Shown: positions 1 through 64,000 of the stretch, piece after piece
Position numbering within the stretch: the stretch's first letter is position 1
Layout: the number at the start of each line of letters is the position of its first letter
Source: Escherichia phage Baret
Length of the DNA: 64,000 nucleotides
Reading direction: 5' to 3' (one strand)
Sequence record: OR896834.1
The notes under the pieces: model-generated
Seen by the model: the letters and a program-made list of their open reading frames with translations, nothing else
Database searches by the model: none
Told to the model about the DNA's origin: nothing
Translations under genes and position numbers: made by a program

Positions 1-2721
1 AGGCATAAACTTATAAGGAATTGGCATACACTCGATTTTACAATAGGTTCTGTACCAGTCTACAATATTTTCAGTGTTCATATCCTTACCAATACCCATC
101 ATACCAAGATACATTCTAGCATATTTTGGGTTAGCACTCTGACCTGTTTTAAGGAAGAAGTCCTTCTTCTTACCTTTCAGAGCTTCTATGAATGGTTTGA
201 TAGTGACGTTTGAACACTTCTTAATATCTTCCCAAAACATCTCGTGCATTTTATGGAAGAATGCCGCTCGATCATTAGGTTTATCCTTGATATATTGTTC
301 AACATGCTCAACTGTTACATCTTTAATAGACTCAAGATGATAATAGCGAACAAGAAGTAGTTTAGCTTCATACGCATCCGCATGACGTGGAGCACAATAA
401 TCAGGAGTTGAATGTAGAATAGCTTTGATTCGCTCTTCCATATATTCTTTCCCTGCACCTTCAATAGTTCCCCAGCTTTCGCTGAAAATATCAATAGTTG
501 CACCCTGATCAAGCAAGTAATAACGTAAAGTACTAGTATAATTTCTAGATTCCAGCTCTCTACGACGTGCATATAATTGCTGTGCTAACTCCAGCCAGCC
601 CTCATCAATATTATATTGTTCAGAACCTGCAGAGAATCCACTCGTAGATTTATCAATAAAATAATAGATATTCTGAGCACCACGGTCGCGCCTGATTGCT
701 TGAAAACGCATGTTTGGCGCTTGGTTACTGGTTCTAGTAATAACGAATACGTTATCAAAATAGTTGAAGTCAACCCCACTCGTTACGGATGGACTACATA
801 ATAAGCAATCAATTTGTTGATCAATCAGCTCATTAGTTGTGTAATCCAGAATACGTCTAATATCCACATCAGACGTAGAATTTGAGTGGATTTCCTTAAC
901 TAACGCACCCGTATTACGACGTAATGCCATACCCTTCTCATTCAGCTCATCAGGGGCACAATCAGATACCAGAATAGATTTCTCACCCATCTCTAGAGAA
1001 GTCTGAAGTGCAACCCAAATACTGGATTCATCAGGAAACTCATAAGCATGAGCTTTTGACAGCATTTTACGGTGATGATTATAAAATGCAACCGGTTTAT
1101 CAAACTCGATCAAAGAACCATATGCTTCAATTGTTTCTGCACTAATATCACCATCTGATAATATAATGATTTTTGCAGTTGCAAGAATATCCCGAAGAAC
1201 CTGAATACATTCACGACGTTGTTTAACAACCGGGGCGAATAGTAGGTCATTCATTACTGCATCACATTCATCTATAAAGATTGCATCAATTTGACCAATA
1301 AAACTCTTGAACTTATGCAAAGAGTGAATAGTTGTGGACATACGGTCAATAGCACCACGCTTAAAATTAAGCATATCTACAGACTTATCATATTGTCCTG
1401 CACTAAATTTCTTAGCATTGGAAGATACCAGTGCTCGAGTATTGGTAATTGCTAAGAAATTACCTTTAATAACTCTTGAATCTAACCAACGCACAACCGC
1501 TGTAGTTTTACCTGTACCTAGACTCGCTTTTACAAAAGTCATATAACCTTCTGGTGGCACAGTATTTAATTTCAAGAAGTTATCAGTCTCTAAAGAGTTA
1601 GTTTCTAGCTTTTTGAGTGGAATACCTTTTAAAACATCCGGTATATCACGTTTAGAATTATTAACAAATGCTTTTAGAGCCTGTTTACGACCATTATTAA
1701 AGTAGTCTTGAATATTACGACTATTATCTTTAGTTGCAATATATTCTGATAAGGCTGGACGGATTTCTTTTTCTAGCCATGCAAAATCAACACCATCCTC
1801 TAAAGCCCTGTGATAGAGTTTAGGAATAATACGTAGATACACTCCATCCTCAGCTTCTTCTAGTTCGCTGATGGTTTCTTCTACTTTATCAGAGGCAGCT
1901 TTTTTACCCTTAATTTGGTCGAGTAAAGAGTAGAACTCTTCTTTAAACTCACCTCTAGTTGTTTCATAGTCAACCAGATTATTGGGTAAATTTACTTTAG
2001 AACCCTTAACAAATACCAGACGTGAAGCACCCTCCGCTTTAAACGGATCTACTATACCATCGGTAAATAACGGATCTGCAAAATAATGGAGCTGTACGGA
2101 AGAGTAATAAGCTAAGTCGGCAATATCAAAGCCATACTTTTGTCTACTACTTTCGTTGATAGATGTAAATAAGAATTTGATTTGACCCTGAGTTACTTTA
2201 ACATTAGATTCTAGTATTAAGTGCATTCGGATACCTGGTTTTAGCCCAGCCGAAGATGATGCATGAGCGATAAACCCTGCATCAAGAGGAAACATATCCT
2301 CACTAATACTATTTAACATTCTAATAATATGTCGAGCCATGCCAACAAGATCAAACTTGTTACAACCACCTGTATCTACAATACCATCCACGTCCATTGC
2401 AATTATATGACTTGGGTTAGATACATTAAAGTTGCCCTTCTTACGTCGCACATTATTTTTAGGTGCAAGACATCGACCTCGTACCGCAACGATATGAGGG
2501 TCAGACGTTAAACGTCTCATAAGAGGAAGCATTTCTACTAGGGTTTGAGGATCAACTTCGTCAATTACATCAAACTTGAAGGGCATTGAAGCTGGTTTAC
2601 CTTCAGGATGCTTTGAGGAAAATCTTTTAGCAAAAAGATAATCTTCTGCTTTAACTTCTCGCCAATTGCCTGTGGCTAAATCGCGATGAAATCCTGCATG
2701 ACCTTGTAGGATTGAAAACAC
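1..2721 (-). CDS. putative primase/helicase-like replication protein, partial (C-terminus beyond window start)
   Basis: Absent from ORF track because the stop lies outside the window; hand translation from GTG 2719-2721 (AGGAG 2729-2733) appears open to the window start (stop-freeness not exhaustively verified); Walker A GTGKTT (~1504-1518) in frame, FIDECD Walker-B-like motif, N-terminal AMDVDG acidic primase-like motif. Confidence 0.55.
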   Translation of the reverse strand, partial: MFSILQGHAGFHRDLATGNWREVKAEDYLFAKRFSSKHPEGKPASMPFKFDVIDEVDPQTLVEMLPLMRRLTSDPHIVAVRGRCLAPKNNVRRKKGNFNVSNPSHIIAMDVDGIVDTGGCNKFDLVGMARHIIRMLNSISEDMFPLDAGFIAHASSSAGLKPGIRMHLILESNVKVTQGQIKFLFTSINESSRQKYGFDIADLAYYSSVQLHYFADPLFTDGIVDPFKAEGASRLVFVKGSKVNLPNNLVDYETTRGEFKEEFYSLLDQIKGKKAASDKVEETISELEEAEDGVYLRIIPKLYHRALEDGVDFAWLEKEIRPALSEYIATKDNSRNIQDYFNNGRKQALKAFVNNSKRDIPDVLKGIPLKKLETNSLETDNFLKLNTVPPEGYMTFVKASLGTGKTTAVVRWLDSRVIKGNFLAITNTRALVSSNAKKFSAGQYDKSVDMLNFKRGAIDRMSTTIHSLHKFKSFIGQIDAIFIDECDAVMNDLLFAPVVKQRRECIQVLRDILATAKIIILSDGDISAETIEAYGSLIEFDKPVAFYNHHRKMLSKAHAYEFPDESSIWVALQTSLEMGEKSILVSDCAPDELNEKGMALRRNTGALVKEIHSNSTSDVDIRRILDYTTNELIDQQIDCLLCSPSVTSGVDFNYFDNVFVITRTSNQAPNMRFQAIRRDRGAQNIYYFIDKSTSGFSAGSEQYNIDEGWLELAQQLYARRRELESRNYTSTLRYYLLDQGATIDIFSESWGTIEGAGKEYMEERIKAILHSTPDYCAPRHADAYEAKLLLVRYYHLESIKDVTVEHVEQYIKDKPNDRAAFFHKMHEMFWEDIKKCSNVTIKPFIEALKGKKKDFFLKTGQSANPKYARMYLGMMGIGKDMNTENIVDWYRTYCKIECMPIPYKFMP

Positions 2722-3292
2722 AACAATACTCCTGTGTTGAAAATGAAATAAGTTTTCTTTAGGACTATTCAGAAAGAATAGAACAACTGTTACTGTCAAT
2801 TTCTCAACAAATTAATCGCAAATACTGAAGGGGGGTGGCAACTTCCCCTTTCACGCTACACTGCCGCTTCACTATACCGCACAAATCCTTGAGGATGGCC
2901 GCTAAGCCAGATTTGCTCACCTAATGCTTCATGTACTAGCTCATACTAGATGCAGTATACCTTACGTCATCACTTCTCAGAGTTTTTCACTCTTCCCGTC
3001 TCACTTCACAACCACCTCACACTAGGTTGCTTCGAGGCCTTACCAGGGTTCCTACGGGATGTAGATCGCTAAGTATTCTATTAACTATTTGTTTAAAAAC
3101 TAACACGTAACAGTTAAAACAACCCTTAATGGGGCAGCCTAACTGTTCCGTATCGCGGATTGTAAACAAGAAAAATTAGCAAAATCAATTTTTACTAATG
3201 TCTCTCAATTCAATATAAATATTATATCAAGATTTTGGGCATCCTGCAAGTAAAATTTTCCGGATGGTGCTATCATTGGTCTTGAGTACGGA

Positions 3293-3320
3293 TAAAACCG
3301 AGCCAAAATGACTCGGTTAT
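3293..3320 (-). terminator. hairpin plus T-run after the 65-aa ORF (minus strand)
   Basis: minus-strand CCGAGTCATTTTGGCTCGG followed by TTTT. Confidence 0.45.
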
Positions 3321-3325
3321 GTGGA

Positions 3326-3523
3326 TTAGACGCTTAAAATACTTCTAATCTCTTCTATATACTTACCTACTTTTTTAGCATCTACTTTACTTAGTTTTCC
3401 TATATCAAAATCAGGATCAGTAAACATTCTAGCTATCTCTATCTCTAGAGACTTACTAATTTTCCCGGTAGTATTCCACTTAGAAATCTTACCTTTTATT
3501 TTCCAAAATTCCTTATTCATCAT
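3326..3523 (-). CDS. hypothetical protein (65 aa)
   Basis: ORF track; co-directional tight operon. Confidence 0.4.
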   Translation of the reverse strand: MMNKEFWKIKGKISKWNTTGKISKSLEIEIARMFTDPDFDIGKLSKVDAKKVGKYIEEIRSILSV

Positions 3524-3905
3524 TTAGGCCTGGAACATAAATCCCAACACGGTTTAATTGTTCTTTAGCTTCTTTGAGAATATCTGGAGTGTACTCCCAA
3601 ATATCATCTTCTACCTGTAAAAGATGGGGCGAACAACCGTCATCAGGCACACGACATATGGCCAAACCACGTGGATGGAATATAGAGAAGTTTAGGGCAA
3701 CAATTAAACCCATAGCAGACAATTCATTCCAATCCAATTCCCATTCCCTAGCGTAGCCTGATAGGAAAACACCAACACAGGGATCATCTATTTGCTGCTC
3801 TGGAAAAGTGAAGGAGGCTTGTCTTACCCCCAACCAACGTTGTAGCAGCTTCTCAGCACGCTTCACCAAACTAGGATCAATCTGACGCCAATATACTTGT
3901 TCCAT
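3513..3905 (-). CDS. hypothetical protein (130 aa), paralog of adjacent 142-aa ORF
   Basis: ORF track; shares ...WxELDxMGLxxALN...YxPGL pattern with 3915-4343 product. Confidence 0.5.
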   Translation of the reverse strand: MEQVYWRQIDPSLVKRAEKLLQRWLGVRQASFTFPEQQIDDPCVGVFLSGYAREWELDWNELSAMGLIVALNFSIFHPRGLAICRVPDDGCSPHLLQVEDDIWEYTPDILKEAKEQLNRVGIYVPGLNDE

Positions 3906-3914
3906 TCTGCCTCC

Positions 3915-4343
3915 TTAAGCAGTTAAACCTGGGATCATATACCCGAAATGGCGAAGTTTCTGAATCCCCTCATTCACTTCTTCCGGTGAGTAAGACCAAC
4001 CATAACGTTCATTAACCTGAAAACCAGGAGATTCACTAGTTTTATAGTTAACAACTAGGCGATGCTTAGCAGGCATAAACAGCTTATAGTTTAACGCAAA
4101 AACTAAGCCCATTTCGTCTAACTCTTTCCAGCCCACAATCTCTTCAAGACCATCCTCTACCTGCACAATTAAACCAATACAGGGGGCCTCATCAATATCA
4201 TCCTTAAAAGCAAAGGAGATTTCGTTATTCTCACACCATATTTTCAAAGAGTTAATAGCCTCATTATACAGGCTAGCTGGGAGAGTACGCCAAAAGTTAA
4301 CCAAAATTGGGTTAGCTTCTTTAGAGAATACATTATTGAACAT
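3915..4343 (-). CDS. hypothetical protein (142 aa), paralog of adjacent 130-aa ORF
   Basis: ORF track; tandem duplicate of 3513-3905. Confidence 0.5.
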   Translation of the reverse strand: MFNNVFSKEANPILVNFWRTLPASLYNEAINSLKIWCENNEISFAFKDDIDEAPCIGLIVQVEDGLEEIVGWKELDEMGLVFALNYKLFMPAKHRLVVNYKTSESPGFQVNERYGWSYSPEEVNEGIQKLRHFGYMIPGLTA

Positions 4344-4345
4344 AT

Positions 4346-4852
4346 TTACACCTTAAATTGTTGTAAGGATTTACACATTTCAATATCTGGGCTAAATTCT
4401 AGCATATAGCTAACAGCTTTTAAATCTTGAAGATTTATCCCAGTCCTACCGTTGACTATAACCGTTGGATACTGATACATCATAGCACCAGCATCATCAA
4501 GCACACACCAATGTTTGAGCTTATGCTTTTCAACGAAACGGAGAACAGAATTACCTCTAGATAGCCCACCCCCAGTAAAATCAGTTGTACCAAGAAAACG
4601 ATCGATAAGACCTAATCCGGTCATAATCTGAACGTTCTCCATCTCATTCCTGACAGAGAACCATGAGGATACTCCAACAATCATTATCGGAGAAGGACGA
4701 ATAAAATCCTGAAAAGCCTTGAGAAGCGGTTTGAAAACCCAGTCACTTCCAAAGAAAATCTTTTCATTATCAGGTGCATGATGATGGGAGATGCTCGAAT
4801 TGAGCACCCCATCAATGTCTAGAAAAATAATTGGAGTATTACTTATTTCCAT
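4346..4852 (-). CDS. HAD-superfamily phosphatase-like protein
   Basis: N-terminal IFLDIDGVL (DxDG motif I of HAD hydrolases); 168 aa. Confidence 0.5.
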   Translation of the reverse strand: MEISNTPIIFLDIDGVLNSSISHHHAPDNEKIFFGSDWVFKPLLKAFQDFIRPSPIMIVGVSSWFSVRNEMENVQIMTGLGLIDRFLGTTDFTGGGLSRGNSVLRFVEKHKLKHWCVLDDAGAMMYQYPTVIVNGRTGINLQDLKAVSYMLEFSPDIEMCKSLQQFKV

Positions 4853-5021
4853 TTTTGTTCCTTTCTAAGAACGTATCATACTCAACCGTATCAACATATA
4901 TAACACCATAGTCATCAGATTTATAGTCCATTTCCCACAGCTCACAACGATAGCACCAACTACCGTCCGCCCATACAAATATATCATCAGGGTGTGTATA
5001 CACAGATTTAATTATGGACAT
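4839..5021 (-). CDS. hypothetical protein (60 aa)
   Basis: ORF track; overlaps neighbours by a few nt in operon-like fashion. Confidence 0.35.
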   Translation of the reverse strand: MSIIKSVYTHPDDIFVWADGSWCYRCELWEMDYKSDDYGVIYVDTVEYDTFLERNKNGNK

Positions 5022-5866
5022 ATTTGTTTCCCCGGCACATAAGGTCTACCCTCTAAATGGGCTTCTACACGAGCGATAAAATCAGGGTCATTGAAAGCAT
5101 CTACCGCACCTTTACTCCAGTAAGAGATACCACGTTCTTCCAGCTGGTACATCTCACTACGAGTCATACCTTGATAGCCAGGTTCCGCTGCGAGGGCACT
5201 ATCATAGTAGTTAACAACCATAAGTTTCGCAGCAGTCAAATTAAGAACAGGAAATAATTCCCAGTAGAAGTTAATTACTTGGTTAGAGCAACCAACCACA
5301 ATGATCATATCTTGACTGGTAATACCATCAAAAATATTGTACATTTCTGCATACGCTGGAGCATGCTCCCCAAAGAAGATTACATTAGGTTTAACCCATT
5401 TATAATCATCTGGATCAATAGAAGTGTACCCTACATCAATAATCCGTTTATTGCTACTATTGTAGCTATCAGCTACAACAACCTCTTTTAAATATCCGTG
5501 AATGTGCAGAATGTCACTATGTGGAACGCCAGCACGCTCAATAAGGTCATCAACGTTGGTAGTCAAGTTTACTACCTGACCTGGATATTGTTTATACCAT
5601 TCACCAATACGCAAATGTGCAAGATTGGGTTCAACAGTTTTTAGCTCTTCACGACGTTTGTTGTAAAACATATGGGTTTTATGGTAAAAATTACCACGAA
5701 AGGCATGAATATTACATACTTCTTCTAGATCATAATCATCCCACAGTGCTTTACCACTAGCAGTATCAGTACGAAAAGCTCGTACACCACTTTCAACACT
5801 CAAACCCGCACCGCTAATAATAATTAATCTACGCATTTTCCACCTGTTCTCTGAAGTTTTGCCCAA
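5012..5866 (-). CDS. Sir2-family (sirtuin-like) NAD-dependent protein
   Basis: IISGAGLSVESGVRAFR (sirtuin GAGIS..SGIP.FR motif) and NVDDLIERAG...HIHG; true start may be the internal Met (MRRLII...). Confidence 0.6.
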   Translation of the reverse strand: MGKTSENRWKMRRLIIISGAGLSVESGVRAFRTDTASGKALWDDYDLEEVCNIHAFRGNFYHKTHMFYNKRREELKTVEPNLAHLRIGEWYKQYPGQVVNLTTNVDDLIERAGVPHSDILHIHGYLKEVVVADSYNSSNKRIIDVGYTSIDPDDYKWVKPNVIFFGEHAPAYAEMYNIFDGITSQDMIIVVGCSNQVINFYWELFPVLNLTAAKLMVVNYYDSALAAEPGYQGMTRSEMYQLEERGISYWSKGAVDAFNDPDFIARVEAHLEGRPYVPGKQICP

Positions 5867-6050
5867 TACTGTCTAATAGCTCAGCTAATTCTTTATTGCC
5901 TTTCTCCATTAAGGTATTAGCAATAACTTCTAGCATATTAGCGCAGGATTCAACACCATCCTTATAGCCAGTTTCCCAATACTGCATTAATGCGTTTTCC
6001 AAAGCGGCATTTAAACCCTTATCTGGTAGCATCGGCTTCGAGAATGCCAT
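5829..6050 (-). CDS. hypothetical protein (73 aa)
   Basis: ORF track. Confidence 0.4.
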   Translation of the reverse strand: MAFSKPMLPDKGLNAALENALMQYWETGYKDGVESCANMLEVIANTLMEKGNKELAELLDSIGQNFREQVENA

Positions 6051-6243
6051 AAAGTTTCTCCTCTAGTTCCATAACACGATTTTCATAAGAAGCACGCAAC
6101 TTTTCAATTGCCAGCGCACGCACTGTAACCTCATTAGAATTAATAGCTAACTGGGCTAGGTCTTCTGTTTCCATACGTCCGTTGTAAATTAAGCGATATT
6201 TAAGGTGTTTCACATTCTTAGTCATTATTAAACTCCACTGCAA
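6019..6243 (-). CDS. hypothetical protein (74 aa)
   Basis: ORF track. Confidence 0.4.
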   Translation of the reverse strand: MQWSLIMTKNVKHLKYRLIYNGRMETEDLAQLAINSNEVTVRALAIEKLRASYENRVMELEEKLYGILEADATR

Positions 6244-6598
6244 CTGTTTCTAGGTCTTCATCAGAAAAACTAGAGTATACATCTTTAAGATATTGTTTAA
6301 TACTCCAAGTAATATCTTCGTACCCATGGGGGCTACGTTGGTACACTTTTAGCACTCTATTATACACAAATTCAAGATTACATTTTACTTCATCTCTGTC
6401 TTCATCAAACAAGCAATATGGATTATAAGGTGATACATCTAGATTTGTTCCCACCCAATCGCCAATAATTGATGAATATCCAATACCCTCTAGATGGGAA
6501 TAATCTCCAGTAGATGCAAAAATAGCTTCTCTAAGATCGTCTACGCCAAGATGGAAACTACCACATGTAGACTCAACTATATAGGGCTTTAATTCCAT
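6218..6598 (-). CDS. hypothetical protein (126 aa)
   Basis: ORF track; immediately downstream of nrdD; no radical-SAM CxxxCxxC motif, so not an NrdG activase. Confidence 0.45.
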   Translation of the reverse strand: MELKPYIVESTCGSFHLGVDDLREAIFASTGDYSHLEGIGYSSIIGDWVGTNLDVSPYNPYCLFDEDRDEVKCNLEFVYNRVLKVYQRSPHGYEDITWSIKQYLKDVYSSFSDEDLETVAVEFNND

Positions 6599-6697
6599 AC
6601 CTTTCTCCTATCAAATTTATAAATCTATTATATATAAATTTTTGGCTGAAAGCAAATAAAATAAAAGCCAGGTCGACTAGCAACCCGGCTGATTAGC

Positions 6698-8572
6698 TTA
6701 CTTAGCTCGAATATCCTGATGCTTCACCCTGCCCATCACCTCGTGCTGTTTGCCAGGGTTAAATGGACGAGCACCCGGATTTCCAAGATACCCACAAACC
6801 CGACGAGTTACTTCAAGAGTTTCAGGGTCATGATTACCACAGATAGGGCACTTGAATCCATCTTCGGATGCTACTGTTTCACCTAAGAATCCACATTTAC
6901 CACAAGAATCCACTGGAGTATTAATACCAAAGTAATGAACCTTACTAGCAGCATAATTAATAACCCATTCCAGTGCATCTGGGAATCGTTTCATATCCGG
7001 TAGTTCTACATAGGAAATGCACCCACCAGAAGCAATCGGAGTAAAGTTAGATTCATAATCAAATTTGACGTTAGGAGCAACTTTACGTTCCACATCAAGG
7101 TGGTGAGAGTTAGTGTAGTAACCTTTGGACAGAATATCTTCATGCTCCGGGAAATATTCACGGTCTAGACGACAAAAGCGATCACATAGGGACTCTGATG
7201 GTGTAGCATACAGACTATAGCCTAACTGAGTCTCTTCCTTCTTCTGATCGACTCTATCTCGCATGTACTGCAATACACGCTGAACAAACTTGATGCAGGT
7301 CTCGGACATTGTATCTACATCTTTGCCAAACATGAACTGTAGCATTTCATGGCAACCAATATACCCTAGAGATACAGAAGCACGGTTATAGAAATGATCG
7401 AATACATATTCATCAGGCCCCAAGCGTAACCCAAAGGCTCCTGACATATAGAGGATGGGTGCAGCTTTAGCTTGAATGTATTTTAAGCGATCAACTCTCC
7501 ACTCCAACGCTTTTAATGCTGTATCCACACGTAGCTCAAGCAAATCAAAGAATAGATCAATATTTCCTTCAGCTTCGATAGCAATTCTAGGCAAGTTTAC
7601 AGAAACAACACCTAAGTTATTACGACCGGCAGTTTCACCATCTTCTGTAGCAGCTAGGAATGAACGGCAGCCCATAGAAACTTTGTAGTCTCCAGTAACC
7701 TCTACAACTTTGTCATAGCTGATATAATCTGGATACATACGTTCAGCAGTACATTTCATAGATAACTTCTTGATGTCATAATTAACATCTCCTGGTTTCA
7801 TATTAACGCCATCACGAAGTACAAATACCAGTTTCGGGAAGATAGCTGTACGTTTATTGATACCTAAACCATCCATGCGTACTTTCAGTATTGCCCTCTG
7901 TACTAGACGTGCTTCCCAAGAAGTTCCTAGACCAAAACCAAAGGTAATAAATGGGCTCTGACCATTAGAGTTGAACATGGTATTGATTTCATATTCTAAA
8001 CCCTGACAAGCGTCATAGACTTCTTTTTCAGTCATCTCCGTAGCCATTACGGATGCTTTGGCTTCATCCTTAGTCCAACGTTTTGCAAACGCATGATTTT
8101 TATCATAGGATTTACGAACATAAGGTGCTAATACTTCATCAAGGCGATCTACAGAAGTACCACCATACTGATGGGAGCTAACTTGAGTGATAATCTGAGC
8201 AGTGATAGCCGCCGCAGTAGTGATAGAGTTTGGAGTGCTAATTTCAGCATTACCAACCTTCATACCATTCTTCAACATATCTTCCAGAGCTACCAGGCAA
8301 CAGTTAGTCATGCCTAATGCAGCATAATCAGCATCATGGAAATGAATATCCCCAATCATATGAGCATTTCGAATCTGAATTGGCATTTCTTCTAGAATCA
8401 GATACTTACTCAATTCACCTGCAAGCATATCCCTTTGTGTAGGGAAACGTTCTGAGGGTTTATTGGCATTATTAAACAGCAGCTCTTCATCTGCTGACCC
8501 TTCGATAATCTCTTTGCAGTTTCTAATTAACGCCTGCATTTCTTTATACTTTAGTTCTTCATTGCGATTCAT
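6698..8572 (-). CDS. nrdD: anaerobic ribonucleoside-triphosphate reductase (class III RNR)
   Basis: 624 aa; C-terminal glycyl-radical motif RVCGYLG preceded by Zn-ribbon CGKCGF...CPICG. Confidence 0.9.
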   Translation of the reverse strand: MNRNEELKYKEMQALIRNCKEIIEGSADEELLFNNANKPSERFPTQRDMLAGELSKYLILEEMPIQIRNAHMIGDIHFHDADYAALGMTNCCLVALEDMLKNGMKVGNAEISTPNSITTAAAITAQIITQVSSHQYGGTSVDRLDEVLAPYVRKSYDKNHAFAKRWTKDEAKASVMATEMTEKEVYDACQGLEYEINTMFNSNGQSPFITFGFGLGTSWEARLVQRAILKVRMDGLGINKRTAIFPKLVFVLRDGVNMKPGDVNYDIKKLSMKCTAERMYPDYISYDKVVEVTGDYKVSMGCRSFLAATEDGETAGRNNLGVVSVNLPRIAIEAEGNIDLFFDLLELRVDTALKALEWRVDRLKYIQAKAAPILYMSGAFGLRLGPDEYVFDHFYNRASVSLGYIGCHEMLQFMFGKDVDTMSETCIKFVQRVLQYMRDRVDQKKEETQLGYSLYATPSESLCDRFCRLDREYFPEHEDILSKGYYTNSHHLDVERKVAPNVKFDYESNFTPIASGGCISYVELPDMKRFPDALEWVINYAASKVHYFGINTPVDSCGKCGFLGETVASEDGFKCPICGNHDPETLEVTRRVCGYLGNPGARPFNPGKQHEVMGRVKHQDIRAK

Positions 8573-8822
8573 TATACTCTCCTTCTCTAACTAAGACTAC
8601 TATTATAACTCATTCGAGGGCGGATGTCAACAATATTTTACTATAAAGTTCTGTAACATGATCTGAGTCAAAAAATTTTATTTGCCAATCTCTATTAAAA
8701 ATTGTATAATCACGCACTCGTACACGCGATATAAAATGATTATCTAGTATCACACATCTCACGTTAAAAGCAAGCAAATTTTTTATTTAAATGCAATATC
8801 ATAGGCTTATTTAAAATTGTAG

Positions 8823-8851
8823 TTGCTTTTTACTGTATATATTGGTATAAT
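8823..8851 (+). promoter_or_regulatory. early promoter (TTGCTT-17-TATAAT)
   Basis: -35 8823-8828, -10 8846-8851; upstream of phoH. Confidence 0.6.
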
Positions 8852-8924
8852 ATATTTGTAAGTTGATAAACAAGATCTTTTTGTTGATCCTCTGTTAGCG
8901 AAGTACACTATAGGAGTGTTATTT

Positions 8925-9677
8925 ATGGGAAAAGCACGTCAAAAAAGAGAGAACCGCAATGGTTCAAGAAAGCGTGGCAACAAATATGAGAATAACGTAA
9001 TTCAGGCTGATTTTTCTAATGATTACGCTAACCCAGTTGCTAAATCCCTAGTAGGTAAAAACCGCGAGCAAAAATCATATATCAATATGATCAAGAACAA
9101 CACAGTGACTGTGGGTATCGGTGAGCCAGGTACTGGTAAAACCTTTATTCCGTCCGTTCTTGCAGCTCAGGAACTCGTAGACATTCACTCAGATATTGAG
9201 CAAGTGATTCTCGTACGTCCTAATGAACCTCTAGGTAAGTCTCTTGGTATGCTTCCTGGTGATCTGGCGGAAAAGCTAGAGCCTTGGTTAGAGCCAATAG
9301 CTGATGGTATGAAATGGGCCATCGGCGATCATGCCTATAAGGGATATGTCGAACGTCAGAAAATTAAATTTTTGGCTGTCGAACATGCTCGTGGCAGAAC
9401 TTTCAACAACTCCTATGTAATTGTCGATGAAGCTCAGAATATTTCCGTTGAGGCAATGATTTGTCTCCTAACTCGTGTAGGGCAAGACTGCCGTTTAATT
9501 ATCTGTGGAGATATAGCTCAGAAAGACATTAAAGGTGACTCAGGTCTAGCACTCCTTATGGAAGTCTATGAGAAATATGAAAATGCCCCATTCTCAATGA
9601 TCGAATTGATTGATAACGTTCGTTCTGTTGAGTCTAAAGCATTCTATGATATTTTTAAAGATATGGGAAAGGTGTAA
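8925..9677 (+). CDS. phoH: PhoH-like ATPase
   Basis: Walker A GEPGTGKT; ATG 8925 with TAGGAG 8 nt upstream (track GTG 8916 start less likely). Confidence 0.85.
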   Translation: MGKARQKRENRNGSRKRGNKYENNVIQADFSNDYANPVAKSLVGKNREQKSYINMIKNNTVTVGIGEPGTGKTFIPSVLAAQELVDIHSDIEQVILVRPNEPLGKSLGMLPGDLAEKLEPWLEPIADGMKWAIGDHAYKGYVERQKIKFLAVEHARGRTFNNSYVIVDEAQNISVEAMICLLTRVGQDCRLIICGDIAQKDIKGDSGLALLMEVYEKYENAPFSMIELIDNVRSVESKAFYDIFKDMGKV

Positions 9678-9678
9678 T

Positions 9679-9921
9679 ATGGGAAACGTCGTTCATCTGA
9701 GCCGTAAAACTAAAATACATCGTACTTCACTGAGTGCTGCTAATATGATTACACGTAAGGAAGGGGAAGAAAGTCCTAAGACAACCCTAGCGTGGAAAAT
9801 TGTAACCTCAAATCCAAATAAACCATTCAATTATAACGAGCTGAGCACCTCTATAGATATTCTATTAAAAGAAGTAGCTAGAGCTAAAGTAATTGAACAA
9901 GCTAAAAAGCTAGACTGGTAA
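9679..9921 (+). CDS. hypothetical protein (80 aa)
   Basis: ATG 9679 directly after phoH stop; track ORF 9610-9921 trimmed. Confidence 0.4.
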   Translation: MGNVVHLSRKTKIHRTSLSAANMITRKEGEESPKTTLAWKIVTSNPNKPFNYNELSTSIDILLKEVARAKVIEQAKKLDW

Positions 9922-10042
9922 TATACAGGGCCTGGGTATGAAAATACTCGGGCCTTTTCTATCAGAAAATTTTATTTGCCTAATGACAGATAATAAAGTA
10001 GAATATTCCTTAAATCCTGATAACTATAAAAAGGAAAGCCAA

Positions 10043-12373
10043 ATGAGCCATCGCATTGAAAAAGTAATTAAACGTGACGGTACTGTAGAAGACTTTGCTC
10101 CTGAAAAACTCAATGGTTGGGCAGAGTATGGTTGCAAAACAGTTGATGTAAGTTGGTCAGCCATTACTATGGCTGCTCAAAAAACTCTGCCTAAGGGGGT
10201 TGTAGATTCCGACACTCTGATGGACGCATTAATTAAAGCTGCTGAAAGTCTTATCAAAGATAACCCAGCATACGATGTGCCAGCAAAGGAATTACGTCTT
10301 GCGCAAATGCGTAAACGCCTTTACGACTCTTTCGAACCACCTTCTCTACGCTTCTTCCATGACCATATGGTTAGCGTAGGTGCATGGGAAGACATGAGTG
10401 CATGGATTACCGATGAGCAGTTCGAAGCTCTGAATCAGGTTATCGACCATGATCGTGACCGTCTTTTTACTAGTGGTGGACTGAAACAGTTCTTTGATAA
10501 GTATTCCCGTCGTAACATAGCCACTGGTGAAATTTATGAAACTCCGCAGTTTGCCTACATGGGTATGGCAATGGCGATGTTATCTCAACCTAGCTGGACA
10601 ATTCTAGATGCAATCGACCTCTACAACGCAATGTCACTCCACAAAATCAACGTTCCTACGCCGCCACTGGTTGGTCTGCGCTCTAGTGACCGTGGATTTG
10701 CTAGTTGCTGCCTCGTGGATTCCACTGACACGTTGGATTCAATCGACACCGCCGAGCACATCGTCTTCAAAATGGTCGCAGCCAGAGCGGGAATCGGGTA
10801 TCATCTTGAAAGCCGATCAATTGCTGATCCGGTGCGAAATGGGGCATTCCCGCATTCCGGAAAACTGCCATATTATCGACACATTGACCGCTCAGTAAAG
10901 GCCAATACTCAGCAAACTCGTGGTGGTTCTGCCACAGTGTCTTATCCGTACTTCGACCCTGAAATCATTCAATTGATGCAGGTTAAGCAACAACGTGCTA
11001 CAGATGAGAATAAAATCGATAAGATGGATTATTCTCTGAGCTTTAACAATCTTTTGTTAAAACGTTATCTTAAAAACGAAGATATTACGCTAATGTCATA
11101 CTTCTATGCTCCAGAAGTTCATGAAGCGTTTTATAGTGATGACGAGGCTAAATTTGAAGAAATCTACGTGGCAGCGGAGAAACGTGTGGCATCTCTTACA
11201 AAGATCGACCACGAAGGAAAAACAGTTCCAGCAGCTCCTAAAGTCTCTGCAAAAGAAATCCTAGATACTTGGCTACGTATCCGAATGGAAACAGGACGTA
11301 TGTATGCGCATCACATCGGGGAATCTAATCGTCACGGTAATTTCCTTGATCCGATCCGTATGACAAACCTTTGTGTTGAGATTACTCAGCCTACACGCCC
11401 GTTCCACCATATCACGGAACTGTATAAAACAAAAGAACAACTTGATCAAATGAAGCCGGAGGATATTGGTGAAGTATCTCTGTGTAACTTAGGTGGTGTT
11501 GTACTTGGACGCATGGAATCTCTGGCTGAGTGGGAAAAAACTTGCTACATCCTCCTGAAATTCGTTGATACAATTATTGAAATCCAGGATTATCCGTTCC
11601 CAACTATGGAATATACGGCTAAGAAACGTCGTAATGTTGGTATTGGACTGATGAACGCAGCAGGTGCAATGGCAGCAGAAGGTCTGGCTTATGAAGGTAT
11701 TGAAGCCCGTAACTGGATTCACCGTGAGGCTGAAAAACTGTCTTACTTCCTGCATAAAGCCTCTGTACGCCTAGCTAAAGAACAGGGTGCATGTGAGTGG
11801 TTTGATCGTACTAAACCATCTAAAGGAATTCTGGTAATCGACACGTACAAGAAAACTGTTGATGAGCTGGTATCCGTAGGTCTAGAAATGGATTGGGAGT
11901 CTCTACGTGCAGATATTCTGAAATATGGTATGCGTAACTCTGTTCTGACTGCTCAGATGCCGGGAGAAAGTTCTTCTGTTCTGTTAGGTGTTACTAACTC
12001 TATTGAACCACCTCGTAAGATTGTATCTATCAAGGGTAGTGCAGTAAATAAAGTAATTGCAATTGCTCCAGGTGCAACCGATTGGGAAACGTTAATGAGC
12101 TATAAACTGGCCTATGATGTAGATCGTATCGAGTGGATCAAGTGGGTAGCAACTATGCAGAAATTCTTCAGTCAGTCTATCAGTACTAATATGTACTATG
12201 ACTACACCAAGTTTGAGAATGAAATCATTCCTGGCCCAGTAGTAGTTCGTGATTTCATGACTGCTGTTAAGTATGGGTGGAAAACTTGGTATTATGCTAA
12301 CTTCAATACCGCAAATGGTGGAGGTGCTGGAGAAGAAGCAGCCGGTTGTGCATCCGGTGGTTGTACTATTTAA
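10043..12373 (+). CDS. nrdA: ribonucleoside-diphosphate reductase large subunit (class Ia)
   Basis: 776 aa from ATG 10043 (SD AAAGGAAAG); RNR alpha motifs, C-terminal CASGGC; track start 9938 is probably an upstream extension. Confidence 0.9.
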   Translation: MSHRIEKVIKRDGTVEDFAPEKLNGWAEYGCKTVDVSWSAITMAAQKTLPKGVVDSDTLMDALIKAAESLIKDNPAYDVPAKELRLAQMRKRLYDSFEPPSLRFFHDHMVSVGAWEDMSAWITDEQFEALNQVIDHDRDRLFTSGGLKQFFDKYSRRNIATGEIYETPQFAYMGMAMAMLSQPSWTILDAIDLYNAMSLHKINVPTPPLVGLRSSDRGFASCCLVDSTDTLDSIDTAEHIVFKMVAARAGIGYHLESRSIADPVRNGAFPHSGKLPYYRHIDRSVKANTQQTRGGSATVSYPYFDPEIIQLMQVKQQRATDENKIDKMDYSLSFNNLLLKRYLKNEDITLMSYFYAPEVHEAFYSDDEAKFEEIYVAAEKRVASLTKIDHEGKTVPAAPKVSAKEILDTWLRIRMETGRMYAHHIGESNRHGNFLDPIRMTNLCVEITQPTRPFHHITELYKTKEQLDQMKPEDIGEVSLCNLGGVVLGRMESLAEWEKTCYILLKFVDTIIEIQDYPFPTMEYTAKKRRNVGIGLMNAAGAMAAEGLAYEGIEARNWIHREAEKLSYFLHKASVRLAKEQGACEWFDRTKPSKGILVIDTYKKTVDELVSVGLEMDWESLRADILKYGMRNSVLTAQMPGESSSVLLGVTNSIEPPRKIVSIKGSAVNKVIAIAPGATDWETLMSYKLAYDVDRIEWIKWVATMQKFFSQSISTNMYYDYTKFENEIIPGPVVVRDFMTAVKYGWKTWYYANFNTANGGGAGEEAAGCASGGCTI

Positions 12374-12382
12374 TAAAAACAA

Positions 12383-12406
12383 GGAGATCTTCGGGTCTCC
12401 TTTTTC
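12383..12406 (+). terminator. intrinsic terminator after nrdA
   Basis: GGAGATC-TTCG-GGTCTCC hairpin followed by TTTTT. Confidence 0.65.
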
Positions 12407-12419
12407 TTTGAAATTTTAC

Positions 12420-12448
12420 TTGCTAATCGCTACCAGATTTGCTATAAT
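12420..12448 (+). promoter_or_regulatory. early promoter (TTGCTA-17-TATAAT)
   Basis: -35 12420-12425, -10 12443-12448; upstream of nrdB. Confidence 0.6.
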
Positions 12449-12479
12449 ATTCCTGAAATAGTGAGAAAGAGGAAAATCA

Positions 12480-13625
12480 ATGACTACTTTACTAAACCTG
12501 AATTGGGATCATACTAACGCTGACCTTTTCCTGGGAGATTCTCTCGGTATCGCAGATTATGTACGTGTAGCACATCCAGAACTAGAACGTCTGGCACTTC
12601 TGCAACGCTCTCAATTTTGGACTGAAACTGAAATTAGTCTGGAAGCAGATAAGAAACAGTGGCCTAATCTCCCGCGTGAAATTCAGGAAATTACACTCCT
12701 GAACTTAGCATGGCAGACTCAAACAGATTCCTTTATCAGTCGTGCCCCTGAAGCAGCTATTATGCCGCTTGTAAGTCGTCCAGAGTTGGAAGGTATGCTC
12801 AAGCAGTGGAGCTACTTCGAAGATCTGCATAGCCGTGCATATAGTAATATTATTCGTAATGTGCTGACTGATCCAGCAGAATTTATTGATTCTGTAACCA
12901 AAAACCAAGAAGCATTCGCACGCATCGCTGATTCTGTTGAACTATTCGATGAACTGTACCAGTTAGGTCAGTATTTCATCGCAGTACGCGATCATCGTGG
13001 CGACAATACATATCCAGAAACTGAGTTCCCTGAAGTTAAACGTGAAACTCAGGCTAAGCTATTAGATGCTTACTTTGCGATCTATGGTCTGGAAGCAATG
13101 CAGTTTTACGCATCCTTTGCATGTACCTTTGCATTAGCAGAGAACGATATTCTGCAAGGTATTGCTAAAAATCTGCAATTAATCGCTAAAGATGAAGCTC
13201 TGCACACTCAGATGTCCAAAGCAATCATCCAGATTATGTTTCAACAATTTGACAAAGATCTGGTAGATGAAGCAGTGGCTAAAGCACCAGCACAGCTCCT
13301 GAAAACTCTGAAAACTGAAATTGAATGGGGTCATTTCATTTTCAAAGGTCGTAGTCTGATTGGTTTGAACGCAGAACTTCTAGAAGAGTATCTATATTTT
13401 GTGGGGCGTAATGCGTTTATGCACATTGGTGTAGAATGGCCTAGTCATTTACCAGTAATCACCAAAAACCCTATTCCGTGGATCATGAACTGGTTGGATA
13501 CCACTTCTTTACAGCCTGCTCCACAAGAAATCCAGATTGGTGCAGCCTACCGTGTGGGTCAGGTAACTGAGACCTCTACTGATACTCTGAAAGATCTGGG
13601 TAATGAATTTGGAGATTTCTTATGA
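12480..13625 (+). CDS. nrdB: ribonucleoside-diphosphate reductase small subunit
   Basis: 381 aa; ferritin-like di-iron RNR beta pattern; follows nrdA. Confidence 0.85.
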   Translation: MTTLLNLNWDHTNADLFLGDSLGIADYVRVAHPELERLALLQRSQFWTETEISLEADKKQWPNLPREIQEITLLNLAWQTQTDSFISRAPEAAIMPLVSRPELEGMLKQWSYFEDLHSRAYSNIIRNVLTDPAEFIDSVTKNQEAFARIADSVELFDELYQLGQYFIAVRDHRGDNTYPETEFPEVKRETQAKLLDAYFAIYGLEAMQFYASFACTFALAENDILQGIAKNLQLIAKDEALHTQMSKAIIQIMFQQFDKDLVDEAVAKAPAQLLKTLKTEIEWGHFIFKGRSLIGLNAELLEEYLYFVGRNAFMHIGVEWPSHLPVITKNPIPWIMNWLDTTSLQPAPQEIQIGAAYRVGQVTETSTDTLKDLGNEFGDFL

Positions 13626-14155
13626 TAACGGCATTATATGCAGTTGGGCCGAATGGGGAGTTCGGCCTCCGAGGTAAACTCCCTTGGGGTTCCTTCAAAG
13701 AAGAACTAGATGCTTTCTACTCTCAACTGGACGTGTTGAACCCAGATAACATCATCATTGGTGCGGGTACTTATTTAGCACTTCCAGAAGTTATTCGGCA
13801 ACGTATGATTGGAGAATCTGACCTCTTTATTCGTGCGGATCGTCCTCTGCCTGATGATATTAAACATGGTATCTATACCCCAATTTCTAAGATTGGGGAT
13901 ACATTACCTACGTTCTTAAAAGATCAGCAAACAGTAGTTCTAGGCGGAGCTAATCTTCTCCTAGAAATGTATCAGCATGGACATATAGAAAGTGCTTTTG
14001 TATCTACAATCTTTAGCGAGCAGAAGCTAGAGGCGGATATACACCTAGATAGTATGATACTGGATTATAACTACGAATCCACTCGATTAGTCTATGCAGT
14101 TGGCGCAAACAGTGATAACAGCCTGCGATTTGTACAGGAATTGGTTACTTATTAA
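13622..14155 (+). CDS. frd: dihydrofolate reductase
   Basis: 177 aa; GLRGKLPWG DHFR motif; start overlaps nrdB stop. Confidence 0.8.
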   Translation: MITALYAVGPNGEFGLRGKLPWGSFKEELDAFYSQLDVLNPDNIIIGAGTYLALPEVIRQRMIGESDLFIRADRPLPDDIKHGIYTPISKIGDTLPTFLKDQQTVVLGGANLLLEMYQHGHIESAFVSTIFSEQKLEADIHLDSMILDYNYESTRLVYAVGANSDNSLRFVQELVTY

Positions 14156-14994
14156 TGCAACAATACTTAAAAATTTTGACAGATGTAATTTTACTAGGTG
14201 AACCCCGTAATGACCGTACAGGAACAGGCACAGTTTCAATTTTTGATTCCTATGCTAAATTCGACCTACGTGAGGGGTTTCCGGCTGTAACTACCAAACG
14301 TCTAGCTTGGAAATCCGTAGTAGGAGAACTCTTATGGTTCTTGTCTGGTTCCACAAATCTCCATGATCTACGTGTATTCACATTTGGTCGTGACGAAGGA
14401 CAGTGGACCATCTGGACTCCAAATTATGAAGATCAAGCTATAAGTATGGGGTATGATAAGGGTAATCTAGGACCGGTATATGGTAAACAGTGGCGTAACT
14501 TTGGTGGGCGAGATCAGATTCTAGAACTTATTGAAGGACTCAAGAATAATCCTCATGGCCGCAGACATCTAGTTTCTGCGTGGAACGTAGCTGAACTTGA
14601 TAAAATGGCATTACCACCTTGTCACTACGGCTTCCAGTGCTATGTAAGTAACGATGGATACCTAGATCTTAAATGGACACAACGCTCTGTGGATTGTTTC
14701 CTCGGTTTACCTTTCAATATTGCTAGTTATGCTTTATTAACACATATCCTGGCAAAACTGACTGGATTAAAACCTCGCTACCTTATCTTTAGTGGCGGTG
14801 ATACTCATATCTATAATGACCATATGGAACAGGTAGAAGAACAGGTAAAACGTAAACCTCGTTCTTTACCAACTCTAGTAATGCCAGAATTTGTAGATCT
14901 CTACGATTTACTGGAGAATAATACTGCAGCTTGGTCATTCCATTTAGAGGGGTACGATCCTCACCCAGCTCTTAAAGCTAAGATGTCTTCTTAA
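14155..14994 (+). CDS. thyA: thymidylate synthase
   Basis: 279 aa; active-site region LPPCHYGFQCYV; start overlaps frd stop. Confidence 0.9.
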   Translation: MQQYLKILTDVILLGEPRNDRTGTGTVSIFDSYAKFDLREGFPAVTTKRLAWKSVVGELLWFLSGSTNLHDLRVFTFGRDEGQWTIWTPNYEDQAISMGYDKGNLGPVYGKQWRNFGGRDQILELIEGLKNNPHGRRHLVSAWNVAELDKMALPPCHYGFQCYVSNDGYLDLKWTQRSVDCFLGLPFNIASYALLTHILAKLTGLKPRYLIFSGGDTHIYNDHMEQVEEQVKRKPRSLPTLVMPEFVDLYDLLENNTAAWSFHLEGYDPHPALKAKMSS

Positions 14995-15000
14995 CTCAAA

Positions 15001-15024
15001 TAGCCCTTCGGGGCTATTATATTT
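15001..15024 (+). terminator. intrinsic terminator after thyA
   Basis: TAGCCC-TTCG-GGGCTA hairpin then T-rich run. Confidence 0.6.
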
Positions 15025-15033
15025 AAATTTCAT

Positions 15034-15062
15034 TTGCTTACTGAGTGAAATTTAGATATAAT
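15034..15062 (+). promoter_or_regulatory. early promoter (TTGCTT-17-TATAAT)
   Basis: -35 15034-15039, -10 15057-15062. Confidence 0.6.
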
Positions 15063-15086
15063 ATATTTTATAAATCGGAGACAACT

Positions 15087-15341
15087 ATGGGACTATTTAA
15101 AAAGAAAGTTTATTTAACACAAAGTCAAGAACGTAGGTTCTTAGCTCTGTCTCAGTATTATCACTTACCTTTCGATCATTTTGTAGAACGGGCGTTAGAA
15201 CAATTCATAGAAAAGGAATTAAAGGCAATTAGACCTGAACCGCCAAGAGTACTAAATGATGCACAGAGAGGTCAACCATGTATTCCTCCTATGCCGCCAA
15301 TTCCTCCAGCGACTAGGGTAATTATAGAAGGCGAAAACTAA
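15087..15341 (+). CDS. hypothetical protein (84 aa), Pro-rich C-terminus
   Basis: ATG 15087 with SD GGAG; track ORF 15045 trimmed. Confidence 0.45.
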   Translation: MGLFKKKVYLTQSQERRFLALSQYYHLPFDHFVERALEQFIEKELKAIRPEPPRVLNDAQRGQPCIPPMPPIPPATRVIIEGEN

Positions 15342-15610
15342 TGTCTATTCTTTTATCTGCTTTAGAAGCAAAACAAAATACTATTGCTGTTATTAAACAG
15401 GAAGTACTTAATCTAGAGTCACTTATTGCCGTAGAGATTGATAAAGCAATCAAAGAAAAAGAATTTAACTGCCATATTCAGGGATTAACTGAATATTCAG
15501 AAAACGCCAGAAACAGCGTTATGCAACGACTCACTAAACTAGGCTACGTCGTAGAAGCTAAGTATGAGCAGCGTGAAGGTTTTTGGCTTGAAATTGACTG
15601 GAGCAAATAA
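15341..15610 (+). CDS. hypothetical protein (89 aa)
   Basis: ORF track; ATGA start/stop overlap. Confidence 0.4.
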   Translation: MSILLSALEAKQNTIAVIKQEVLNLESLIAVEIDKAIKEKEFNCHIQGLTEYSENARNSVMQRLTKLGYVVEAKYEQREGFWLEIDWSK

Positions 15611-16086
15611 TGTCGGTTTTCCACATTTACACAGATGGTGCTTGTAAGTCTAACCCAGGTCCAGGTGCTTGGGGATTTATTGTCTATGATGATAACGATG
15701 ATCGTTTAGGTTCTAAATCTGGATATAGTCCTAAAACTACAAATAATGAGATGGAACTCACGGCTATTGTAGAGGCTCTACGTTGGTCAGTTAAAAAAGA
15801 TAATAGACCAATTGTTATCTATACTGATTCTGCTTATTGCAAAAATGGTATGGAAAGTTGGATGTTTTCTTGGCAAAGGAAAGGCTGGAAGAAAGCAGAT
15901 GGTGAAGTTCCTCTTAATCTAGAACTTTGGCAGGAAGCATTTAAATTAACACAGCAGTATATCAACTTTCATAATACTAACCCTACCTTTATTAAGGTTA
16001 AAGGACATTCTGGTATTAGTGGTAATGAAGCTGTAGACGCCTTATGTAACACAGTTATTACTGAAGCTGAAATGGCTGAGATGTGA
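15610..16086 (+). CDS. rnh: ribonuclease H
   Basis: 158 aa; IYTDGAC...ELTAIVEAL...IYTDSAY RNase HI motifs. Confidence 0.85.
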   Translation: MSVFHIYTDGACKSNPGPGAWGFIVYDDNDDRLGSKSGYSPKTTNNEMELTAIVEALRWSVKKDNRPIVIYTDSAYCKNGMESWMFSWQRKGWKKADGEVPLNLELWQEAFKLTQQYINFHNTNPTFIKVKGHSGISGNEAVDALCNTVITEAEMAEM

Positions 16087-16107
16087 TAAATAAATTAAAA
16101 AATTTTC

Positions 16108-16136
16108 TTGCTTAAAGCCCTCTAATTTAGTATAAT
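16108..16136 (+). promoter_or_regulatory. early promoter (TTGCTT-17-TATAAT)
   Basis: -35 16108-16113, -10 16131-16136. Confidence 0.6.
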
Positions 16137-16163
16137 ATTCGTATTGAAAGTGAGGAGGGCTTT

Positions 16164-16442
16164 ATGAGAATTTATAACTCAAATTCATTAGGATTTAAAC
16201 CGTTGAGAAAACGTGCACAATCACCTCGTCAAATAAGAAAGGCTAATATTGGTGAGCCAGAAACACGTCTTCCACCTCCTCCGGAACAACGTTTAGTTTA
16301 TCTGGATGAAGAATTAGCTGAACGCGAAAGAAAAGCTCAAGAAGAGATTGAGCGTAAGAAAATGTGTACTGCTCCAGCATATAATAAAGGAGCGTATCAA
16401 TATGTTTCCGATGCAGAACAAGCCAAGATGGTTGGTAGATAA
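16164..16442 (+). CDS. hypothetical protein (92 aa)
   Basis: ORF track; SD GAGGAGG upstream. Confidence 0.45.
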   Translation: MRIYNSNSLGFKPLRKRAQSPRQIRKANIGEPETRLPPPPEQRLVYLDEELAERERKAQEEIERKKMCTAPAYNKGAYQYVSDAEQAKMVGR

Positions 16443-16458
16443 TTTTTAAAAAATTCAT

Positions 16459-16487
16459 TTGCTAAACGCTTCAAATTCTCGTATAAT
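16459..16487 (+). promoter_or_regulatory. early promoter (TTGCTA-17-TATAAT-CATAAATT)
   Basis: -35 16459-16464, -10 16482-16487. Confidence 0.65.
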
Positions 16488-16525
16488 ATACTTCATAAAT
16501 TGATAAACAAAAAGGAAAATAAATA

Positions 16526-17041
16526 ATGGCTAAGCAGAAAAACGCAAAAACTCAAGCAGCCCCGGCAGTTAAAACTTTCCCTCAGACTGAGGCTAACCGC
16601 AAAGCTCGTCTGGAACGCCACCTGCGCAAGCACCCTACTGATGCTCAAGCTGCACAGGCACTGAATCGTCCGGCTCCGATTCGTCAAAAGCCGAAGGCTA
16701 AGAATACCACTCGTTCTGTAGCCCGCCTTGTGACCTATGTACAGGGTTATGGTCACAAATCTGTTCCAGTAGCACTGAGTTTCAATGCTGGAGCAGAATT
16801 GTTCCCTCGTAATGGCATGGCCATGAAAGATTACGAGAAAGCAGTTAACCAGAAACGCAAACCAACGGCAGATGTATTGCGTGATACTCGTGGACAGTTT
16901 GGTTCTGTTAAGCCAAATATCTTCGGTGTAGGGTATAGCAAAGATAATGTTCGTGCTCTATGTTACGGTGTAGGCATTAAGTTCACGGGTGATTCTGCTC
17001 GTAAATCTGCTAAACCAGCTCGTAAACGTAAAGCGAAGTAA
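16526..17041 (+). CDS. highly basic putative nucleic-acid-binding protein
   Basis: 171 aa, Lys/Arg-rich; host-like high-expression codon choice (CGT, CTG, GCT). Confidence 0.5.
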   Translation: MAKQKNAKTQAAPAVKTFPQTEANRKARLERHLRKHPTDAQAAQALNRPAPIRQKPKAKNTTRSVARLVTYVQGYGHKSVPVALSFNAGAELFPRNGMAMKDYEKAVNQKRKPTADVLRDTRGQFGSVKPNIFGVGYSKDNVRALCYGVGIKFTGDSARKSAKPARKRKAK

Positions 17042-17050
17042 TAGATAAAT

Positions 17051-17066
17051 AGGGGCAGAAGCCCCT
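17051..17066 (+). terminator. stem-loop after basic-protein gene
   Basis: AGGGGC-AGAA-GCCCCT hairpin; weak T-run. Confidence 0.4.
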
Positions 17067-17104
17067 ACAATCTACTAATTCTCTAACTAATCAAGGATAT
17101 TTTT

Positions 17105-17320
17105 ATGTTCTCTAAGAAACCACGTTCCGTTACTGAAATCGTTGCTTCCTTTACCACTATCACTGATGAGCTTCAAGCTCGTATTGAGGCTGATCAAAAA
17201 ATTGCGGCGGATATTCAGAAACAGCAGGAAGAACTCGCTTTAAAGTTGGCTGAAACCAACAAGAGTGAAAAATCTGCCCAAACTATTATGGAAAATATCC
17301 TTAAACTGCTGGGCAAGTGA
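17105..17320 (+). CDS. hypothetical protein (71 aa)
   Basis: ORF track. Confidence 0.45.
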   Translation: MFSKKPRSVTEIVASFTTITDELQARIEADQKIAADIQKQQEELALKLAETNKSEKSAQTIMENILKLLGK

Positions 17321-17329
17321 TTTAAATCA

Positions 17330-17352
17330 GGGGGCGAAAGCCCCTCTTATTT
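17330..17352 (+). terminator. intrinsic terminator
   Basis: GGGGC-GAAA-GCCCC hairpin followed by TCTTATTT. Confidence 0.6.
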
Positions 17353-17361
17353 GGAGAAACT

Positions 17362-17598
17362 ATGCGTAATTTTGTAGCAAAGAATGATTTTAACCGTGCT
17401 AGCACTCATAAGTCCGCTAGAGATTATACACGACTTTCTAGTCATGAGGTAATGGACACCTGTTATGAAGAGCTGGAAGGTAGCTGGAATGAATGGCCCG
17501 ACTTCTCTATGGAAGAGAACTGGGATGTCAGTGAGGATATGCTTCCTGGCTTTAAAGACCCCAAGAAGTGGGAGTCTATTAAAGAGACAGCTCTTTAA
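17362..17598 (+). CDS. hypothetical acidic protein (78 aa)
   Basis: ORF track. Confidence 0.4.
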   Translation: MRNFVAKNDFNRASTHKSARDYTRLSSHEVMDTCYEELEGSWNEWPDFSMEENWDVSEDMLPGFKDPKKWESIKETAL

Positions 17599-17626
17599 TA
17601 GTTTTCTACACAGTAAAGGATAAGTT

Positions 17627-18328
17627 ATGAAAGTAAAACCATTTGGTATGCTAGATATTGAATCTCTAGGAACTCCAGGAGATTGTGGTACTACTCATAT
17701 CGTAATGCCTTCTTTCGCTTTTGTGGCTATGCATGGGGTTGATAAAGACCCTGATCTAGTATTTGTTACTTTGGATGTGCAGGATCAGCTTAATTCTGGT
17801 GCCAAAGTTACAGCATCTACTCTAGCATTCTGGATGGATCAAGCTAAAAATAGCCCCTCTGCTATCCACATTATGGAAGCTATGAAGGAACGTAATACAA
17901 AACTGATTGCCTTCCAAAATGGTAAACATCATTGCACTAATAAATTAGGCTCAAACTATGCTGCCTTCTCTATGGCTCAAAATATTATGGAGTTGGCTCT
18001 AGGCGAAAATGCTTTGTATTATGGCAATGGCCCAGAGTTTGATATGACTATCTACTCTGCAAACACGTTCCATGCTGGAACCAATGAAGAGGTAGTTCCA
18101 TGGAAATTCTGGAATTTGGGTAATGTTCGATCTCTTCGTAATCTCTGGATGCAAGCTGGATACAGTTATAAGGCTCTAGAGACCGAAGGTATTAGCTGGG
18201 CAATAGCTAAAATGGAGAAGATGGACACCATTCGTTATGGGATCTATCCGGTTAAGCACGACCCAGCATTCGATGCCCTAGTTGAGAGTTATTGTGTTGC
18301 AGCTATGATCGAAAAAATGAAAATTTGA
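17627..18328 (+). CDS. DEDD-family 3'-5' exonuclease-like protein
   Basis: 233 aa; MLDIESLG (Exo I DxE) and HDPAFDALV (Exo III H..D) motifs. Confidence 0.55.
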   Translation: MKVKPFGMLDIESLGTPGDCGTTHIVMPSFAFVAMHGVDKDPDLVFVTLDVQDQLNSGAKVTASTLAFWMDQAKNSPSAIHIMEAMKERNTKLIAFQNGKHHCTNKLGSNYAAFSMAQNIMELALGENALYYGNGPEFDMTIYSANTFHAGTNEEVVPWKFWNLGNVRSLRNLWMQAGYSYKALETEGISWAIAKMEKMDTIRYGIYPVKHDPAFDALVESYCVAAMIEKMKI

Positions 18329-18329
18329 T

Positions 18330-18358
18330 TTGCTTCCGGCTCCAAAATTCTGTATAAT
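18330..18358 (+). promoter_or_regulatory. early promoter (TTGCTT-17-TATAAT)
   Basis: -35 18330-18335, -10 18353-18358. Confidence 0.6.
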
Positions 18359-18398
18359 ATATTCATAAATTTGAGAAAACAATAAAAGGAAAACAAAT

Positions 18399-18581
18399 AT
18401 GCCAGTATCTAAAAATGTTCGTAAAAATGGTAAGAAAGCTACTCGTAATCTGGGTATCCGTCGTATGGCTGAACGTCAATCAGGTATCCAGAAAATCTTT
18501 GATCTGCTAAATCGTGCTAATCCTAAAATTGATAACAGTAATGATACTGTTCTGCGCACTCTGCTGGCAATTGGTCTGTAA
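18399..18581 (+). CDS. hypothetical protein (60 aa)
   Basis: ORF track. Confidence 0.4.
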   Translation: MPVSKNVRKNGKKATRNLGIRRMAERQSGIQKIFDLLNRANPKIDNSNDTVLRTLLAIGL

Positions 18582-18634
18582 TAGACCAAATTTAAACAAA
18601 TTCAAATCTCAAACTTCATATAAGGAAGCAAATA

Positions 18635-19273
18635 ATGACTACTCGTATCTCTAAAACTCGCGCTCTAGCAACTATCAAATCTCTGGAAGCTAAAATCCGT
18701 AAAGCTACTGAACAACAGCTTCTGATCGCTGTTGGTGAAGGTAAGGATAAAAATAAGGTTGTAGTTGGCGCTGCAATCGAAGTAGATGATTTATCTGAGC
18801 GTATTAAGACAGATTTCCAGTCTCTGCTGGATATGATGTCTCAGCGTGATCGTATCAAAGCTGCTCTGATTAAGAGCAATGCGGAAACAGTAGTTGAGAT
18901 TGGCTCTCGTAAGATGACTGTTGCGGAAGCAATTGAAGCTAAGCGTTCTATGGAGCTTAAAGCTCAACTGCTGGCTAACATGCGTAAGCAGTTCCATGCC
19001 GCTACGGTTAAATTTAATACGCAGAAAGCACAGTTTGATGCTAAATATGAGCGTTTGCAGGATAGCATGGCTACCCGCGATAAGAAAACTTCCGAAGATG
19101 AAGTTAAAATGCAGCTCAACCTGCTGGAACTCAAGAATACTCCATTCTTGATTGATCCGCTGGAACTGGAGAAGCTGATTAAGCAGCATGACGAGGAATA
19201 CCAGGACTTTGCAACAAATGTTGACTTTGTTCTGTCCGAGTCTAACGCCTCTACCTTCATTGAAGTAGAGTAA
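18635..19273 (+). CDS. hypothetical coiled-coil protein (212 aa)
   Basis: ORF track; high-expression-like codon usage; antisense ORFs 18791-19315 etc. judged spurious. Confidence 0.5.
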   Translation: MTTRISKTRALATIKSLEAKIRKATEQQLLIAVGEGKDKNKVVVGAAIEVDDLSERIKTDFQSLLDMMSQRDRIKAALIKSNAETVVEIGSRKMTVAEAIEAKRSMELKAQLLANMRKQFHAATVKFNTQKAQFDAKYERLQDSMATRDKKTSEDEVKMQLNLLELKNTPFLIDPLELEKLIKQHDEEYQDFATNVDFVLSESNASTFIEVE

Positions 19274-19656
19274 TAATTTAAAAGCTAGTAAATCGGTAGA
19301 CGAAAGCCCAAGCATCTTACCTCGCAGCAGCGGTTGAAATACGAGGTTAAATAAGACCGCTGACCATACTATAAAGTATAATCTATTGGAGATTATGTTT
19401 ATTACACCAGCCTTTTAAGCTGACACGTAAGAACAAAGCGTCGTTGATATTACCGACACAACTTCAAAGATCAACATTTAAGTATGAAAGCTGAAAAGTT
19501 TAAAGAACTCAAACTTCTAAACTTCTAAAGCTAAAAGATGCAAAGTATTCGTTGATGATTCAAACCCTAGATCAAAGGTACATGGCTCATAAGATATGGC
19601 CTGTGGCGCCTCTAGGCTGTTTATCGGTTTACTAGTTTCACAATTTAAAAATGTAT

Positions 19657-19685
19657 TTGCTAATCCACTAAATTATATGTATAAT
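19657..19685 (+). promoter_or_regulatory. early promoter (TTGCTA-17-TATAAT)
   Basis: -35 19657-19662, -10 19680-19685. Confidence 0.6.
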
Positions 19686-19715
19686 ATATTTTTAAATTGA
19701 TGAAACGAGGCTATT

Positions 19716-20033
19716 ATGACTTTTCATATTTTGATTGATGATGTGCGTAATCTTCATGGAATGGACATTATCATTCGAACCCCAGAAGCCGCTGTAGAGT
19801 TTCTGAATAAAACTGATACCACAGGCCATTTCGTTTATATGGATAATGACTTGGCTGTAGATGGTATGGAAGGTTATCAAATTCTTCGTTTACTCTTAGA
19901 ATTTGGGCAGAGACCAAAGAAAGTGGTACTAGTAACCTCGAACCCAGTAGCTAAGCAAAATATGCGTAATGATTTGCTTGACTTAGGGTATAAAGAAAAT
20001 CCCAATCGTGTTGAATATGATTGGCAGGAGTAA
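19716..20033 (+). CDS. hypothetical protein (105 aa)
   Basis: ORF track. Confidence 0.45.
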   Translation: MTFHILIDDVRNLHGMDIIIRTPEAAVEFLNKTDTTGHFVYMDNDLAVDGMEGYQILRLLLEFGQRPKKVVLVTSNPVAKQNMRNDLLDLGYKENPNRVEYDWQE

Positions 20034-20038
20034 AAAGA

Positions 20039-20488
20039 ATGAAGGCAGCTTTGCTTTTAGTAGCTGCCCTTACCTTCAGCTTTAGTAGTCAGGCATCGCA
20101 CGATGCAAAAGAAATAGATTGCATTGCTAAAAATATCTATTTCGAAAGTCGTGGTGAGGGCATAAAGGGAATGACGGCGATTGCACATGTTACTAAAAAC
20201 CGTGTAAACTCCGGTAAATTCCCAGATTCCTACTGTAAAGTAGTATATCAGTCTAACCAGTTCTCTTGGGTATCTAAGAGACCAAAAGTTGATAAAACTG
20301 ATGAGGCTTGGCAAACCGCCAAGAATTTAGCTAGAGTGATATACTACGTTGATTTACCACAAGATCCTACACATGGAGCACTATACTTCCATAGTGGTAA
20401 AGATAAACCTTACTGGACAAAGAAGTTTAAGAAAACAACTAAGATTAAGGGACATACGTTTTATAAACCTGTTGTCACTAAAACTTAA
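20039..20488 (+). CDS. secreted SleB-like cell-wall hydrolase-like protein
   Basis: ATG 20039; signal peptide MKAALLLVAALTFSFSSQA; NIYFESRGEG...AHVTKNR resembles SleB/Hydrolase_2 family. Confidence 0.5.
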   Translation: MKAALLLVAALTFSFSSQASHDAKEIDCIAKNIYFESRGEGIKGMTAIAHVTKNRVNSGKFPDSYCKVVYQSNQFSWVSKRPKVDKTDEAWQTAKNLARVIYYVDLPQDPTHGALYFHSGKDKPYWTKKFKKTTKIKGHTFYKPVVTKT

Positions 20489-20496
20489 AAATTTAC

Positions 20497-20525
20497 TTGC
20501 TTAAATACTTAAATTTCCGTATAAT
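20497..20525 (+). promoter_or_regulatory. early promoter (TTGCTT-17-TATAAT)
   Basis: -35 20497-20502, -10 20520-20525. Confidence 0.6.
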
Positions 20526-20556
20526 ACTTCCATAAATTAATGAGAGGAAGCGAAAT

Positions 20557-20727
20557 ATGAAATCAGTTGTAATTATTGGTGTTAACACTCGCGGTATTCG
20601 TACTACGAAAACTGTTAAAACTTCTAACGTTGCTGAGATCACTACGAACCCTAAAAAGTTTGATTTCGCCAAAGTCTCAGCAGTTATGACAGAACGATCT
20701 TTTAACCAAGCGTTAGGAATGAAATAA
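20557..20727 (+). CDS. hypothetical small protein (56 aa)
   Basis: ATG 20557 with SD GAGAGGAAG after promoter; below ORF-track size cut-off. Confidence 0.35.
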   Translation: MKSVVIIGVNTRGIRTTKTVKTSNVAEITTNPKKFDFAKVSAVMTERSFNQALGMK

Positions 20728-21170
20728 TGGAAGAGAATATTTTAGATGTTTTGCGTAGAGCTTTGCAGGATTCTAAGTTTAATGGTTCTGATAAAGAAGT
20801 CGCTAAAAGCTATCAGACCATAATCGGGGATCTTCAGCGTATTAATAAAGATTTCATCACTTCTGAACAATTTGTGTCTTATCTCAAAGCTCAACTAAAA
20901 AGCATTAACCAGATGAAAGCTAAACTTCATGGTCAAGATCTTGATAGTTATAGCTTGCAGTCCGCTCAGTATGAATACATTCTAAATAAGTGGTTGCAGG
21001 AGTATCTGCCTCCTCAGTTATCTGATACTGAGATTCGTAAATACTTTGCAGAATTAGTTAAGCTAAACCCTGGAATTACAAAAGGTATGCTAATGAAAGC
21101 GATTAAGGAAGAATTTCCTGGGCGTTATGATGGTGGTACTGCTGCTCAGATTGCTGGCGAATTTAATTAA
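20727..21170 (+). CDS. hypothetical protein (147 aa)
   Basis: ORF track. Confidence 0.45.
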   Translation: MEENILDVLRRALQDSKFNGSDKEVAKSYQTIIGDLQRINKDFITSEQFVSYLKAQLKSINQMKAKLHGQDLDSYSLQSAQYEYILNKWLQEYLPPQLSDTEIRKYFAELVKLNPGITKGMLMKAIKEEFPGRYDGGTAAQIAGEFN

Positions 21171-21178
21171 AAATTTAT

Positions 21179-21207
21179 TTGCTAAATGCTTATAAATTCT
21201 GTATAAT
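21179..21207 (+). promoter_or_regulatory. early promoter followed by ~800 nt without ORF
   Basis: -35 21179-21184, -10 21202-21207; reads into non-coding stretch then tRNA-Arg. Confidence 0.6.
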
Positions 21208-22019
21208 ATATTCATAAATTAGAGAACAGCGAGCCGATTACGCTGAACTTGTCTTAATGTAAGATGCGTCAAGCACTAAGATTCGTTGAATAGAGTCGGT
21301 GGGTTAGTTGTAAAACTAGTACACAGGGGGCGGCAATCCCGGTTAGTGGCTAGAACGTGTAAAATGAGGCGTCTGAAACCTCTCCCCTAAACTCTTCTCT
21401 AATTTATAAATAGTGGGGTGTGGAAATCACTTATGTAGTAACACTGCCGTCCTAGTATAATTGGTATTATCAAGCCGTAACTGGTGGAAGATGTAGGTTC
21501 GAATCCTACGGTCGGTAAGAACTGGATAACTGATGCTTTTAACGTAAAAGCTTCCGAGGTTAGTTGCGCACTGCCTAAACCACGCGGTAGTTGGTTCCAG
21601 ACTAACCAACCAGTCTGCTGAATAGTTTTATTACGATTTAACTATGCCCAGGCTAAAGAAGAACTTTAGAAGGTATTCTAGGGTAGTGAAGTTCTTTCTC
21701 CATATCGGAGTAGTTTTTCAAGCTATCCACAAAGTGGGAAATGCTGACATGAGAGATGTCACTAATGGTGCACAATAGCACAGGTAATTCGCGATAACTC
21801 CTGTTGAGTAGCAGCAAAAGGTGGGAAGTCATGACCCCAAGCCTAACCGAGTCCTCAATATACCGCAGGACATAACCACTAAGTCACCCTGACTTAAACT
21901 GGAAAATAATAGACGTTACCGTATTTTGTCTTGAAATACTTAATGAGTGAGACTTATGACTCTCCCGGTATCGTCTGTATTTTTAAGAGTTTTTACGAGA
22001 GTTCTTAAAAATACTTAAA

Positions 22020-22094
22020 CGGGGTGTAGTCTAAGGGATAGGCAGGAGTCTTCTAAATTCCTTTATGCAGGTTCGAATCCTGTCACCTCGGCCA
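22020..22094 (+). tRNA. tRNA-Arg (anticodon TCT)
   Basis: Hand-folded: 7-bp acceptor, anticodon loop CTTCTAA, T-arm GCAGG-TTCGAAT-CCTGT, encoded CCA. Confidence 0.8.
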
Positions 22095-22128
22095 ATTTTA
22101 TTAACTGTAACTAAAACAAAGGAAATAT

Positions 22129-23076
22129 ATGTTTAATACTAAAAATATGAAAGAACTAACTTCTGAGCAGAAAGTAATTCGTACTATTAAACGTTGGGGG
22201 ATTGGTGCTGTAGTTGGTTTAGCAGGTTTAATCCTAGCTTTTAATTCATATACTATTGTTTCTGATGGTACGGTTAAAACCCAAACATTTCTTGGTAAAG
22301 TAGATCCTAACCCAGTATTACCTGGTTTCCATCCTGTAAACCCATTTGCATCTTTCGATACTTTTAGTACAAAAGATATTGCTGTAAAATTAGATAAACT
22401 TCAGGTTCCTAGCCAGGATAAGTTTAAATCCACTGTTGACCTGACTGTTATGTTGCAGTTTGATGGTTCTAAGGCACCGATTAACCGTATTAATGCAGGT
22501 ACTCAGGATCAAGCATTAGACAAATATGTAACTGAAAAATTACTGTCTACTATTCGTGAGTTTGGTAAGTCTGTACCTAAAGCACAAGATTTATTTGATG
22601 CTAAAATTCAGGCTCAATTGCAAACTGCAATTCAACAGGAAGTTGAAGAGTATGCACGCCCATATGGCTACACAGTTAAGCAGGTGTTTCTTCAGGATAT
22701 TACTTTGCCACCAGTAATCATGGAACAGGTACAGAATACCAAAGTTCGTGAAGAGCAAGTTAATGCTGCAAAAGCTGAACTGGCTCGCGTTGAACAAGAA
22801 GCTCAGCAGAAAGTTAAACAAGCAGAAGCAGACCGTGAAGCTCGTAATAACCAAGCTATTGCTAACGAACGCGACGCAGATGCTAAACTGTATGCAGCTA
22901 AGAAAGAAGCTGAAGCTAACGCCGCGCTGCAACGTACCATTACTCCTGAGATGATTCGCTGGAAGCAACTAGAAGTTGAAATGATTCGTGCTCAGAAGTA
23001 TCAAGGTGGTGTACCGCAGACTGTGGTTGGCACTGGTTACGATGGCCAGATGATTATGGATATGCGTAATAAGTAA
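22129..23076 (+). CDS. SPFH/band-7 (stomatin/prohibitin-like) membrane protein
   Basis: 315 aa; N-terminal TM helix, SPFH-like core, long Ala/Glu/Gln-rich coiled coil. Confidence 0.65.
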   Translation: MFNTKNMKELTSEQKVIRTIKRWGIGAVVGLAGLILAFNSYTIVSDGTVKTQTFLGKVDPNPVLPGFHPVNPFASFDTFSTKDIAVKLDKLQVPSQDKFKSTVDLTVMLQFDGSKAPINRINAGTQDQALDKYVTEKLLSTIREFGKSVPKAQDLFDAKIQAQLQTAIQQEVEEYARPYGYTVKQVFLQDITLPPVIMEQVQNTKVREEQVNAAKAELARVEQEAQQKVKQAEADREARNNQAIANERDADAKLYAAKKEAEANAALQRTITPEMIRWKQLEVEMIRAQKYQGGVPQTVVGTGYDGQMIMDMRNK

Positions 23077-23100
23077 TATCCACGCGTAATATTCGAAGTA

Positions 23101-23133
23101 AGCCCTGTGTTTCCTGGAGAGCGCAGGGCTTTT
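23101..23133 (+). terminator. intrinsic terminator after SPFH gene
   Basis: AGCCCTG...CAGGGCT hairpin followed by TTTT. Confidence 0.6.
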
Positions 23134-23173
23134 CTGTATAATGTATTTATACAACTAACTAGGGGATCAAATA

Positions 23174-23692
23174 ATGACTGTTGATGAACTAACAGAACAT
23201 CTCTTATCTAGAGGGTTTGATACAGATAAATATCACTGCTGGCTAAGCCCAGAAGGATGGCTAACAGTCCCATTGTATGACTTCTCTGGGATGTTGAGAG
23301 GCTATCAGACTTATAATCCTTCTGCTCCAAAAGGTCATGGTAAATGCCCCTTTGAAGCTAGATATTTTACTTATTCTACTACACAGTGTGTATGGGGACT
23401 AGAAACTCTCAATGGAGACGAAAAAGTAGTATTGATTGCTGAATCTGTATTTAAGGCAGTTGCGTTACATAACGCTGGTTATCCAGCCCTGGCAATGTTG
23501 GGTTCTTCCCCCGGAAAAGCGTTGTTAAAGCAATTGAAATTACTACCTTTTAAATTGGTAGCTGTTGGGGATAATGATCCTGCTGGTGAAAAATTTGCTA
23601 GACAATTAAATGGATTTGTTTCTCCTGTAGATGTGGATGAGATGTCTACCGAAAACTTGAAAAATTTTCTTGCTATGAAGCTAAATTTCTAA
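23174..23692 (+). CDS. Toprim-domain protein (172 aa)
   Basis: VVLIAESVFKAV...LVAVGDNDPAGEKFA matches Toprim E...DxD core. Confidence 0.5.
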   Translation: MTVDELTEHLLSRGFDTDKYHCWLSPEGWLTVPLYDFSGMLRGYQTYNPSAPKGHGKCPFEARYFTYSTTQCVWGLETLNGDEKVVLIAESVFKAVALHNAGYPALAMLGSSPGKALLKQLKLLPFKLVAVGDNDPAGEKFARQLNGFVSPVDVDEMSTENLKNFLAMKLNF

Positions 23693-23698
23693 TATAAT
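23670..23698 (+). promoter_or_regulatory. early promoter driving tRNA genes
   Basis: -35 23670-23675, -10 23693-23698; overlaps 3' end of Toprim ORF. Confidence 0.55.
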
Positions 23699-23712
23699 AT
23701 ATTTATAAATTC

Positions 23713-23801
23713 GGAAGAATAGCATAACGGTATTGCAGCAGATTGCTAATCTGTCGGTTTGAAATATAGCCTTGTGGGTTCGATTCCCACTTCTTCCGCC
23801 A
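23713..23801 (+). tRNA. tRNA-Ser (anticodon GCT)
   Basis: Acceptor GGAAGAA/TTCTTCC, loop TTGCTAA, long variable arm, T-arm GTGGG-TTCGATT-CCCAC, CCA. Confidence 0.8.
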
Positions 23802-23807
23802 AATTCT

Positions 23808-23885
23808 GGTTCTCAAGCTCATATGGTATGAGCACCCGGCTCATAACCGGAAGGTACGTAGGTTCGAATCCTCGGGGAGCCACCA
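23808..23885 (+). tRNA. tRNA with CAT anticodon (Met/fMet/Ile2 type)
   Basis: 7-bp acceptor (2 GU), D-stem GCTC/GAGC, loop CTCATAA, CCA; T-stem imperfect. Confidence 0.6.
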
Positions 23886-24101
23886 ACTTAATTAGGGGAT
23901 TACAAGTGGAATTATACATAGTTTATGTTGTGTTTATTCAAGATAGAGAATACCCTGATGAATATAAAAAAGGATATAGGTTAGCCAGAGCTACTTCTGA
24001 AGCCCAAGCTATGGATAAAGTGGCAGATTATATGCTTACAGTAGAAAACGTACACTACATCGACTACCTTGAAGCCTCAAAAGTAATTGACTAAACTACA
24101 C

Positions 24102-24178
24102 GGGGGTGTAATCGAATTGGCATAGGTACTGGACTTAAAATTCAGGTTTTGTGGGTTCGAATCCCACCACCCCTACCA
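24102..24178 (+). tRNA. tRNA-like gene, anticodon loop CTTAAAA (TAA, Leu-type) with short variable loop
   Basis: 7-bp acceptor, AC stem CTGGA/TTCAG, T-arm GTGGG-TTCGAAT-CCCAC, CCA; type-I architecture unusual for Leu. Confidence 0.55.
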
Positions 24179-24353
24179 AATTAAGGAAATAAGATGTATA
24201 GACACCCACCTCCGCCAACACGTCGTTCTAGAGAAGTTATCCTCATGGAATTGACTAAAAACTTCAAGGCAACTCTTGAGGATAGAGATTTAGGCACGGA
24301 TGAAGACATTGATTTTATTTGTAGACTATTAAAGATGAAACTGGAGAAACAAC

Positions 24354-24560
24354 ATGGCTAATCCTGAAATTACCATGCAACGATTCATGGCTAAAGGCAT
24401 GATAGCTGAGGCAGGCATTGAACAAGAAGTAAAAAGTTATTACGAACAGATTAAGGGTATTGTAGACTCGGCTAAAAACACCGGAGAAAAAGAACATGGT
24501 GCGGCAATTATGGCTATAACTCTTATTAGTCTAGACTTGGCCGAAGAATCTGGAGTTTAG
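24354..24560 (+). CDS. hypothetical protein (68 aa)
   Basis: ORF track. Confidence 0.35.
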   Translation: MANPEITMQRFMAKGMIAEAGIEQEVKSYYEQIKGIVDSAKNTGEKEHGAAIMAITLISLDLAEESGV

Positions 24561-24590
24561 CTCCTCCAAACAGAATTTTTAAAAATGTAC

Positions 24591-24620
24591 TTGCCTTTTG
24601 CCTTAAATTTCTGATATAAT
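24591..24620 (+). promoter_or_regulatory. early promoter (TTGCCT-18-TATAAT)
   Basis: -35 24591-24596, -10 24615-24620. Confidence 0.55.
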
Positions 24621-24650
24621 AATTATATAAATTGATGGAGGAGTTAACGA

Positions 24651-24926
24651 ATGCAAAATCGTGTTGTAGCAACTGGTATTGAAAGTGCAATCTGTAAATC
24701 CTGGGAAGGCTGGGAAGGTGAGATTGAATGGCTTTATTTCTATGATGTAGAACTTCTACCGGAAGTTAAAGCTAAATGTATTGAAGCTGGCATGGCTCCA
24801 GATGCAAAAGCTGATATTGATATTTTAATGTCTGAACTTAAAGGTCGTGTAGTTACCGTTAGTAATGAGGGCGAAGAAGTTTTCGAACTTCCATTTTCCT
24901 TAACTGTCACTCCTAAGTTCGACTAA
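24651..24926 (+). CDS. hypothetical protein (91 aa)
   Basis: ORF track; SD GGAGGAG. Confidence 0.45.
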   Translation: MQNRVVATGIESAICKSWEGWEGEIEWLYFYDVELLPEVKAKCIEAGMAPDAKADIDILMSELKGRVVTVSNEGEEVFELPFSLTVTPKFD

Positions 24927-24962
24927 CTAATACAGCACTGAGCAAGTTCTTTAAAATTTGAC

Positions 24963-24991
24963 TTGCTCAGTGCCTTAAAACTTGATATAAT
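24963..24991 (+). promoter_or_regulatory. early promoter driving tRNA genes
   Basis: -35 TTGCTC 24963-24968, -10 TATAAT 24986-24991. Confidence 0.55.
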
Positions 24992-25007
24992 AGTTATCTA
25001 ATTCGGA

Positions 25008-25057
25008 AACATATTTAAAAGTGTTTAAACTAGTATTTGAATACTTTTAAATATGTT
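25008..25057. repeat. 14-bp inverted repeat between promoter and tRNA-Tyr
   Basis: AACATATTTAAAAG ... CTTTTAAATATGTT, arms ~22 nt apart. Confidence 0.6.
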
Positions 25058-25145
25058 GGATTAGTATCGTAGAGGTAGCGAAGCAGACTGTAAATCTGCC
25101 GACTCGGAAGGGTCTCGGGTGGTTCGACTCCATCATCCAACACCA
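25055..25145 (+). tRNA. tRNA-Tyr (anticodon GTA)
   Basis: Acceptor GTTGGAT/ATCCAAC, AC stem GCAGA/TCTGC loop CTGTAAA, long variable arm, CCA. Confidence 0.85.
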
Positions 25146-25152
25146 AATTTAA

Positions 25153-25229
25153 GTCCTGTTAGACAAACTGGTAAAGTCACTACCCTTTCAAGGTAGGGTT
25201 TGCGGGTTCGATCCCCGCACAGGACGCCA
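25153..25229 (+). tRNA. tRNA-Glu (anticodon TTC)
   Basis: Acceptor GTCCTGT/ACAGGAC, AC stem CTACC/GGTAG loop CTTTCAA, T-arm GCGGG-TTCGATC-CCCGC, CCA. Confidence 0.85.
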
Positions 25230-25238
25230 ATTAATAAT

Positions 25239-25309
25239 TGGGGTACGCATAGGTTGCAAATGGGCCTCCAAAACCCATGAAAAGGTTTCGAATACCTTTA
25301 CCCCTGCCA
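25239..25309 (+). tRNA. tRNA-Trp (anticodon CCA), U1-U72 mismatch
   Basis: 6/7 acceptor pairs, loop CTCCAAA, T-arm AAGGT-TTCGAAT-ACCTT, CCA. Confidence 0.6.
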
Positions 25310-25315
25310 AAATTT

Positions 25316-25390
25316 GCACCTTTAGCTGAGATGGATTAGCGCTTGCCTGAAGAGCTTGAGAGGTTCGTTCGATACGAACAGGGTGCACCA
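25316..25390 (+). tRNA. atypical tRNA-like gene (possible Phe GAA; non-canonical T-arm)
   Basis: Acceptor GCACCTT/AGGGTGC pairs and CCA present, loop CTGAAGA possible, but T-arm does not fold canonically. Confidence 0.35.
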
Positions 25391-25407
25391 AATTGAAGGA
25401 GATGCTG

Positions 25408-25677
25408 ATGCATCCTGAAAACTTCTTTATTTACTGCGCGGATAAGTTGCTGAAACGTAGAATTAACAAAGTCTATCATTATCGTGTTAGTCAACAGCCT
25501 TATGTATACGCTTTTGACGGTGATCACATTTCATTAGAACAATTATCTTGTGATTACATGATATTGAAGAACTTTGACGAGACGAAGATCTCAAGCGTTC
25601 ACAATCGACAGAATCCATTAACGTGGAAATATAAGAAAAAGAAAGGCATCAAATTCTTAAAAAATGTAGTTGCTTAG
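25408..25677 (+). CDS. hypothetical protein (89 aa)
   Basis: ATG 25408 with AAGGAG 6 nt upstream; track TTG 25393 trimmed. Confidence 0.4.
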   Translation: MHPENFFIYCADKLLKRRINKVYHYRVSQQPYVYAFDGDHISLEQLSCDYMILKNFDETKISSVHNRQNPLTWKYKKKKGIKFLKNVVA

Positions 25678-25698
25678 TTTCCAAAAGTTCTGTATAAT
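25670..25698 (+). promoter_or_regulatory. early promoter (TTGCTT-17-TATAAT)
   Basis: -35 25670-25675, -10 25693-25698. Confidence 0.55.
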
Positions 25699-25727
25699 AA
25701 ATACATAAATTGAACTGGAGAAGCAAC

Positions 25728-25946
25728 ATGACAGAACAAGAATTGAATGAACGTAAGCTAGTAATGCTTCGCTTACTAAATATTTTCTCTGGTATGGACG
25801 GTGGTGGTGATTTCTTAAGACTTAAGGTATTTACAGAAACTGCCGAAGGTGATGCAATCTCTAGAGTTATTAGGAACATGGGAAGCCTGCTAGATGTGGC
25901 TGGAGTAGCTACTCAATACACCTTAGATAATCCTACTGGAGAATAA
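25728..25946 (+). CDS. hypothetical protein (72 aa)
   Basis: ATG 25728 with SD GGAGAAG. Confidence 0.4.
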   Translation: MTEQELNERKLVMLRLLNIFSGMDGGGDFLRLKVFTETAEGDAISRVIRNMGSLLDVAGVATQYTLDNPTGE

Positions 25947-26138
25947 ATGAGAAGATTAGTTAGATTTAAGTGTTGTAGTTCTGAACATATTTTCACACAT
26001 CTTCGTGAATTTAAAATGTGTGATTGTGGTAAATCAGGCTATGACTCTGGAAATGGGTTCTACACCCGTACTCTAGGGAACTTCAATGATTTAGAATTTG
26101 AAGATCTCGAAAAACAAGATAAACCGACCGTTGGCTGA
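25947..26138 (+). CDS. small Cys-rich (zinc-finger-like) protein
   Basis: 63 aa; CC...CDC cysteines; 3' end overlaps tRNA-Cys. Confidence 0.4.
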   Translation: MRRLVRFKCCSSEHIFTHLREFKMCDCGKSGYDSGNGFYTRTLGNFNDLEFEDLEKQDKPTVG

Positions 26139-26200
26139 ATGGCTTAGGCGAAGGATTGCAAATCCTTTTTATGTGAGTTCAAATCTCATGCGGTCGTCCA
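26125..26200 (+). tRNA. tRNA-Cys (anticodon GCA)
   Basis: Acceptor CGACCGT/GCGGTCG, AC stem AAGGA/TCCTT loop TTGCAAA, T-arm GTGAG-TTCAAAT-CTCAT, CCA. Confidence 0.8.
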
Positions 26201-26221
26201 AATTACTAAAGGAAAGAAGTA

Positions 26222-26740
26222 GTGCATACAAAAGTTTTTGATAGTTTGGTAAAGAAAGGCGTTGTTACTAACGAGCCCTTCTATATAACCGCAGAACTAA
26301 TCCAGAGATTTATGGAAGAATATATAAATCTTTCAGGAACCAATGGTAATACCAAAAAGAATACAAATACTATGTATTCGAGAAAACTTGCTGCACTTTC
26401 CTTTATAAAGTTTAAGCAGGAAAATAAACTTCCTATTTCTGAAGGTTTTGTATACTGTATTAGTAATCCTGCATGGAAAAATCAGTATAAAATAGGTATG
26501 AGTCAAAATCCAAAAGAGAGATTAGCTCAATATCAGACTTATTCCCCTTATAGGGATTATAAGTTAGAGCATTGGTCTTTTTGGTTTGACAAACGAAAAG
26601 GTGAAAAACTAATTCACCAGTATTTCAAAGATTTAAAAGAACATGAGTGGTTTAGTATAAATTCTAGGGATCTTAGTAAATATCTAGAACGTATTAACTC
26701 TAGTTCTGACTTATATGGTTCCTTAGCTCTAATTGGTTAG
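26222..26740 (+). CDS. T5orf172-type GIY-YIG-like nuclease-domain protein
   Basis: 172 aa; GFVYCISNP...YKIGMSQNPKER motif; true start may be internal Met; last ~24 nt overlap tRNA-Asn. Confidence 0.55.
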   Translation: MHTKVFDSLVKKGVVTNEPFYITAELIQRFMEEYINLSGTNGNTKKNTNTMYSRKLAALSFIKFKQENKLPISEGFVYCISNPAWKNQYKIGMSQNPKERLAQYQTYSPYRDYKLEHWSFWFDKRKGEKLIHQYFKDLKEHEWFSINSRDLSKYLERINSSSDLYGSLALIG

Positions 26741-26794
26741 AGCGGCATCTTGTTAAGTTGAGGGTTGCTGGTTCGAATCCAACAGGAACCGCCA
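26717..26794 (+). tRNA. tRNA-Asn (anticodon GTT)
   Basis: Acceptor GGTTCCT/AGGAACC, D-stem GCTC/GAGC, loop TTGTTAA, CCA; AC stem has 2 mismatches. Confidence 0.7.
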
Positions 26795-26896
26795 AATTCT
26801 GTGTAGAGTTAAGTAAACCGGTAGCCAACCAGCTATCATTGCTGACATCGAATTCAGCCATAGATACCATTTTCGTTAATAACTGAGGAAACAAGC

Positions 26897-27082
26897 ATGT
26901 CCAAGAATGTAATTGCGCAGCTAGAAGTTCATCGTGATAGCACTATCAACAATATTGAAGTTGAGAAGAAATACATAGAAGAACTTAAACATGATATACT
27001 GGTAAGTCTCAACCGTCTTAATGTACGAAAAGAGTTTCTTAAAGAACTTAATGCAGCTATTGAAAAACTCAAAGCTGAGTAA
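26897..27082 (+). CDS. hypothetical coiled-coil protein (61 aa)
   Basis: ORF track. Confidence 0.35.
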   Translation: MSKNVIAQLEVHRDSTINNIEVEKKYIEELKHDILVSLNRLNVRKEFLKELNAAIEKLKAE

Positions 27083-27091
27083 ATGAATTAT

Positions 27092-27168
27092 GCGACCGGG
27101 GCTGGCTTGGTAATGGTACTCCCCTGTCACGGGAGAGAATGTGGGTTCAAATCCCATCGGTCGCGCCA
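27092..27168 (+). tRNA. tRNA-Asp (anticodon GTC)
   Basis: Acceptor GCGACCG/CGGTCGC, AC stem CTCCC/GGGAG loop CTGTCAC, T-arm GTGGG-TTCAAAT-CCCAT, CCA. Confidence 0.85.
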
Positions 27169-27185
27169 AATAAGGTAGGTTAGCT

Positions 27186-27344
27186 ATGGAACGTAGGGAG
27201 TTTACTCCAGAAGAGATAGAGCAGATAAAAGAATCTGCTATGAAAAATGCTAGAATATCTCTGTCACTGGAAGGTATCATTATTAGTGATGTAAACTTTG
27301 AAAAAATCAAAGCCATAGCTGATGAACTGGAAAAAGTAATTTAA
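27186..27344 (+). CDS. hypothetical small protein (52 aa)
   Basis: ATG 27186 with SD AAGGTAGG; below ORF-track cut-off. Confidence 0.3.
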   Translation: MERREFTPEEIEQIKESAMKNARISLSLEGIIISDVNFEKIKAIADELEKVI

Positions 27345-27345
27345 T

Positions 27346-27421
27346 ACATCCATAGCTCAATGGTTAGAGCTACCGCCTCTTAAGCGGAGGGTTCTAGGTT
27401 CAAGTCCTAGTGGGTGTACCA
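27346..27421 (+). tRNA. tRNA-Lys (anticodon CTT)
   Basis: Acceptor ACATCCA/TGGGTGT, D-stem GCTC/GAGC, loop CTCTTAA, T-arm CTAGG-TTCAAGT-CCTAG, CCA. Confidence 0.75.
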
Positions 27422-27447
27422 AATTAAACTAGCACGAGAAATATGCT

Positions 27448-27795
27448 ATGATTAATGCTAAAGAAGAATTGTTACTTGCCCTAAAGAATACTAATTCTGA
27501 AGTTAAGTGTATTAAGATAGAATTCGGTTATTATGGGGATAAAGAAGTTTGGGTATTACCCGTAGGTTATACAGAAAAAGATATTGAAGATTTTCTAGAT
27601 AATCTAGACTTTAAATATGATTCTGGTTTCGGCGGACAATTGCTTTATGGTAACGTATGGTTTACCGATGGAACTTGGTTAGAACGTGGTGAATATGATG
27701 GTTCTGAATGGTGGGAATATAAGACTACACCAGCAATCCCAGAAGAATGCCGAACAATTAATGGTGAAGTAGATCGTACTTTACTATTAAATTAA
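27448..27795 (+). CDS. hypothetical protein (115 aa)
   Basis: ORF track. Confidence 0.45.
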   Translation: MINAKEELLLALKNTNSEVKCIKIEFGYYGDKEVWVLPVGYTEKDIEDFLDNLDFKYDSGFGGQLLYGNVWFTDGTWLERGEYDGSEWWEYKTTPAIPEECRTINGEVDRTLLLN

Positions 27796-28187
27796 CAAAA
27801 TTTCAGTGCAGAACACGGAGCTAGCAATTCGGAAGTGCTGACTCATGATAAGCTGCCTATGTACTTGCGAAGCGGTCGTGTCCAAGACTCGGACTCTTGC
27901 ACTGAAAACAATCAAACATTCTAGCGTGGTTGATGGGGAAACCAGCTTGGCGAGGGCAGAAGCTCGTTCGATTCGAGTGAAAGAATGGTTCTCGTAAGTC
28001 CGCACAAGTGATAACAGGTTCGAGTCCTGTCTAGAATGACACTATAAAGTTTACTTATTATGTAGGTTCCGATAGACCGGCGGGTCTATTCTGGCATTTA
28101 AGAGAGGTCTCGCAAACTTCTTTGTCAGCCGTGGGGTTGGTAGCCTCCAGGTGGCCTACACAATAAGTAAATTTATTAAAAATTCAT

Positions 28188-28216
28188 TTGCTATTCTGCT
28201 TTATTATCTGTATAAT
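28188..28216 (+). promoter_or_regulatory. early promoter (TTGCTA-17-TATAAT)
   Basis: -35 28188-28193, -10 28211-28216. Confidence 0.6.
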
Positions 28217-28248
28217 ATATTTTATAAAGTGAAGAGAAGGAAAGCAAA

Positions 28249-28407
28249 ATGAAACACAAGATAGCTCAAGTTTTTATGGCATTATGGTGTATACCAATAG
28301 CTATAACAGCATTTAATCTAGATACTTTTACTATAGAAGAAAAATGTATCGGATTAGTTAGCGGTTTTAGTATGCTGGGCTTATCTTTGCTGTGGTTAAA
28401 GAAATAA
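28249..28407 (+). CDS. small hydrophobic membrane protein (52 aa)
   Basis: ATG 28249 with SD GAAGGAAAG after promoter; below ORF-track cut-off. Confidence 0.35.
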   Translation: MKHKIAQVFMALWCIPIAITAFNLDTFTIEEKCIGLVSGFSMLGLSLLWLKK

Positions 28408-28411
28408 TATT

Positions 28412-28489
28412 CTCCGTGTAGCTCAGTTTGGCCAGAGCGTTTCGTTTGGGGCGATAGGGTCGGGGGTTCAAATCCTCCCACGGAGACCA
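28412..28489 (+). tRNA. tRNA-Pro (anticodon TGG)
   Basis: Acceptor CTCCGTG/CACGGAG, D-stem GCTC/GAGC, loop TTTGGGG, T-arm GGGGG-TTCAAAT-CCTCC, CCA. Confidence 0.8.
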
Positions 28490-28495
28490 AACAAT

Positions 28496-28573
28496 TGCGG
28501 GTTAGATCTCTGGTAGAGATCGCTAGTCTCATAAGCTAGAAAGAGGTAGGTTCGATTCCTGCACCCGCTTCCA
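28496..28573 (+). tRNA. tRNA with CAT anticodon (Met/Ile2 type), U1-U72 mismatch
   Basis: D-stem GATC/GATC, AC stem CTAGT/GCTAG loop CTCATAA, T-arm GTAGG-TTCGATT-CCTGC, CCA. Confidence 0.7.
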
Positions 28574-28593
28574 CTTTAATAGAGGATTTCGAA

Positions 28594-28761
28594 ATGAAAG
28601 TATTTCGATTAGTAGTAAGTGACAAACGTTTAGGTAAGAATACCTCAAAATCCTTACTTGCTCATTATGGAAAAGATGAGAAAGAAGTAATGGCGGAGTT
28701 TGGGATTAATCACCCTTACTTGAAAGTTCACTCTATTAAAGAAGTATATAATGGTTACTAA
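28594..28761 (+). CDS. hypothetical small protein (55 aa)
   Basis: ATG 28594; between tRNAs; below ORF-track cut-off. Confidence 0.3.
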   Translation: MKVFRLVVSDKRLGKNTSKSLLAHYGKDEKEVMAEFGINHPYLKVHSIKEVYNGY

Positions 28762-28762
28762 T

Positions 28763-28841
28763 AGATCGCTAGCTCAATAGGTTTAGTAGCATCCGACTTT
28801 TAATCGGAAGGTTCTGGGTTCGAGTCCCAGGCGATCTACCA
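28763..28841 (+). tRNA. tRNA-Lys (anticodon TTT)
   Basis: Acceptor AGATCGC/GCGATCT, AC stem TCCGA/TCGGA loop CTTTTAA, T-arm CTGGG-TTCGAGT-CCCAG, CCA. Confidence 0.85.
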
Positions 28842-28859
28842 ATTTCAAGAAAAACGCAG

Positions 28860-28888
28860 TTGCTTGATGCTTAATTTCTTGTTATAAT
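28860..28888 (+). promoter_or_regulatory. early promoter followed by non-coding leader then tRNA-Ala
   Basis: -35 TTGCTT 28860-28865, -10 TATAAT 28883-28888. Confidence 0.6.
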
Positions 28889-29126
28889 ATTTATATAAAT
28901 TGATGAGGATTTCTCCTCATCATAGTTCACTAAGGTATTAGCTCGACCTAGGACTGGCTGCCAAAAAGCACGATCCCTACGATTCGGGAGGAGTTCTAGA
29001 TTAGTCCACTAGATTCAGCGGCAACTGAATAGTGTATTGGGTTTGCGAGATGACGCGGTTCCTTCCGCTCGAAGCGAAGGTGCTGTAGTTACGCCGAGCT
29101 AATAGCCTTAGTAAACTAAAGAATTT

Positions 29127-29205
29127 GGGGGATGGGTCTGCTAGGGGTGGACACCTCGCTTGCACCGAGGACATCAGAACGATTCGAATTCGTTATCCTC
29201 CACCA
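29127..29205 (+). tRNA. tRNA-Ala (anticodon TGC)
   Basis: Acceptor GGGGGAT/ATCCTCC, AC stem CCTCG/CGAGG loop CTTGCAC, T-arm AACGA-TTCGAAT-TCGTT, CCA. Confidence 0.7.
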
Positions 29206-29210
29206 AATAC

Positions 29211-29287
29211 GCGTGATTGATGGAATTGGCATACATACCGTCCTTAGAAGTCGGGTTTTGAGGGTTCGAATCCCTTGTCACGCACCA
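29211..29287 (+). tRNA. tRNA-like gene, anticodon loop CTTAGAA (TAG, Leu-type) with short variable loop
   Basis: Acceptor GCGTGAT/GTCACGC, T-arm GAGGG-TTCGAAT-CCCTT, CCA; type-I architecture unusual for Leu. Confidence 0.55.
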
Positions 29288-29412
29288 AATTTGATGGTCA
29301 GAGTAAATTAAACCTACTATCTCGGTTGAGCTGTTTTAATGGGTTCGAATCCCAGCGAGGCGTAACTGCCTGGTGTGATAGAGGCATCATTCCACTAACA
29401 TTGGAAAAACTA

Positions 29413-29643
29413 ATGAAACGAAAATTAAAAAAGTCTTATATAATTAAGATAAATAAGCTACGAAGTAGGGCAAAAGGATGGCCACTTCGAATATTAATTG
29501 CGGATAACCATACTAGATACCATGCGGAACAACGTCATTACAAACAGTGGGAGTCATACTGCCGCTCAAAAGCAGGTCGTTTAGATGGATCTTATGAGTT
29601 TCTATTTGGTAAGAAGCCTACTAGAGTAGCTTTAGGTAATTAA
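29413..29643 (+). CDS. hypothetical basic protein (76 aa)
   Basis: Internal ATG of track ORF 29275-29643, whose 5' part overlaps tRNA sequence. Confidence 0.3.
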   Translation: MKRKLKKSYIIKINKLRSRAKGWPLRILIADNHTRYHAEQRHYKQWESYCRSKAGRLDGSYEFLFGKKPTRVALGN

Positions 29644-29648
29644 TACTT

Positions 29649-29739
29649 GGAAGAGCAAATCGAATTGGCGACGAAAACCGCTTGGAAAGTGGCTGACTGG
29701 TAAAACGGCTTGAGAGTTCAAATCTCTCCTCTTCCGCCA
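29649..29739 (+). tRNA. tRNA-Ser (anticodon GGA)
   Basis: Acceptor GGAAGAG/CTCTTCC, loop TTGGAAA, long variable arm, T-arm GAGAG-TTCAAAT-CTCTC, CCA. Confidence 0.75.
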
Positions 29740-29751
29740 AACAATTTATAT

Positions 29752-29846
29752 GGTAGGTCAATCCAACGGCTGGCGCTGGACTCCGACTTGAAATCGGTTG
29801 ATCGTAGTGATACGGTGTAAGGGTTCGATCCCCTTACCTACCTCCA
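29752..29846 (+). tRNA. tRNA-Ser (anticodon TGA)
   Basis: Acceptor GGTAGGT/ACCTACC, AC stem CCGA/TCGG loop CTTGAAA, long variable arm, T-arm AAGGG-TTCGATC-CCCTT, CCA. Confidence 0.75.
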
Positions 29847-29851
29847 AATCT

Positions 29852-29980
29852 TGGAATATGCCGGAATTGGTAGACGGGACTGCCGAATAGGTTTACTAGG
29901 AACATCCACTCCTAGAAATATACCTTAAAAGCGGTTGAGTTAAATGGTCTAACTCATGAAGGTTCAAGCCCTTCTATTCC
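29852..29980 (+). ncRNA. atypical ~127-nt tRNA-like RNA with Leu-type D-arm
   Basis: 5' TGGAATA + D-arm CCGG-AATTGGTAGA-CGGG, two extra hairpins, T-arm GAAGG-TTCAAGC-CCTTC and 3' TATTCCT pairing with the 5' end; no canonical anticodon arm. Confidence 0.3.
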
Positions 29981-30211
29981 TTGATACATCAATGGCTCAA
30001 AGTGTAACGGTGCTATTTGATGCTCTTGGAAAGACTTTCCCGACATGCGTTCGGGGGTAAGCTTCTGAGGCTAGAATAGAAGAGTTTCTGAGAGCCGCCA
30101 CAATTGAAAATTCGTACTCGTCTTGAGCTGCGTGCAATAGGAGATAACTTGATTAGTATTCTAGAACATGCTAATTGAGGATGGTTTCGCTAACCCTGCG
30201 AGTTTTCAATT

Positions 30212-30289
30212 GTGGCTATATCATAATTGGTTAATGATCCTGATTGTGAATCAGGCCTATGTGGATTCGAATTCCACTAGCCACCCCCA
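30212..30289 (+). tRNA. tRNA-His (anticodon GTG)
   Basis: Acceptor GTGGCTA/TAGCCAC, AC stem CCTGA/TCAGG loop TTGTGAA, T-arm GTGGA-TTCGAAT-TCCAC. Confidence 0.8.
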
Positions 30290-30314
30290 AATTAACTTAA
30301 ATAGGAAATAAAAT

Positions 30315-30509
30315 ATGGCTGATTTCTGCAAACAATGCTCCATTGATATGTGGGGCAGAGATACTGGTGATCTTTCTGGGCTGATTACAGAAGCCGAAGT
30401 CAAAGAAGGTTATGGTGCAGTTGTGGTTTGTGAAGGATGCGGAGTCATTCGAGTAGATCATGAGGGTAAGCGCCTTGAAGAATCTGAGCCAGTTACCCTA
30501 TTTCCCTAA
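30315..30509 (+). CDS. small zinc-ribbon-like protein (64 aa)
   Basis: ORF track; CKQC...CEGC cysteine pairs. Confidence 0.4.
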   Translation: MADFCKQCSIDMWGRDTGDLSGLITEAEVKEGYGAVVVCEGCGVIRVDHEGKRLEESEPVTLFP

Positions 30510-30522
30510 AGTAAAGAATTAT

Positions 30523-30598
30523 TGGGATGTAGATCAATTGGCAGATCGTCGGCCTCTGACTCCGAAGGTTCCACGTTCGATCCGTGGCATCCCAGCCA
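30523..30598 (+). tRNA. tRNA-Gln (anticodon CTG)
   Basis: Acceptor TGGGATG/CATCCCA, D-stem GATC/GATC, loop CTCTGAC, T-arm CCACG-TTCGATC-CGTGG, CCA. Confidence 0.75.
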
Positions 30599-30604
30599 AA
30601 TACT

Positions 30605-30680
30605 TGGAGAGTAGTGTAACGGTTAGCACAACGGCCTTTGACTCCGTTAATGGTAGGTTCGATTCCTCCTTCTCCAGCCA
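30605..30680 (+). tRNA. tRNA-Gln (anticodon TTG)
   Basis: Acceptor TGGAGAG/TTCTCCA, D-stem GTGT/GCAC, loop CTTTGAC, CCA. Confidence 0.75.
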
Positions 30681-30687
30681 AATTAAT

Positions 30688-30762
30688 GCGTGATTAGTTC
30701 AGTGGCTAGAATAACTGGCTTCCAACCAGTAGACACGAGTTCGACTCTCGTATCCCGCACCA
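30688..30762 (+). tRNA. tRNA-Gly (anticodon TCC)
   Basis: AC stem ACTGG/CCAGT loop CTTCCAA, T-arm ACGAG-TTCGACT-CTCGT, CCA; one acceptor mismatch. Confidence 0.8.
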
Positions 30763-30776
30763 AATAAGGAAACACT

Positions 30777-31028
30777 ATGCACGTTTTTGAGTTTCGTAAT
30801 AAAAGTACTGATAAGCGAGTTATCATTATTGGAGAAACATATCGAGCATATGAACAAACTGATGGCTCTGTTATCTTGAATGATGAGAAAGGAGGTTTTA
30901 GCTTTTATCCAGAAGAACCTTATGAAGAGTTTCGAAAACAATTTAACCTAGACTGGAGAAAGCATTTAAACACTGTTGCTTCATCTGTAGTATTGCCAAC
31001 TACCAGTACTGTACTCTCTAATGGCTGA
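30777..31028 (+). CDS. hypothetical protein (83 aa)
   Basis: ORF track; SD AAGGAAAC. Confidence 0.4.
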   Translation: MHVFEFRNKSTDKRVIIIGETYRAYEQTDGSVILNDEKGGFSFYPEEPYEEFRKQFNLDWRKHLNTVASSVVLPTTSTVLSNG

Positions 31029-31187
31029 CAACCTAAAAGTAAAGATTGATAAACAAAAGAAACGTGTAGAAGTAGAGATTGGTGAAGAACGTGTTGCCTT
31101 TACTTTTGAATTTCTACAGCAAATGGCAATGGCAGTTATGACTGATAAGTCTCCTGTTATTGAAAAAGAAATCCCGTTGAAATAACG
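31023..31187 (+). CDS. hypothetical small protein (54 aa)
   Basis: ATG overlapping upstream stop (ATGGCTGA); below ORF-track cut-off. Confidence 0.3.
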
Positions 31188-31195
31188 GGATCATC

Positions 31196-31270
31196 GCTCC
31201 TAAAGCATTGCTGGCGATGCAGTTGCCTTGTAAGCATCTGAACCGGGTTCGATTCCTGGTGGGAGCACCA
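31196..31270 (+). tRNA. tRNA-Thr (anticodon TGT)
   Basis: Acceptor GCTCCTA/TGGGAGC, D-stem GCAT/ATGC, loop CTTGTAA, T-arm CCGGG-TTCGATT-CCTGG, CCA. Confidence 0.8.
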
Positions 31271-31285
31271 AATTTAAAAATTCAT

Positions 31286-31314
31286 TTGCCTTCTCTCTTA
31301 TTTATTGTTATAAT
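31286..31314 (+). promoter_or_regulatory. early promoter (TTGCCT-17-TATAAT)
   Basis: -35 31286-31291, -10 31309-31314. Confidence 0.6.
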
Positions 31315-31344
31315 ATTCATATAAATTAATGAGAGGGAAACCAA

Positions 31345-31635
31345 ATGAAACGTTATCTTTCTATTGTATTCCAAACTGGTGGTCAAAGATATACCTATGA
31401 ATTTCCATCTTCTTGGAAAATCAAAGAAGGTGATCAAGTAGTAGTGTTAACACCGCGTGAAGGGTATAAAGTAGTAATGGTTAAACAAGTATTCCCAAAA
31501 GATCATGAACCAGCTAAAGGCATTCGCTATAAGATGATTCATGGTGTGGTCCGTCAAGTACCACGAACTGAGGTAGAAGTAGATAAGACTGGAGAAACTA
31601 AATTCCATTATACTTCTTACTTAGATAGTGTGTGA
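31345..31635 (+). CDS. hypothetical protein (96 aa)
   Basis: ORF track; SD GAGAGGGAAAC. Confidence 0.45.
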   Translation: MKRYLSIVFQTGGQRYTYEFPSSWKIKEGDQVVVLTPREGYKVVMVKQVFPKDHEPAKGIRYKMIHGVVRQVPRTEVEVDKTGETKFHYTSYLDSV

Positions 31636-31650
31636 TGTAAATATTCTAAT

Positions 31651-31727
31651 ACTTCGGTAGCTTAGCGATCTAAAGCACCCGGCTGATAACCGAGAGATCG
31701 GGGGTTTAAATCCCTCCCGGAGTACCA
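31651..31727 (+). tRNA. tRNA-Ile (anticodon GAT)
   Basis: Acceptor ACTTCGG/CCGGAGT, D-stem GCTT/AAGC, loop CTGATAA, T-arm GGGGG-TTTAAAT-CCCTC (variant T-loop), CCA. Confidence 0.8.
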
Positions 31728-31826
31728 AATTTAGGAATTAAGACTATGCGTCCAGGAAAGTTTAAAAAAGCTAATTGGTCTAAAGAGTATAAAGAATACT
31801 TACTTAGTCTAGTAAAACATAACAGT

Positions 31827-31902
31827 TAGTTGGCAGAGTGGTTATGCACCTCCTTCATACGGAGCGACTACAGTGGTTCAAATCCACTACTAACTACCAT
31901 TA
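31827..31902 (+). tRNA. tRNA with CAT anticodon (Met/fMet/Ile2 type)
   Basis: Acceptor AGTTAGT/ACTAACT, loop TTCATAC, T-arm AGTGG-TTCAAAT-CCACT, CCA. Confidence 0.7.
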
Positions 31903-31936
31903 AAATAGCTAGAGATAGCTAAATTTAGGAGCAGCT

Positions 31937-32131
31937 ATGTTAACAATTAAAATAATGTCAGCCAAGAATGGTGAACATATCCATACAGGCAAAAGCGTAA
32001 GCTTTAATCCTAGAAATAAGAGATTGGCTATAGTTGGAGTAGATCAAGCCATCTTTTTAAAAGAAGATGAAGTAGCATACGTCATGAACCAAACTGGTAA
32101 GACAGTTTCCGTATACTATGGAAAAGTATAA
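31937..32131 (+). CDS. hypothetical protein (64 aa)
   Basis: ORF track. Confidence 0.4.
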   Translation: MLTIKIMSAKNGEHIHTGKSVSFNPRNKRLAIVGVDQAIFLKEDEVAYVMNQTGKTVSVYYGKV

Positions 32132-32173
32132 AGAATAAAGAGCTGAGCCAAATTCTAGCATCGTGGAGATCTA

Positions 32174-32542
32174 ATGAAAGCATATCAAAATCTTAAGTCT
32201 GGCGTAATTAATCTTGTTCATGATAATCAGATTATTCAACTGTACTCTAAAAATGGCGAACTTAAACAAAAAGTTCTGGTTGAGGATCTAGAGGGTATTA
32301 CACCCCATTTTGACCCCGAGTCCTTTCGTGAAGTCAAGGTGGAAGTCGCCCCTCAAATTGAAGGTGGTCAGCACCTAAATGTCAATGTGTTAAGTCGTGA
32401 TCAGCTTTTGGATGCACAGAAACATCCTGAAAAATACCCTCAATTAACTATCCGTGTTTCAGGGTACGCTGTGCGTTTTAACGCACTGACGCGTGAACAG
32501 CAGAACGACGTTATTAGTCGTACATTTACTCAGGCGATGTAA
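32174..32542 (+). CDS. grcA: autonomous glycyl-radical cofactor GrcA(YfiD)-like protein
   Basis: 122 aa; C-terminal [11 protein letters not shown]...[21 protein letters not shown] closely matches the GrcA/PFL glycyl-radical domain (RVSGYAV). Confidence 0.8.
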
Positions 32543-32623
32543 TGGGGCTTGGATACGGTTTCTACGAACTACGTAAGGTAGTCGAGCAAACTCCATTTAT
32601 CTCCCAAGTTTTAGGAGAAATGT

Positions 32624-32938
32624 GTGGATCGAGCATTAAGACGTCATCACCGGCAACGTGTAAAGAACAACCGCAAGAAGTATTGGACAGTCTTCCCACA
32701 TGAAGAAAGCCCTAAACGGTTAGGTATTATCACTACTACTCCTTGTATCTGTTCTTGTTGGATGTGCGGGAATCCTCGCAAATACTTTAAGAATAGTAAA
32801 GCAGGGATGAAAACCTCGGAGATTAGGAAAATGGAAGCAATGATTACGGATATTTCAAATGATGAATTTGATGGCTTTGTAGGATTCGGAGAAGGAATTA
32901 GCTCAGGCTGTTTCGAAGATGTACGCCCCGATTTGTAA
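32624..32938 (+). CDS. hypothetical Cys-rich basic protein (104 aa)
   Basis: ORF track. Confidence 0.4.
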   Translation: MDRALRRHHRQRVKNNRKKYWTVFPHEESPKRLGIITTTPCICSCWMCGNPRKYFKNSKAGMKTSEIRKMEAMITDISNDEFDGFVGFGEGISSGCFEDVRPDL

Positions 32939-32947
32939 TTAATAACA

Positions 32948-32982
32948 AACCCCAGCTATTGAATAGGTAGTCTGGGGTTTTT
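32948..32982 (+). terminator. intrinsic terminator
   Basis: CCCCAG...CTGGGG hairpin followed by TTTTT. Confidence 0.6.
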
Positions 32983-33059
32983 CTGTATACAGGTAGATAA
33001 TTTATGTATAATAAAATTCATCCACATTAGGTTAATTTAAAAAACTTAATGGAGGTAAT

Positions 33060-33407
33060 ATGAGCCGTACTTATCGTAAACAATCTGGTGATCAGTGGTG
33101 GAAGTCTAAAGAACAATTCTCTCAAGAATATTCTTTCATCAAAGAAAATGGCTACTGGATTCGTGTTATTTATGCCAAATCTTGGGACGACATCAAAAAA
33201 GAAATGAAGGAAGCAACCATTCGTAATGAGAAAAAGGATGGTTATAACTGGAATTCTGTTAGTAAGAATGTTAAGTGGCATTCTAATAAAATGGTTCGTC
33301 AAGGGAATCGTCAAGAACTCCACCGCGTGATGAAAGATCCAGAAAATTACGACTATAATCGCGATCATGACATGCGTAAGCGTGGATTATGGTGGTGCTA
33401 TGACTAA
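33060..33407 (+). CDS. hypothetical protein (115 aa)
   Basis: ORF track; SD GGAGG. Confidence 0.45.
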   Translation: MSRTYRKQSGDQWWKSKEQFSQEYSFIKENGYWIRVIYAKSWDDIKKEMKEATIRNEKKDGYNWNSVSKNVKWHSNKMVRQGNRQELHRVMKDPENYDYNRDHDMRKRGLWWCYD

Positions 33408-33424
33408 ATTCTGAAATAATTCAT

Positions 33425-33453
33425 TTGCTAAACCTCTCTTTTCTTGCTATAAT
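33425..33453 (+). promoter_or_regulatory. early promoter (TTGCTA-17-TATAAT)
   Basis: -35 33425-33430, -10 33448-33453. Confidence 0.6.
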
Positions 33454-33483
33454 ATATTTATAAATTGATGAGAGAGGTTTGAA

Positions 33484-33765
33484 ATGAAAAATCGCCTAGA
33501 CTGTGCCATTCATGTTCTTGAACATGATGTTGTGGGAACCTGTATGTCTTACCACGAAGCAGGTCCTTTAATTAAAGAACGTGTGGCAGATGTGTGTGGA
33601 TTGAAGATTACTGCTGAGGAAGCTGATGATCTTTTAGGTCAAGCACTGGAAAAAACCGAAATGTTCCTATGCGATTCTTGTTCTTGGTGGTGTGAAGCTC
33701 ACGAACGTTCTTTCAACGATTATGATGTATGTCGTGATTGTAGTGGGGAGGATGAAGATGAATAA
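33484..33765 (+). CDS. hypothetical Cys-rich acidic protein (93 aa)
   Basis: ORF track. Confidence 0.4.
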   Translation: MKNRLDCAIHVLEHDVVGTCMSYHEAGPLIKERVADVCGLKITAEEADDLLGQALEKTEMFLCDSCSWWCEAHERSFNDYDVCRDCSGEDEDE

Positions 33766-34057
33766 GTTTATTATTGCACTGATGATCTCCGCAGTTAGTT
33801 TCGGTTCTCTGGCATCTACCAAAGTTTCTATGAAAAACGGTAATGTTAAAGTCCAACAAAACGGCATCATTACTGAATATGGTAAAGTGCGTGATGTTAA
33901 GGAACGTAATGGCAAAGTAGAAATATATACTAATAAAAACTTCTCTACTCCGGCTGTTACTGTTAGCAAACGTGGTGAGATAACTACTCAACGTACTAAT
34001 AGCTCTAGTTCTTTTACTTGTCGTTATGATTGCGACTTTGAAGGTGAAGATGAATAA
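33758..34057 (+). CDS. small secreted protein with signal peptide (99 aa)
   Basis: ATG 33758 overlapping upstream stop; N-terminal MNKFIIALMISAVSFGSLAS. Confidence 0.4.
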   Translation: MNKFIIALMISAVSFGSLASTKVSMKNGNVKVQQNGIITEYGKVRDVKERNGKVEIYTNKNFSTPAVTVSKRGEITTQRTNSSSSFTCRYDCDFEGEDE

Positions 34058-34442
34058 TTTAGATCCTAGAATTAAATTTGCAATTACAGAAATCCAAGAT
34101 CAAATTGATGAAGACTTCACTATTTGGTCAAGATCTGGTAATGGGGAATACTGCCAGCTTTACAGCATGAAAATGGGTATCTCAATTGAGCTTAATATCA
34201 ACTCTGAAGGTAGGGTAGAAGCCCAACCCATGTTCAGTGTTCCAGGCTTCTCTGGGTTTGTTGCGGGTATGAAATTATGCCTACCAAATAACCATCTTCA
34301 TCGAGTTATTTGTCAGCTAGAGACTATTAAGCATTTCTTGCCAGAAGATAATATTAATGACTACTACCATGAAGTTGTAGCAGCTCATATGATGAAAGAA
34401 TGCAAACGTCGGAGAGAAGAACGTGAAAAGACTAAATATTAA
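34050..34442 (+). CDS. hypothetical protein (130 aa)
   Basis: ATG 34050 overlapping upstream stop; track ORF 34026 trimmed. Confidence 0.4.
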   Translation: MNNLDPRIKFAITEIQDQIDEDFTIWSRSGNGEYCQLYSMKMGISIELNINSEGRVEAQPMFSVPGFSGFVAGMKLCLPNNHLHRVICQLETIKHFLPEDNINDYYHEVVAAHMMKECKRRREEREKTKY

Positions 34443-34719
34443 TAGCACAGTGCAGATCCCAGCAACTAAGGATATTTTAACATTCCTACGTAGTGAGAAT
34501 GCCCAGTTTTGGCATGACTATATCCAGAAAAATAAAAATAACCCAGATGTAGTTGCCTTTGCCAAAAAACGTATCGAAGAATATAAAGATCCAGAGATTA
34601 AAGATGGGATGATCACTATGCAATTGTGGGTAGCCATGAATACGTTTGGACCTACTATGAGTCTAGGATTTACTCCGCTGTTTACAAATATTCTAATTAA
34701 TGAAAAGGATCTGAAATGA
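34423..34719 (+). CDS. hypothetical protein (98 aa)
   Basis: ORF track. Confidence 0.4.
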   Translation: MKRLNINSTVQIPATKDILTFLRSENAQFWHDYIQKNKNNPDVVAFAKKRIEEYKDPEIKDGMITMQLWVAMNTFGPTMSLGFTPLFTNILINEKDLK

Positions 34720-35000
34720 TTATCTCTCCCTTTGCTCTTTGGTTCGTCATTGGATCCATAGTAGCTATTTATAGCTTGGTTGATGATCTGTATATTTCTA
34801 AGAACAAAGATGTAATATTATATGTTATACATAAAACCCGACCGTTAGACCTACCACCTCTTGATGATAAAACATTACTCAGATGTGCTAGATCTGTGAT
34901 ATTTATTATGGATATTCTTCTAGGCCCAACATCTGTATTTTTCTATTACCGAAAAACTCGTAATATGAAAAAATTTAAAGCAGAAATGCAGAATAATTAA
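34716..35000 (+). CDS. hypothetical membrane protein (94 aa)
   Basis: ORF track; hydrophobic segments. Confidence 0.4.
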   Translation: MIISPFALWFVIGSIVAIYSLVDDLYISKNKDVILYVIHKTRPLDLPPLDDKTLLRCARSVIFIMDILLGPTSVFFYYRKTRNMKKFKAEMQNN

Positions 35001-35074
35001 AGAACTCGCGTAGGACCGAGTTGCGTCACCTGCAACTGTTACGGATAAGGGAGTCGTGCCCCTTAGTGCGGTAA

Positions 35075-35455
35075 GTGGTGAGGTGGCTGCTAGCCCTAAC
35101 TGGAGATGATATGACTATATTACTAATTCTTGTTACTACCTGGTTTTTAATCGGTGCTGGATATGCGATAGCTATTATTAGACATTTGGACGAATATTCT
35201 GCTGAATGGTTTATTAAGTATCTACGTATTGATGATAAAGAACAGAAGTTTAAAGATGAAAAGCAGAAAAAAGCAGTAAATAATATGACAGCCAAAGAAT
35301 GCTTGTTCTACATGCGTATTGTAGGGTTCTTTGGACTATTAGTTGCTGGCCCAATTGGTTCTACCATTGCTCCATATAAAGAAACAGTTGCTGACATCAA
35401 ATTGTGGAGAAATGCAGGGGTACTGCGTAAAGCTAGAGAAACCAATATTACATAA
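35075..35455 (+). CDS. hypothetical membrane protein (126 aa)
   Basis: ORF track; two hydrophobic helices. Confidence 0.4.
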   Translation: MVRWLLALTGDDMTILLILVTTWFLIGAGYAIAIIRHLDEYSAEWFIKYLRIDDKEQKFKDEKQKKAVNNMTAKECLFYMRIVGFFGLLVAGPIGSTIAPYKETVADIKLWRNAGVLRKARETNIT

Positions 35456-35500
35456 GATTGATACTAAATCAACTTACTAGCAAAAGCAAATAATGACAAA

Positions 35501-35535
35501 GCCCAGCCTGCACTTTTGCGACTGGGCTATTTTTA
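35501..35535 (+). terminator. intrinsic terminator
   Basis: GCCCAGC...GCTGGGC-like hairpin followed by TATTTTT. Confidence 0.6.
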
Positions 35536-35549
35536 TAATAAAATTTTAA

Positions 35550-35578
35550 TTGCTTAGATGCCCAAACTTTTGTATAAT
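35550..35578 (+). promoter_or_regulatory. early promoter (TTGCTT-17-TATAAT)
   Basis: -35 35550-35555, -10 35573-35578. Confidence 0.6.
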
Positions 35579-35609
35579 ATGTTTATAGATTGAGGCAAGA
35601 GGATTAAAT

Positions 35610-36308
35610 ATGAGGATTATTTCTAAGTTCGCCGATGTGTATGATTTGCAGAACAGTTTGTTCGACCCAGATCGTGTGTGGGAACGTAAAACTGAGGAGT
35701 TACTGGTTAAAGTAACCGATGATGCAGAAAAGAACATTGTGCATACTCGCCAGGTATTTCGTGATGGTTCGCTATCTTTCCGTGGTGATTTCGAATACTT
35801 CGTAAACCCCCTATTTGTTGCAGGTGAAGTTTACTGGTTACACGAGCTGTACTGCTGGCATCCAGCATTTAGCTTCAAAACGTTTAATCTCGACACTATG
35901 TTCGATAAAATGGAAGAGATGGGATTACATGCTCGCTCTTACTTAAGGGATAAGAGTCGTGGAGATGTTCGTGAAACAATGCGTGATCTGCTAGCTGAAG
36001 CAAAACCTAAAGCAGAACGTATCTTATCCGAACTGCGTGTACCGATTGCATATGTGAAAGGTATTAAAAAGAACGATAACGATGATGTTCGTAACTTCGT
36101 AATTCAGACTAACATTCGTTTCCATCAGTCCGGTATTCCGTGGCAGGAAATTGAAAGTAACTTATACCGTTTACACCAAGTTCTCGAACAGTATATCTTC
36201 GGTGTACTAGGAACTGGTGAGCCTGATATGATTAAAGTATCAGATAAAGACAGGTTAGCAGCGCATGGATTTGATACAAAAACTTCTTTCAGGAATATGG
36301 CGCGGTAA
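35610..36308 (+). CDS. hypothetical protein (232 aa)
   Basis: ORF track; SD AGAGGA. Confidence 0.5.
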   Translation: MRIISKFADVYDLQNSLFDPDRVWERKTEELLVKVTDDAEKNIVHTRQVFRDGSLSFRGDFEYFVNPLFVAGEVYWLHELYCWHPAFSFKTFNLDTMFDKMEEMGLHARSYLRDKSRGDVRETMRDLLAEAKPKAERILSELRVPIAYVKGIKKNDNDDVRNFVIQTNIRFHQSGIPWQEIESNLYRLHQVLEQYIFGVLGTGEPDMIKVSDKDRLAAHGFDTKTSFRNMAR

Positions 36309-36714
36309 GTGGTATATCCTGGGAGCAGGTCTAGCGATAGGCATCGGGTTCGGTGCTTATCACTTAATAAATAAAGTGGAGACTTTGTCGGGAGATCTTG
36401 CGGTAGCTACTAAAAAGATCTCTTCTCTAGAGACTTCCCTTAACAAGGTGAAAGCTGAGAGTGAACTTCGCGAGACTCGTATGAATCAGTATTTCACAAT
36501 GAATAATGTTTCCCAAGCAGATCTAGATAAGAAAATTAGTCAGCTTGATAAAGCACTTAGTCGTCAAGACATTATAGCTGCAAAGCCTGGATTGGTAACA
36601 TTAATTGCTAAAAAGCAGAGTAAGGAGTTCGAGGAAAGATTAGCATGTTTAACTGGAAACTTGGAATACTGCTCGCAGCCGCAATCACAATCACAGGCTG
36701 TGCACAAGAAATAA
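36265..36714 (+). CDS. putative i-spanin-like protein (TM helix plus coiled coil)
   Basis: 149 aa; TM segment WYILGAGLAIGIGFGAYHLI then coiled-coil region. Confidence 0.4.
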   Translation: MDLIQKLLSGIWRGKWYILGAGLAIGIGFGAYHLINKVETLSGDLAVATKKISSLETSLNKVKAESELRETRMNQYFTMNNVSQADLDKKISQLDKALSRQDIIAAKPGLVTLIAKKQSKEFEERLACLTGNLEYCSQPQSQSQAVHKK

Positions 36715-36998
36715 AGACAGAATCTACACATGAGCTACCAACAGCTCATGTAGACTGGCCCAAAGGACTTCAACCTTGTAGCTTTGACTTTAAGTTTGAA
36801 AAGAAATTAGCTACAAATGGAGAAGATGGTGTAGTAGTTGTTGTACCATATAAAGATTGGAATATGTTGGCAAAATGCCGTGAGGCAGAATATTCATATA
36901 TTTCACGACTGACAAGTATGGTTTGCTTCTATCGCCAAGATTTACAAGAAAAACGTTGCTTAGTTTACTATCCACCCATTACAAATAGGAAAGATTAA
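36645..36998 (+). CDS. putative o-spanin-like lipoprotein
   Basis: 117 aa; signal peptide with lipobox ITGC; start overlaps 3' end of the i-spanin-like ORF in another frame. Confidence 0.4.
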   Translation: MFNWKLGILLAAAITITGCAQEIKTESTHELPTAHVDWPKGLQPCSFDFKFEKKLATNGEDGVVVVVPYKDWNMLAKCREAEYSYISRLTSMVCFYRQDLQEKRCLVYYPPITNRKD

Positions 36999-37750
36999 TG
37001 TCAGTATTAGTCGGTTTACATGGTGAAGCTGGTTCGGGAAAAGATACCGTTGCAAAATTAATTATCGATTGGTGTAATGACACGTATCCAACGTGTTTAC
37101 CCCGTCGTTATAGTTTTGCTAAGCCCGTTTATGAACTTGCATCCGTAATCCTCGGTGTAACTCCAGAGTTTCTAGGAGAGCGCAGGGGAAAAGAGGTTGA
37201 CCAATGGTTTACGATCACACAATCTCAATTGGAGCGAGCCAGAGATGTGTGGGTTAAGTATGGTATCGATAAGTTTGAAGACTTCTCGTACGTTTGGCCT
37301 ATTTTTGAGGAAAAATATCTTAATCCCCAACAACTTATCTCAGAGAGTAAAGAAGATGGTCTTTATAGTTTATTTATTTCTCCGAGAAAAATGTTACAGC
37401 TCGTAGGAACAGAGCTAGGAAGGCAGCTGGTGCATGAACGCATTTGGCTCATAATTCTGGAGCAATCCATCGCTAAAGACGACCCAGACGTCGCTGTAAT
37501 AACAGATGTTAGATTCCCCAATGAAGGAGAGCTACTCAGAGAAACAAACCATTTAGATATGGATTCTTTGATAGTAAATGTAGTACCAGCTGAGCAGAAG
37601 TTCACTATTAAATCAGATCATCCATCTGAAAGGGGTATTCCTGCAAAATATATTACTCACGAATTAGTTAATAAATTCGATGGTATCAATAACCTTAAAC
37701 TAGAAGTTTATAACTTCTGTGACTTAGAGCTAGAACCACTAGTTGGATAA
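36998..37750 (+). CDS. dnk: deoxynucleoside monophosphate kinase
   Basis: 250 aa; P-loop GEAGSGKDT; T5 dNMP-kinase-like. Confidence 0.7.
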   Translation: MSVLVGLHGEAGSGKDTVAKLIIDWCNDTYPTCLPRRYSFAKPVYELASVILGVTPEFLGERRGKEVDQWFTITQSQLERARDVWVKYGIDKFEDFSYVWPIFEEKYLNPQQLISESKEDGLYSLFISPRKMLQLVGTELGRQLVHERIWLIILEQSIAKDDPDVAVITDVRFPNEGELLRETNHLDMDSLIVNVVPAEQKFTIKSDHPSERGIPAKYITHELVNKFDGINNLKLEVYNFCDLELEPLVG

Positions 37751-37762
37751 TCAAGGATCGCT

Positions 37763-38362
37763 ATGACTAATAAAAAAGAAGAAAAGACTAACCTGTTTCA
37801 CTCCATTCGCCAATCTAATGAGTATACCTTTTTCTTTGATGAAGAACTCGGTCCGCCGGATGAATACCGTGATTTATCAATGGTACTTATGCAAGCAAAT
37901 GAGGACGACGAAATTAATCTGATGATTAATGGTCCAGGTGGTTATGTTGATACTGCTGCACAGTTATCTAACTTAATTGCTAATTGCCGTGGAACAGTTA
38001 TAGGACATCTGGTTGGTCCTAGTGCTTCTGCTTACTGCACAATTTTCCTATCCTGTCATGGATGGGTAGTACATCCACATGCTACGCTAATGGGACACAC
38101 GTTCTCTGGCGGATTCTGTGAGAAAGGTCAAGAAATCAAGAAAGCCTATGAATCTTACAACAAGTTCGTAGAAGATATGATGCTAGATGTCTACTATCCG
38201 TTCTTCTCAATAGATGAAATAGACGAGATGGTAAAAGACAACAAAAATATCTATCTAGATAGCAAGGAAATCCATAAGCGTATTGAAATCTTGGCGAAAT
38301 ATAGATCTGAGCAATATAATAAAATGCAGTTAACTCAATCTGAGGAGCACAACGAAGAGTAA
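37763..38362 (+). CDS. ClpP-like (S14 family) serine protease-like protein
   Basis: 199 aa; INGPGGYVDTAAQL...GPSASAY...MGH pattern resembles ClpP catalytic core. Confidence 0.5.
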   Translation: MTNKKEEKTNLFHSIRQSNEYTFFFDEELGPPDEYRDLSMVLMQANEDDEINLMINGPGGYVDTAAQLSNLIANCRGTVIGHLVGPSASAYCTIFLSCHGWVVHPHATLMGHTFSGGFCEKGQEIKKAYESYNKFVEDMMLDVYYPFFSIDEIDEMVKDNKNIYLDSKEIHKRIEILAKYRSEQYNKMQLTQSEEHNEE

Positions 38363-38370
38363 GTAATTTT

Positions 38371-38400
38371 AAGCCAGGGTTAAGTACCCTGGCTTTTCTT
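38371..38400 (+). terminator. intrinsic terminator
   Basis: AAGCCAGGG...CCCTGGCTT hairpin followed by TTCTTTT. Confidence 0.6.
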
Positions 38401-38464
38401 TTATCTAAAATTCTTCTTGACAACGACATAATTTTATGCTCCAAGTGTAACATTTAAAAACCCA

Positions 38465-38493
38465 TTGAAATTTTCCTCCAAAATTAGTATAAT
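38465..38493 (+). promoter_or_regulatory. promoter upstream of holin (TTGAAA-17-TATAAT)
   Basis: -35 38465-38470, -10 38488-38493. Confidence 0.5.
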
Positions 38494-38518
38494 GGTACTG
38501 GTTAGAGGAGGTTACAAA

Positions 38519-39175
38519 TTGGAAAAGTTCTTACAATTATTAACAGTACTGCTCCAAGAAGCGAAAGACCCAGCATCGCTTCTTAAACGTCTGCTAACTA
38601 TCTTAGTTGCTGTCATTATTTTCTTATTTGTTAGTAATACTAGTGAAGTAATGTCATTCTTAAAGACTTTTTCCACGTCTGCAGTTTTACAGGATTTACA
38701 AACCCAGAGGATAGATAACTTCCCTAATGTGGCGAGGGAAAAGAGCATGGTTCTCTTCTCTCAGACGGGTGCAGATGCTGTTTTTGTAGTCAAGTATAAA
38801 CCAGATGCTATCAATGATTATTCCAATATTATTGCATGGGAAAGTAATGCGCAATTAGATAGGGCTGACTTGGCCGATAAAGCGGTAAATAAAACGTCTG
38901 AATTATACAGACGTCATTTAGAGGGCTTTAACTACGCATCGGATTTAAGTGTAAGAGTAAATAAATATATGGGGTTAAATATACCTGCGTTTAAAAACGT
39001 TACTTTTAATTACATATACACTTGTCCATACTTCAATCTAAAAAATATCTATGCTGGGTACATTGGTATTGCTTGGAAAGATAATCCGGTAGATACAGCT
39101 GATTCTGAACAGTTCAAGGAATATTTAGCAAAGCTCTGTTCCCCACAACAGAGATCTTTAGGTAGGTCAATATGA
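38519..39175 (+). CDS. holin (T5-type large holin)
   Basis: 218 aa from TTG 38519 (SD GAGGAGG 7 nt upstream); one TM helix; immediately upstream of and overlapping endolysin. Confidence 0.55.
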   Translation: MEKFLQLLTVLLQEAKDPASLLKRLLTILVAVIIFLFVSNTSEVMSFLKTFSTSAVLQDLQTQRIDNFPNVAREKSMVLFSQTGADAVFVVKYKPDAINDYSNIIAWESNAQLDRADLADKAVNKTSELYRRHLEGFNYASDLSVRVNKYMGLNIPAFKNVTFNYIYTCPYFNLKNIYAGYIGIAWKDNPVDTADSEQFKEYLAKLCSPQQRSLGRSI

Positions 39176-39585
39176 GTTTTAAATTTGGTAAAAATAGCGA
39201 AAAACAATTAGCTACCGTTAAGCCCGAGCTACAAAAAGTAGCTCGTAGGGCTTTAGAATTATCTCCGTATGATTTCACAATCGTGCAAGGTATTCGTACA
39301 GTAGCACAAAGTGCCCAGAACATTGCTAATGGTACTTCATTTCTAAAAGATCCTAGTAAAAGCAAACATATTACTGGGGATGCTATTGATTTTGCTCCAT
39401 ATATTAATGGCAAAATTGATTGGAATGACTTAGAAGCATTTTGGGCGGTTAAAAAGGCTTTTGAACAAGCTGGTAAAGAACTAGGCATTAAACTTCGTTT
39501 TGGTGCTGATTGGAATGCTTCAGGAGACTATCACGATGAAATAAAACGTGGTACCTATGATGGCGGTCATGTCGAACTAGTTTAA
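39172..39585 (+). CDS. endolysin, L-alanyl-D-glutamate peptidase (M15 family)
   Basis: 137 aa; HITGDAIDF...DYHDEIKRGTYDGGHVEL zinc-ligand pattern typical of T5-type endolysin. Confidence 0.75.
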   Translation: MSFKFGKNSEKQLATVKPELQKVARRALELSPYDFTIVQGIRTVAQSAQNIANGTSFLKDPSKSKHITGDAIDFAPYINGKIDWNDLEAFWAVKKAFEQAGKELGIKLRFGADWNASGDYHDEIKRGTYDGGHVELV

Positions 39586-39595
39586 TTAATAACTG

Positions 39596-39620
39596 AGGCG
39601 GGAATATTCCCGCCTTTTTA
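39596..39620 (+). terminator. intrinsic terminator after endolysin
   Basis: GGCGGGAATATTCCCGCC hairpin followed by TTTTT. Confidence 0.65.
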
Positions 39621-39663
39621 GGCAAAGGGGGCTTTAATAATTTTTTGAAGATAGGAGAAAGCC

Positions 39664-40080
39664 ATGTTTGCAGAGCTATTCACTATGATGCTGCTAGGTA
39701 TCTGGAAAATAAGTCTAGTAGTATTCGTTTTAATGATAGTCTTTACTATCATTGCATTAACTACCCGAAATAGCTTATTAATAAAGGTTATTCACGGACT
39801 AGAGTATATAATTATGGGTTCATTCGGCGTTTGTAAATGCAATTGCCATAGAGATACGAAATATTGTTGGTTATGGATGGAACTAGAGAATCCCATATCC
39901 ATAGCTTTGGCTGTTTCATTCGGTATGATTCTTATGGCCCTTACTCTAGCATTAATACCTTTAATGTTAGCTGGGGGAGTTACAGCGTATTTCACCCTTT
40001 TCTCCCCGATACTTATGTACTCAATTTACCCAATAACTATGTATCTAGTTAGGAAAAGATTTATACATGCAGTAGATTAA
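39664..40080 (+). CDS. hypothetical multi-pass membrane protein (138 aa)
   Basis: ORF track; several hydrophobic helices. Confidence 0.4.
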   Translation: MFAELFTMMLLGIWKISLVVFVLMIVFTIIALTTRNSLLIKVIHGLEYIIMGSFGVCKCNCHRDTKYCWLWMELENPISIALAVSFGMILMALTLALIPLMLAGGVTAYFTLFSPILMYSIYPITMYLVRKRFIHAVD

Positions 40081-40093
40081 TATAAAAAAGTAG

Positions 40094-40122
40094 TTGACTT
40101 TTAGCCCTAGTTATTATATAAT
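40094..40122 (+). promoter_or_regulatory. early promoter (TTGACT-17-TATAAT)
   Basis: -35 40094-40099, -10 40117-40122. Confidence 0.6.
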
Positions 40123-40155
40123 ATATACATAAATTAGTTAAGAGAGGTATATATT

Positions 40156-40587
40156 ATGTCTGATCGTTTCTACACTCAAATGGCGGAACATTTTCGTATA
40201 CCACATTACGAGCTAAACATTGCACTCCGTGATCATGACTCTCCTGAGTACAAAAAGCTCGAAAAGAAAGCGGAAAAATCTATTGATACAAAGGTAGGTG
40301 CATCTATGTCTAAGGGCAAAAAGTTAACTCGTCTTGATCTTAATAAAATTTTAACTGAACTTTTGGGTACTGATATTGAAGGTGCTAAATTACCACTTCT
40401 TGTACTAGAGACTATGATTAAAAAGGTCAAAAATAAAGAATATAAGAAGGTAGAAGTCCCAGAGGGCAGATTAAAGGCTCCTTATCAGGAAGCATTAACC
40501 GAGTGTTTGGGTGTAAATCTTGATCTGAGCACCGCAACCGTAAAAACTATGAAAAACTTCTTAGAGGCCATTAATAACTATGAGTAA
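40156..40587 (+). CDS. hypothetical protein (143 aa)
   Basis: ORF track. Confidence 0.45.
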   Translation: MSDRFYTQMAEHFRIPHYELNIALRDHDSPEYKKLEKKAEKSIDTKVGASMSKGKKLTRLDLNKILTELLGTDIEGAKLPLLVLETMIKKVKNKEYKKVEVPEGRLKAPYQEALTECLGVNLDLSTATVKTMKNFLEAINNYE

Positions 40588-40870
40588 ATTAGTATATCTA
40601 TTAAAAGGTTCTACTTGCAATCCTTGCAAAATGTTTGAGCCAGTATTTGATAAAGTAGTCAATGAATATAATTTGGAAGTCCATAAAGAGACTGATAATG
40701 CAGAATTAATGCAGAAATTTGGTGTGCGCCAAGTACCTGTAGTAGTTCTGGCGGATCGCTTACCTAATGGTCGAGTAGAAGCTAATCATATTTTGATTGG
40801 ACGTCAGCTTCGTAAAGAAACTATGCACGAAGCTATTAAAAATTTCCTGGATGATAATCCAGAGGATTAA
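40580..40870 (+). CDS. thioredoxin/glutaredoxin-like protein
   Basis: 96 aa; CNPC CxxC motif near N-terminus. Confidence 0.5.
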   Translation: MSKLVYLLKGSTCNPCKMFEPVFDKVVNEYNLEVHKETDNAELMQKFGVRQVPVVVLADRLPNGRVEANHILIGRQLRKETMHEAIKNFLDDNPED

Positions 40871-40876
40871 TAAACC

Positions 40877-40908
40877 AAGCCTGATCTTAGCGGATCAGGC
40901 TTTTATTT
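40877..40908 (+). terminator. intrinsic terminator
   Basis: AGCCTGATC...GATCAGGCT hairpin followed by TTTTATTTT. Confidence 0.6.
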
Positions 40909-40912
40909 TACT

Positions 40913-40940
40913 TGCTTTTTGCTAAAAATTTTGGTATAAT
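40913..40940 (+). promoter_or_regulatory. early promoter (TTGCTT-16-TATAAT)
   Basis: -35 40913-40918, -10 40935-40940. Confidence 0.55.
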
Positions 40941-40997
40941 ACTTATATAAATTGATGAGAAGGCTATCTACGCACTACAAGAAATAGGGGTATTCCA

Positions 40998-41375
40998 ATG
41001 AACTATGCATATCTAATTATTAATAATAACGTAGTTTGTGGTACTCGCGCTGTTGAGATGGGTATTACAGAAGAAAAGTATAAGTCACTTCCAGAAAAGG
41101 AACAACAATATTATGTTGAAGAAGCTGCTTGGGAGTATGCTGAGGTTTATCCCGAAGAACGTGAAGATCGTCTTACTCTTGTTGTGTCTCTGGGTTTGGT
41201 TGGCTGTGATACCGAAGTTGATACAGACTTAGAGACTTTGGAAGAGTGGGAAGAGTTAGATATCTCAGCTAAAAACTCCTTAATCCGTGAAGCCTTTTGG
41301 GAAGCTGTAGATTGCCACGTAGTATTTGAGCCTAATGATGAAGAGGCTGAAAAACATACCAACCATTGGAGATAA
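40998..41375 (+). CDS. hypothetical acidic protein (125 aa)
   Basis: ORF track. Confidence 0.4.
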   Translation: MNYAYLIINNNVVCGTRAVEMGITEEKYKSLPEKEQQYYVEEAAWEYAEVYPEEREDRLTLVVSLGLVGCDTEVDTDLETLEEWEELDISAKNSLIREAFWEAVDCHVVFEPNDEEAEKHTNHWR

Positions 41376-41379
41376 TTAA

Positions 41380-41625
41380 ATGTTAGCGGAACAAGCAAAA
41401 CGTTTAGCTAGGATAAATAGAGCCGCGTCCCTTAAGAGCCGAAAGAAAACGTATAGATGGGTTAAGCGGAGGATAGTATCTTCTGTAGAGATTGGAGGTT
41501 CTTTTGTACAGCTTAATCGTGACGAAATTAGTTATGAAGCTATAAAAGCCCTCAATAAAGAGGGTTATACTCTAAAACTATCAAATAATTATGGTACAAC
41601 TATTTTAAATGTTATTTGGGAATAA
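41380..41625 (+). CDS. hypothetical protein (81 aa)
   Basis: ORF track. Confidence 0.35.
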   Translation: MLAEQAKRLARINRAASLKSRKKTYRWVKRRIVSSVEIGGSFVQLNRDEISYEAIKALNKEGYTLKLSNNYGTTILNVIWE

Positions 41626-42491
41626 TTATGAAAAAAGAATTTAATGTGCATAAAACACTAGTAGTACCTGATGATGTTAACTTATTCTTTGTTGGTGATA
41701 TTCATGGATGCAACGATTTGCTAGAAGATGCACTACAATTAGCTGGCTATAACGGCAAGAAAGATTGCGTTGTATGCGTGGGAGATTTAATTGATCGAGG
41801 CACACAGAATCTGCAAGTTTTAGCCAAATTCCTGTATAATCCACGCTTTATCAGTGTCCGTGGTAATCATGACCAATTTATGATTGTGGGAGATTGGGCT
41901 AACTGGATGTATAACGGTGGTATGTGGGCTATGAATGAACTAGATGCAGATACCATTAAAAATATTGCCGAAGACATGGCTGAAAAAATGCCAGTATTCC
42001 TAACTGTTAAACATCGTGGCAAGAAGTATGGTGTTGTTCATGGTGGTGTACCTTTTACGTACAAAGAATGTGGTAACGAAGTAGAAACCCCAGTGTGGGA
42101 TAACCTTATTGCACAAGTAGAAGCAGCTAAGGAAGACCCACATGACCACCCCGGATACCATGTTGAACCATACTTATGGGATCGAGATGTAATCCAAGAA
42201 ATAGGTTTTCACTTAGCTAAAAATGGTGAAGAACACTCACATTTCCAGCGTTATGCAGGGTTTAAAGAGAAATACATGGTAGAAGTACCTCCGGTTAATG
42301 GAGTAGACTTTGTATTTCATGGGCATACCGGAGTACCTTACCCGATTTTATACCAGAACCGTGTTTACCTAGATACTGGCGGTGTTTTCAACGGGCAGTT
42401 GACGGTTGCGCAGGTTAACGATGAAACTGGCAAAATCACCACATTTACCACAGACAAAAATGATAGCTGCGGTGTACAGAGGATCCTTTAA
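41616..42491 (+). CDS. Ser/Thr protein phosphatase (calcineurin-like metallophosphatase)
   Basis: 291 aa; GDIHG...GDLIDRG...GNHD motifs. Confidence 0.75.
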   Translation: MGIIMKKEFNVHKTLVVPDDVNLFFVGDIHGCNDLLEDALQLAGYNGKKDCVVCVGDLIDRGTQNLQVLAKFLYNPRFISVRGNHDQFMIVGDWANWMYNGGMWAMNELDADTIKNIAEDMAEKMPVFLTVKHRGKKYGVVHGGVPFTYKECGNEVETPVWDNLIAQVEAAKEDPHDHPGYHVEPYLWDRDVIQEIGFHLAKNGEEHSHFQRYAGFKEKYMVEVPPVNGVDFVFHGHTGVPYPILYQNRVYLDTGGVFNGQLTVAQVNDETGKITTFTTDKNDSCGVQRIL

Positions 42492-42778
42492 TGAATGATA
42501 GAATGAAAGAAGTACAAGAAGAATTACGAGCAATGCGTATTGATGCCCTTCGTTGGAGGGCATTAGCTAATGCTTTCGTCAAAGGAGATACCGGAGTAAT
42601 ATATTCTGGAATAGCAGTCAATTTTTGTTTTAATTCTCCTGCTGAAATAGAGATAGAAACAAGGCTTACTACCTACCTTAATGAGGTAGACCTTAAGGAA
42701 GGAGAGACTCCAAAGGAGTTTAAAACTAGAGTATTAACTACCTGGGTTGATAATTTAATACAAAAAAGGAGTAAGTGA
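42491..42778 (+). CDS. hypothetical protein (95 aa)
   Basis: ORF track. Confidence 0.4.
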   Translation: MNDRMKEVQEELRAMRIDALRWRALANAFVKGDTGVIYSGIAVNFCFNSPAEIEIETRLTTYLNEVDLKEGETPKEFKTRVLTTWVDNLIQKRSK

Positions 42779-43368
42779 TGAAGGTTAAATTCTGGTCAGA
42801 CTTGCACTTAGACCACCCTGGAGCACTACGTTTCCGTCCGTGGTTTAAGAACATGAAAGAGCACGATGAGTATATTCTAGATACTTTGTCCAAGCATATT
42901 GGTAAACGAACAAAACTTATTTTGCTAGGAGATATTGCAGTAGGTCGTGAAGGTCTGGCCAAGTTAAAGTCGGTTATCCACAATGTCCCTAATCAACTCA
43001 TTATGGGTAATCATGATGCGGAGCGTCAAGGACTGAGTATTAGGGACTTAGCGGAAGTTTATGACGATATTCAAGCTCTAGGCAAACAGACTGGAGGTGG
43101 CAAAAAGTTTTGGCTATCTCACTGCCCTTTGCATCCCAATGAACTTCGTGGCAAACTAAATATTCACGGACATGTACATACTACTTCTTTACGTGACCCA
43201 CGTTATATTAATGTCTCATTTGAAATGAGTAGAACTCCAATTCCACTAGAGGATATTGTGTCTGGTAAGTTTACTAGTTACGATAGAGTGGTTAATTGTA
43301 CTACCGGCGAGGTATTACAAATAGGAGAAGACGTAGCTGCTGTATTGCGTGGCGATATAAATGTCTAA
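42775..43368 (+). CDS. calcineurin-like metallophosphoesterase
   Basis: 197 aa; DLHLDH...GDIAVG...GNHD motifs. Confidence 0.65.
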   Translation: MMKVKFWSDLHLDHPGALRFRPWFKNMKEHDEYILDTLSKHIGKRTKLILLGDIAVGREGLAKLKSVIHNVPNQLIMGNHDAERQGLSIRDLAEVYDDIQALGKQTGGGKKFWLSHCPLHPNELRGKLNIHGHVHTTSLRDPRYINVSFEMSRTPIPLEDIVSGKFTSYDRVVNCTTGEVLQIGEDVAAVLRGDINV

Positions 43369-43476
43369 GTATATAGCTGAGGTTATTATTAAACGAATCA
43401 TACAGGCGATAGCAATACTTATAATCATTTGTATTGCTGTTGGCACAGGATTAGGCATTTTAATTAAAAGTTTTAT

Positions 43477-43505
43477 TTGCTAAAATGCTTAAGTTTCTGT
43501 ATAAT
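43477..43505 (+). promoter_or_regulatory. early promoter (TTGCTA-17-TATAAT)
   Basis: -35 43477-43482, -10 43500-43505. Confidence 0.6.
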
Positions 43506-43535
43506 TACTGTATAAATTGATGAGAAGGAATCAAA

Positions 43536-43967
43536 ATGAACAAAGTTGATAAAGCTCTAGTTTTTGCAGCAGCAGATAAGTTTGAACAAGTTAAAGCTAC
43601 TTTCAGAACCCTGTTTCAGTCCTACGTTCAGGATAAGTCTAATCCTATTTCTGAACGCTTGATGGTTTGGGAGTGTCATGCTTGTAATGCCCTGCTAATT
43701 GCTGATTACCGTAGTGATATAGATAAAGATCTTTGTGAAATCCTTATCCCCGAGGAAGCAGAACGTTATCAGTTAATCTCTTTTCAAGATTTAGCAGAAC
43801 ACATCATCCCAGATGATCTTTGGGACAAGTATTATGGTGATCCTGAAGACGAAGGAATGGCTCCAGAAGCATGTATTGAGTTAATCTGTAAAGATCATCC
43901 TGAAATTGCAGAAAAATTTGAAAAAGTTTTTGCTTCTGAGTTCTCAGGTTTCGTTAACGATTGGTAA
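43536..43967 (+). CDS. hypothetical acidic protein (143 aa)
   Basis: ORF track. Confidence 0.45.
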   Translation: MNKVDKALVFAAADKFEQVKATFRTLFQSYVQDKSNPISERLMVWECHACNALLIADYRSDIDKDLCEILIPEEAERYQLISFQDLAEHIIPDDLWDKYYGDPEDEGMAPEACIELICKDHPEIAEKFEKVFASEFSGFVNDW

Positions 43968-43984
43968 GTAATTAAAAAATTCAG

Positions 43985-44013
43985 TTGCTTTAAGCCTTAA
44001 AATTCTGTATAAT
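43985..44013 (+). promoter_or_regulatory. early promoter (TTGCTT-17-TATAAT)
   Basis: -35 43985-43990, -10 44008-44013. Confidence 0.6.
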
Positions 44014-44027
44014 AAGTTCATAAATTA

Positions 44028-44297
44028 ATGAGAGAGGAAATTCTAATGGAAAACATGACTAAAAATGAAATGGCTAACGTTCTGGCAATTCTCCTCGACA
44101 TGCAAGGATTTGAGGGGCAACTGATGAAAATGTCTATTCCGGCGATGAAGAAGATGTATGATTCCCTGAATAAGAATGCTATGGCATTCAACCTTGCAAA
44201 ACAAGAAGCACGTTTTGCTAAAGAGCATCAGGCAACTGCCGAACGTCGTGCAGCATCTTTTGAGCGTGAAGTTAAGCAACTGAAAGGTAAGAAATAA
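44028..44297 (+). CDS. hypothetical protein (89 aa)
   Basis: ORF track. Confidence 0.4.
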   Translation: MREEILMENMTKNEMANVLAILLDMQGFEGQLMKMSIPAMKKMYDSLNKNAMAFNLAKQEARFAKEHQATAERRAASFEREVKQLKGKK

Positions 44298-44460
44298 TGG
44301 AAAGAATATCCATTTTTATGCTATCACTCCTTTTAGGAGTGTTAATATATAGTATAGTTTCTCTTCACATACGTTTAGCAGAACTAGACAATTCTATCCA
44401 CGAGTTAAATGTGGAGATGTGTAAACTAGTTCCAAACAATGAAAAATGTAAGGATATTTA

Positions 44461-44742
44461 ATGTTGGTTGAAATTCTTATTGGGTTACTAATTCTTACTA
44501 CGCTAGTAGCGATTGGTGGAGTTATTGGAGTTGTAAACGCACGAAAAAACATGGAAAGTATGCTCATTACTAATGATGGGCTACACCACCGTTTGCTAGA
44601 GCAAGAGCAAGATATTGAAATAGCCCAAAGACGCTCGGATATTCTTAAGGAAAAATTAAATAATATAGAAGCAATAGTTGGGAATAATAAATTACCTGCT
44701 AAAGTAATGCGTACACAGATAATCACGGAGATTAAAAAATGA
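44461..44742 (+). CDS. hypothetical membrane protein (93 aa)
   Basis: ORF track; N-terminal TM helix. Confidence 0.4.
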   Translation: MLVEILIGLLILTTLVAIGGVIGVVNARKNMESMLITNDGLHHRLLEQEQDIEIAQRRSDILKEKLNNIEAIVGNNKLPAKVMRTQIITEIKK

Positions 44743-44984
44743 TGATGTTTATTCTAGCATTTTATCTAATCGTGGTGGGAGTTCTAGTTACTAAGTACCA
44801 TACATGGGCACCAAAGAATGTAGTTAAGGTAGCACTATTTGTTATCCCAGTTCCACTTATTATACTTTCTATGTTACTGGTGATGTTAATCGGTAAAGTA
44901 ACAAAAACAGATGTTAAGCGCATTGCTGACGAATTGCAACAGTCCTGTGATATGATTGAGGATATTCTTAAAGATGAAACTTAA
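44739..44984 (+). CDS. hypothetical membrane protein (81 aa)
   Basis: ORF track; two hydrophobic helices. Confidence 0.4.
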   Translation: MMMFILAFYLIVVGVLVTKYHTWAPKNVVKVALFVIPVPLIILSMLLVMLIGKVTKTDVKRIADELQQSCDMIEDILKDET

Positions 44985-45300
44985 TTTTAACGAATTAAAT
45001 ACTTTGCATGAGCTGTTACAGTTTGTAAATAATAATATTAGTATTCCAGATGACACACTAGAAGTTCTCATGGTAATCGAGAAAAAGGTAGGAAATGAAA
45101 TTGAGGACTCTTGGAAACCGCTCTCTGAACTGACACCTCTCAAAATGAAGGTGGTTGTTAAAAATATTGAAACTGGAGAAGAACGTGAGATGGTTCGTAC
45201 AGAACTGGCGAATAGTTACTCTCCAACGTCTGTAGTGATGCAACATGATGATGTTTCCGAAGTTCTACAGACAGCTAATTACGTATGGCGTCTCCCATGA
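44974..45300 (+). CDS. hypothetical protein (108 aa)
   Basis: ATG 44974; track ORF 44956 trimmed. Confidence 0.4.
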   Translation: MKLNFNELNTLHELLQFVNNNISIPDDTLEVLMVIEKKVGNEIEDSWKPLSELTPLKMKVVVKNIETGEEREMVRTELANSYSPTSVVMQHDDVSEVLQTANYVWRLP

Positions 45301-45399
45301 TTGATTTAGTACCAATTACTGCGTGGCTAATAGCACTATTAGTGCTCGCAGTTTTCATTATTGTGGAGCAGGCCAAAGTAATAAGGAGACTTAAAAACA

Positions 45400-45600
45400 A
45401 TGATAAAACGTCTTGTTTATCAGGCACCAAAGATTGTAACTGAGTATTTTGTATTACTGCCTAAGATTGTATTTCTAACAGCATTATTTAATATACTTTT
45501 TCGACATCTAGGAATAACGGAAAATATCTTCTACACTTCTGGACTACTTCCTTTTATGTACGAAGGCATCATCGTGGCAATTAACGGAGTTCGTAAATGA
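45400..45600 (+). CDS. hypothetical membrane protein (66 aa)
   Basis: ORF track. Confidence 0.35.
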   Translation: MIKRLVYQAPKIVTEYFVLLPKIVFLTALFNILFRHLGITENIFYTSGLLPFMYEGIIVAINGVRK

Positions 45601-46058
45601 CAGCACTACAACAACTACAGAATTACTGGTTTGATAACCAATTTAATGATCTCTTCATCCAGTTGTTTGTCGAAACGAACGGACGCTTCAACTACCGATT
45701 CTTTAATAAGTTTCACGAAACAAAATTCTCGCATACAGAAATTAATGCAGCGATCCAAGACCTAACTGGTTCTAAAGTAGTTCAATATCGTGAAGTAGAC
45801 TTTACACCAGATTGTTTTGGATTTGAATTGTTTAAGAAAGCGTATAAATTTGGTAAGTTTGAAGACGCTCGTCAATGGGTTCACGATTTTTGGTATAACA
45901 CCGATATTGTCCCTAGTCGCGTGCTGATTCTTAACTGGATTGCTAAGCAACATCCACCTAAAACGCAATCATCCTTCTTACCGACTGACACAGGAAACCT
46001 CTACCATGACAGAAAAGAAAAATCCATTATTGGAGCAGATGAAGGAGTGGGAGAGTAA
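45597..46058 (+). CDS. hypothetical protein (153 aa)
   Basis: ORF track. Confidence 0.45.
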   Translation: MTALQQLQNYWFDNQFNDLFIQLFVETNGRFNYRFFNKFHETKFSHTEINAAIQDLTGSKVVQYREVDFTPDCFGFELFKKAYKFGKFEDARQWVHDFWYNTDIVPSRVLILNWIAKQHPPKTQSSFLPTDTGNLYHDRKEKSIIGADEGVGE

Positions 46059-46377
46059 TATTGAAACTGGTCTAATAGACGGTGAAGATATTGTCAACTC
46101 CATGCTAGAAGTAACAGTAGATAATATTAATCCTATTTTGGCTGGAGAAACCTCAGATCTTATAGGACTCTCTAGCACATTTGATTCTTTGGCTAAATTA
46201 GCTTTAGACGATGAAGAGATAACCAAAGAAGATCTCGCTACAGCTATGAATATGGCTATTAATGCTTACATCGGTAAACGTACTGATGAACTTGGTAAAC
46301 AGATCAATAAGCGTGATGCTACGCTAGGTCTTATGGAAACGGCCACTATGTTAAGAAGTGGTAAACAACTTCATTAA
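46006..46377 (+). CDS. hypothetical acidic protein (123 aa)
   Basis: Internal ATG of track ORF 45940-46377. Confidence 0.4.
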   Translation: MTEKKNPLLEQMKEWESNIETGLIDGEDIVNSMLEVTVDNINPILAGETSDLIGLSSTFDSLAKLALDDEEITKEDLATAMNMAINAYIGKRTDELGKQINKRDATLGLMETATMLRSGKQLH

Positions 46378-46385
46378 TTTTAGGA

Positions 46386-46414
46386 GGCCAGGACTTAATT
46401 GTTCTGGCCTTTTA
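46386..46414 (+). terminator. intrinsic terminator
   Basis: GGCCAGGA...TTCTGGCC hairpin followed by TTTT. Confidence 0.6.
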
Positions 46415-46433
46415 TGTTTTCAAGGAATATAAT

Positions 46434-46631
46434 ATGAAAGCACTAGATAATTACTTAAAGGCTAAATATAGTCCTACAGAAGATCAATCTGCTGTAACTT
46501 GTGAAATAAGTCGAAATAATACAGTACGATTGGCTCAAAAAGGCGGGGGAACATCTGCCAGTATTATTTGGCTATCCGAAGAACAAGCAAAAGACTTGTA
46601 CCATAAACTAGACAAGTTATTTAACAGGTAG
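46434..46631 (+). CDS. hypothetical protein (65 aa)
   Basis: ORF track. Confidence 0.4.
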   Translation: MKALDNYLKAKYSPTEDQSAVTCEISRNNTVRLAQKGGGTSASIIWLSEEQAKDLYHKLDKLFNR

Positions 46632-46632
46632 T

Positions 46633-47079
46633 ATGAGAGAAAAAGTAAATGAATTATTAATCGAGGAAGCTAACAACTTTCCAATAAATAGGTTCATCAA
46701 ATCGGATGGATCTATTAATAGAACTAAAATTAAACAGCTACATCCCGACTTCCAACAAGAAGCACTAAACCTTATATTTATCAAGAAAGCTGTTGCAGCT
46801 CATGGAGCTTTCTTCGGGTATGAGCGTGTAAATTATAAGACAATGCAACAGCAAGTTGAGATCTATTGTCCAGATCACGATGGTTATTACTGGCAGACTG
46901 CTAGATCTCATTTAGAAGGGCATGGTTGCCGACTGTGTGCACACAAGGTTGTGCAGCGTGTCACGGATTATGGAACTTATACCGTACCAGCATGTTACCA
47001 TAAATTTGTAATTGACGATAATCATATAGTTTGGTATAATAAGTTTTCAAAGCTAAGAATGGAGATAAGTAGTGAGTAG
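46633..47079 (+). CDS. paralog of N-terminal domain of the 49088-49816 protein (truncated homing-endonuclease-like family member)
   Basis: 148 aa; shares KQLHPDFQQEALNLIFI...YERVNYKT...QTARSHLEGHGC block with 49088-49816 product but lacks its C-terminal nuclease-like domain. Confidence 0.45.
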   Translation: MREKVNELLIEEANNFPINRFIKSDGSINRTKIKQLHPDFQQEALNLIFIKKAVAAHGAFFGYERVNYKTMQQQVEIYCPDHDGYYWQTARSHLEGHGCRLCAHKVVQRVTDYGTYTVPACYHKFVIDDNHIVWYNKFSKLRMEISSE

Positions 47080-47362
47080 CTATATTGTATGGTCAAACCC
47101 ACTAGCAGCACTTAGTAACAAACTATTTAAAACAACGTGGGGATATAATGAAATAGACTTAGGTAGTCGCCCAATACCAAACAAACACCCCTTAGTTCCA
47201 GAGCTGTATAGGGTAGGGATAAATGGCACGGAGTATTTGGTTGATAAATTTGACAGAAAACGTCTACTAGAGGGTATCTACGATAATTCTACATCGATAA
47301 ATGAATTAGTAGAACATGCCCAAATATATGATAAAAGCTGGATGTTAATATGGAGATCATAG
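47072..47362 (+). CDS. hypothetical protein (96 aa)
   Basis: ORF track (GTG start). Confidence 0.35.
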   Translation: MSSYIVWSNPLAALSNKLFKTTWGYNEIDLGSRPIPNKHPLVPELYRVGINGTEYLVDKFDRKRLLEGIYDNSTSINELVEHAQIYDKSWMLIWRS

Positions 47363-47574
47363 TAATTATTTTAGCAGTTATGTTATTTATTGTAACATTT
47401 GCTATTATGCGCAGAGCTAGAGAACTAGCGGAAGATATAACAAAATTACGTGGTGAGTTGGCTGCTCTTAAATTACAGCGAGAGGCTTTAAAGTTGTTTG
47501 TGGTTCAGGGTAGCGTAGAGCATACAGCAGAAGACTTCATCATATATCTCAAACGTTACATGGGAGTTAAATAA
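47350..47574 (+). CDS. hypothetical membrane protein (74 aa)
   Basis: ORF track. Confidence 0.35.
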   Translation: MEIIVIILAVMLFIVTFAIMRRARELAEDITKLRGELAALKLQREALKLFVVQGSVEHTAEDFIIYLKRYMGVK

Positions 47575-47759
47575 TGGAAACTCTTTTTCTTTTAATGCTC
47601 GTAGGTTCCTTGCTAGTTATATTAGCACTTCTACTGATCTGCAATATTCTTAATAATAAGAATCTAGAGCTAAAGTGTGAAAACCAAATCCTTAATCGTG
47701 AACTTAAACAATATAACATAGCAGCGCACAAGCTACTAGACAAATTGGAGAATAAGTAA
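47574..47759 (+). CDS. hypothetical membrane protein (61 aa)
   Basis: ORF track. Confidence 0.35.
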   Translation: METLFLLMLVGSLLVILALLLICNILNNKNLELKCENQILNRELKQYNIAAHKLLDKLENK

Positions 47760-48370
47760 TGACTTTATATGCACAACAACCTGTTCAAGTAGTACCAGAC
47801 CATGAATTAAATACATGGGATTATGATTTTAAAGACTTAACTGCCACTGTACAGTTCAAATCTATGAAGCTAACCTTTGCGCACACTAATATTAAAGCAT
47901 GTAAAGATTTTGAAGGTAGGCTCAACAACGCTCGTAAGATTTTTGGCAAGGCTCGCATCCCAGCTGATAATCTAATTAATACACTAATCGATGCTGGTTA
48001 TAAACTTGTAAAGACTGAGGTTAACCGTCCTAGTACTCCTGTGACTATTCGAGATCCGTGGCAGTCAGGGCCAATTACAATGTGGAACAGCCCTAAAATA
48101 ACGTCGGATTTGCACAATGTTCCATGCGGTGGCGTTATAGAAAATAATTCCTCATATCGAGTTGGTGAAGATTATGGACCTTCTGCACAATTGAAACATA
48201 CTCAAGAAGCTTTTGAATCTGATATGAAAAGCGTAGCGCCTGTGGATACTGAAGGTTTTAGAAGTCCCATCTATGTTACTCACTTTAATAATCTTAGGCC
48301 TGGGGGTATAAATGATACTATCCTTGAAGCGTTGGGAGCTGCTATTAATGAAGATAAGAGGGGTAATTAA
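47759..48370 (+). CDS. hypothetical protein (203 aa)
   Basis: ORF track. Confidence 0.45.
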   Translation: MTLYAQQPVQVVPDHELNTWDYDFKDLTATVQFKSMKLTFAHTNIKACKDFEGRLNNARKIFGKARIPADNLINTLIDAGYKLVKTEVNRPSTPVTIRDPWQSGPITMWNSPKITSDLHNVPCGGVIENNSSYRVGEDYGPSAQLKHTQEAFESDMKSVAPVDTEGFRSPIYVTHFNNLRPGGINDTILEALGAAINEDKRGN

Positions 48371-49095
48371 TGAGTATAAAAAAGAATTTAGCAGAGATTA
48401 TTAAGTTAGCTAGAGCTTGTAATGGAAAATGTGTTTCTCAGCTTAATGAACTAGAGGCACATGCAGTAGCGTTTTGTGCAGAGTTTTACCCTGCATATAT
48501 TAACGCTAGTGGACAGCCGAAATATAATAAGGATGCCGAAGAAGTTACGTTAGCTCCTTCATATATTAGCTTGCGTCGTTTAATTCAAACCGTTGATCCT
48601 ACTATTAAAGGATTCTCAGCAGATTCATTCCACGTCTTTGCAGATAAAGAACTCCCGTATTTTAAAGAAGGAAATGCAAAGTCATGTTTAGAATGTTATC
48701 CTAATATACTGATGATTCCTCAAAAGCAATGTAAATACGATCATCTTCCTAGACTTACAAAGAAAGTAGCACCACCTTATTCTTCTCTATCTGAATTAAA
48801 GCTAGGAATTGTATCTACACTTGCGCAGATTCATCTAAGTATAGTTGACGACTCAACAACATCTAACCCTATTCTAGACGCTGCTCACTTTGAAATTTTA
48901 CGTGATCCTGAACAAGCTAGAAAAGTTGCTAAGTCTGTTAAGTTTGATATATCAACAATTCTTGACACTAAACAAGAAACTAGACCTAGAGGAAGTGTAG
49001 ATTATTCTGCGCTAAATTCCGAGTCATCTTACTTAGCAACATTCCTTTTCATGGCGTCAAAAGGGGTTATTCTAAAGGTTAATAAAGATGGATGA
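48370..49095 (+). CDS. hypothetical protein (241 aa)
   Basis: ORF track. Confidence 0.45.
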   Translation: MSIKKNLAEIIKLARACNGKCVSQLNELEAHAVAFCAEFYPAYINASGQPKYNKDAEEVTLAPSYISLRRLIQTVDPTIKGFSADSFHVFADKELPYFKEGNAKSCLECYPNILMIPQKQCKYDHLPRLTKKVAPPYSSLSELKLGIVSTLAQIHLSIVDDSTTSNPILDAAHFEILRDPEQARKVAKSVKFDISTILDTKQETRPRGSVDYSALNSESSYLATFLFMASKGVILKVNKDG

Positions 49096-49816
49096 TTTAC
49101 GTGCTGAAATTAATAAAAAGTTACGAGAGGAAGCCCGGAGGTTTCCTCTTAAAAACTTTTTGAAGTCAAATGGCTCTACTAATATAACGAAGATTAGGCA
49201 ACTTCACCCTGACTTCCAACAAGAGGCCTTAAACCTTATCTTTATTAGGAAAGCTTTAAAAGTCCAGAAAGAAGAGTATGGGTATGAAAGAGTTAATTAT
49301 AAGACAGCCAATCAGTTAGTAGAGATATGGTGCTATAAACATAAAGGATACTTTATGCAAACTGCTAGATCTCACCTAGATGGGCACGGTTGTTTACAAT
49401 GTGCTAGGGAAAGCAACCTAAATACACCTATCGAGAAACCGGAGGTAGAAGAAGATGTTCAGTCCCCCACATATCTCTATATCTTCTCTAATAAAGATCA
49501 GTCTAGGAAGAAATTAAAGACAAAGATTGGGGTTTCTAGAGAGCCACATCAAAGGTTTAAGAATCTAGAGTATGATAAATTGCGTGTGCCGGGTTTTGAA
49601 GATATGGAAGTATTTGGTATCTACCAGTATAAGAAAGGATCGAAAGAACTCGCTTACAAAATAGAACACCAAGCACATAAATTTTTCGAGAATAAATTTG
49701 CTAACCATTATAAATTCGATGGAGCAAAAGAGATATTCAACATTAAAGCTGTAGAGGCAGAAGAATATCTATTAAGTCAAGGTTGCATAAAAATTTACCC
49801 AACTCCAAACTCATGA
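49088..49816 (+). CDS. homing-endonuclease-like protein with C-terminal T5orf172/GIY-YIG-like domain
   Basis: 242 aa; C-terminal YLYIFSNK...KIGVSREPHQRFK resembles the GFVYCISNP...YKIGMS motif of ORF 26222-26740; N-terminal domain paralogous to 46633-47079. Confidence 0.45.
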   Translation: MDDLRAEINKKLREEARRFPLKNFLKSNGSTNITKIRQLHPDFQQEALNLIFIRKALKVQKEEYGYERVNYKTANQLVEIWCYKHKGYFMQTARSHLDGHGCLQCARESNLNTPIEKPEVEEDVQSPTYLYIFSNKDQSRKKLKTKIGVSREPHQRFKNLEYDKLRVPGFEDMEVFGIYQYKKGSKELAYKIEHQAHKFFENKFANHYKFDGAKEIFNIKAVEAEEYLLSQGCIKIYPTPNS

Positions 49817-49843
49817 CAAAAATTTAAAAGTAACGAAATCTGC

Positions 49844-49873
49844 TTGACATTCGTGAGAATAATGTGTTATAAT
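49844..49873 (+). promoter_or_regulatory. consensus sigma70-type promoter (TTGACA-18-TATAAT) reading into the repeat tract
   Basis: -35 49844-49849, -10 49868-49873; no ORF downstream for ~1.7 kb. Confidence 0.55.
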
Positions 49874-50360
49874 AATCTCATAGATTAAAAACATCAACTT
49901 GTTTTTACCTCTAGGCCGTAGATTTACATCATTCCTCGTAGGAAAACACTTGATGACGGTTCTGTTCGCAGGTTCTCGTCAATTGTTCTTCCACACCGAG
50001 ACTTAGGAGGATGTATCAAATCGCACGCGCCTAGAGGGACTAACTCTCATGAAATGGGGGTATATTTACTTTTAAATAACTAAAAAATATTTAAAGGCAA
50101 TATCTGTGTTCAAGATGATACACCTGTTGCCGCTCATCTGCTAGGATGGCACAACACTTTCTTCTAGACTCCTAAGTTTCTAGGAATAGTTGAGCACTAA
50201 CTCTAGAGTTTACATTAAACTTTAAATCTGCTTCTCTAGTTAACTCAGGCGGTTTTCATATTCCTAGAAACTCCAGCAATAGGCGGTTAATACAGGGCGG
50301 TTATAGGGAGGGCGGTTATTTCTAAGAGACATTTTTTGAAAACACATTTCCAGAAATTAC

Positions 50361-50961
50361 TGTCGGATTTGCACATTGTGTTTCTAGAAATTTATGGTCG
50401 GATTTGCACAAACGCCTAAGTTTTTAGGAACTCTTACTCTCCTGAAAATACCAGCATTATTTCGGGCCGAAGGCCCGTGATTGCCTGAGTTTTTAGAGCC
50501 ACAGAAATTTTCACTTGTCAAGCTATTTTGCCACCTTTAGCAAATAAAATCTTACTTTATCTCCACTAATCTCAAATTAACCCAAATCTTCTCAACTCTT
50601 CCCCAAAAACGCAGCAAATCAGGTGCTCCGCACCAAACATGCTGCTCCTCCAGTTTCTCCTCTTATTTTCTCTCGCTCTCTCATCTTCTCCTCAAACCTA
50701 TACAATCACACACTCTCCAATCGAAGTCACAAAAATCTTGTCGGTTTCGCACACCTCAACACATGTCGGATCTGCACATATTCTAGCTAATTCCACAGGA
50801 TTCGAACGCAGTTCGTGATTGCTGGAGTTTCTAGAAAAATTCATTGTCGGATTTGCACACTATAAAAATTTTTCGGGTCGGATTTGCACACTACCAAAAA
50901 TTGTCGGATTCGCACATACACGCCCACACGTAACACCCGTGGAGCAATGTCGGATTTGCAC
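50361..50961. repeat. array of 8 direct copies of a 14-mer (GTCGGATTTGCACA and close variants)
   Basis: Copies at ~50361, 50396, 50739, 50764, 50845, 50876, 50902, 50948, all same orientation, irregular spacing. Confidence 0.85.
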
Positions 50962-50990
50962 AAAAGCGCAGGGCAATTGCCCTGCTCGCC

Positions 50991-51168
50991 TGAATGCGAA
51001 TGATAATGAGAATCAATCTTATTTAAAAAGCGGAATGAGAATGATAATGATTCGCATTTAAGAAAGGGAATGAGAGCTATTCAAGAAGTGAAATGATTCT
51101 CATTTAAGAAAGGAAATGATTATCGGTTAGACAGTGGAATGCGAATGATAATGATTCGCATTTAAAAA
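50991..51168. repeat. three palindromic units of type AATGCGAATGATAATGATTCGCATT
   Basis: Units near 50993-51017 (partial), 51031-51060, 51137-51166, plus degenerate copy ~51066-51106. Confidence 0.75.
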
Positions 51169-51194
51169 CGGAAGTGAGAAACACTGTTATTTAA

Positions 51195-51276
51195 GTTATC
51201 CACAGACTTATCAACAGCACGATTTGACTTGACAGAATCCTAGCCATTTTGAGGCGTTATTAACAGACTTATCCAC
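51195..51276. promoter_or_regulatory. DnaA-box cluster (2 x TTATCCACA)
   Basis: TTATCCACA at ~51195-51203 and ~51268-51276. Confidence 0.6.
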
Positions 51277-51284
51277 AGCTTATC

Positions 51285-51304
51285 CTACTGTATAAATATA
51301 CAGT
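51285..51304. promoter_or_regulatory. SOS-box-like palindrome TACTGTATAAATATACAGTA
   Basis: CTGT-N8-ACAG with AT-rich centre, matching the LexA operator pattern. Confidence 0.5.
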
Positions 51305-51561
51305 ATTCCTATGTAGTGAATAATTCTAATATAGGCCTAAAACGTCCTGAATCGCATTCTAACGCGTTTAATTTTGATGGGGATACTAAAACAAGGGCAA
51401 AATTGGAGGAGGCTTAAAAATTAGTTAGCTTGCTAACGATCACACAAGGCGACATGTAACACCTTAATCATTAGCAGGCTAACCATCGCGGGCGCGGTTA
51501 AATGAGAATCACTCTCATTTGAGAATTGGGGGCACTCCCTGGTAGTTACGCCCCGTTATTA

Positions 51562-51786
51562 TTAGTCTGGTAGTCGATGCGTGATCTTTTCCTCCTCCCC
51601 GTAGGAATCCACCAAATGCTGATAATAACCATCGGCATCATAAATAACGCTATCATATTCGCCACGCTCGACCGCTTGCCGATTCTCCGGCGTATCGGGC
51701 ACGTAAAAAACATCAACCATTGTACTGATTTTGGTTACAACAATTTTATTGTTCATAATAACCCCTAGTAAATATATTTTTGCCAA
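51562..51786 (-). CDS. hypothetical acidic protein (64-74 aa)
   Basis: ORF track; last gene of minus-strand pre-early block. Confidence 0.4.
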   Translation of the reverse strand: MAKIYLLGVIMNNKIVVTKISTMVDVFYVPDTPENRQAVERGEYDSVIYDADGYYQHLVDSYGEEEKITHRLPD

Positions 51787-51856
51787 TAGTGGCGAACGTT
51801 ATCGCCACCAGCGGAATCATTTGCAGCCTCAACATTACCAGCGAAAATATATAATC

Positions 51857-52201
51857 TCATTGCGCCACCTTTCGAAACGCTGTTTCAATACTATCCGCAG
51901 TGGATTGAATATACGCGCCTTTCATTATCAGGCGCTCGGTGCATACCTTGCGGAAAATATTAATAAAATCCTCTTCATTTTCTGCAATCAATGCTTCCCC
52001 CATGACCTGAATATCACAAGATGCAAAGGTCAAAAATTGAAATGCTAGTTCACGGGCAACGACCGCATTGATTTTATAATGCGCCTTGCCCTCATAAATA
52101 TTAATAACGCCCTTGTAAGCTGGGGAAAGCTGATTTAAATAGTTTGCTAATAATGCCGGACGGCAATTAGTAACAAAGCGATTACCTTCATAAATTACCA
52201 T
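51857..52201 (-). CDS. hypothetical protein (114 aa)
   Basis: ATG at 52201 four nt after upstream stop; track ORF 51857-52240 trimmed. Confidence 0.45.
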   Translation of the reverse strand: MVIYEGNRFVTNCRPALLANYLNQLSPAYKGVINIYEGKAHYKINAVVARELAFQFLTFASCDIQVMGEALIAENEEDFINIFRKVCTERLIMKGAYIQSTADSIETAFRKVAQ

Positions 52202-52202
52202 T

Positions 52203-52415
52203 TTATAGCACCCCACGAAAAGCCGCGTAAAAGGTGGCAAAGTGTTTAACTGTTTCAGCGATCACGTTGCCGCGCTTGTCGAATTTTTTCTCGGTAACAC
52301 GAAAGGCATTTTTGTTACGTGCTACATATTCGATTTTACAATCCTCCCGCTCGAACGTGTTAACATCCACCAGCTTAAAGCCTTTCGAACGTGCAAGAGA
52401 AACGTTGCGGATCAT
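52203..52415 (-). CDS. hypothetical basic protein (70 aa)
   Basis: ORF track; SD AAAGGAG upstream. Confidence 0.45.
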   Translation of the reverse strand: MIRNVSLARSKGFKLVDVNTFEREDCKIEYVARNKNAFRVTEKKFDKRGNVIAETVKHFATFYAAFRGVL

Positions 52416-52417
52416 TT

Positions 52418-52573
52418 TTATTCTCCTTTACCAGTCATGCAGCCCAGCAGATAAGAAAATACAGCGATACCCGCGCCGATAATAACAGCGTGAACGCCGA
52501 AAGCTATTGCAAAAAGTGATAAAATAGCGCCCAAGATACCTGCTAGAATAGCTCGAAAAATAACCATTTTCAT
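52418..52573 (-). CDS. small hydrophobic membrane protein (~50 aa)
   Basis: Hand-found minus-strand ORF (MKMVIFRAILAGILGAILSLFAIAFGVHAVIIGAGIAVF...); below ORF-track cut-off; SD AGGAG. Confidence 0.4.
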   Translation of the reverse strand: MKMVIFRAILAGILGAILSLFAIAFGVHAVIIGAGIAVFSYLLGCMTGKGE

Positions 52574-52613
52574 ACTCCTAGTTAATGGGGCGAAAGTAAC
52601 GCCCCATTATTAA

Positions 52614-52877
52614 TTACATTAAAACAATTTTTGCAGCTTGTTTTTTGGTGCAATGTTCCGCCTTCAGGGTATCCAGCAAAAAGCCAGCCGTTTGCTGATC
52701 GATTTTATCGGCGTTATATAGTTCCTGAATGGTATTATAGGTTTTAGCAATACCGAACTCCTGCACCATTTCATAGATGACAGCACGATTAGACACCCAG
52801 CCTTGAGCGGTGAACAGATGACTAGCAGAAGAATAAGCAACCATTTTAAGCCTCCAAATTTTTGGGAAAATTTTCAA
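52614..52877 (-). CDS. hypothetical protein (76-87 aa)
   Basis: ORF track. Confidence 0.4.
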   Translation of the reverse strand: MKIFPKIWRLKMVAYSSASHLFTAQGWVSNRAVIYEMVQEFGIAKTYNTIQELYNADKIDQQTAGFLLDTLKAEHCTKKQAAKIVLM

Positions 52878-52950
52878 CCGTCCTTAAACGGTGTAAAGGC
52901 ATTATAACAAAAAAGGCCACCAATTATGGCGACCTTTACAAAACTTTACA

Positions 52951-53445
52951 TTAAACTACTTGTAATGTTTCAATATTGAAACATCGTTTCAATTCGTCAT
53001 GCAAAACAGCGTATTCCTCCCATCGGGTACTATCAGGAATATAAACAAGCTGTTTTAATCGGTTTGCATATATTACCGCTTTGTTATCAATTATCTCGAC
53101 GCCGCCATATTTAATAATTAATTTCATGACGGAATTAATAGGATCACCGCCGTTTACATATGTGCCGGATTTACTTAACTGATAATGATAAAGGCTTGCA
53201 TATACGTTTTCATTTTCATACCATTCGCCAGTATCCTCGTCTTCATAGCCATCGCTACCAAAACGAGAAGCATTATCAATAGCCATTTCATGAGCGAAAG
53301 CGTCCAGATCCGTACCAGCAGGAACAAAGTATTCCTCGGTATTCCCCTCGCCGCAATAGCCAGTATGGCAATCGACTAAAATGATCATATCATGTTTAGC
53401 CGTGCTCACTTCCCCTAGCGAGAAGCCGTATTTTTCCTCAGCCAT
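52951..53445 (-). CDS. hypothetical acidic protein (164 aa)
   Basis: ORF track; no recognisable motif. Confidence 0.5.
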   Translation of the reverse strand: MAEEKYGFSLGEVSTAKHDMIILVDCHTGYCGEGNTEEYFVPAGTDLDAFAHEMAIDNASRFGSDGYEDEDTGEWYENENVYASLYHYQLSKSGTYVNGGDPINSVMKLIIKYGGVEIIDNKAVIYANRLKQLVYIPDSTRWEEYAVLHDELKRCFNIETLQVV

Positions 53446-53510
53446 TAGTTAGCCTCCTATTAATTAACAAGGGAATAGTAAAGCGGGGTAACAATCCCCG
53501 CTTAATATTA

Positions 53511-54503
53511 TTACTCGCTTTCGGTGTTAGTGGTAAAAGTAGAAATATCGATACCTTTTACCATTTCATCAATCATTTCAGCGATGTTAAAACTTTGCAC
53601 CATTTCCAGCATTGCCGCTTCCATAGCTGCGCCTGCTACCGCTTTCGCTTTCTGGTTATTCGGGGCGTACTGGTCAACCGCTACGCTCAGCAGGTTAGCA
53701 ATAACTACCCGACCAATCGGCGTATCAATATAACCTTTGATCATGAATGGTGCTTTTTTAGCCGCTACTTTCGTAATTTGAGTTAATGCAATTTTGCCAG
53801 CTTCCAGTTTTGCAGCATTTACAACAGCGGATTTATTAGCGGCAACGATATTAGCGATCTTGGTCATGGTATTATTTCCTTTGTTTTCAGTAGTTTGAGT
53901 GTTAACGCTTTGAGTGTTAGAATTTACAGCATGTTTTTCCGTGTTGTCAATAGGCTGATCTTCCTCCTTCCAGAAAGAAAAGCCCGCGCTTTCAATATCC
54001 CCATCATATACATAAGGGTACACTTCCGACGGTAACAAAAAATTACCGTTATCATCAAAGGCCATTACAGCCGCGAAACGATACCCGTCACAATCCGACC
54101 GATTCCAGCCAACTGATAAATAACGCCAAAATGAATCAAGAAAATTTTCAATATCATAAAGATCATTGGGGTTGGCTTCATAATTTTCTATTGAAAAAAC
54201 TTCTAAGCCTGCCCCAGTATCATAGGCTTTTACTGTGCTACCTTTTACGATTATGAAATCAGTATCCGGCCCTCGACTAGTGAGCAATTGATAATCTTGA
54301 TTATATAAAACAAGCGTTGCCCCTTGTTTATATAACGGTAGAAAACTATTCATATCATAGGCATCGAAATCACCAAAAAAGTTTTGGTGAATAGTTTCAG
54401 CCTTGTTAATAAAATGTTTAATGCTGGTTGTTCTGCTACCGTCCAGCAGGTTACGCAGCGCACCTTTTAAGACGGTTGCGTTATCTGGTTTATATAGCCT
54501 CAT
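53511..54503 (-). CDS. hypothetical protein (330 aa) with Asn/Thr-rich linker and Ala-rich helical C-terminus
   Basis: ORF track; SD GAGGGAGG before ATG 54503; first gene of minus-strand pre-early block. Confidence 0.55.
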   Translation of the reverse strand: MRLYKPDNATVLKGALRNLLDGSRTTSIKHFINKAETIHQNFFGDFDAYDMNSFLPLYKQGATLVLYNQDYQLLTSRGPDTDFIIVKGSTVKAYDTGAGLEVFSIENYEANPNDLYDIENFLDSFWRYLSVGWNRSDCDGYRFAAVMAFDDNGNFLLPSEVYPYVYDGDIESAGFSFWKEEDQPIDNTEKHAVNSNTQSVNTQTTENKGNNTMTKIANIVAANKSAVVNAAKLEAGKIALTQITKVAAKKAPFMIKGYIDTPIGRVVIANLLSVAVDQYAPNNQKAKAVAGAAMEAAMLEMVQSFNIAEMIDEMVKGIDISTFTTNTESE

Positions 54504-54769
54504 TTGTTGGCCTCCCTCGTTAATCGGTGAGTGAATGATAAAGGCAATTTTCTAGCATAGGCAAATATTATTTTACCTTTTTATTTTCCTTGCCTAGCGC
54601 CTAGTTTTATGCTAACCGCGCAGCGGTACAGTAAAGAGCAAAACACGGTGAAGCCACCAGGGCGACGGGTGAAGGCTTTACTTTAATATTACCCCACCGC
54701 ATTTAGCTCGTTAGAAAGCGTTTTAGGCCGCTTAAAATTGATTGCAGTTGTTAACACTACCCATTTACC

Positions 54770-54785
54770 CTGTATATTTATACAG
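54770..54785. promoter_or_regulatory. SOS-box-like palindrome CTGTATATTTATACAG
   Basis: CTGT-N8-ACAG; inverted counterpart of the element at 51285-51304. Confidence 0.5.
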
Positions 54786-54795
54786 TAGGATAACA

Positions 54796-54879
54796 TGTGG
54801 ATAAGTCTGTGGATAAGTCCTTATATCGCCGCCTATCGTGTCAAATCATTTTGTGCTGTTAATAACATTGTGGATAACT
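54796..54879. promoter_or_regulatory. DnaA-box cluster (3 x TGTGGATAA)
   Basis: TGTGGATAA at ~54796-54804, ~54808-54816 and TTGTGGATAAC ~54868-54878. Confidence 0.6.
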
Positions 54880-54911
54880 TAAATGATAGTGGTTCTCACT
54901 TAGGACGATAG

Positions 54912-54963
54912 TTTCTTATAGTTATTATTTCTATCGGTTACGATTTCTTATAATTATTATTTC
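54912..54963. repeat. two direct ~20-bp repeats (TTTCTTATAGTTATTATTTCT / TTTCTTATAATTATTATTTCT)
   Basis: Copies at ~54912-54931 and ~54944-54963 in the divergent control region. Confidence 0.6.
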
Positions 54964-55160
54964 TCATTAATTTATAAGTATATTATATATCATGAAATAG
55001 TTAGTTGGCTAATGAGATTTTCCGTGATTAATAGTCTGCTAATAGTTCCGGCTGTTACAATCCACCAGCATGATTATCATCCTAGCAACTATTAGTCTGC
55101 TATCTTTCCGATGCATACTAACAAATAAAAGTCAATTAATTTATTTCATAAAATAAGTAG

Positions 55161-55236
55161 TTATCCACTGGAAAATAAAAGTCAAGTGGATAACTAGGAA
55201 AATTTCATTTTTGCTTTTGGGGATAAGTTATCAACA
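55161..55236. promoter_or_regulatory. DnaA-box-like cluster
   Basis: TTATCCACT ~55161, GTGGATAAC ~55187, GGATAAGTTATCAACA ~55221. Confidence 0.5.
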
Positions 55237-55649
55237 AGGCTAGAATGCACCTAAAACGCCCTAGAACGCGATGAAAGTTTTAGCCATGCCATTGCATTGC
55301 CTACCCTCGTTTATCGCTACCACGAGCTTTTTAGTTTTTGTCAAGTAGGGCAAGGCAAATATAAATGAAAAAATTACTTGCCAACCTGCTGGGTTTTATG
55401 GTATTCGCGCGCCCGTTTCCTTTAATTTTAGTGCGCCGCGCCCAGGTCGCCGCACGGTGTCCGGTGGCATTTTGTCTTTACGTTTCTTTACAAAAATAAG
55501 GTTGCGCCATTTTTACTATTTGCTATTATTTATCTCGTAGGGCGGCAATGACGAACTACACGGCGGGAAGTTTACCGCCGCGCTCTTTAAAAATTGGGTA
55601 CATCTTAAAGTCTATCGGCGGTAAACTTATATTATAAGGAATCGCAGAT

Positions 55650-55853
55650 ATGAAACAAACTTTATTGATCACTGGTAAACCAGCTAAAAAATTAGATGGT
55701 ACTACTAAAAAATTGTTGACAATAGCCCAGCAATCCGTAAAATACCGATTTGCTCAGTACAAGAAAGGCCGCCAGCAGGGTTTAGAAATGATCTGGCGTA
55801 ATATTATGATCGACCTGAAAGAAAATCATAAAAAACTGCAAAAAACAGTTTGA
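55650..55853 (+). CDS. pre-early hypothetical protein (67 aa)
   Basis: ORF track; SD AGGAATCG. Confidence 0.45.
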   Translation: MKQTLLITGKPAKKLDGTTKKLLTIAQQSVKYRFAQYKKGRQQGLEMIWRNIMIDLKENHKKLQKTV

Positions 55854-56083
55854 CACCCTAGCCGATAGGCTTTAAGATGTACCCAGTTCGATGAGAGCGA
55901 TAACTTGATACAATTTGACGGTTAGGTGATTCCCCATAAATCATCCTGCCCCCTAACTGGGATATAGCAGCCTGCGTGGAGTTCCTTAAATTGATTATAG
56001 CGGTGAGCGGATTGTTGCTTATTACCTGCTACTTTCTAGCAGGTAATGCGGAACAATCCCCTAAATAACTTGGAGTTTATACT

Positions 56084-56335
56084 ATGCAAAACGTTATTAC
56101 CGCGCCTAAAATTGGTCAATCCGTTTTTATTCCTTTCGTTACTAAAACGGATGAACTAACCGGAAAAGCCGAACGTATTAAAGGTGCGGCGCTTATGCCG
56201 TTTGATACAATCGACGCGGTATACGCTGAAAATGAACGTAGTAACAACGGCAAAACCGTTTTTAGCGTTCGCGTTAAATCCGGCGACGTTGTAAAGGTTG
56301 TACAGCGTAACGAAAAATGGGAAGCTGTAGCGTAA
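56084..56335 (+). CDS. pre-early hypothetical protein (83 aa)
   Basis: ORF track; SD GGAG. Confidence 0.45.
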   Translation: MQNVITAPKIGQSVFIPFVTKTDELTGKAERIKGAALMPFDTIDAVYAENERSNNGKTVFSVRVKSGDVVKVVQRNEKWEAVA

Positions 56336-56431
56336 TAGTGTTACTTTTATATCCCCCAGTAGTTCGGGGGATATAACGATTAACATTATGTTAATCTTAT
56401 CCCTTAAATTAAACTAATAGGAGTTTTTACC

Positions 56432-56839
56432 ATGACTAACGTTAAAACCGCAAAATTTGCTTGGAATGAAGAAAACACTCAAAAAGCTGTTTCTATGTAC
56501 CAGCAGTTAATTAATGAAAACGGTTTAGATTTCGCAAATAGCGACGGTTTAAAAGAGATTGCAAAAGCAGTGGGCGCGTCTTCTCCCGTGTCTGTTCGCT
56601 CAAAATTGACCAGCGCAAAAGCGTATCAGAAAAGCGATAAGCCTCGCAAAGTTGGCGGCGGTAGCTCAATCCGCAAAGCTCACTATGTACGCGTTATCGC
56701 TAAACATGCTATTGATTCCGGCATTATTAAAGACGCCGACGATCTGGCAAGTCTGGAAAGTGCAAAACTTGAAACGCTGGACGCCGTAGCGCAACTGTTA
56801 GGCGTTGCCGATGAAGTAAAACAGGCCGCAGGTGAATAA
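56432..56839 (+). CDS. pre-early hypothetical protein (135 aa)
   Basis: ORF track; SD AGGAG. Confidence 0.5.
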   Translation: MTNVKTAKFAWNEENTQKAVSMYQQLINENGLDFANSDGLKEIAKAVGASSPVSVRSKLTSAKAYQKSDKPRKVGGGSSIRKAHYVRVIAKHAIDSGIIKDADDLASLESAKLETLDAVAQLLGVADEVKQAAGE

Positions 56840-56895
56840 ATTTAATTAGTGGGGAATATTCCCCACTATAATTTCCCTTTGACTGGAGTTTTAAA

Positions 56896-57093
56896 ATGAT
56901 CTTTTACCCCACTGAATCGTTAATTCTAGGCTTATTTATTATGGCGGCCTCGTTATTATTCGCTTATTTTCAAAATGATTTAGACTCATATTATTTTAAA
57001 CGTAAGTCTAAATTGGCAAAGCGTTTAGGTCTGATTTGTTTTATTGCCGCCATTGCTTGTGGTGTTAGTTCTAGCCTTATGCCTTTAAATTAA
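56896..57093 (+). CDS. pre-early small membrane protein (65 aa)
   Basis: ORF track; two hydrophobic helices. Confidence 0.4.
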   Translation: MIFYPTESLILGLFIMAASLLFAYFQNDLDSYYFKRKSKLAKRLGLICFIAAIACGVSSSLMPLN

Positions 57094-57190
57094 TGTTGCA
57101 AATTATAACGCCTATTATTCAAGGCGTTATATTTGGCAATATTTGCCAATAACAAACGTTTTTTAATCCCTTTAATGGAGTTTTATTAAT

Positions 57191-58855
57191 ATGATTATTT
57201 CCGCAGAAAAACAAACCGTTATCCTGAAAATGGCCGCTGACTTTAATTTCTATGGTAAACGTCTGCGCGCTACTAAACTGGAGGTCTGCGACGATATATC
57301 AAAAGCGGTCTACGATACAACAAAACACTCGACCGCTATCTGCGACTGGTTGGAAGCAAATAAACCAGCTAAACCGAAAGCGGCGAAAGTAGCAAAAGCC
57401 ATTAAAAACGATGAGCGTCCAGAAGCGGCGGGGATTGTTTCTAGCACGGTTGAGCAATGGGAAGTAAAGCAGGGTAAACGCTTTATTATTACGTCGATTC
57501 AGAATAATACTTTCCCGCATAAAAACTTTTTAGCCTCATTGGAGCAATTTGCTAAATATATCGGCGCTGATTTGCTGGTTAGCAAGTTTATTTATAACAA
57601 AAACGGTTTTCAAAATGGCGAGGGTGCAGAAGGAATAAAATATGATTCCGCATTTGACAAATATATCTGCAATAAAAACGTGTTTTTAAATAACCGCCGT
57701 TTTGCTTTCATGGCTGAAATTAACGTTTTGCCAACCGCAGATTATCCGCTTTCTGGATTCGCTGAAACTGCAACGGCGCTTAATCTGGAAGGTCTGGCAA
57801 TTGGTCACGCTAAAATTACCGCTGAAAGCGTGCCAGCTTTAAAAGGTGAAGTAGTGCGCCGTATGTACTCAACCGGAACGGCAACGCTCAAAAACTACAT
57901 TCAGCAGAAAGCAGGACAAAAGGCCGAGGCGCTGCATAACTTCGGTGCGCTAATTGTCGAGTTCGACGAGGACGGGGAATTTTTTGTACGCCAGCTCGAA
58001 ACGATGGACGAAAGCGGGGTATTTTATGATCTGAATGTGTGCGCTACTCCTGCCGGATGCTATGAGACATCGGGGCATGTTTTAGGCTTGCAATACGGCG
58101 ATATTCACGCAGAAAAATTAGATGATGATTGTGCCGTTGCGTCATGGGCTGGCGAAAATAGCTTGCTTGATATTCTTAAACCAAAATATCAATTCGTACA
58201 CGACGTGCATGATTTTACATCACGCAACCATCACAACCGCGCATCCGGTGTATTCCTAGCAAAACAATACGCCGCCGGACGTGATAAGGTATTAGATGAT
58301 CTTATCGATACGGGGCGCGTGCTGGAATCAATGGAACGTGATTTCTCGCAAACAATCATTGTTGAATCTAATCACGATTTGGCGCTATCCCGTTGGCTTG
58401 ATGATCGTAATGCTAACATTAAAGACGATCCAGCAAACGCGGAACTATATCACCGCCTAAATGCCGCGATTTATGGAGCTATTGCAGAAAAAGACGATAC
58501 TTTCAACGTGCTAGATTATGCGCTGCGCAAGGTTGCAGGTTGTGAGTTTAACGCCATTTTTCTAACTACTGACCAATCTTTCAAGATTGCAGGCATTGAA
58601 TGCGGCGTACACGGTCACAACGGCATTAACGGCAGCCGTGGCAATCCTAAACAATTTAAGAAATTGGGCAAATTAAACACCGGACACACTCACACCGCCA
58701 GCATTTATGGCGGCGTGTATACCGCTGGCGTAGCTGGTAGTCTGGACATGGGTTACAACGTTGGCGCGTCAAGCTGGACACAAACGCATTTAATTACCTA
58801 TGCAAACGGTCAGCGCACTTTGATTGACTTTAAAAACGGTAAATTCTTTGCGTAA
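57191..58855 (+). CDS. A1: A1-like pre-early protein (metallophosphatase-fold nuclease)
   Basis: 554 aa; GDIHAE, GHNG, GHTH calcineurin-like motifs; size and position relative to dmp as for T5 A1. Confidence 0.7.
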   Translation: MIISAEKQTVILKMAADFNFYGKRLRATKLEVCDDISKAVYDTTKHSTAICDWLEANKPAKPKAAKVAKAIKNDERPEAAGIVSSTVEQWEVKQGKRFIITSIQNNTFPHKNFLASLEQFAKYIGADLLVSKFIYNKNGFQNGEGAEGIKYDSAFDKYICNKNVFLNNRRFAFMAEINVLPTADYPLSGFAETATALNLEGLAIGHAKITAESVPALKGEVVRRMYSTGTATLKNYIQQKAGQKAEALHNFGALIVEFDEDGEFFVRQLETMDESGVFYDLNVCATPAGCYETSGHVLGLQYGDIHAEKLDDDCAVASWAGENSLLDILKPKYQFVHDVHDFTSRNHHNRASGVFLAKQYAAGRDKVLDDLIDTGRVLESMERDFSQTIIVESNHDLALSRWLDDRNANIKDDPANAELYHRLNAAIYGAIAEKDDTFNVLDYALRKVAGCEFNAIFLTTDQSFKIAGIECGVHGHNGINGSRGNPKQFKKLGKLNTGHTHTASIYGGVYTAGVAGSLDMGYNVGASSWTQTHLITYANGQRTLIDFKNGKFFA

Positions 58856-58911
58856 ATAATTAATCCCCTAGCGGCTTGAAATATAGCCGCTATTACAGGA
58901 GCTAAATTAGA

Positions 58912-59169
58912 ATGAAAGTTACATTACCCAAAACGCTAGACGAAAAAGCATTTATTTCACCGGATGAAATGGAATCCGATAAAGTTTACAGCTTCGGGCC
59001 TATTCTAGCCGCCAAAACTAATACTGATGGGATTATTACGGTCGATTATCGTGATAATGATATTGTACCCTTTGACGATGATGGTGCTTTTTATGAGTGG
59101 CTAAGCGATAATAATTTACCCGTAAACGGTGAATTAACGCCGTACCAGATGCAGATTATTATCAAATAA
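58912..59169 (+). CDS. pre-early hypothetical protein (85 aa)
   Basis: ORF track. Confidence 0.45.
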   Translation: MKVTLPKTLDEKAFISPDEMESDKVYSFGPILAAKTNTDGIITVDYRDNDIVPFDDDGAFYEWLSDNNLPVNGELTPYQMQIIIK

Positions 59170-59207
59170 ATTAAATCCATTATTAAACTAATTGGAGTTT
59201 TATAAAC

Positions 59208-59600
59208 ATGAAAAAGCAAAATATTCCATTTGACCGCGCTCAATCCTCAATTGTTCTGGTTTATTCTAATGGTGAGCGTTACCACGTCGAGGCGGGGCAC
59301 GTTATTGATGAATTGCTAGATTTCAATGACGCTTTGCAGGTTACAACATTTGCATATATGCAAGGCAAACTAACTAGCCATATTAAAGCAAAAGGCGTTT
59401 ATGTTGACACGGTGAAACAAGAAACGATTATCATCGACGCAGTAAAATCCGGTCTAGCCTTTGCAGTTGTCGCGCCTTGCCCCGCTTGCCTTGATGATCA
59501 ATTGATTTCTGCAAAAGTATATACTTGTGCGGGGATTCGTTCCCATGTATCAGGTGAGGATGTTAGTTTTATCGCCGATGCGTTGGCTTATGGTCTTTAA
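59208..59600 (+). CDS. A2-like pre-early protein (130 aa)
   Basis: About 14 kDa and located between A1 and dmp; assignment by position and size only. Confidence 0.4.
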   Translation: MKKQNIPFDRAQSSIVLVYSNGERYHVEAGHVIDELLDFNDALQVTTFAYMQGKLTSHIKAKGVYVDTVKQETIIIDAVKSGLAFAVVAPCPACLDDQLISAKVYTCAGIRSHVSGEDVSFIADALAYGL

Positions 59601-59679
59601 TAGTTAATTTATTATTACCCGCTTATAAATAGCGGGTAATGCTGAATTAATCTAATCCCTTAAATGGAGAACGTAACAA

Positions 59680-60414
59680 ATGAATAAAGCTATCATGAAT
59701 CTTTCCCGCAGCTTCCCGCATATTTCCCGCGTCATGATTTGGGATTTAGACGGCACTATCATTAATTCTTTCCATCGTGTAGCACCCTGCTTTGATAGCG
59801 AGGGCAATTTAGATTTAAATAAGTATAAAAATGAAGCGTGTAAACACCATTTAATAATGCAAGATACTTTATTGCCATTGGTTGAATATATGCGCCAGTG
59901 CATGAATGACGCAAATACTTTAAACATTATTTGCACCGCTCGACTGATGAGTAAGTCGGACTATTATTTCTTGCGTAAACAAGGGTTGCGCGGTCGTGGT
60001 AATAGTAATATCCGCGTATTTTCCCGCGATACACTACACAAATATTTTAAAGCTGATAAGGTTAGCGAAATATACCACAGCAAAGACGCAGTATATAAAT
60101 CTTATTATTTTGAATTATTTAAACAGTTATATCCTAACGCTGATTTTACAATGATTGATGATCATAAAGGCGTGCTATCAGCGGCAGCGTCATACGGATT
60201 TAAAACGCTGGACGCACAAGCCGTTAATGATATTCTATCAATCGGCGTGGCATTGATAGGTGAAACCTTTATTGATGAATCTCTCGACGATGATAATGAT
60301 TATCAATTCCTAGCTGACCGTTTAAAATTATGCTGGGAAGGTATGACCGAGGAAGAACGCGCAGAATATAGTTGCAGTCCTCAACAATATATTGAGAAAT
60401 TAAAAGTTGCCTAA
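59680..60414 (+). CDS. dmp: 5'-deoxyribonucleotidase (HAD family)
   Basis: 244 aa; N-terminal MIWDLDGTI HAD motif I. Confidence 0.8.
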   Translation: MNKAIMNLSRSFPHISRVMIWDLDGTIINSFHRVAPCFDSEGNLDLNKYKNEACKHHLIMQDTLLPLVEYMRQCMNDANTLNIICTARLMSKSDYYFLRKQGLRGRGNSNIRVFSRDTLHKYFKADKVSEIYHSKDAVYKSYYFELFKQLYPNADFTMIDDHKGVLSAAASYGFKTLDAQAVNDILSIGVALIGETFIDESLDDDNDYQFLADRLKLCWEGMTEEERAEYSCSPQQYIEKLKVA

Positions 60415-60566
60415 CAATTAAAGTTGAAATAGTCACGGTGTGTAATGATACCATGCCGTGACTATTAGCCTGCTAAGTACCGGGCGGTAATGAGACTCAT
60501 TCTCATCTGGGGGGCCACTGGACACACCCACGCGTACGTAATCCAAAGAAATTGGCAAAAGTCAAA

Positions 60567-60812
60567 TTAGCGCATAGAAGGGTCATCAAACCTGTATTCT
60601 GGTCTGAACTCACGGAATCTCTTCCGCGACGCCCGAGATCCATCCGACCACTCCCGCTCAAACTCCGCACGTTTCTCGTCAAACTTCCGCTCCCTTTCCG
60701 CAATCTCCCTCGTCACTCCCGCAATATATTTACGATGCTTATTGATTGCCGCAGTCGTCCCGAAAACTCCCGCGAGTATCCCGATAATAAAAGCAATTAC
60801 AATACTAAACAT
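60567..60812 (-). CDS. hypothetical membrane protein (81 aa)
   Basis: ORF track; N-terminal TM helix then charged tail. Confidence 0.4.
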   Translation of the reverse strand: MFSIVIAFIIGILAGVFGTTAAINKHRKYIAGVTREIAERERKFDEKRAEFEREWSDGSRASRKRFREFRPEYRFDDPSMR

Positions 60813-60999
60813 CTAATTCCCTCTCAATTTGCAGAATACGGGTACTATCACAGCGTTGAAGCTCTACTAATTTTTCTAGTGCAAATTGTTGCTGCTTTAC
60901 CTGGGCCTCTAGAGTTTTTAGGCGAACATACGCGGTATAAGAAACAATGAAAATTGCCCAGATTAATATTACTATTAATGTAGCTGCCACTTCCATCAT
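60805..60999 (-). CDS. hypothetical membrane protein (64 aa)
   Basis: ORF track; N-terminal TM helix. Confidence 0.4.
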   Translation of the reverse strand: MMEVAATLIVILIWAIFIVSYTAYVRLKTLEAQVKQQQFALEKLVELQRCDSTRILQIERELDV

Positions 61000-61398
61000 T
61001 TACGTTTCTCCAGCAATAAAGTTTCAATTCTAGCTAAGTGATTATCTAAAATACATTGCCCAATAATCACAATCCCTAATAGTGCAATAATTACCCATTC
61101 CATTAAATCCACCCCGCCATAGCTGCTAACCAAAAACCTACGAAAATAAAGAATAGGAGAGTTCCGAACCCAAAACTATTTATCCAACTCTCATACACCT
61201 CTCCGCGTCTATTATTTCTTTTGTTTGACATATCTTTCGTGCTCCCATAAATGTGATATTTTAAAATATATGCATAACCAACCGTGCTTGTGGACTCCTA
61301 GAAGGACTTCTACTTTTCTTACATAGTGGTTTCTGCCAATATACCATCCAAGAAATAAAAAATTTAGTTTACTTGGATGTCTTTTTGTTTTATACTAA

Positions 61399-61665
61399 TT
61401 ACAGGTAATTAGATTGCTCTAGTTTAAATTTACAATCACCATATTTAAGGTCAAACTGACTGAGATCCCACCACCCAAATTTAGTACGGAGCTGTACTAC
61501 TGGAAAGCGATCTCCCTTAATACGAACTTTTTGAACCTTGAGACCGTAATGTTCTTCTCCCGCACCACCAAAAGATTTTACAAATCCCGTACAAAATGGT
61601 TTGGGAGCAGGTGCACAACCAGATAACATAATTGTGGCAACTAGTGCAATTACAAACTTTTTCAT
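61399..61665 (-). CDS. llp: Llp-like receptor-blocking lipoprotein
   Basis: 88 aa; signal peptide with lipobox LSGC; divergent from receptor-binding protein gene; early-type promoter upstream. Confidence 0.65.
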   Translation of the reverse strand: MKKFVIALVATIMLSGCAPAPKPFCTGFVKSFGGAGEEHYGLKVQKVRIKGDRFPVVQLRTKFGWWDLSQFDLKYGDCKFKLEQSNYL

Positions 61666-61696
61666 ATTTATCTCTCCATTTCTAATTTATGAATTT

Positions 61697-61725
61697 ATTA
61701 TAGCAAAATAGAGGGATGAAAGCAA
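61697..61725 (-). promoter_or_regulatory. early-type promoter for llp (TTGCTT-17-TATAAT on minus strand)
   Basis: minus-strand -35 at 61720-61725, -10 at 61697-61702, followed by CATAAATT box. Confidence 0.6.
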
Positions 61726-61750
61726 ATACATTTTTATAATAGGAGATTAT

Positions 61751-63508
61751 ATGGGTTTTTTCGCTGGAAAGTATAGCGATGGTAAGACCGTACTATCTTT
61801 AAATACTGAATCTGGGGGTGACATTAATCGTCACTATAGCCCAAATAATAATAGTATTTTTCATAGTGATATGCCATTTGTCCTAGTTGATGGTACTTAT
61901 GAGGCAGGATTAGGTGATGCCGGGAATGGGTTTTTCGTATGTCAGATGCCTCCTGATATAGTAAATATTAAATCTAATGATCCTGGTAGAGTTATACTAA
62001 CTGCTATTGAGATTAATGGTACTCACAGAGCTTTTCTTAATGGTACTCAGAGTAAAGTTGGTCAAACTATAGTTGCCACTCAAGCAGACCCCTTTAGATC
62101 TTTTGCTAGTGTTTCTCAAACCAGTGGATTTGCATTTGGTAATAGTCTAGCATCTGGAACTTATAATTATAACCCATCGATAGGGCACGAAGAATCTATC
62201 TCTAGGAGTGGTACAGGCGGTACTACGTTACATAGTACCTACCATGGGATAGTTAGGCCTGGTGCGGGAGCTCCTGTAGGTGTTACTGTTGCAGAAGCTT
62301 TTGCACAATTAGGGTTCCCTACTAACAGTAGCACAGTACCTGTAGATGGCAATAACCCGTACTATTGGGATCCTGGATGGATGTCACCCCTAGGAGCAGC
62401 GCATAGAGGGCATGATTGGTTTTATGTCTGCAATTCTAATATACGTGGGTACGGTGGGGTTAGACAAGGGCTCCCAGGTAATGTAAATACTATGTACCAC
62501 GATGGTGGGGATAGATTTGTTTGTAGGGGATCTACTACTAATTTAGCTAACCAGTCTGGTAATTCTACAATACTACAGGATGGATATAATATAACTCCTA
62601 CTAAGGTTATTTGGTATGTTCTTAACTTAAGGTACTCGAATGGCGGTATGAGTATTTCCGGCAACCCCTTTACGGGTTCTGATATTCTTATATCTCCTTC
62701 TAATTTTATAATTAAAGGGGTAAGTCTCCCTAATACCGGGTATAAATTTATAAATCAGAATGCTTTTGGTAACCTAGGTTACCGTCCTGATATGGAGTAT
62801 ATAGGGAATAACGCAGCGTATACTGGAGTTTTTGGGGATACCACTGCAAGGTGTGAACTTGTAGGATCTAGTAATGGGGGTTTGTGGTCTCCTGTAGATT
62901 ATGGAGGGGCTAAATCTCAAATTAGTATTTATAAATTTGGGGCAGGTAAACAATGGTATGTAAACTCAAATAATAATACTATTGGTAATGAACATGGGGT
63001 TGTTTGGGGACCCTCAGCAGTTCCACTGCGACTTTTTGGTGGAAATGTAGGTAGTTCTTATATGGGAGATGATATTACTCCCAGCTACCCAGGAACTGGG
63101 GATAGATACGTTGGTTTATCCACTATTGGGCTAGGTATACCGGGTGGCAATGCTACAGTAATTCTTACCACTGAAGTTATATCAGGTAACCTTAACTGTG
63201 CAGGTGTTCCTGCTAATACATGGAATAACGGTGTGTTTCAAGTGCAAGGAAGAAGAGCATATAGCTATAGTAATGGAGATGCAATATTCCACCAGATTTT
63301 AACATTACCAGTAGGGTATTTAGTACCTTTTCATACTACATCTGCTTTTAGGTACACACCTAACAATGCCCTAAGTAGAAATAGTTTTATATATACTGCT
63401 AAAAATCTGGGGAATGGAAATGTAGAGTTAGGGGTAGTTATGCACGTAAGTTTAGGTAGTGCAGTTTTCCTACCGAGATTAAGAGTAACAGTTCAACGCC
63501 TTACCTAA
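61751..63508 (+). CDS. receptor-binding tail protein (pb5/Oad-like)
   Basis: 585 aa; N-terminal M-G-FFAGK and C-terminal ...VQRLT resemble what I recall of T5 pb5; Gly/Asn/Thr-rich; adjacent divergent llp. Confidence 0.6.
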
Positions 63509-63518
63509 AGGAGGAAAT

Positions 63519-64000
63519 ATGGCAAATGATGTATTAGTACCAGATCTTATGTCCCCTGAAGGGATGGATGTAATTGAAGCATATTTACAGTGTGGCAGCG
63601 ATGTGCCTTCTGCCGCACGTAGTCTTGGGATGTCCGAAATTGCTTTTCGAGATATTATGAATCGTAGTGAAGTTAAGAACTACTTAAATGATATTTTTAT
63701 GGAGAGTGGTTTCCGTAACAGAGATCGTTTATTTGGTGTTCTGGATGAAGTTATCAAGTGTAAACTAGAGGAACTAGAAGAAACTGGCATGGGTTCTGAC
63801 CAAGATATTATGGATATTCTCTGGAAAGCACATAAAATGAAAATGGAAGAAATGAAAATGATGGTAGAACTGGAGAAAGTGAAGGCAGCAGCCCGTACTC
63901 CAGCTAACCAGACCAACATCCAGAATAATATTATTGCTGGAGCTGGGGATCAAAACTACATGGACTTAATTACTTCCCTAGCTACTGGAGGTAAGAAGTA
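63519..64000 (+). CDS. terminase small subunit-like protein, partial (runs past window end)
   Basis: Open from ATG 63519 to window end; helix-turn-helix-like [17 protein letters not shown]; not in ORF track because no stop in window. Confidence 0.5.

What the first reader, a model, noticed from the sequence alone, without database searches (positions are those of the whole stretch)
54504..55649. 1.1-kb divergent control region packed with DnaA boxes and short direct repeats
Between the minus-strand block and the plus-strand pre-early genes are at least six DnaA-box-like 9-mers (54796-54879, 55161-55236), two 20-bp direct repeats (54912-54963), two TAGTCTGCTA repeats (~55031, ~55091) and AT-rich stretches. 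This resembles an origin-like or host-factor-loading region rather than a simple promoter, and a possible 44-aa ORF (~55365-55499) sits inside it.
Basis: seen in the sequence. Interest (0 to 1): 0.5.

Follow-up and report, generated by a model that had tools for sequence, protein, structure and literature searches.

The report
T5-type pre-early DnaA/LexA-box control region
This is the known, conserved non-coding centre of a T5-like phage's terminal repeat; it carries phased binding sites for the host DnaA protein and, apparently unreported, a near-perfect host LexA (SOS) site, and it is unlikely to be a replication origin.

Summary
The region holds 7 DnaA-box-like 9-mers within 441 bp (0.13 expected), plus the direct repeats, the AT-rich stretch and the 44-aa ORF.

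The window is a T5-like phage (Demerecviridae). The region lies in the middle of the ~10-kb terminal repeat, between the T5.011 homologue and hdi. It corresponds to Davison's published "Repeat Regions 1+2". Boxes 54796-54877 are the IRC-spacer-IRD element, an inverted twin of the element beside the injection-stop signal (window 51172-51390). The finding as written is therefore already known, and its function is untested.

New here:
- Each twin starts with a near-consensus LexA/SOS box: 19/20 at 51286 and 17/20 at 54768.
- Box variation across 31 genomes follows the DnaA consensus TTWTNCACA.
- DnaA boxes with an adjacent SOS box recur in the pre-early regions of Proteus, Vibrio and Aeromonas relatives and in unrelated viral contigs. 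In bacterial genomes the pattern occurs at about chance level.
- Boxes 55161-55236 are lineage-specific.
- The AT-rich repeat varies in copy number.
- The ORF is not conserved as a gene.

An oriC-type origin is poorly supported: no GATC and no IHF site. The most likely role is a host-factor (DnaA and LexA) assembly site acting with its twin.

The parts
54504..55649 (.). Whole divergent non-coding region in the centre of the terminal repeat. It equals T5 Repeat Regions 1+2 without the hegG insertion.
   Evidence: 99-99.7% identical to T5-like phages. It aligns to T5 4919-6494, reverse complement. The terminal repeat spans about window 50496-60540 by alignment to the annotated SIA3lw repeat.
53511..54503 (-). 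T5.011 homologue (330 aa), the first gene of the minus-strand pre-early operon.
   Evidence: phrog_4263.
54535..54564 (-). P11-type pre-early promoter, TTGCCT-18-TATCAT.
   Evidence: Promoter scan. Homologous to the annotated T5 promoter 6411-6489. P11 was validated by primer extension in T5 (PMC7472727).
54682..54901 (+). Inverted-repeat arm: the SOS box plus IRC-spacer-IRD.
   Evidence: 72% identical over 223 nt to the reverse complement of 51172-51390. Both copies are present in 31 of 31 genomes.
54768..54787 (.). LexA/SOS-box-like palindrome CCCTGTATATTTATACAGTA, 17/20 to TACTG(TA)5CAGTA.
   Evidence: The CTGT-N8-ACAG core is kept in 25 of 30 orthologues.
54785..54793 (-). Weak half box TTATCCTAC, in 11-12-nt phase with boxes a and b and overlapping the SOS-box flank.
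54796..54804 (-). DnaA box a, TTATCCACA.
   Evidence: 27 of 30 orthologues fit TTWTNCACA.
54808..54816 (-). DnaA box b, TTATCCACA. It is TTTTACACA or TTTTGCACA in relatives.
   Evidence: 28 of 30 fit the consensus.
54857..54865 (-). DnaA-like box c, TTATTAACA (2 mismatches).
54869..54877 (-). DnaA box d, TTATCCACA.
   Evidence: 26 of 30 fit.
54912..54975 (+). AT-rich tandem repeat: two ~32-nt units containing the 21-nt direct repeats. Copy number is 1-4 in relatives.
55029..55102 (+). The two TAATAGTCTGCTA repeats and the segment between them. In T5 and other relatives, about 55046-55128 is replaced by an HNH endonuclease cassette (hegG).
55161..55236 (.). Second, lineage-specific cluster of four one-mismatch DnaA-like boxes. 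There is a convergent pair at 55161(+)/55185(-) and a back-to-back pair at 55218(-)/55228(+).
   Evidence: (I7). Invariant in 10 of 11 close relatives and degenerate in T5 and L022.
55297..55410 (+). Diverged direct copy of the P11 leader and upstream segment (54507-54621).
   Evidence: D5, D6 and D13 share a constant ~790-nt offset.
55365..55499 (+). 44-aa ORF, doubtful as a gene.
   Evidence: It matches phrog_17446. The ATG is AGG in T5 and CTG in L003 and L012, and 5 of 11 relatives carry an 11-nt indel.
55568..55628 (+). Perfect 13-nt inverted repeat with a 35-nt loop, just upstream of the hdi ribosome-binding site. It overlaps a T5.009-like 29-aa ORF (55548-55637).
   Evidence: (I10).
55650..55853 (+). 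hdi (T5.008) homologue. It contains a P_H22-type promoter at 55716-55743 and is followed by a probable P_D/E20-type promoter at 55850-55878.
   Evidence: Literature: 10.64898/2026.04.02.716235.
51172..51390 (-). Inverted twin in Repeat Region 3, beside the injection-stop signal. SOS box at 51286-51305 (19/20). Boxes at 51196, 51208, 51257 and 51269.

Best explanation
Shown. The window is a T5-like phage (Demerecviridae). The region is the conserved non-coding centre of its ~10-kb terminal repeat, which is the DNA injected first (first-step-transfer, FST). It corresponds to the published 'Repeat Regions 1+2'.

Layout:
- The left edge holds the P11 pre-early promoter. The right edge holds the leader of hdi.
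- Between them lies a ~130-bp composite module: one near-consensus LexA/SOS box followed by DnaA boxes in two phased pairs (IRC-spacer-IRD).
- This module is an inverted twin of the module beside the injection-stop signal, 3.5 kb away. Together the twins bracket the minus-strand pre-early operon.
- The rest is accessory: a variable-number AT-rich repeat, an HNH-homing hot spot, and a second DnaA-box cluster found only in some lineages.

Inferred.
- Host DnaA, and probably LexA, load onto both modules as soon as the FST DNA enters. No phage protein exists at that moment.
- The two nucleoprotein complexes then anchor or shape the FST DNA. They help set or hold the pause between first- and second-step transfer, possibly also acting as barriers around the inward-facing operon.
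- It is very unlikely to be a replication origin.

My estimates: identity of the region ~0.95; DnaA/LexA occupancy ~0.7; a role in transfer or anchoring ~0.35.
For: Identity: and Davison's description.

Non-randomness.

Conservation:
- Both inverted copies are present in 31 of 31 genomes with fixed 12/61/73-nt box spacing, while the distance between the copies varies. That distance is roughly 1.6-4 kb by my subtraction of those coordinates.
- The two copies do not homogenise. Paralogue identity within a phage is 0.746 and between phages 0.742. Orthologue identity is 0.82 for the Repeat Region 2 copy and 0.90 for the Repeat Region 3 copy. Each copy therefore looks separately constrained.

Host-factor signature:
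- In 244 box instances, variation is confined to position 3 (A or T only), position 5 (any base) and position 6 (C or A). Positions 1, 2, 4, 8 and 9 are 96-100% fixed. Positions 3 and 5 are the degenerate positions of TTWTNCACA.
- The SOS boxes match the consensus 19/20 and 17/20. About 3e-5 sites with at most 1 mismatch are expected in 64 kb.
- The same association, DnaA boxes with a CTGT-N8-ACAG palindrome within about 30 nt, occurs in the pre-early regions of Proteus phage 1, Vibrio phages Ceto and D308, and Aeromonas phage AhSzq-1. Their A1 proteins are only 31-42% identical to the window's.
- All 5 exact boxes of the 114-kb D308 genome lie in its pre-early region, as do 6 of the 10 in AhSzq-1.
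- The composite pattern occurs in 82 viral stretches, including 23 loci with no A1/A2 homologue in the fetched DNA. It occurs only 15 times in 596 Gbp of bacterial genomes.

Link to transfer:
- The twin lies in the region annotated as the injection-stop signal in T5.
- The pause needs pre-early gene products only to end, not to begin.
- Davison cites a minor FST band of ~5.85 kb near the T5 copy of this element.
Against: - No binding or genetic experiment exists. The BF23 paper says functional studies are lacking.
- Box c and the twin's boxes b' and c' are mostly non-consensus (TTATTAACA or TTATCAACA).
- The module is 230 nt or more from P11 and about 0.8 kb from hdi, so no direct promoter link is evident.
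- A complex on DNA that is already inside the cell does not obviously stop DNA that is still outside.
- A T5-like phage in the database lists DH5alpha as its host. That strain is recA1 by my own knowledge, so LexA cleavage cannot be required.
- The same composite occurs in viral contigs with no A1/A2 in the fetched locus, where two-step transfer is unknown. This points to a more general role.
- The older subscription papers (Heusterspreute 1987, Wang 2005, Davison 2015) could not be read.
Confidence: 0.5

Rival explanations
1. Transcriptional operator region. LexA and DnaA act as classical regulators or roadblocks of pre-early promoters, tying pre-early expression to the host's SOS and replication state. 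There is no role in DNA transfer.
For: - A promoter-like TTAACA-16-TATATT (54751-54778, 10 of 12) has its -10 inside the SOS box and would read through the DnaA boxes. TTAACA is invariant in 11 close relatives.
- The module lies in a divergent promoter region here and in unrelated viral contigs.
- By my own knowledge, SOS boxes are normally operators and DnaA is a known transcription factor.
Against: - The -35 is absent in T5.
- The twin at 51286 has no comparable promoter.
- The experimentally known promoters lie 230 nt or more away (P11) or downstream inside and after hdi (P_H22, P_D/E20).
- No ORF follows the putative promoter for about 580 nt.
Confidence: 0.2
2. DnaA-dependent replication origin. 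DnaA boxes plus the adjacent AT-rich repeat act as an unwinding element, giving an origin in each terminal repeat.
For: A cluster of DnaA boxes lies next to the most AT-rich 100 nt of the area (GC 0.19), which holds direct repeats.
Against: - There is no GATC (3.7 expected) and no IHF consensus.
- The AT-rich repeat has 1-4 copies in close relatives and is mostly missing in T5.
- T5 origins are reported near the genome centre, and replication genes are not expressed during FST (Davison).
- Relatives encode their own protein annotated as origin-binding.
- The twin at the injection-stop signal has no comparable AT-rich repeat.
Confidence: 0.05
3. The motifs are sites for a phage protein, for example the A2 DNA-binding dimer or the A1-A2 complex, that only resemble host DnaA and LexA sites. 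[quoted passage not shown]
For: A1 and A2 are required for second-step transfer. A2 binds DNA and A1 dampens pre-early promoters. A palindrome would suit a dimer.
Against: - The motifs stay at the host consensus in phages whose A1 is 31-42% identical, and in viral loci with no A1/A2 homologue.
- Box variation follows the degeneracy of the DnaA consensus.
- The pause begins before any phage protein is made.
Confidence: 0.08
4. Decoy or titration sites. Replicated phage DNA, with up to 24 boxes and 4 SOS boxes per genome, soaks up DnaA and LexA. This blocks host initiation and derepresses SOS functions such as SulA, complementing Hdi.
For: High-affinity consensus sites are present in both terminal repeats. 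Next door the phage encodes a division inhibitor (PMC10714956).
Against: - Host DNA is largely degraded within minutes, so host regulation matters little.
- Titration needs neither the strict phasing and spacing nor the inverted-twin arrangement conserved in 31 of 31 genomes.
Confidence: 0.07

Closest known systems
T5 'Repeat Regions 1 and 2' with the IRC-spacer-IRD element and its partner IRD'-spacer-IRC' at the injection-stop signal (Davison 2020, bioRxiv 10.1101/866236; DnaA boxes at the injection-stop signal first noted in 1987 according to that preprint)
   Same: Same position between the T5.011 and hdi homologues. Same inverted twin near the inner end of the terminal repeat. Same two pairs of DnaA or DnaA-like boxes 3 nt apart. 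Same constant spacing.
   Different: This phage has no hegG insertion, so Regions 1 and 2 are contiguous. It has all four boxes in this copy, whereas T5 has lost one. It also has four extra boxes at 55161-55236 that are not counted in the published scheme. The SOS-box identity of the flanking palindrome is not mentioned in the preprint.
E. coli oriC and the non-origin DnaA-box clusters datA and DARS (own knowledge)
   Same: Clusters of consensus and weaker DnaA boxes in fixed phase, with an AT-rich neighbour.
   Different: No GATC cluster and no IHF consensus. The box period is 12 nt rather than 11 nt. The AT-rich part is not conserved. An SOS box abuts the array. A role in DnaA titration or nucleotide exchange was not tested.
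SOS operators used by mobile elements (colicin genes, CTXphi, GIL01, phage 186 tum) and the E. coli uvrB control region, which is said to combine a LexA box and a DnaA box (own knowledge)
   Same: A CTGT-N8-ACAG palindrome of operator quality, and co-occurrence with a DnaA box as at uvrB.
   Different: Here the phage is strictly virulent. The sites are not clearly tied to a promoter. They occur as an inverted pair 3.5 kb apart, and one copy lies at the point where DNA entry pauses.
T7 genome entry, where transcription pulls the DNA into the cell (own knowledge)
   Same: Stepwise genome entry. An operon (P11) points toward the DNA that has not yet entered.
   Different: No evidence that T5 entry is driven by transcription. 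T5 needs A1 and A2 for the second step.

Membership tests
T5-type FST central repeat region (Repeat Regions 1+2, IRC-spacer-IRD) | Lies inside the terminal repeat between the T5.011 and T5.008 (hdi) homologues, upstream of A2-A1-dmp | tested here: met
T5-type FST central repeat region (Repeat Regions 1+2, IRC-spacer-IRD) | Inverted copy of the element near the inner end of the terminal repeat (injection-stop region) | tested here: met
   54682-54901 against 51390-51172: 72% over 223 nt, E 2e-33
T5-type FST central repeat region (Repeat Regions 1+2, IRC-spacer-IRD) | Two pairs of DnaA or DnaA-like boxes 3 nt apart with a constant spacer | tested here: met
   Boxes at 54796/54808 and 54857/54869. 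The 12/61/73-nt spacing recurs in all loci
DnaA binding site | Match to TT(A/T)TNCACA | tested here: met
   Three exact TTATCCACA in this copy. 146 of 244 orthologous instances fit the consensus, and variation is limited to positions 3, 5 and 6
DnaA binding site | Bound by DnaA in vitro or in vivo | not testable with these tools
   Needs footprinting or ChIP. The literature says it is untested
LexA operator (SOS box) | Palindrome CTGT-N8-ACAG close to TACTG(TA)5CAGTA | tested here: met
   17/20 at 54768 and 19/20 at 51286. These are the only AT-rich sites of this form in 64 kb
LexA operator (SOS box) | Overlaps a promoter that it represses | tested here: inconclusive
   A -10-like TATATT lies inside the box with TTAACA at 16 nt. 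The -35 is absent in T5, and the twin has no such promoter
LexA operator (SOS box) | Bound by LexA | not testable with these tools
   Needs EMSA or ChIP
oriC-type replication origin | DnaA-box cluster next to a conserved AT-rich unwinding element | tested here: inconclusive
   An AT-rich repeat is present (GC 0.19), but it varies from 1 to 4 units and is largely absent in T5
oriC-type replication origin | GATC clustering and IHF/Fis sites (enterobacterial oriC) | tested here: not met
   0 GATC against 3.7 expected, and no IHF consensus. Fis was not scanned
oriC-type replication origin | Replication initiates there | not testable with these tools
   The literature places T5 origins near the genome centre
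Small protein gene (phrog_17446) | Start codon and reading frame conserved among relatives | tested here: not met
   ATG is AGG in T5 and CTG in L003 and L012. There is an 11-nt indel in 5 of 11 relatives. ORF length is 44, 58 or 95 aa, or the ORF is absent

The most novel reading that the evidence does not exclude
The element is one copy of a composite host-factor module, phased DnaA boxes abutting a consensus SOS box, that has not been recognised as such. The module appears in all seven lineages of Demerecviridae sampled here. Similar modules occur at early-region junctions of unrelated viral contigs. In bacterial genomes the pattern occurs at roughly chance level. On this reading, phages use DnaA and LexA together as ready-made structural proteins on freshly injected DNA. 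In T5-like phages the inverted pair would be the long-sought cis element that sets or holds the pause of two-step DNA transfer.
Probability: 0.3. Interest if true: 0.8.

Novelty: already known. Interest (0 to 1): 0.5.

Why it matters
How T5 stops DNA entry at 8% of the genome and later restarts it has been open since the 1960s. The cis signal has never been defined by mutation.

Both inverted elements combine consensus sites for two abundant host proteins. Those sites persist across distant Demerecviridae whose surrounding DNA looked unalignable. This turns a vague "repeat-rich region" into specific, cheap experiments: footprints, ChIP in FST-arrested cells, box mutants, and dnaA or lexA host mutants.

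It also tells phage engineers which parts of this 1.1 kb look dispensable: the HNH hot spot, the AT-rich repeat, the second box cluster and the 44-aa ORF. The part that does not look dispensable is 54682-54901.

If the composite module is general, it would be a new way in which virulent phages use the host SOS repressor.

Tried and rejected
- Rfam scan of 50000-56500 found only chance-level matches, so no known RNA family is present.
- Concerted evolution or gene conversion between the two inverted copies is not seen. Identity within a phage (0.746) equals identity across phages (0.742).
- The 44-aa ORF as a gene is rejected. Start codon and frame are not conserved, although annotators have called it and it matches phrog_17446.
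- oriC hallmarks are absent: no GATC and no IHF consensus.
- Promoter scans explain only the edges of the region (P11, and P_H22/P_D/E20 beyond it). No convincing hdi promoter was found.
- The strict pattern of two exact boxes plus an SOS box gave 0 hits in bacterial genomes. The looser pattern gave 15, against my rough chance estimate of about 8.
- Davison 2015 could not be fetched by DOI or PMC id. Two literature searches found no top-ranked paper linking LexA with T5-like phages. Older subscription papers were not searchable, so "unreported" is provisional.
- I did not compute a LexA heterology index, because I had no reliable matrix. Mismatch counts to the textbook consensus were used instead.
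Full report
**Observation**

The region was read directly. Exact TTATCCACA lies on the minus strand at 54796, 54808 and 54869. One-mismatch boxes lie at 55161(+), 55185(-), 55218(-) and 55228(+). A two-mismatch box, TTATTAACA, lies at 54857.

- Against the shuffle background of 19.4 boxes per 64 kb, 7 boxes in 441 bp are expected 0.13 times (P ~1e-10).
- Three exact boxes in 84 bp are expected 0.001 times.
- The 21-nt direct repeats (54912 and 54944) and the TAATAGTCTGCTA pair (55029 and 55090) are confirmed.
- The AT-rich stretch (GC 0.19) and the 44-aa ORF are confirmed.

**What the locus is**

The 1146 bp are 99-99.7% identical to T5-like phages such as S.Ent 1-35-3, SUT_E1620 and vB_Eco_mar004NP2, and 93% identical to BF23. 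In BF23 the match lies inside the annotated left terminal repeat.

- Alignment to the annotated repeat of phage SIA3lw places the terminal repeat at about window 50496-60540. The finding is therefore at its centre.
- The flanking genes are the T5.011 homologue (330 aa, minus strand) and the hdi/T5.008 homologue (67 aa, plus strand). A2, A1 and dmp follow.
- Against T5 (AY543070) the region corresponds to 4919-6494 in reverse orientation, without the hegG HNH gene.
- This is what Davison calls Repeat Regions 1 and 2. They are contiguous in phages that lack the HNH insert. Region 2 holds IRC-spacer-IRD with DnaA boxes, the inverted partner of IRD'-spacer-IRC' at the injection-stop signal.
- In the window the partner is 51172-51390, 72% identical over 223 nt in inverted orientation. 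Its boxes lie at 51196, 51208, 51257 and 51269.

The core of the finding is therefore a published observation. A 2023 paper on BF23 states that functional tests of these sites are lacking.

**Known promoters**

- P11 was validated in T5 by primer extension. It maps to 54535-54564 on the minus strand, at the left edge of the region.
- The strong plus-strand promoters lie beyond the right edge. A TTGACA-16-TAAAAT inside hdi (55716-55743) corresponds to P_H22. A TTGACA-17-TAAGAT at 55850-55878 is probably P_D/E20.
- About 900 bp between the edges has no assigned function.

**Conservation**

Using A2 as a probe I fetched 40 loci from IMG/VR.

- In every genome a minus-oriented box group lies 1.5-2.2 kb upstream of A2. 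A plus-oriented group with the same 12/61/73-nt spacing lies further upstream.
- Both copies of the 132-nt element were found in 31 of 31 distinct genomes. By my subtraction of those coordinates, the copies lie roughly 1.6-4 kb apart.
- The copies do not homogenise. Identity is 0.746 within a phage and 0.742 across phages. Orthologue identity is 0.82 for the Region 2 copy and 0.90 for the Region 3 copy.
- The non-coding region is 78-94% identical among 10 relatives without the HNH insert. The first 150 nt of hdi are 76-97% identical in the same phages.

**Is DnaA the likely ligand?**

- Over 244 orthologous box instances, positions 1, 2, 4, 8 and 9 are 96-100% fixed and position 7 is 93% fixed. 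Position 3 varies only between A and T. Position 5 takes any base. Position 6 is C or A.
- Box b alternates between TTATCCACA, TTTTACACA and TTTTGCACA, all of which fit TT(A/T)TNCACA.
- This is the degeneracy of the DnaA consensus, plus a recurrent C6-to-A variant of unknown affinity.

The palindrome that begins each inverted copy is a LexA/SOS box.

- The sites are 54768-54787 CCCTGTATATTTATACAGTA (17/20 to TACTG(TA)5CAGTA) and 51286-51305 TACTGTATAAATATACAGTA (19/20).
- They are the only AT-rich CTGT-N8-ACAG sites in the window. Sites with at most 1 mismatch are expected 3e-5 times in 64 kb.
- T5 has the same pair, at 6211 and 9409.
- The CTGT-N8-ACAG core is intact in 25 of 30 Region 2 copies and 29 of 31 Region 3 copies.
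- A weak half box (TTATCC|TAC) bridges the DnaA array and the SOS box in 11-12-nt phase.
- Davison's preprint never mentions LexA or SOS. Two literature searches returned no top-ranked paper linking LexA with T5-like phages. Older subscription papers could not be read.

**Distant relatives**

With the A1 protein as probe I fetched four phages whose A1 is 31-42% identical: Proteus phage 1, Aeromonas phage AhSzq-1, and Vibrio phages D308 and Ceto.

- Their intergenic DNA showed no evident similarity to the window apart from these motifs; I did not attempt a formal alignment.
- Each nonetheless has exact DnaA boxes in the non-coding gaps of the pre-early region, with a CTGT-N8-ACAG palindrome within about 30 nt of a box.
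- An example from Ceto is TTATCCACAaccTTATCCACCgcaaaacTACTGTATATTTATACAGTG.
- In the complete D308 genome, all 5 exact boxes lie within 103260-106499. In AhSzq-1, 6 of 10 lie within 106666-108677. About 1.2 are expected per genome.

A pattern scan for TTATCCACA-N0-30-CTGTAT-N4-ATACAG gave the following.

- It found 82 stretches in IMG/VR, many on contigs of T5-like genome size.
- Of 31 loci that I checked, mostly on shorter metagenomic contigs, 7 carried distant A1/A2/dmp homologues, one was a close T5-like contig, and 23 carried no A1/A2 homologue in the fetched DNA.
- In the three loci whose ORFs I listed, the module lies in a gap between oppositely oriented ORFs. Pfam hits nearby include a terminase large subunit, GP88 and a CobT-type VWA domain.
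- Several loci show paired exact DnaA boxes flanking the SOS box.
- In 596 Gbp of bacterial and archaeal genomes the same pattern occurs only 15 times, and the stricter two-box version never. My rough chance estimate for the looser pattern is about 8.

The composite is therefore a viral feature. It persists where A1/A2 are very divergent or absent from the fetched DNA. This argues for host proteins with universal specificity rather than a phage protein.

**Accessory parts of the region**

- The second box cluster (55161-55236) is invariant in 10 of 11 close relatives. It is degenerate in T5 and L022 and present in about 40% of the genomes.
- The "20-bp direct repeats" belong to an AT-rich tandem array with 1-4 units in different phages.
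- About 55046-55128, including the second TAGTCTGCTA, is replaced by an HNH endonuclease cassette in T5 and many others.
- The 44-aa ORF matches phrog_17446. Its ATG is AGG in T5 and CTG in two close relatives, and an 11-nt indel shifts the frame in 5 of 11. I do not regard it as an established gene.

**Origin reading**

There is no GATC (3.7 expected) and no IHF consensus. The AT-rich neighbour is not conserved. T5 origins are reported near the genome centre, and replication genes are not expressed during FST. Relatives encode a protein annotated as origin-binding. I give the origin reading about 5%.

**Mechanism (inferred)**

The pause in DNA entry starts before any phage protein exists, so it must rest on cis DNA plus host or virion factors.

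- Two modules of consensus sites for abundant host proteins bracket the operon that points toward the DNA not yet injected. One module lies in the region annotated as the injection-stop signal in T5.
- Davison cites an old report of a minor FST band near the other module.
- I therefore favour, at about 35%, a model in which DnaA and LexA assemble on both modules and anchor or shape the FST DNA, helping to set or hold the pause. This extends Davison's DnaA-only proposal.
- The main rival, at about 20%, is ordinary operator function. A promoter-like TTAACA-16-TATATT has its -10 inside the SOS box. However, that -35 is missing in T5 and the twin has no such promoter.
- Phage-protein sites, decoys and an origin are less likely.
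- None of this is tested. A T5-like phage in the database lists DH5alpha as its host. That strain is recA1 by my own knowledge, so LexA cleavage cannot be essential.

**Verdict**

The SOS-box component, its family-wide recurrence and its presence in unrelated viral contigs appear to be new and are directly testable.

Noticed in passing
window 50362-50963 (also 48103): Eight copies of GTCGGATTTGCACA (Davison's DRD repeats) straddle the inner boundary of the terminal repeat (~50496). Six of the eight contain ATTTGCACA, one mismatch from the DnaA consensus TTWTNCACA. A ninth copy lies at 48103.
   Followed up: partly
L116 6464-6526; L052 12141-12374; L086 5200-5344; L125 6705-6741; L083 10574-10609: Viral metagenome loci with no A1/A2 homologue in the fetched DNA carry paired exact DnaA boxes (11-12-nt period) flanking one to three SOS boxes. 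In the three loci whose ORFs I listed (L125, L116, L083), the module lies in a gap between oppositely oriented ORFs. Pfam hits nearby include a terminase large subunit and GP88 (L116) and a CobT-type VWA domain (L125).
   Followed up: partly
window 55581-55619 and 55861-55899: A 39-nt inverted repeat (82% complementary) brackets the hdi ORF. The right arm overlaps the TTGACA-17-TAAGAT promoter (probably P_D/E20).
   Followed up: no
window 55568-55580 and 55616-55628: A perfect 13-nt inverted repeat with a 35-nt loop lies immediately upstream of the hdi ribosome-binding site, inside a T5.009-like 29-aa ORF (55548-55637). The ORF is almost invariant at the nucleotide level among relatives, which looks more like a cis element than a coding sequence.
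   Followed up: no
window 54507-54621 and 55297-55410: A diverged direct duplication of ~115 nt copies the P11 leader and upstream segment, including a copy of the ribosome-binding-site-like CGATWAACGAGGG. In most relatives part of the second copy is replaced by ...AAGGGGATAAGCC..., another DnaA-like half site.
   Followed up: partly
window 55046-55128: Hot spot for HNH endonuclease insertion: hegG in T5, and related cassettes at this or a nearby site in 10 of 22 distinct sequences of this intergenic region.
   Followed up: partly
window 50968-50985 (minus strand): A strong terminator-like hairpin, GCAGGGCAATTGCCCTGC followed by a T run, lies between the injection-stop module and the DRD repeats. 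Leftward pre-early transcripts may therefore run through the module before stopping.
   Followed up: no
window 50496 and ~60540: The window comes from an assembly with a single, collapsed copy of the terminal repeat. To the right the repeat runs straight into DNA matching the receptor-blocking and receptor-binding protein genes of SIA3lw. To the left, judging by T5's layout, lie early-region genes; I did not check them.
   Followed up: partly
L144 382-416 and 2741-2787: A 3-kb contig filed under a 'Clostridia bacterium' MAG carries two composite modules in inverted orientation 2.3 kb apart. It looks like a T5-like phage fragment binned into a bacterial genome.
   Followed up: no
L051 5617-5868 and 10199-10497; row H32: Pre-early ORFs of relatives carry implausible product names. 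The T5.007 homologue in SIA3lw and the A1 gene in LmqsSP1 are both called 'baseplate wedge protein'. Small ORFs just outside the SIA3lw repeat are called 'tail assembly protein' and 'tail fiber protein'.
   Followed up: no

Follow-up and report, generated by a model that had tools for sequence, protein, structure and literature searches.

A probable BtuB-type receptor-binding and superinfection-exclusion gene pair in the Tequintavirus Escherichia phage Baret

Organization of the locus

We analyzed a stretch of 64,000 nucleotides from Escherichia phage Baret (sequence record OR896834.1), hereafter called the window, which carries two divergent genes. The first, llp (61399..61665, minus strand), encodes an 88-amino-acid (aa) prolipoprotein that is, by homology, a receptor-blocking superinfection-exclusion lipoprotein. 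The second (61751..63508, plus strand) encodes a receptor-binding protein (RBP) of 585 aa, a homologue of T5 pb5 (gene oad/hrs) and, by identity, a BtuB-type allele. The 85 bp between them (61666..61750) form a divergent control region. The coordinates of both open reading frames agreed exactly with those of an earlier reading of the same sequence (the original prediction). Homologues of each gene are held by about 400 to 540 phage records, which indicates that both are genuine genes and not chance open reading frames. The terminase small subunit gene (terS; 63520..64000, plus strand) starts at 63520 and runs past the window end, so that the RBP gene occupies its canonical place, immediately upstream of terS/terL. 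The order llp (minus), RBP gene (plus), terS (plus) was the same in the records of T5, BF23, DT571/2, KS_S14, and IrisVonRoten. The window as a whole belongs to a Tequintavirus genome; a comparison over 25 kb put its identity to PMBT29 and mar004NP2 at about 96%. It contains the tRNA cluster usual for Tequintavirus (22 genes, at 22 to 32 kb). BLAST gave no usable match in the window to the BF23 terminal-repeat boundary.

Read on the minus strand toward llp, the spacer has the form ...TATAAAAATGTAT-TTGCTT-(17 nt)-TG-C-TATAAT-AAATTCATAAATTAGAAAT-GGAGAG-ATAAAT-ATG. The llp promoter consists of a -35 hexamer TTGCTT (61725..61720), a 17-nt spacer, and a TG-extended -10 hexamer (61702..61697) that is a perfect TATAAT; an A-rich tract lies upstream of the -35 element (AAAAATGTAT-TTGCTT-17 nt-TG-C-TATAAT). 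By sequence reading, the ribosome-binding site of llp is GGAGAG (61677..61672, minus strand). In a spacer alignment with T5, BF23, DT571/2, EPS7, and phiR2-01, the -35 and -10 elements and the downstream ATAAATTA were conserved, and the promoter layout matched all five spacers column for column. Moreover, the records of T5 and BF23 mark divergent promoters in this spacer, and the llp promoter is annotated among them. Strong early promoters of T5, PN25 among them, typically combine TTGCTT/TATAAT with A-rich sequence upstream and ATAAATT downstream. The early-type promoter that had been ascribed to the lipoprotein gene is present in the spacer as a T5-early-type promoter, conserved with the annotated llp promoter of T5. 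It was recognized by sequence reading and by conservation with T5 and BF23; a generic sigma-70 scan flagged nothing within these 85 bp, and the number of sites did not exceed that in shuffled sequences. The scan missed the llp promoter because TTGCTT agrees with TTGACA at only three of six positions. On the plus strand, the RBP gene is preceded by a ribosome-binding site, AGGAG (61741..61745), again from sequence reading, and no promoter of its own was identified for this gene in the 85-bp spacer. A plus-strand TATAAT (61735..61740) is unlikely to serve it, since this hexamer abuts the ribosome-binding site.

Family and probable receptor of the 585-aa tail protein

The RBP is rich in glycine (14.0%) and asparagine (9.2%), as had been noted before, and serine makes up a further 8.9%. 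Its N terminus (MGFFAGK...) resembles that of T5 pb5 (MSFFAGK...), and its C terminus matches the pb5 end ...IKLIIQRLT; the conserved ends of the pb5/Hrs family of Markadamsvirinae tail-tip proteins, MxFFAGK and QRLT, are thus both present, in agreement with the original prediction that the termini recall pb5. The length given there for pb5, about 640 aa, was also correct (640 aa in both M62847 and NC_005859). Pfam and NCBIfam held no model for the RBP. Conversely, the PHROG families were informative: the protein matched phrog_4815, annotated as receptor binding tail protein, over residues 1 to 585 (E = 1e-273). BLASTP aligned it with T5 pb5 from end to end at 30% identity (E = 1e-56), and the only significant structures in the PDB were the pb5 chains 8b14_B and 8a8c_B (E = 3e-50).

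To place the protein within this family, we compared it with pb5 and with RBPs of the BF23/DT57C type, the alignment that the original prediction had proposed. At 30% identity to pb5 the allele is indeed different from that of T5, whereas identity reached 74% with the 586-aa RBP of DT57C/DT571-2 and 67% with the 595-aa RBP of BF23 (record OR083247). The RBP was also about 69% identical to that of EPS7 and 55% identical to that of Yersinia phage phiR2-01. BF23, DT57C/DT571-2, EPS7, and phiR2-01 have all been reported as BtuB users. By these pairwise identities, the RBP sits in the BF23/DT57C (BtuB) clade, apart from RBPs of the FhuA and FepA types.

The allele itself is common. In a tblastn search, an RBP of the same length and 95 to 99% identity was encoded in about 100 phage records, including KS_S14 (99.0%), SPLA5b, mar004NP2, and SIA3lw (98.8%), PMBT29 (98.6%), phiAPCEc03 (98.5%), IrisVonRoten (98.1%), chee24, the pork27 group, and phiLLS (97.4%), Cit2 (97.3%), and DaisyDussoix (97.1%). 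Over the whole module (61300-63560), relatives with the 585-aa allele were 93 to 97.5% identical in DNA. In SPLA5b, vB_Eco_mar004NP2, KS_S14, Bas32, Bas31, chee24/pork27, phiLLS, and Cit2, the RBP is equally long and the module shares gene order, spacer, and Llp with the window, and the RBPs of such relatives differ from that of the window by point substitutions only, 6 to 16 per 585 aa. The SPLA5b and Bas32 proteins differ from it at 7 to 11 residues.

Several phages with this allele have been assigned a receptor experimentally. For SPLA5b, TraDIS identified btuB as a susceptibility gene, and deletion of btuB in S. Typhimurium ST4/74 abolished plaque formation (PMC10949491). The terminal receptor of the BASEL phages DaisyDussoix (Bas31) and IrisVonRoten (Bas32) is listed as BtuB, in E. 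coli K-12 (PMC8594841 supplement), and IrisVonRoten is termed BtuB-dependent in a later paper. In the case of DT57C, mutations in btuB confer resistance (PMC4728585). An outer-membrane receptor other than that of T5 had been suggested as a possibility, and this suggestion is supported by the 97 to 99% identity between the RBP of the window and those of btuB-dependent phages. Judged by this identity, the RBP almost certainly binds the vitamin B12 transporter BtuB.

This assignment conflicts with a published statement about Cit2. In a 2026 in-silico analysis, the one opposing claim that we found, the RBP of Cit2 was stated to be 96.9% identical to that of T5 (NC_005859) and to cluster with T5, and FhuA was inferred as its receptor (PMC12980165). 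On this view the 585-aa allele would bind FhuA, as T5 pb5 does, and the BtuB-type Llp would be "decoupled" from its RBP. However, when the RBP of Cit2 was aligned directly with the pb5 of NC_005859 by BLASTP, identity was 30%, the same figure as for the RBP of the window. Furthermore, the values given for Cit2 in the same study, 66.7% to BF23 and 73.2% to DT57C (PMC12980165), agree with the BtuB clade. We considered whether the RefSeq T5 entry might carry the 585-aa allele and so be the source of the 96.9% figure, and rejected this explanation, as NC_005859 encodes a 640-aa pb5. Given the direct comparison and the content of NC_005859, the FhuA assignment of Cit2 looks like an error; as a by-product of our analysis, the percentage on which it was based could not be reproduced when the two proteins were compared directly. 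Since phages carrying the 585-aa allele depend on btuB, binding to FhuA is very improbable.

A second alternative to BtuB is another or additional terminal receptor, such as FepA or a second TonB-dependent transporter, used by the phage of the window or on some hosts. SIA3lw, whose RBP is 98.8% identical, does not infect S. Typhimurium, although SPLA5b does, and its authors speculate that it uses a different receptor on S. Infantis. In addition, two residues of the RBP of the window, D254 and G278, occurred in none of the six close relatives examined, G278 being common to DT57C. Nevertheless, when T5-like phages differ in host range, the cause normally lies in the lateral tail fibres and in O-antigen shielding and not in the RBP, and the FepA-type RBPs of H8 and S124 are reported to be only about 28% identical to the 585-aa allele (PMC12980165). 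The mature Llp encoded next to the RBP gene is, moreover, identical to a BtuB blocker, as described below. We therefore regard a different or additional receptor as improbable, if somewhat less so than FhuA, and retain BtuB as the receptor of this allele.

The Llp lipoprotein as a probable exclusion factor

The translation of the llp open reading frame on the minus strand begins MKKFVIALVATIMLSGCAPAPKPF..., and the N terminus of the protein (MKKFVIALVATIMLSGC...) contains the lipobox L-S-G-C. The signal peptide, of the Sec/SPII type, spans aa 1 to 16, and the lipidated cysteine is Cys17 (codon at 61617..61615, minus strand), followed by an alanine at position +2; the mature part has 72 aa. The lipobox LSGC had been read in the same way before, and the Pfam model LPAM_1 supports it above its curated cutoff (23 bits versus 20; E = 1e-4). 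Apart from this lipid-attachment site, no family in Pfam or NCBIfam matched Llp. Its match to phrog_1119, annotated as Cor superinfection exclusion protein, was strong both for the full protein (E = 1.6e-25) and for the mature part (E = 2.6e-16, profile positions 17 to 78). The mature T5 Llp matches the same family (E = 1.4e-11).

Comparison with BtuB-specific phages was more direct. The mature Llp was 100% identical to those of BF23, DT571/2, and IrisVonRoten, all differences being confined to the signal peptide, and the mature product of DT57C llp has this sequence as well. When cloned, DT57C llp lowered the plating of BF23 and of phages of the DT57C group by a factor of more than 100, whereas T5 plated as before (PMC4728585). 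The Llp of BF23 has been reported to block BtuB (Mondigler et al. 2006, as cited in PMC4728585). These identities bear out the earlier suggestion that the lipoprotein is the exclusion factor matching the RBP, for its mature part is that of the cloned DT57C gene product that excludes BF23.

By sequence, the relation to the structurally solved Llp of T5 is remote. BLASTP found 28% identity over 67 aa (E = 2e-4), in a stretch that takes in the signal peptide, and hhalign gave no significant match (E = 0.18) between mature T5 Llp and a mature Llp profile built from only three sequences. When Llp was searched by sequence against the PDB, only chance matches appeared, for instance ovomucoid and the TrwH signal peptide. 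As the pairwise and thin-profile comparisons were not significant, it is phrog_1119 alone that argues for homology and a common fold. The cysteines of the two proteins can be set side by side. Besides the lipidated residue, the mature Llp has cysteines at positions 9 and 62, which were invariant in the three BtuB-type Llp sequences aligned; Cys62 aligns with Cys58 of T5 Llp, and Cys9 lies two residues from Cys11. In T5 Llp, a Cys11-Cys58 disulphide ties together the termini of the mature protein (PMC9586334).

The lack of a direct sequence match to a solved structure, together with the bare lipid-attachment site returned by Pfam and NCBIfam, could be taken to mean that Llp is not an exclusion factor at all and is instead a lipoprotein with a part in lysis, or else a remnant that has been conserved, whose adjacency to the RBP gene is only historical. 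Against this stands the identity of its mature part to the cloned protein that excludes BF23 and the DT57C-group phages. Llp was also kept at 95 to 99% identity in 180 phage records, even where the RBP had diverged to about 70%, which points to purifying selection on a receptor-directed function, and its early-type promoter was conserved. A role unrelated to exclusion is thus the least credible of the alternatives, with hardly any probability left to it. Together, the RBP and Llp very probably constitute the T5-like (Tequintavirus) pair for host recognition and superinfection exclusion in its BtuB-specific form, an assignment drawn from sequence comparison.

Divergence of the module and a model for binding and exclusion

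Across the module, DNA identity to BF23 and DT571/2 fell from 96 to 99% in llp to 53 to 80% in the RBP gene and rose again to 92 to 96% in terS. OSYSP and GSP044 pair a 97% identical Llp with an RBP of 71 to 72% identity, and the 180 records with an Llp at 95 to 99% compare with only about 100 that have an RBP at that level. As published, the RBP gene thus acts like a cassette that diverges while its flanks stay conserved: exchange inside the module is known, and the recombination point has been placed between hrs and llp (Golomidova et al., PMC4728585). Such exchange of the RBP would be tolerated, since BtuB remains the target of all the partners.

The systems already described differ from the window to unequal extents. 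Beyond the relatives with the 585-aa allele, they include DT57C/DT571-2, with a 586-aa Hrs and an Llp whose mature part is identical. The alignment with their RBP, at 74% identity, contains one indel of 1 aa, the differences (26% of residues) being concentrated at aa 181-270, 361-405, and 451-495; BtuB was shown genetically to be the receptor. BF23, the prototype of the BtuB-specific T5-like modules, shares the architecture, the identical mature Llp, and the receptor class, and its flanks (llp and terS) are 92 to 98% identical in DNA to those of the window. Its RBP, however, is only 67% identical, drops to 42 to 57% over aa 91-270, and has seven extra residues at the position matching pb5 loop L4. 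T5 (pb5/Oad of 640 aa plus Llp) shows homology over the full length of the RBP and has the same termini, genomic position, divergent llp, and promoter layout, and its Llp falls into phrog_1119 like that of the window. In contrast to the window, T5 has an RBP that is 30% identical and 55 residues longer, mostly in loop regions, uses FhuA, and is not excluded by the DT57C Llp.

To locate the divergence within the RBP, we used binned identities and an indel map of the allele alignment. The most variable part is about aa 100-290 (62048..62620, plus strand); in the comparison with BF23, identity recovered to 77 to 93% at aa 271-450. A second indel hot spot lies at about aa 530-545 (63338..63385, plus strand). 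All indels between RBP alleles fell at window residues of about 115, 172, 252, and 539. In T5, pb5 inserts four loops, L1 (tip Gln115), L2 (tip Phe170), L3, and L4 (570-590), into FhuA's extracellular lumen (PMC9586334). Residue 114 of the window RBP aligns with the L1 tip, residue 172 with the L2 tip, and about aa 530-545 with L4, where T5 has 21 extra residues relative to the window and DT571/2 has 1. Three of the four indel positions (about 115, 172, and 539) therefore align with loops L1, L2, and L4. As judged from the alignments, this pattern of divergence and indels fits loop insertion with fast-evolving contact residues.

The structures of FhuA-pb5 (8A8C, 8B14) and FhuA-Llp served as the template for a possible mechanism; we found no structure of BtuB with an RBP or with Llp, and the binding mode is accordingly extrapolated from FhuA. 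T5 Llp acts from the periplasm, on the FhuA plug, and leaves extracellular loops EL7 and EL8 folded inward so that pb5 cannot bind, a "reverse allostery" that has been proposed for other TonB-dependent transporters as well; in the same study, AlphaFold2 predicted the pb5 loops with low confidence and gave an inaccurate model of Llp (PMC9586334). By analogy, the RBP would be present as a single copy on the end of the central tail fibre, and its variable loops would be pushed into the extracellular lumen of BtuB. Irreversible binding to BtuB would then lead to opening of the tail tip and DNA ejection. Soon after infection, llp would be expressed from its T5-early-type sigma-70 promoter, and Llp, once exported and lipidated at Cys17, would be attached to the outer membrane on its periplasmic side. 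Its most likely partner there is BtuB: Llp would contact the plug and the periplasmic face of the transporter and draw extracellular loops inward, blocking docking of the RBP. Such a block would prevent superinfection and keep progeny from being wasted on the debris of lysed cells. Both parts of this model, binding of the RBP by loop insertion and "reverse allostery" exerted on BtuB by Llp from the periplasm, are conditional on the analogy with FhuA.

The BtuB-type alleles (585, 586, and 595 aa) are 67 to 74% identical, and their differences and indels lie where T5 pb5 inserts its loops. This raises the tentative possibility, which we hold to be doubtful though far from negligible, that these alleles dock on different sets of BtuB surface loops and that one invariant Llp excludes all of them, since its target is the conserved plug, reached from the periplasm. 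If true, this would make the module a natural test of "reverse allostery" on a second TonB-dependent transporter, and it would explain how the RBP gene can be swapped alone by recombination, with llp left in place. The idea is not specific to the window and applies to any of the roughly 100 phages with this allele.

The allele is common and its receptor already assigned, so that the module holds no novelty: it adds one more copy of an already characterized pair and has little importance beyond annotation. For annotation, both genes can be named with confidence, one as a BtuB-type receptor-binding tail-tip protein and the other as a BtuB-blocking Llp lipoprotein. BtuB is thereby predictable as the terminal receptor of the phage, which helps in the design of phage cocktails and in anticipating btuB escape mutants.

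Layout of the genome end

The window carries 22 clustered tRNA genes (22020-31899), all on the plus strand, a feature typical of T5-like phages. A 244-aa ORF, also on the plus strand (59680-60414), occupies the position of the T5 gene dmp, which codes for a 5'-deoxynucleotidase. In both T5 and BF23, dmp belongs to the terminal repeat, which suggests that the window was assembled in reverse complement with its terminal repeat collapsed. In such an assembly, repeat DNA seems to pass directly into the genome end that carries llp (the superinfection-exclusion lipoprotein gene), the receptor-binding protein (RBP) gene and the terminase. BLAST mapping did not locate the boundary of the terminal repeat in the window.

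Downstream of llp and on the same minus strand, we found four small ORFs of 81, 64, 45 and 42 aa (60567-61231), all of which contain hydrophobic stretches. They sit where T5.159-T5.162 are annotated in T5 ("contains single transmembrane domain"), and four small genes are annotated at the matching position in BF23, DT571/2 and IrisVonRoten.

The RBP gene as a divergent cassette

In the interval 61400-63650, a divergent RBP gene is embedded as a cassette in conserved flanking DNA. Nucleotide identity to the counterparts in BF23 and DT571/2 amounts to 96-99% for llp, drops to 53-80% within the RBP gene and recovers to 92-96% for the terminase small subunit gene terS. An Llp 97% identical to that of the window is combined with an RBP of 71-72% identity in many phages, OSYSP and GSP044 among them. 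Residues D254 (nt 62510-62512) and G278 (nt 62582-62584) of the window RBP are N254 and W278 in six close relatives (KS_S14, IrisVonRoten, Cit2, PMBT29, mar004NP2 and FGS017), and G278 is shared with the RBP of DT57C. Both residues map to the variable part of the protein, presumably its receptor-facing side.

Database records and the receptor of Cit2

T5-like RBP genes were also present in OR846838 (Listeria phage LM 4-11-1), MG065642 (Campylobacter phage A148) and PQ773600 (Corynebacterium phage CPphiVTCCBPA_418), the proteins being 98.1%, 67.6% and 28.0% identical to the window RBP, respectively. All three records are named for non-enterobacterial hosts and most likely reflect contamination or mislabelling. 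In KY677846 (phiLLS) and MT653146 (8sent1748), the 585-aa RBP gene is labelled "super-infection exclusion protein", which looks like an annotation displaced from the adjoining llp gene.

A previous report claimed 96.9% identity between the RBPs of Cit2 and T5 and inferred FhuA as the Cit2 receptor (PMC12980165). We compared the Cit2 RBP (585 aa; 952-2706 in the OP745948 locus) with the T5 RBP (640 aa; 4431-6350 in the NC_005859 locus) by direct BLASTP, which gave 30% identity. Because the Cit2 RBP is 97.3% identical to the BtuB-type RBP of the window, the published FhuA inference for Cit2 appears to be wrong.
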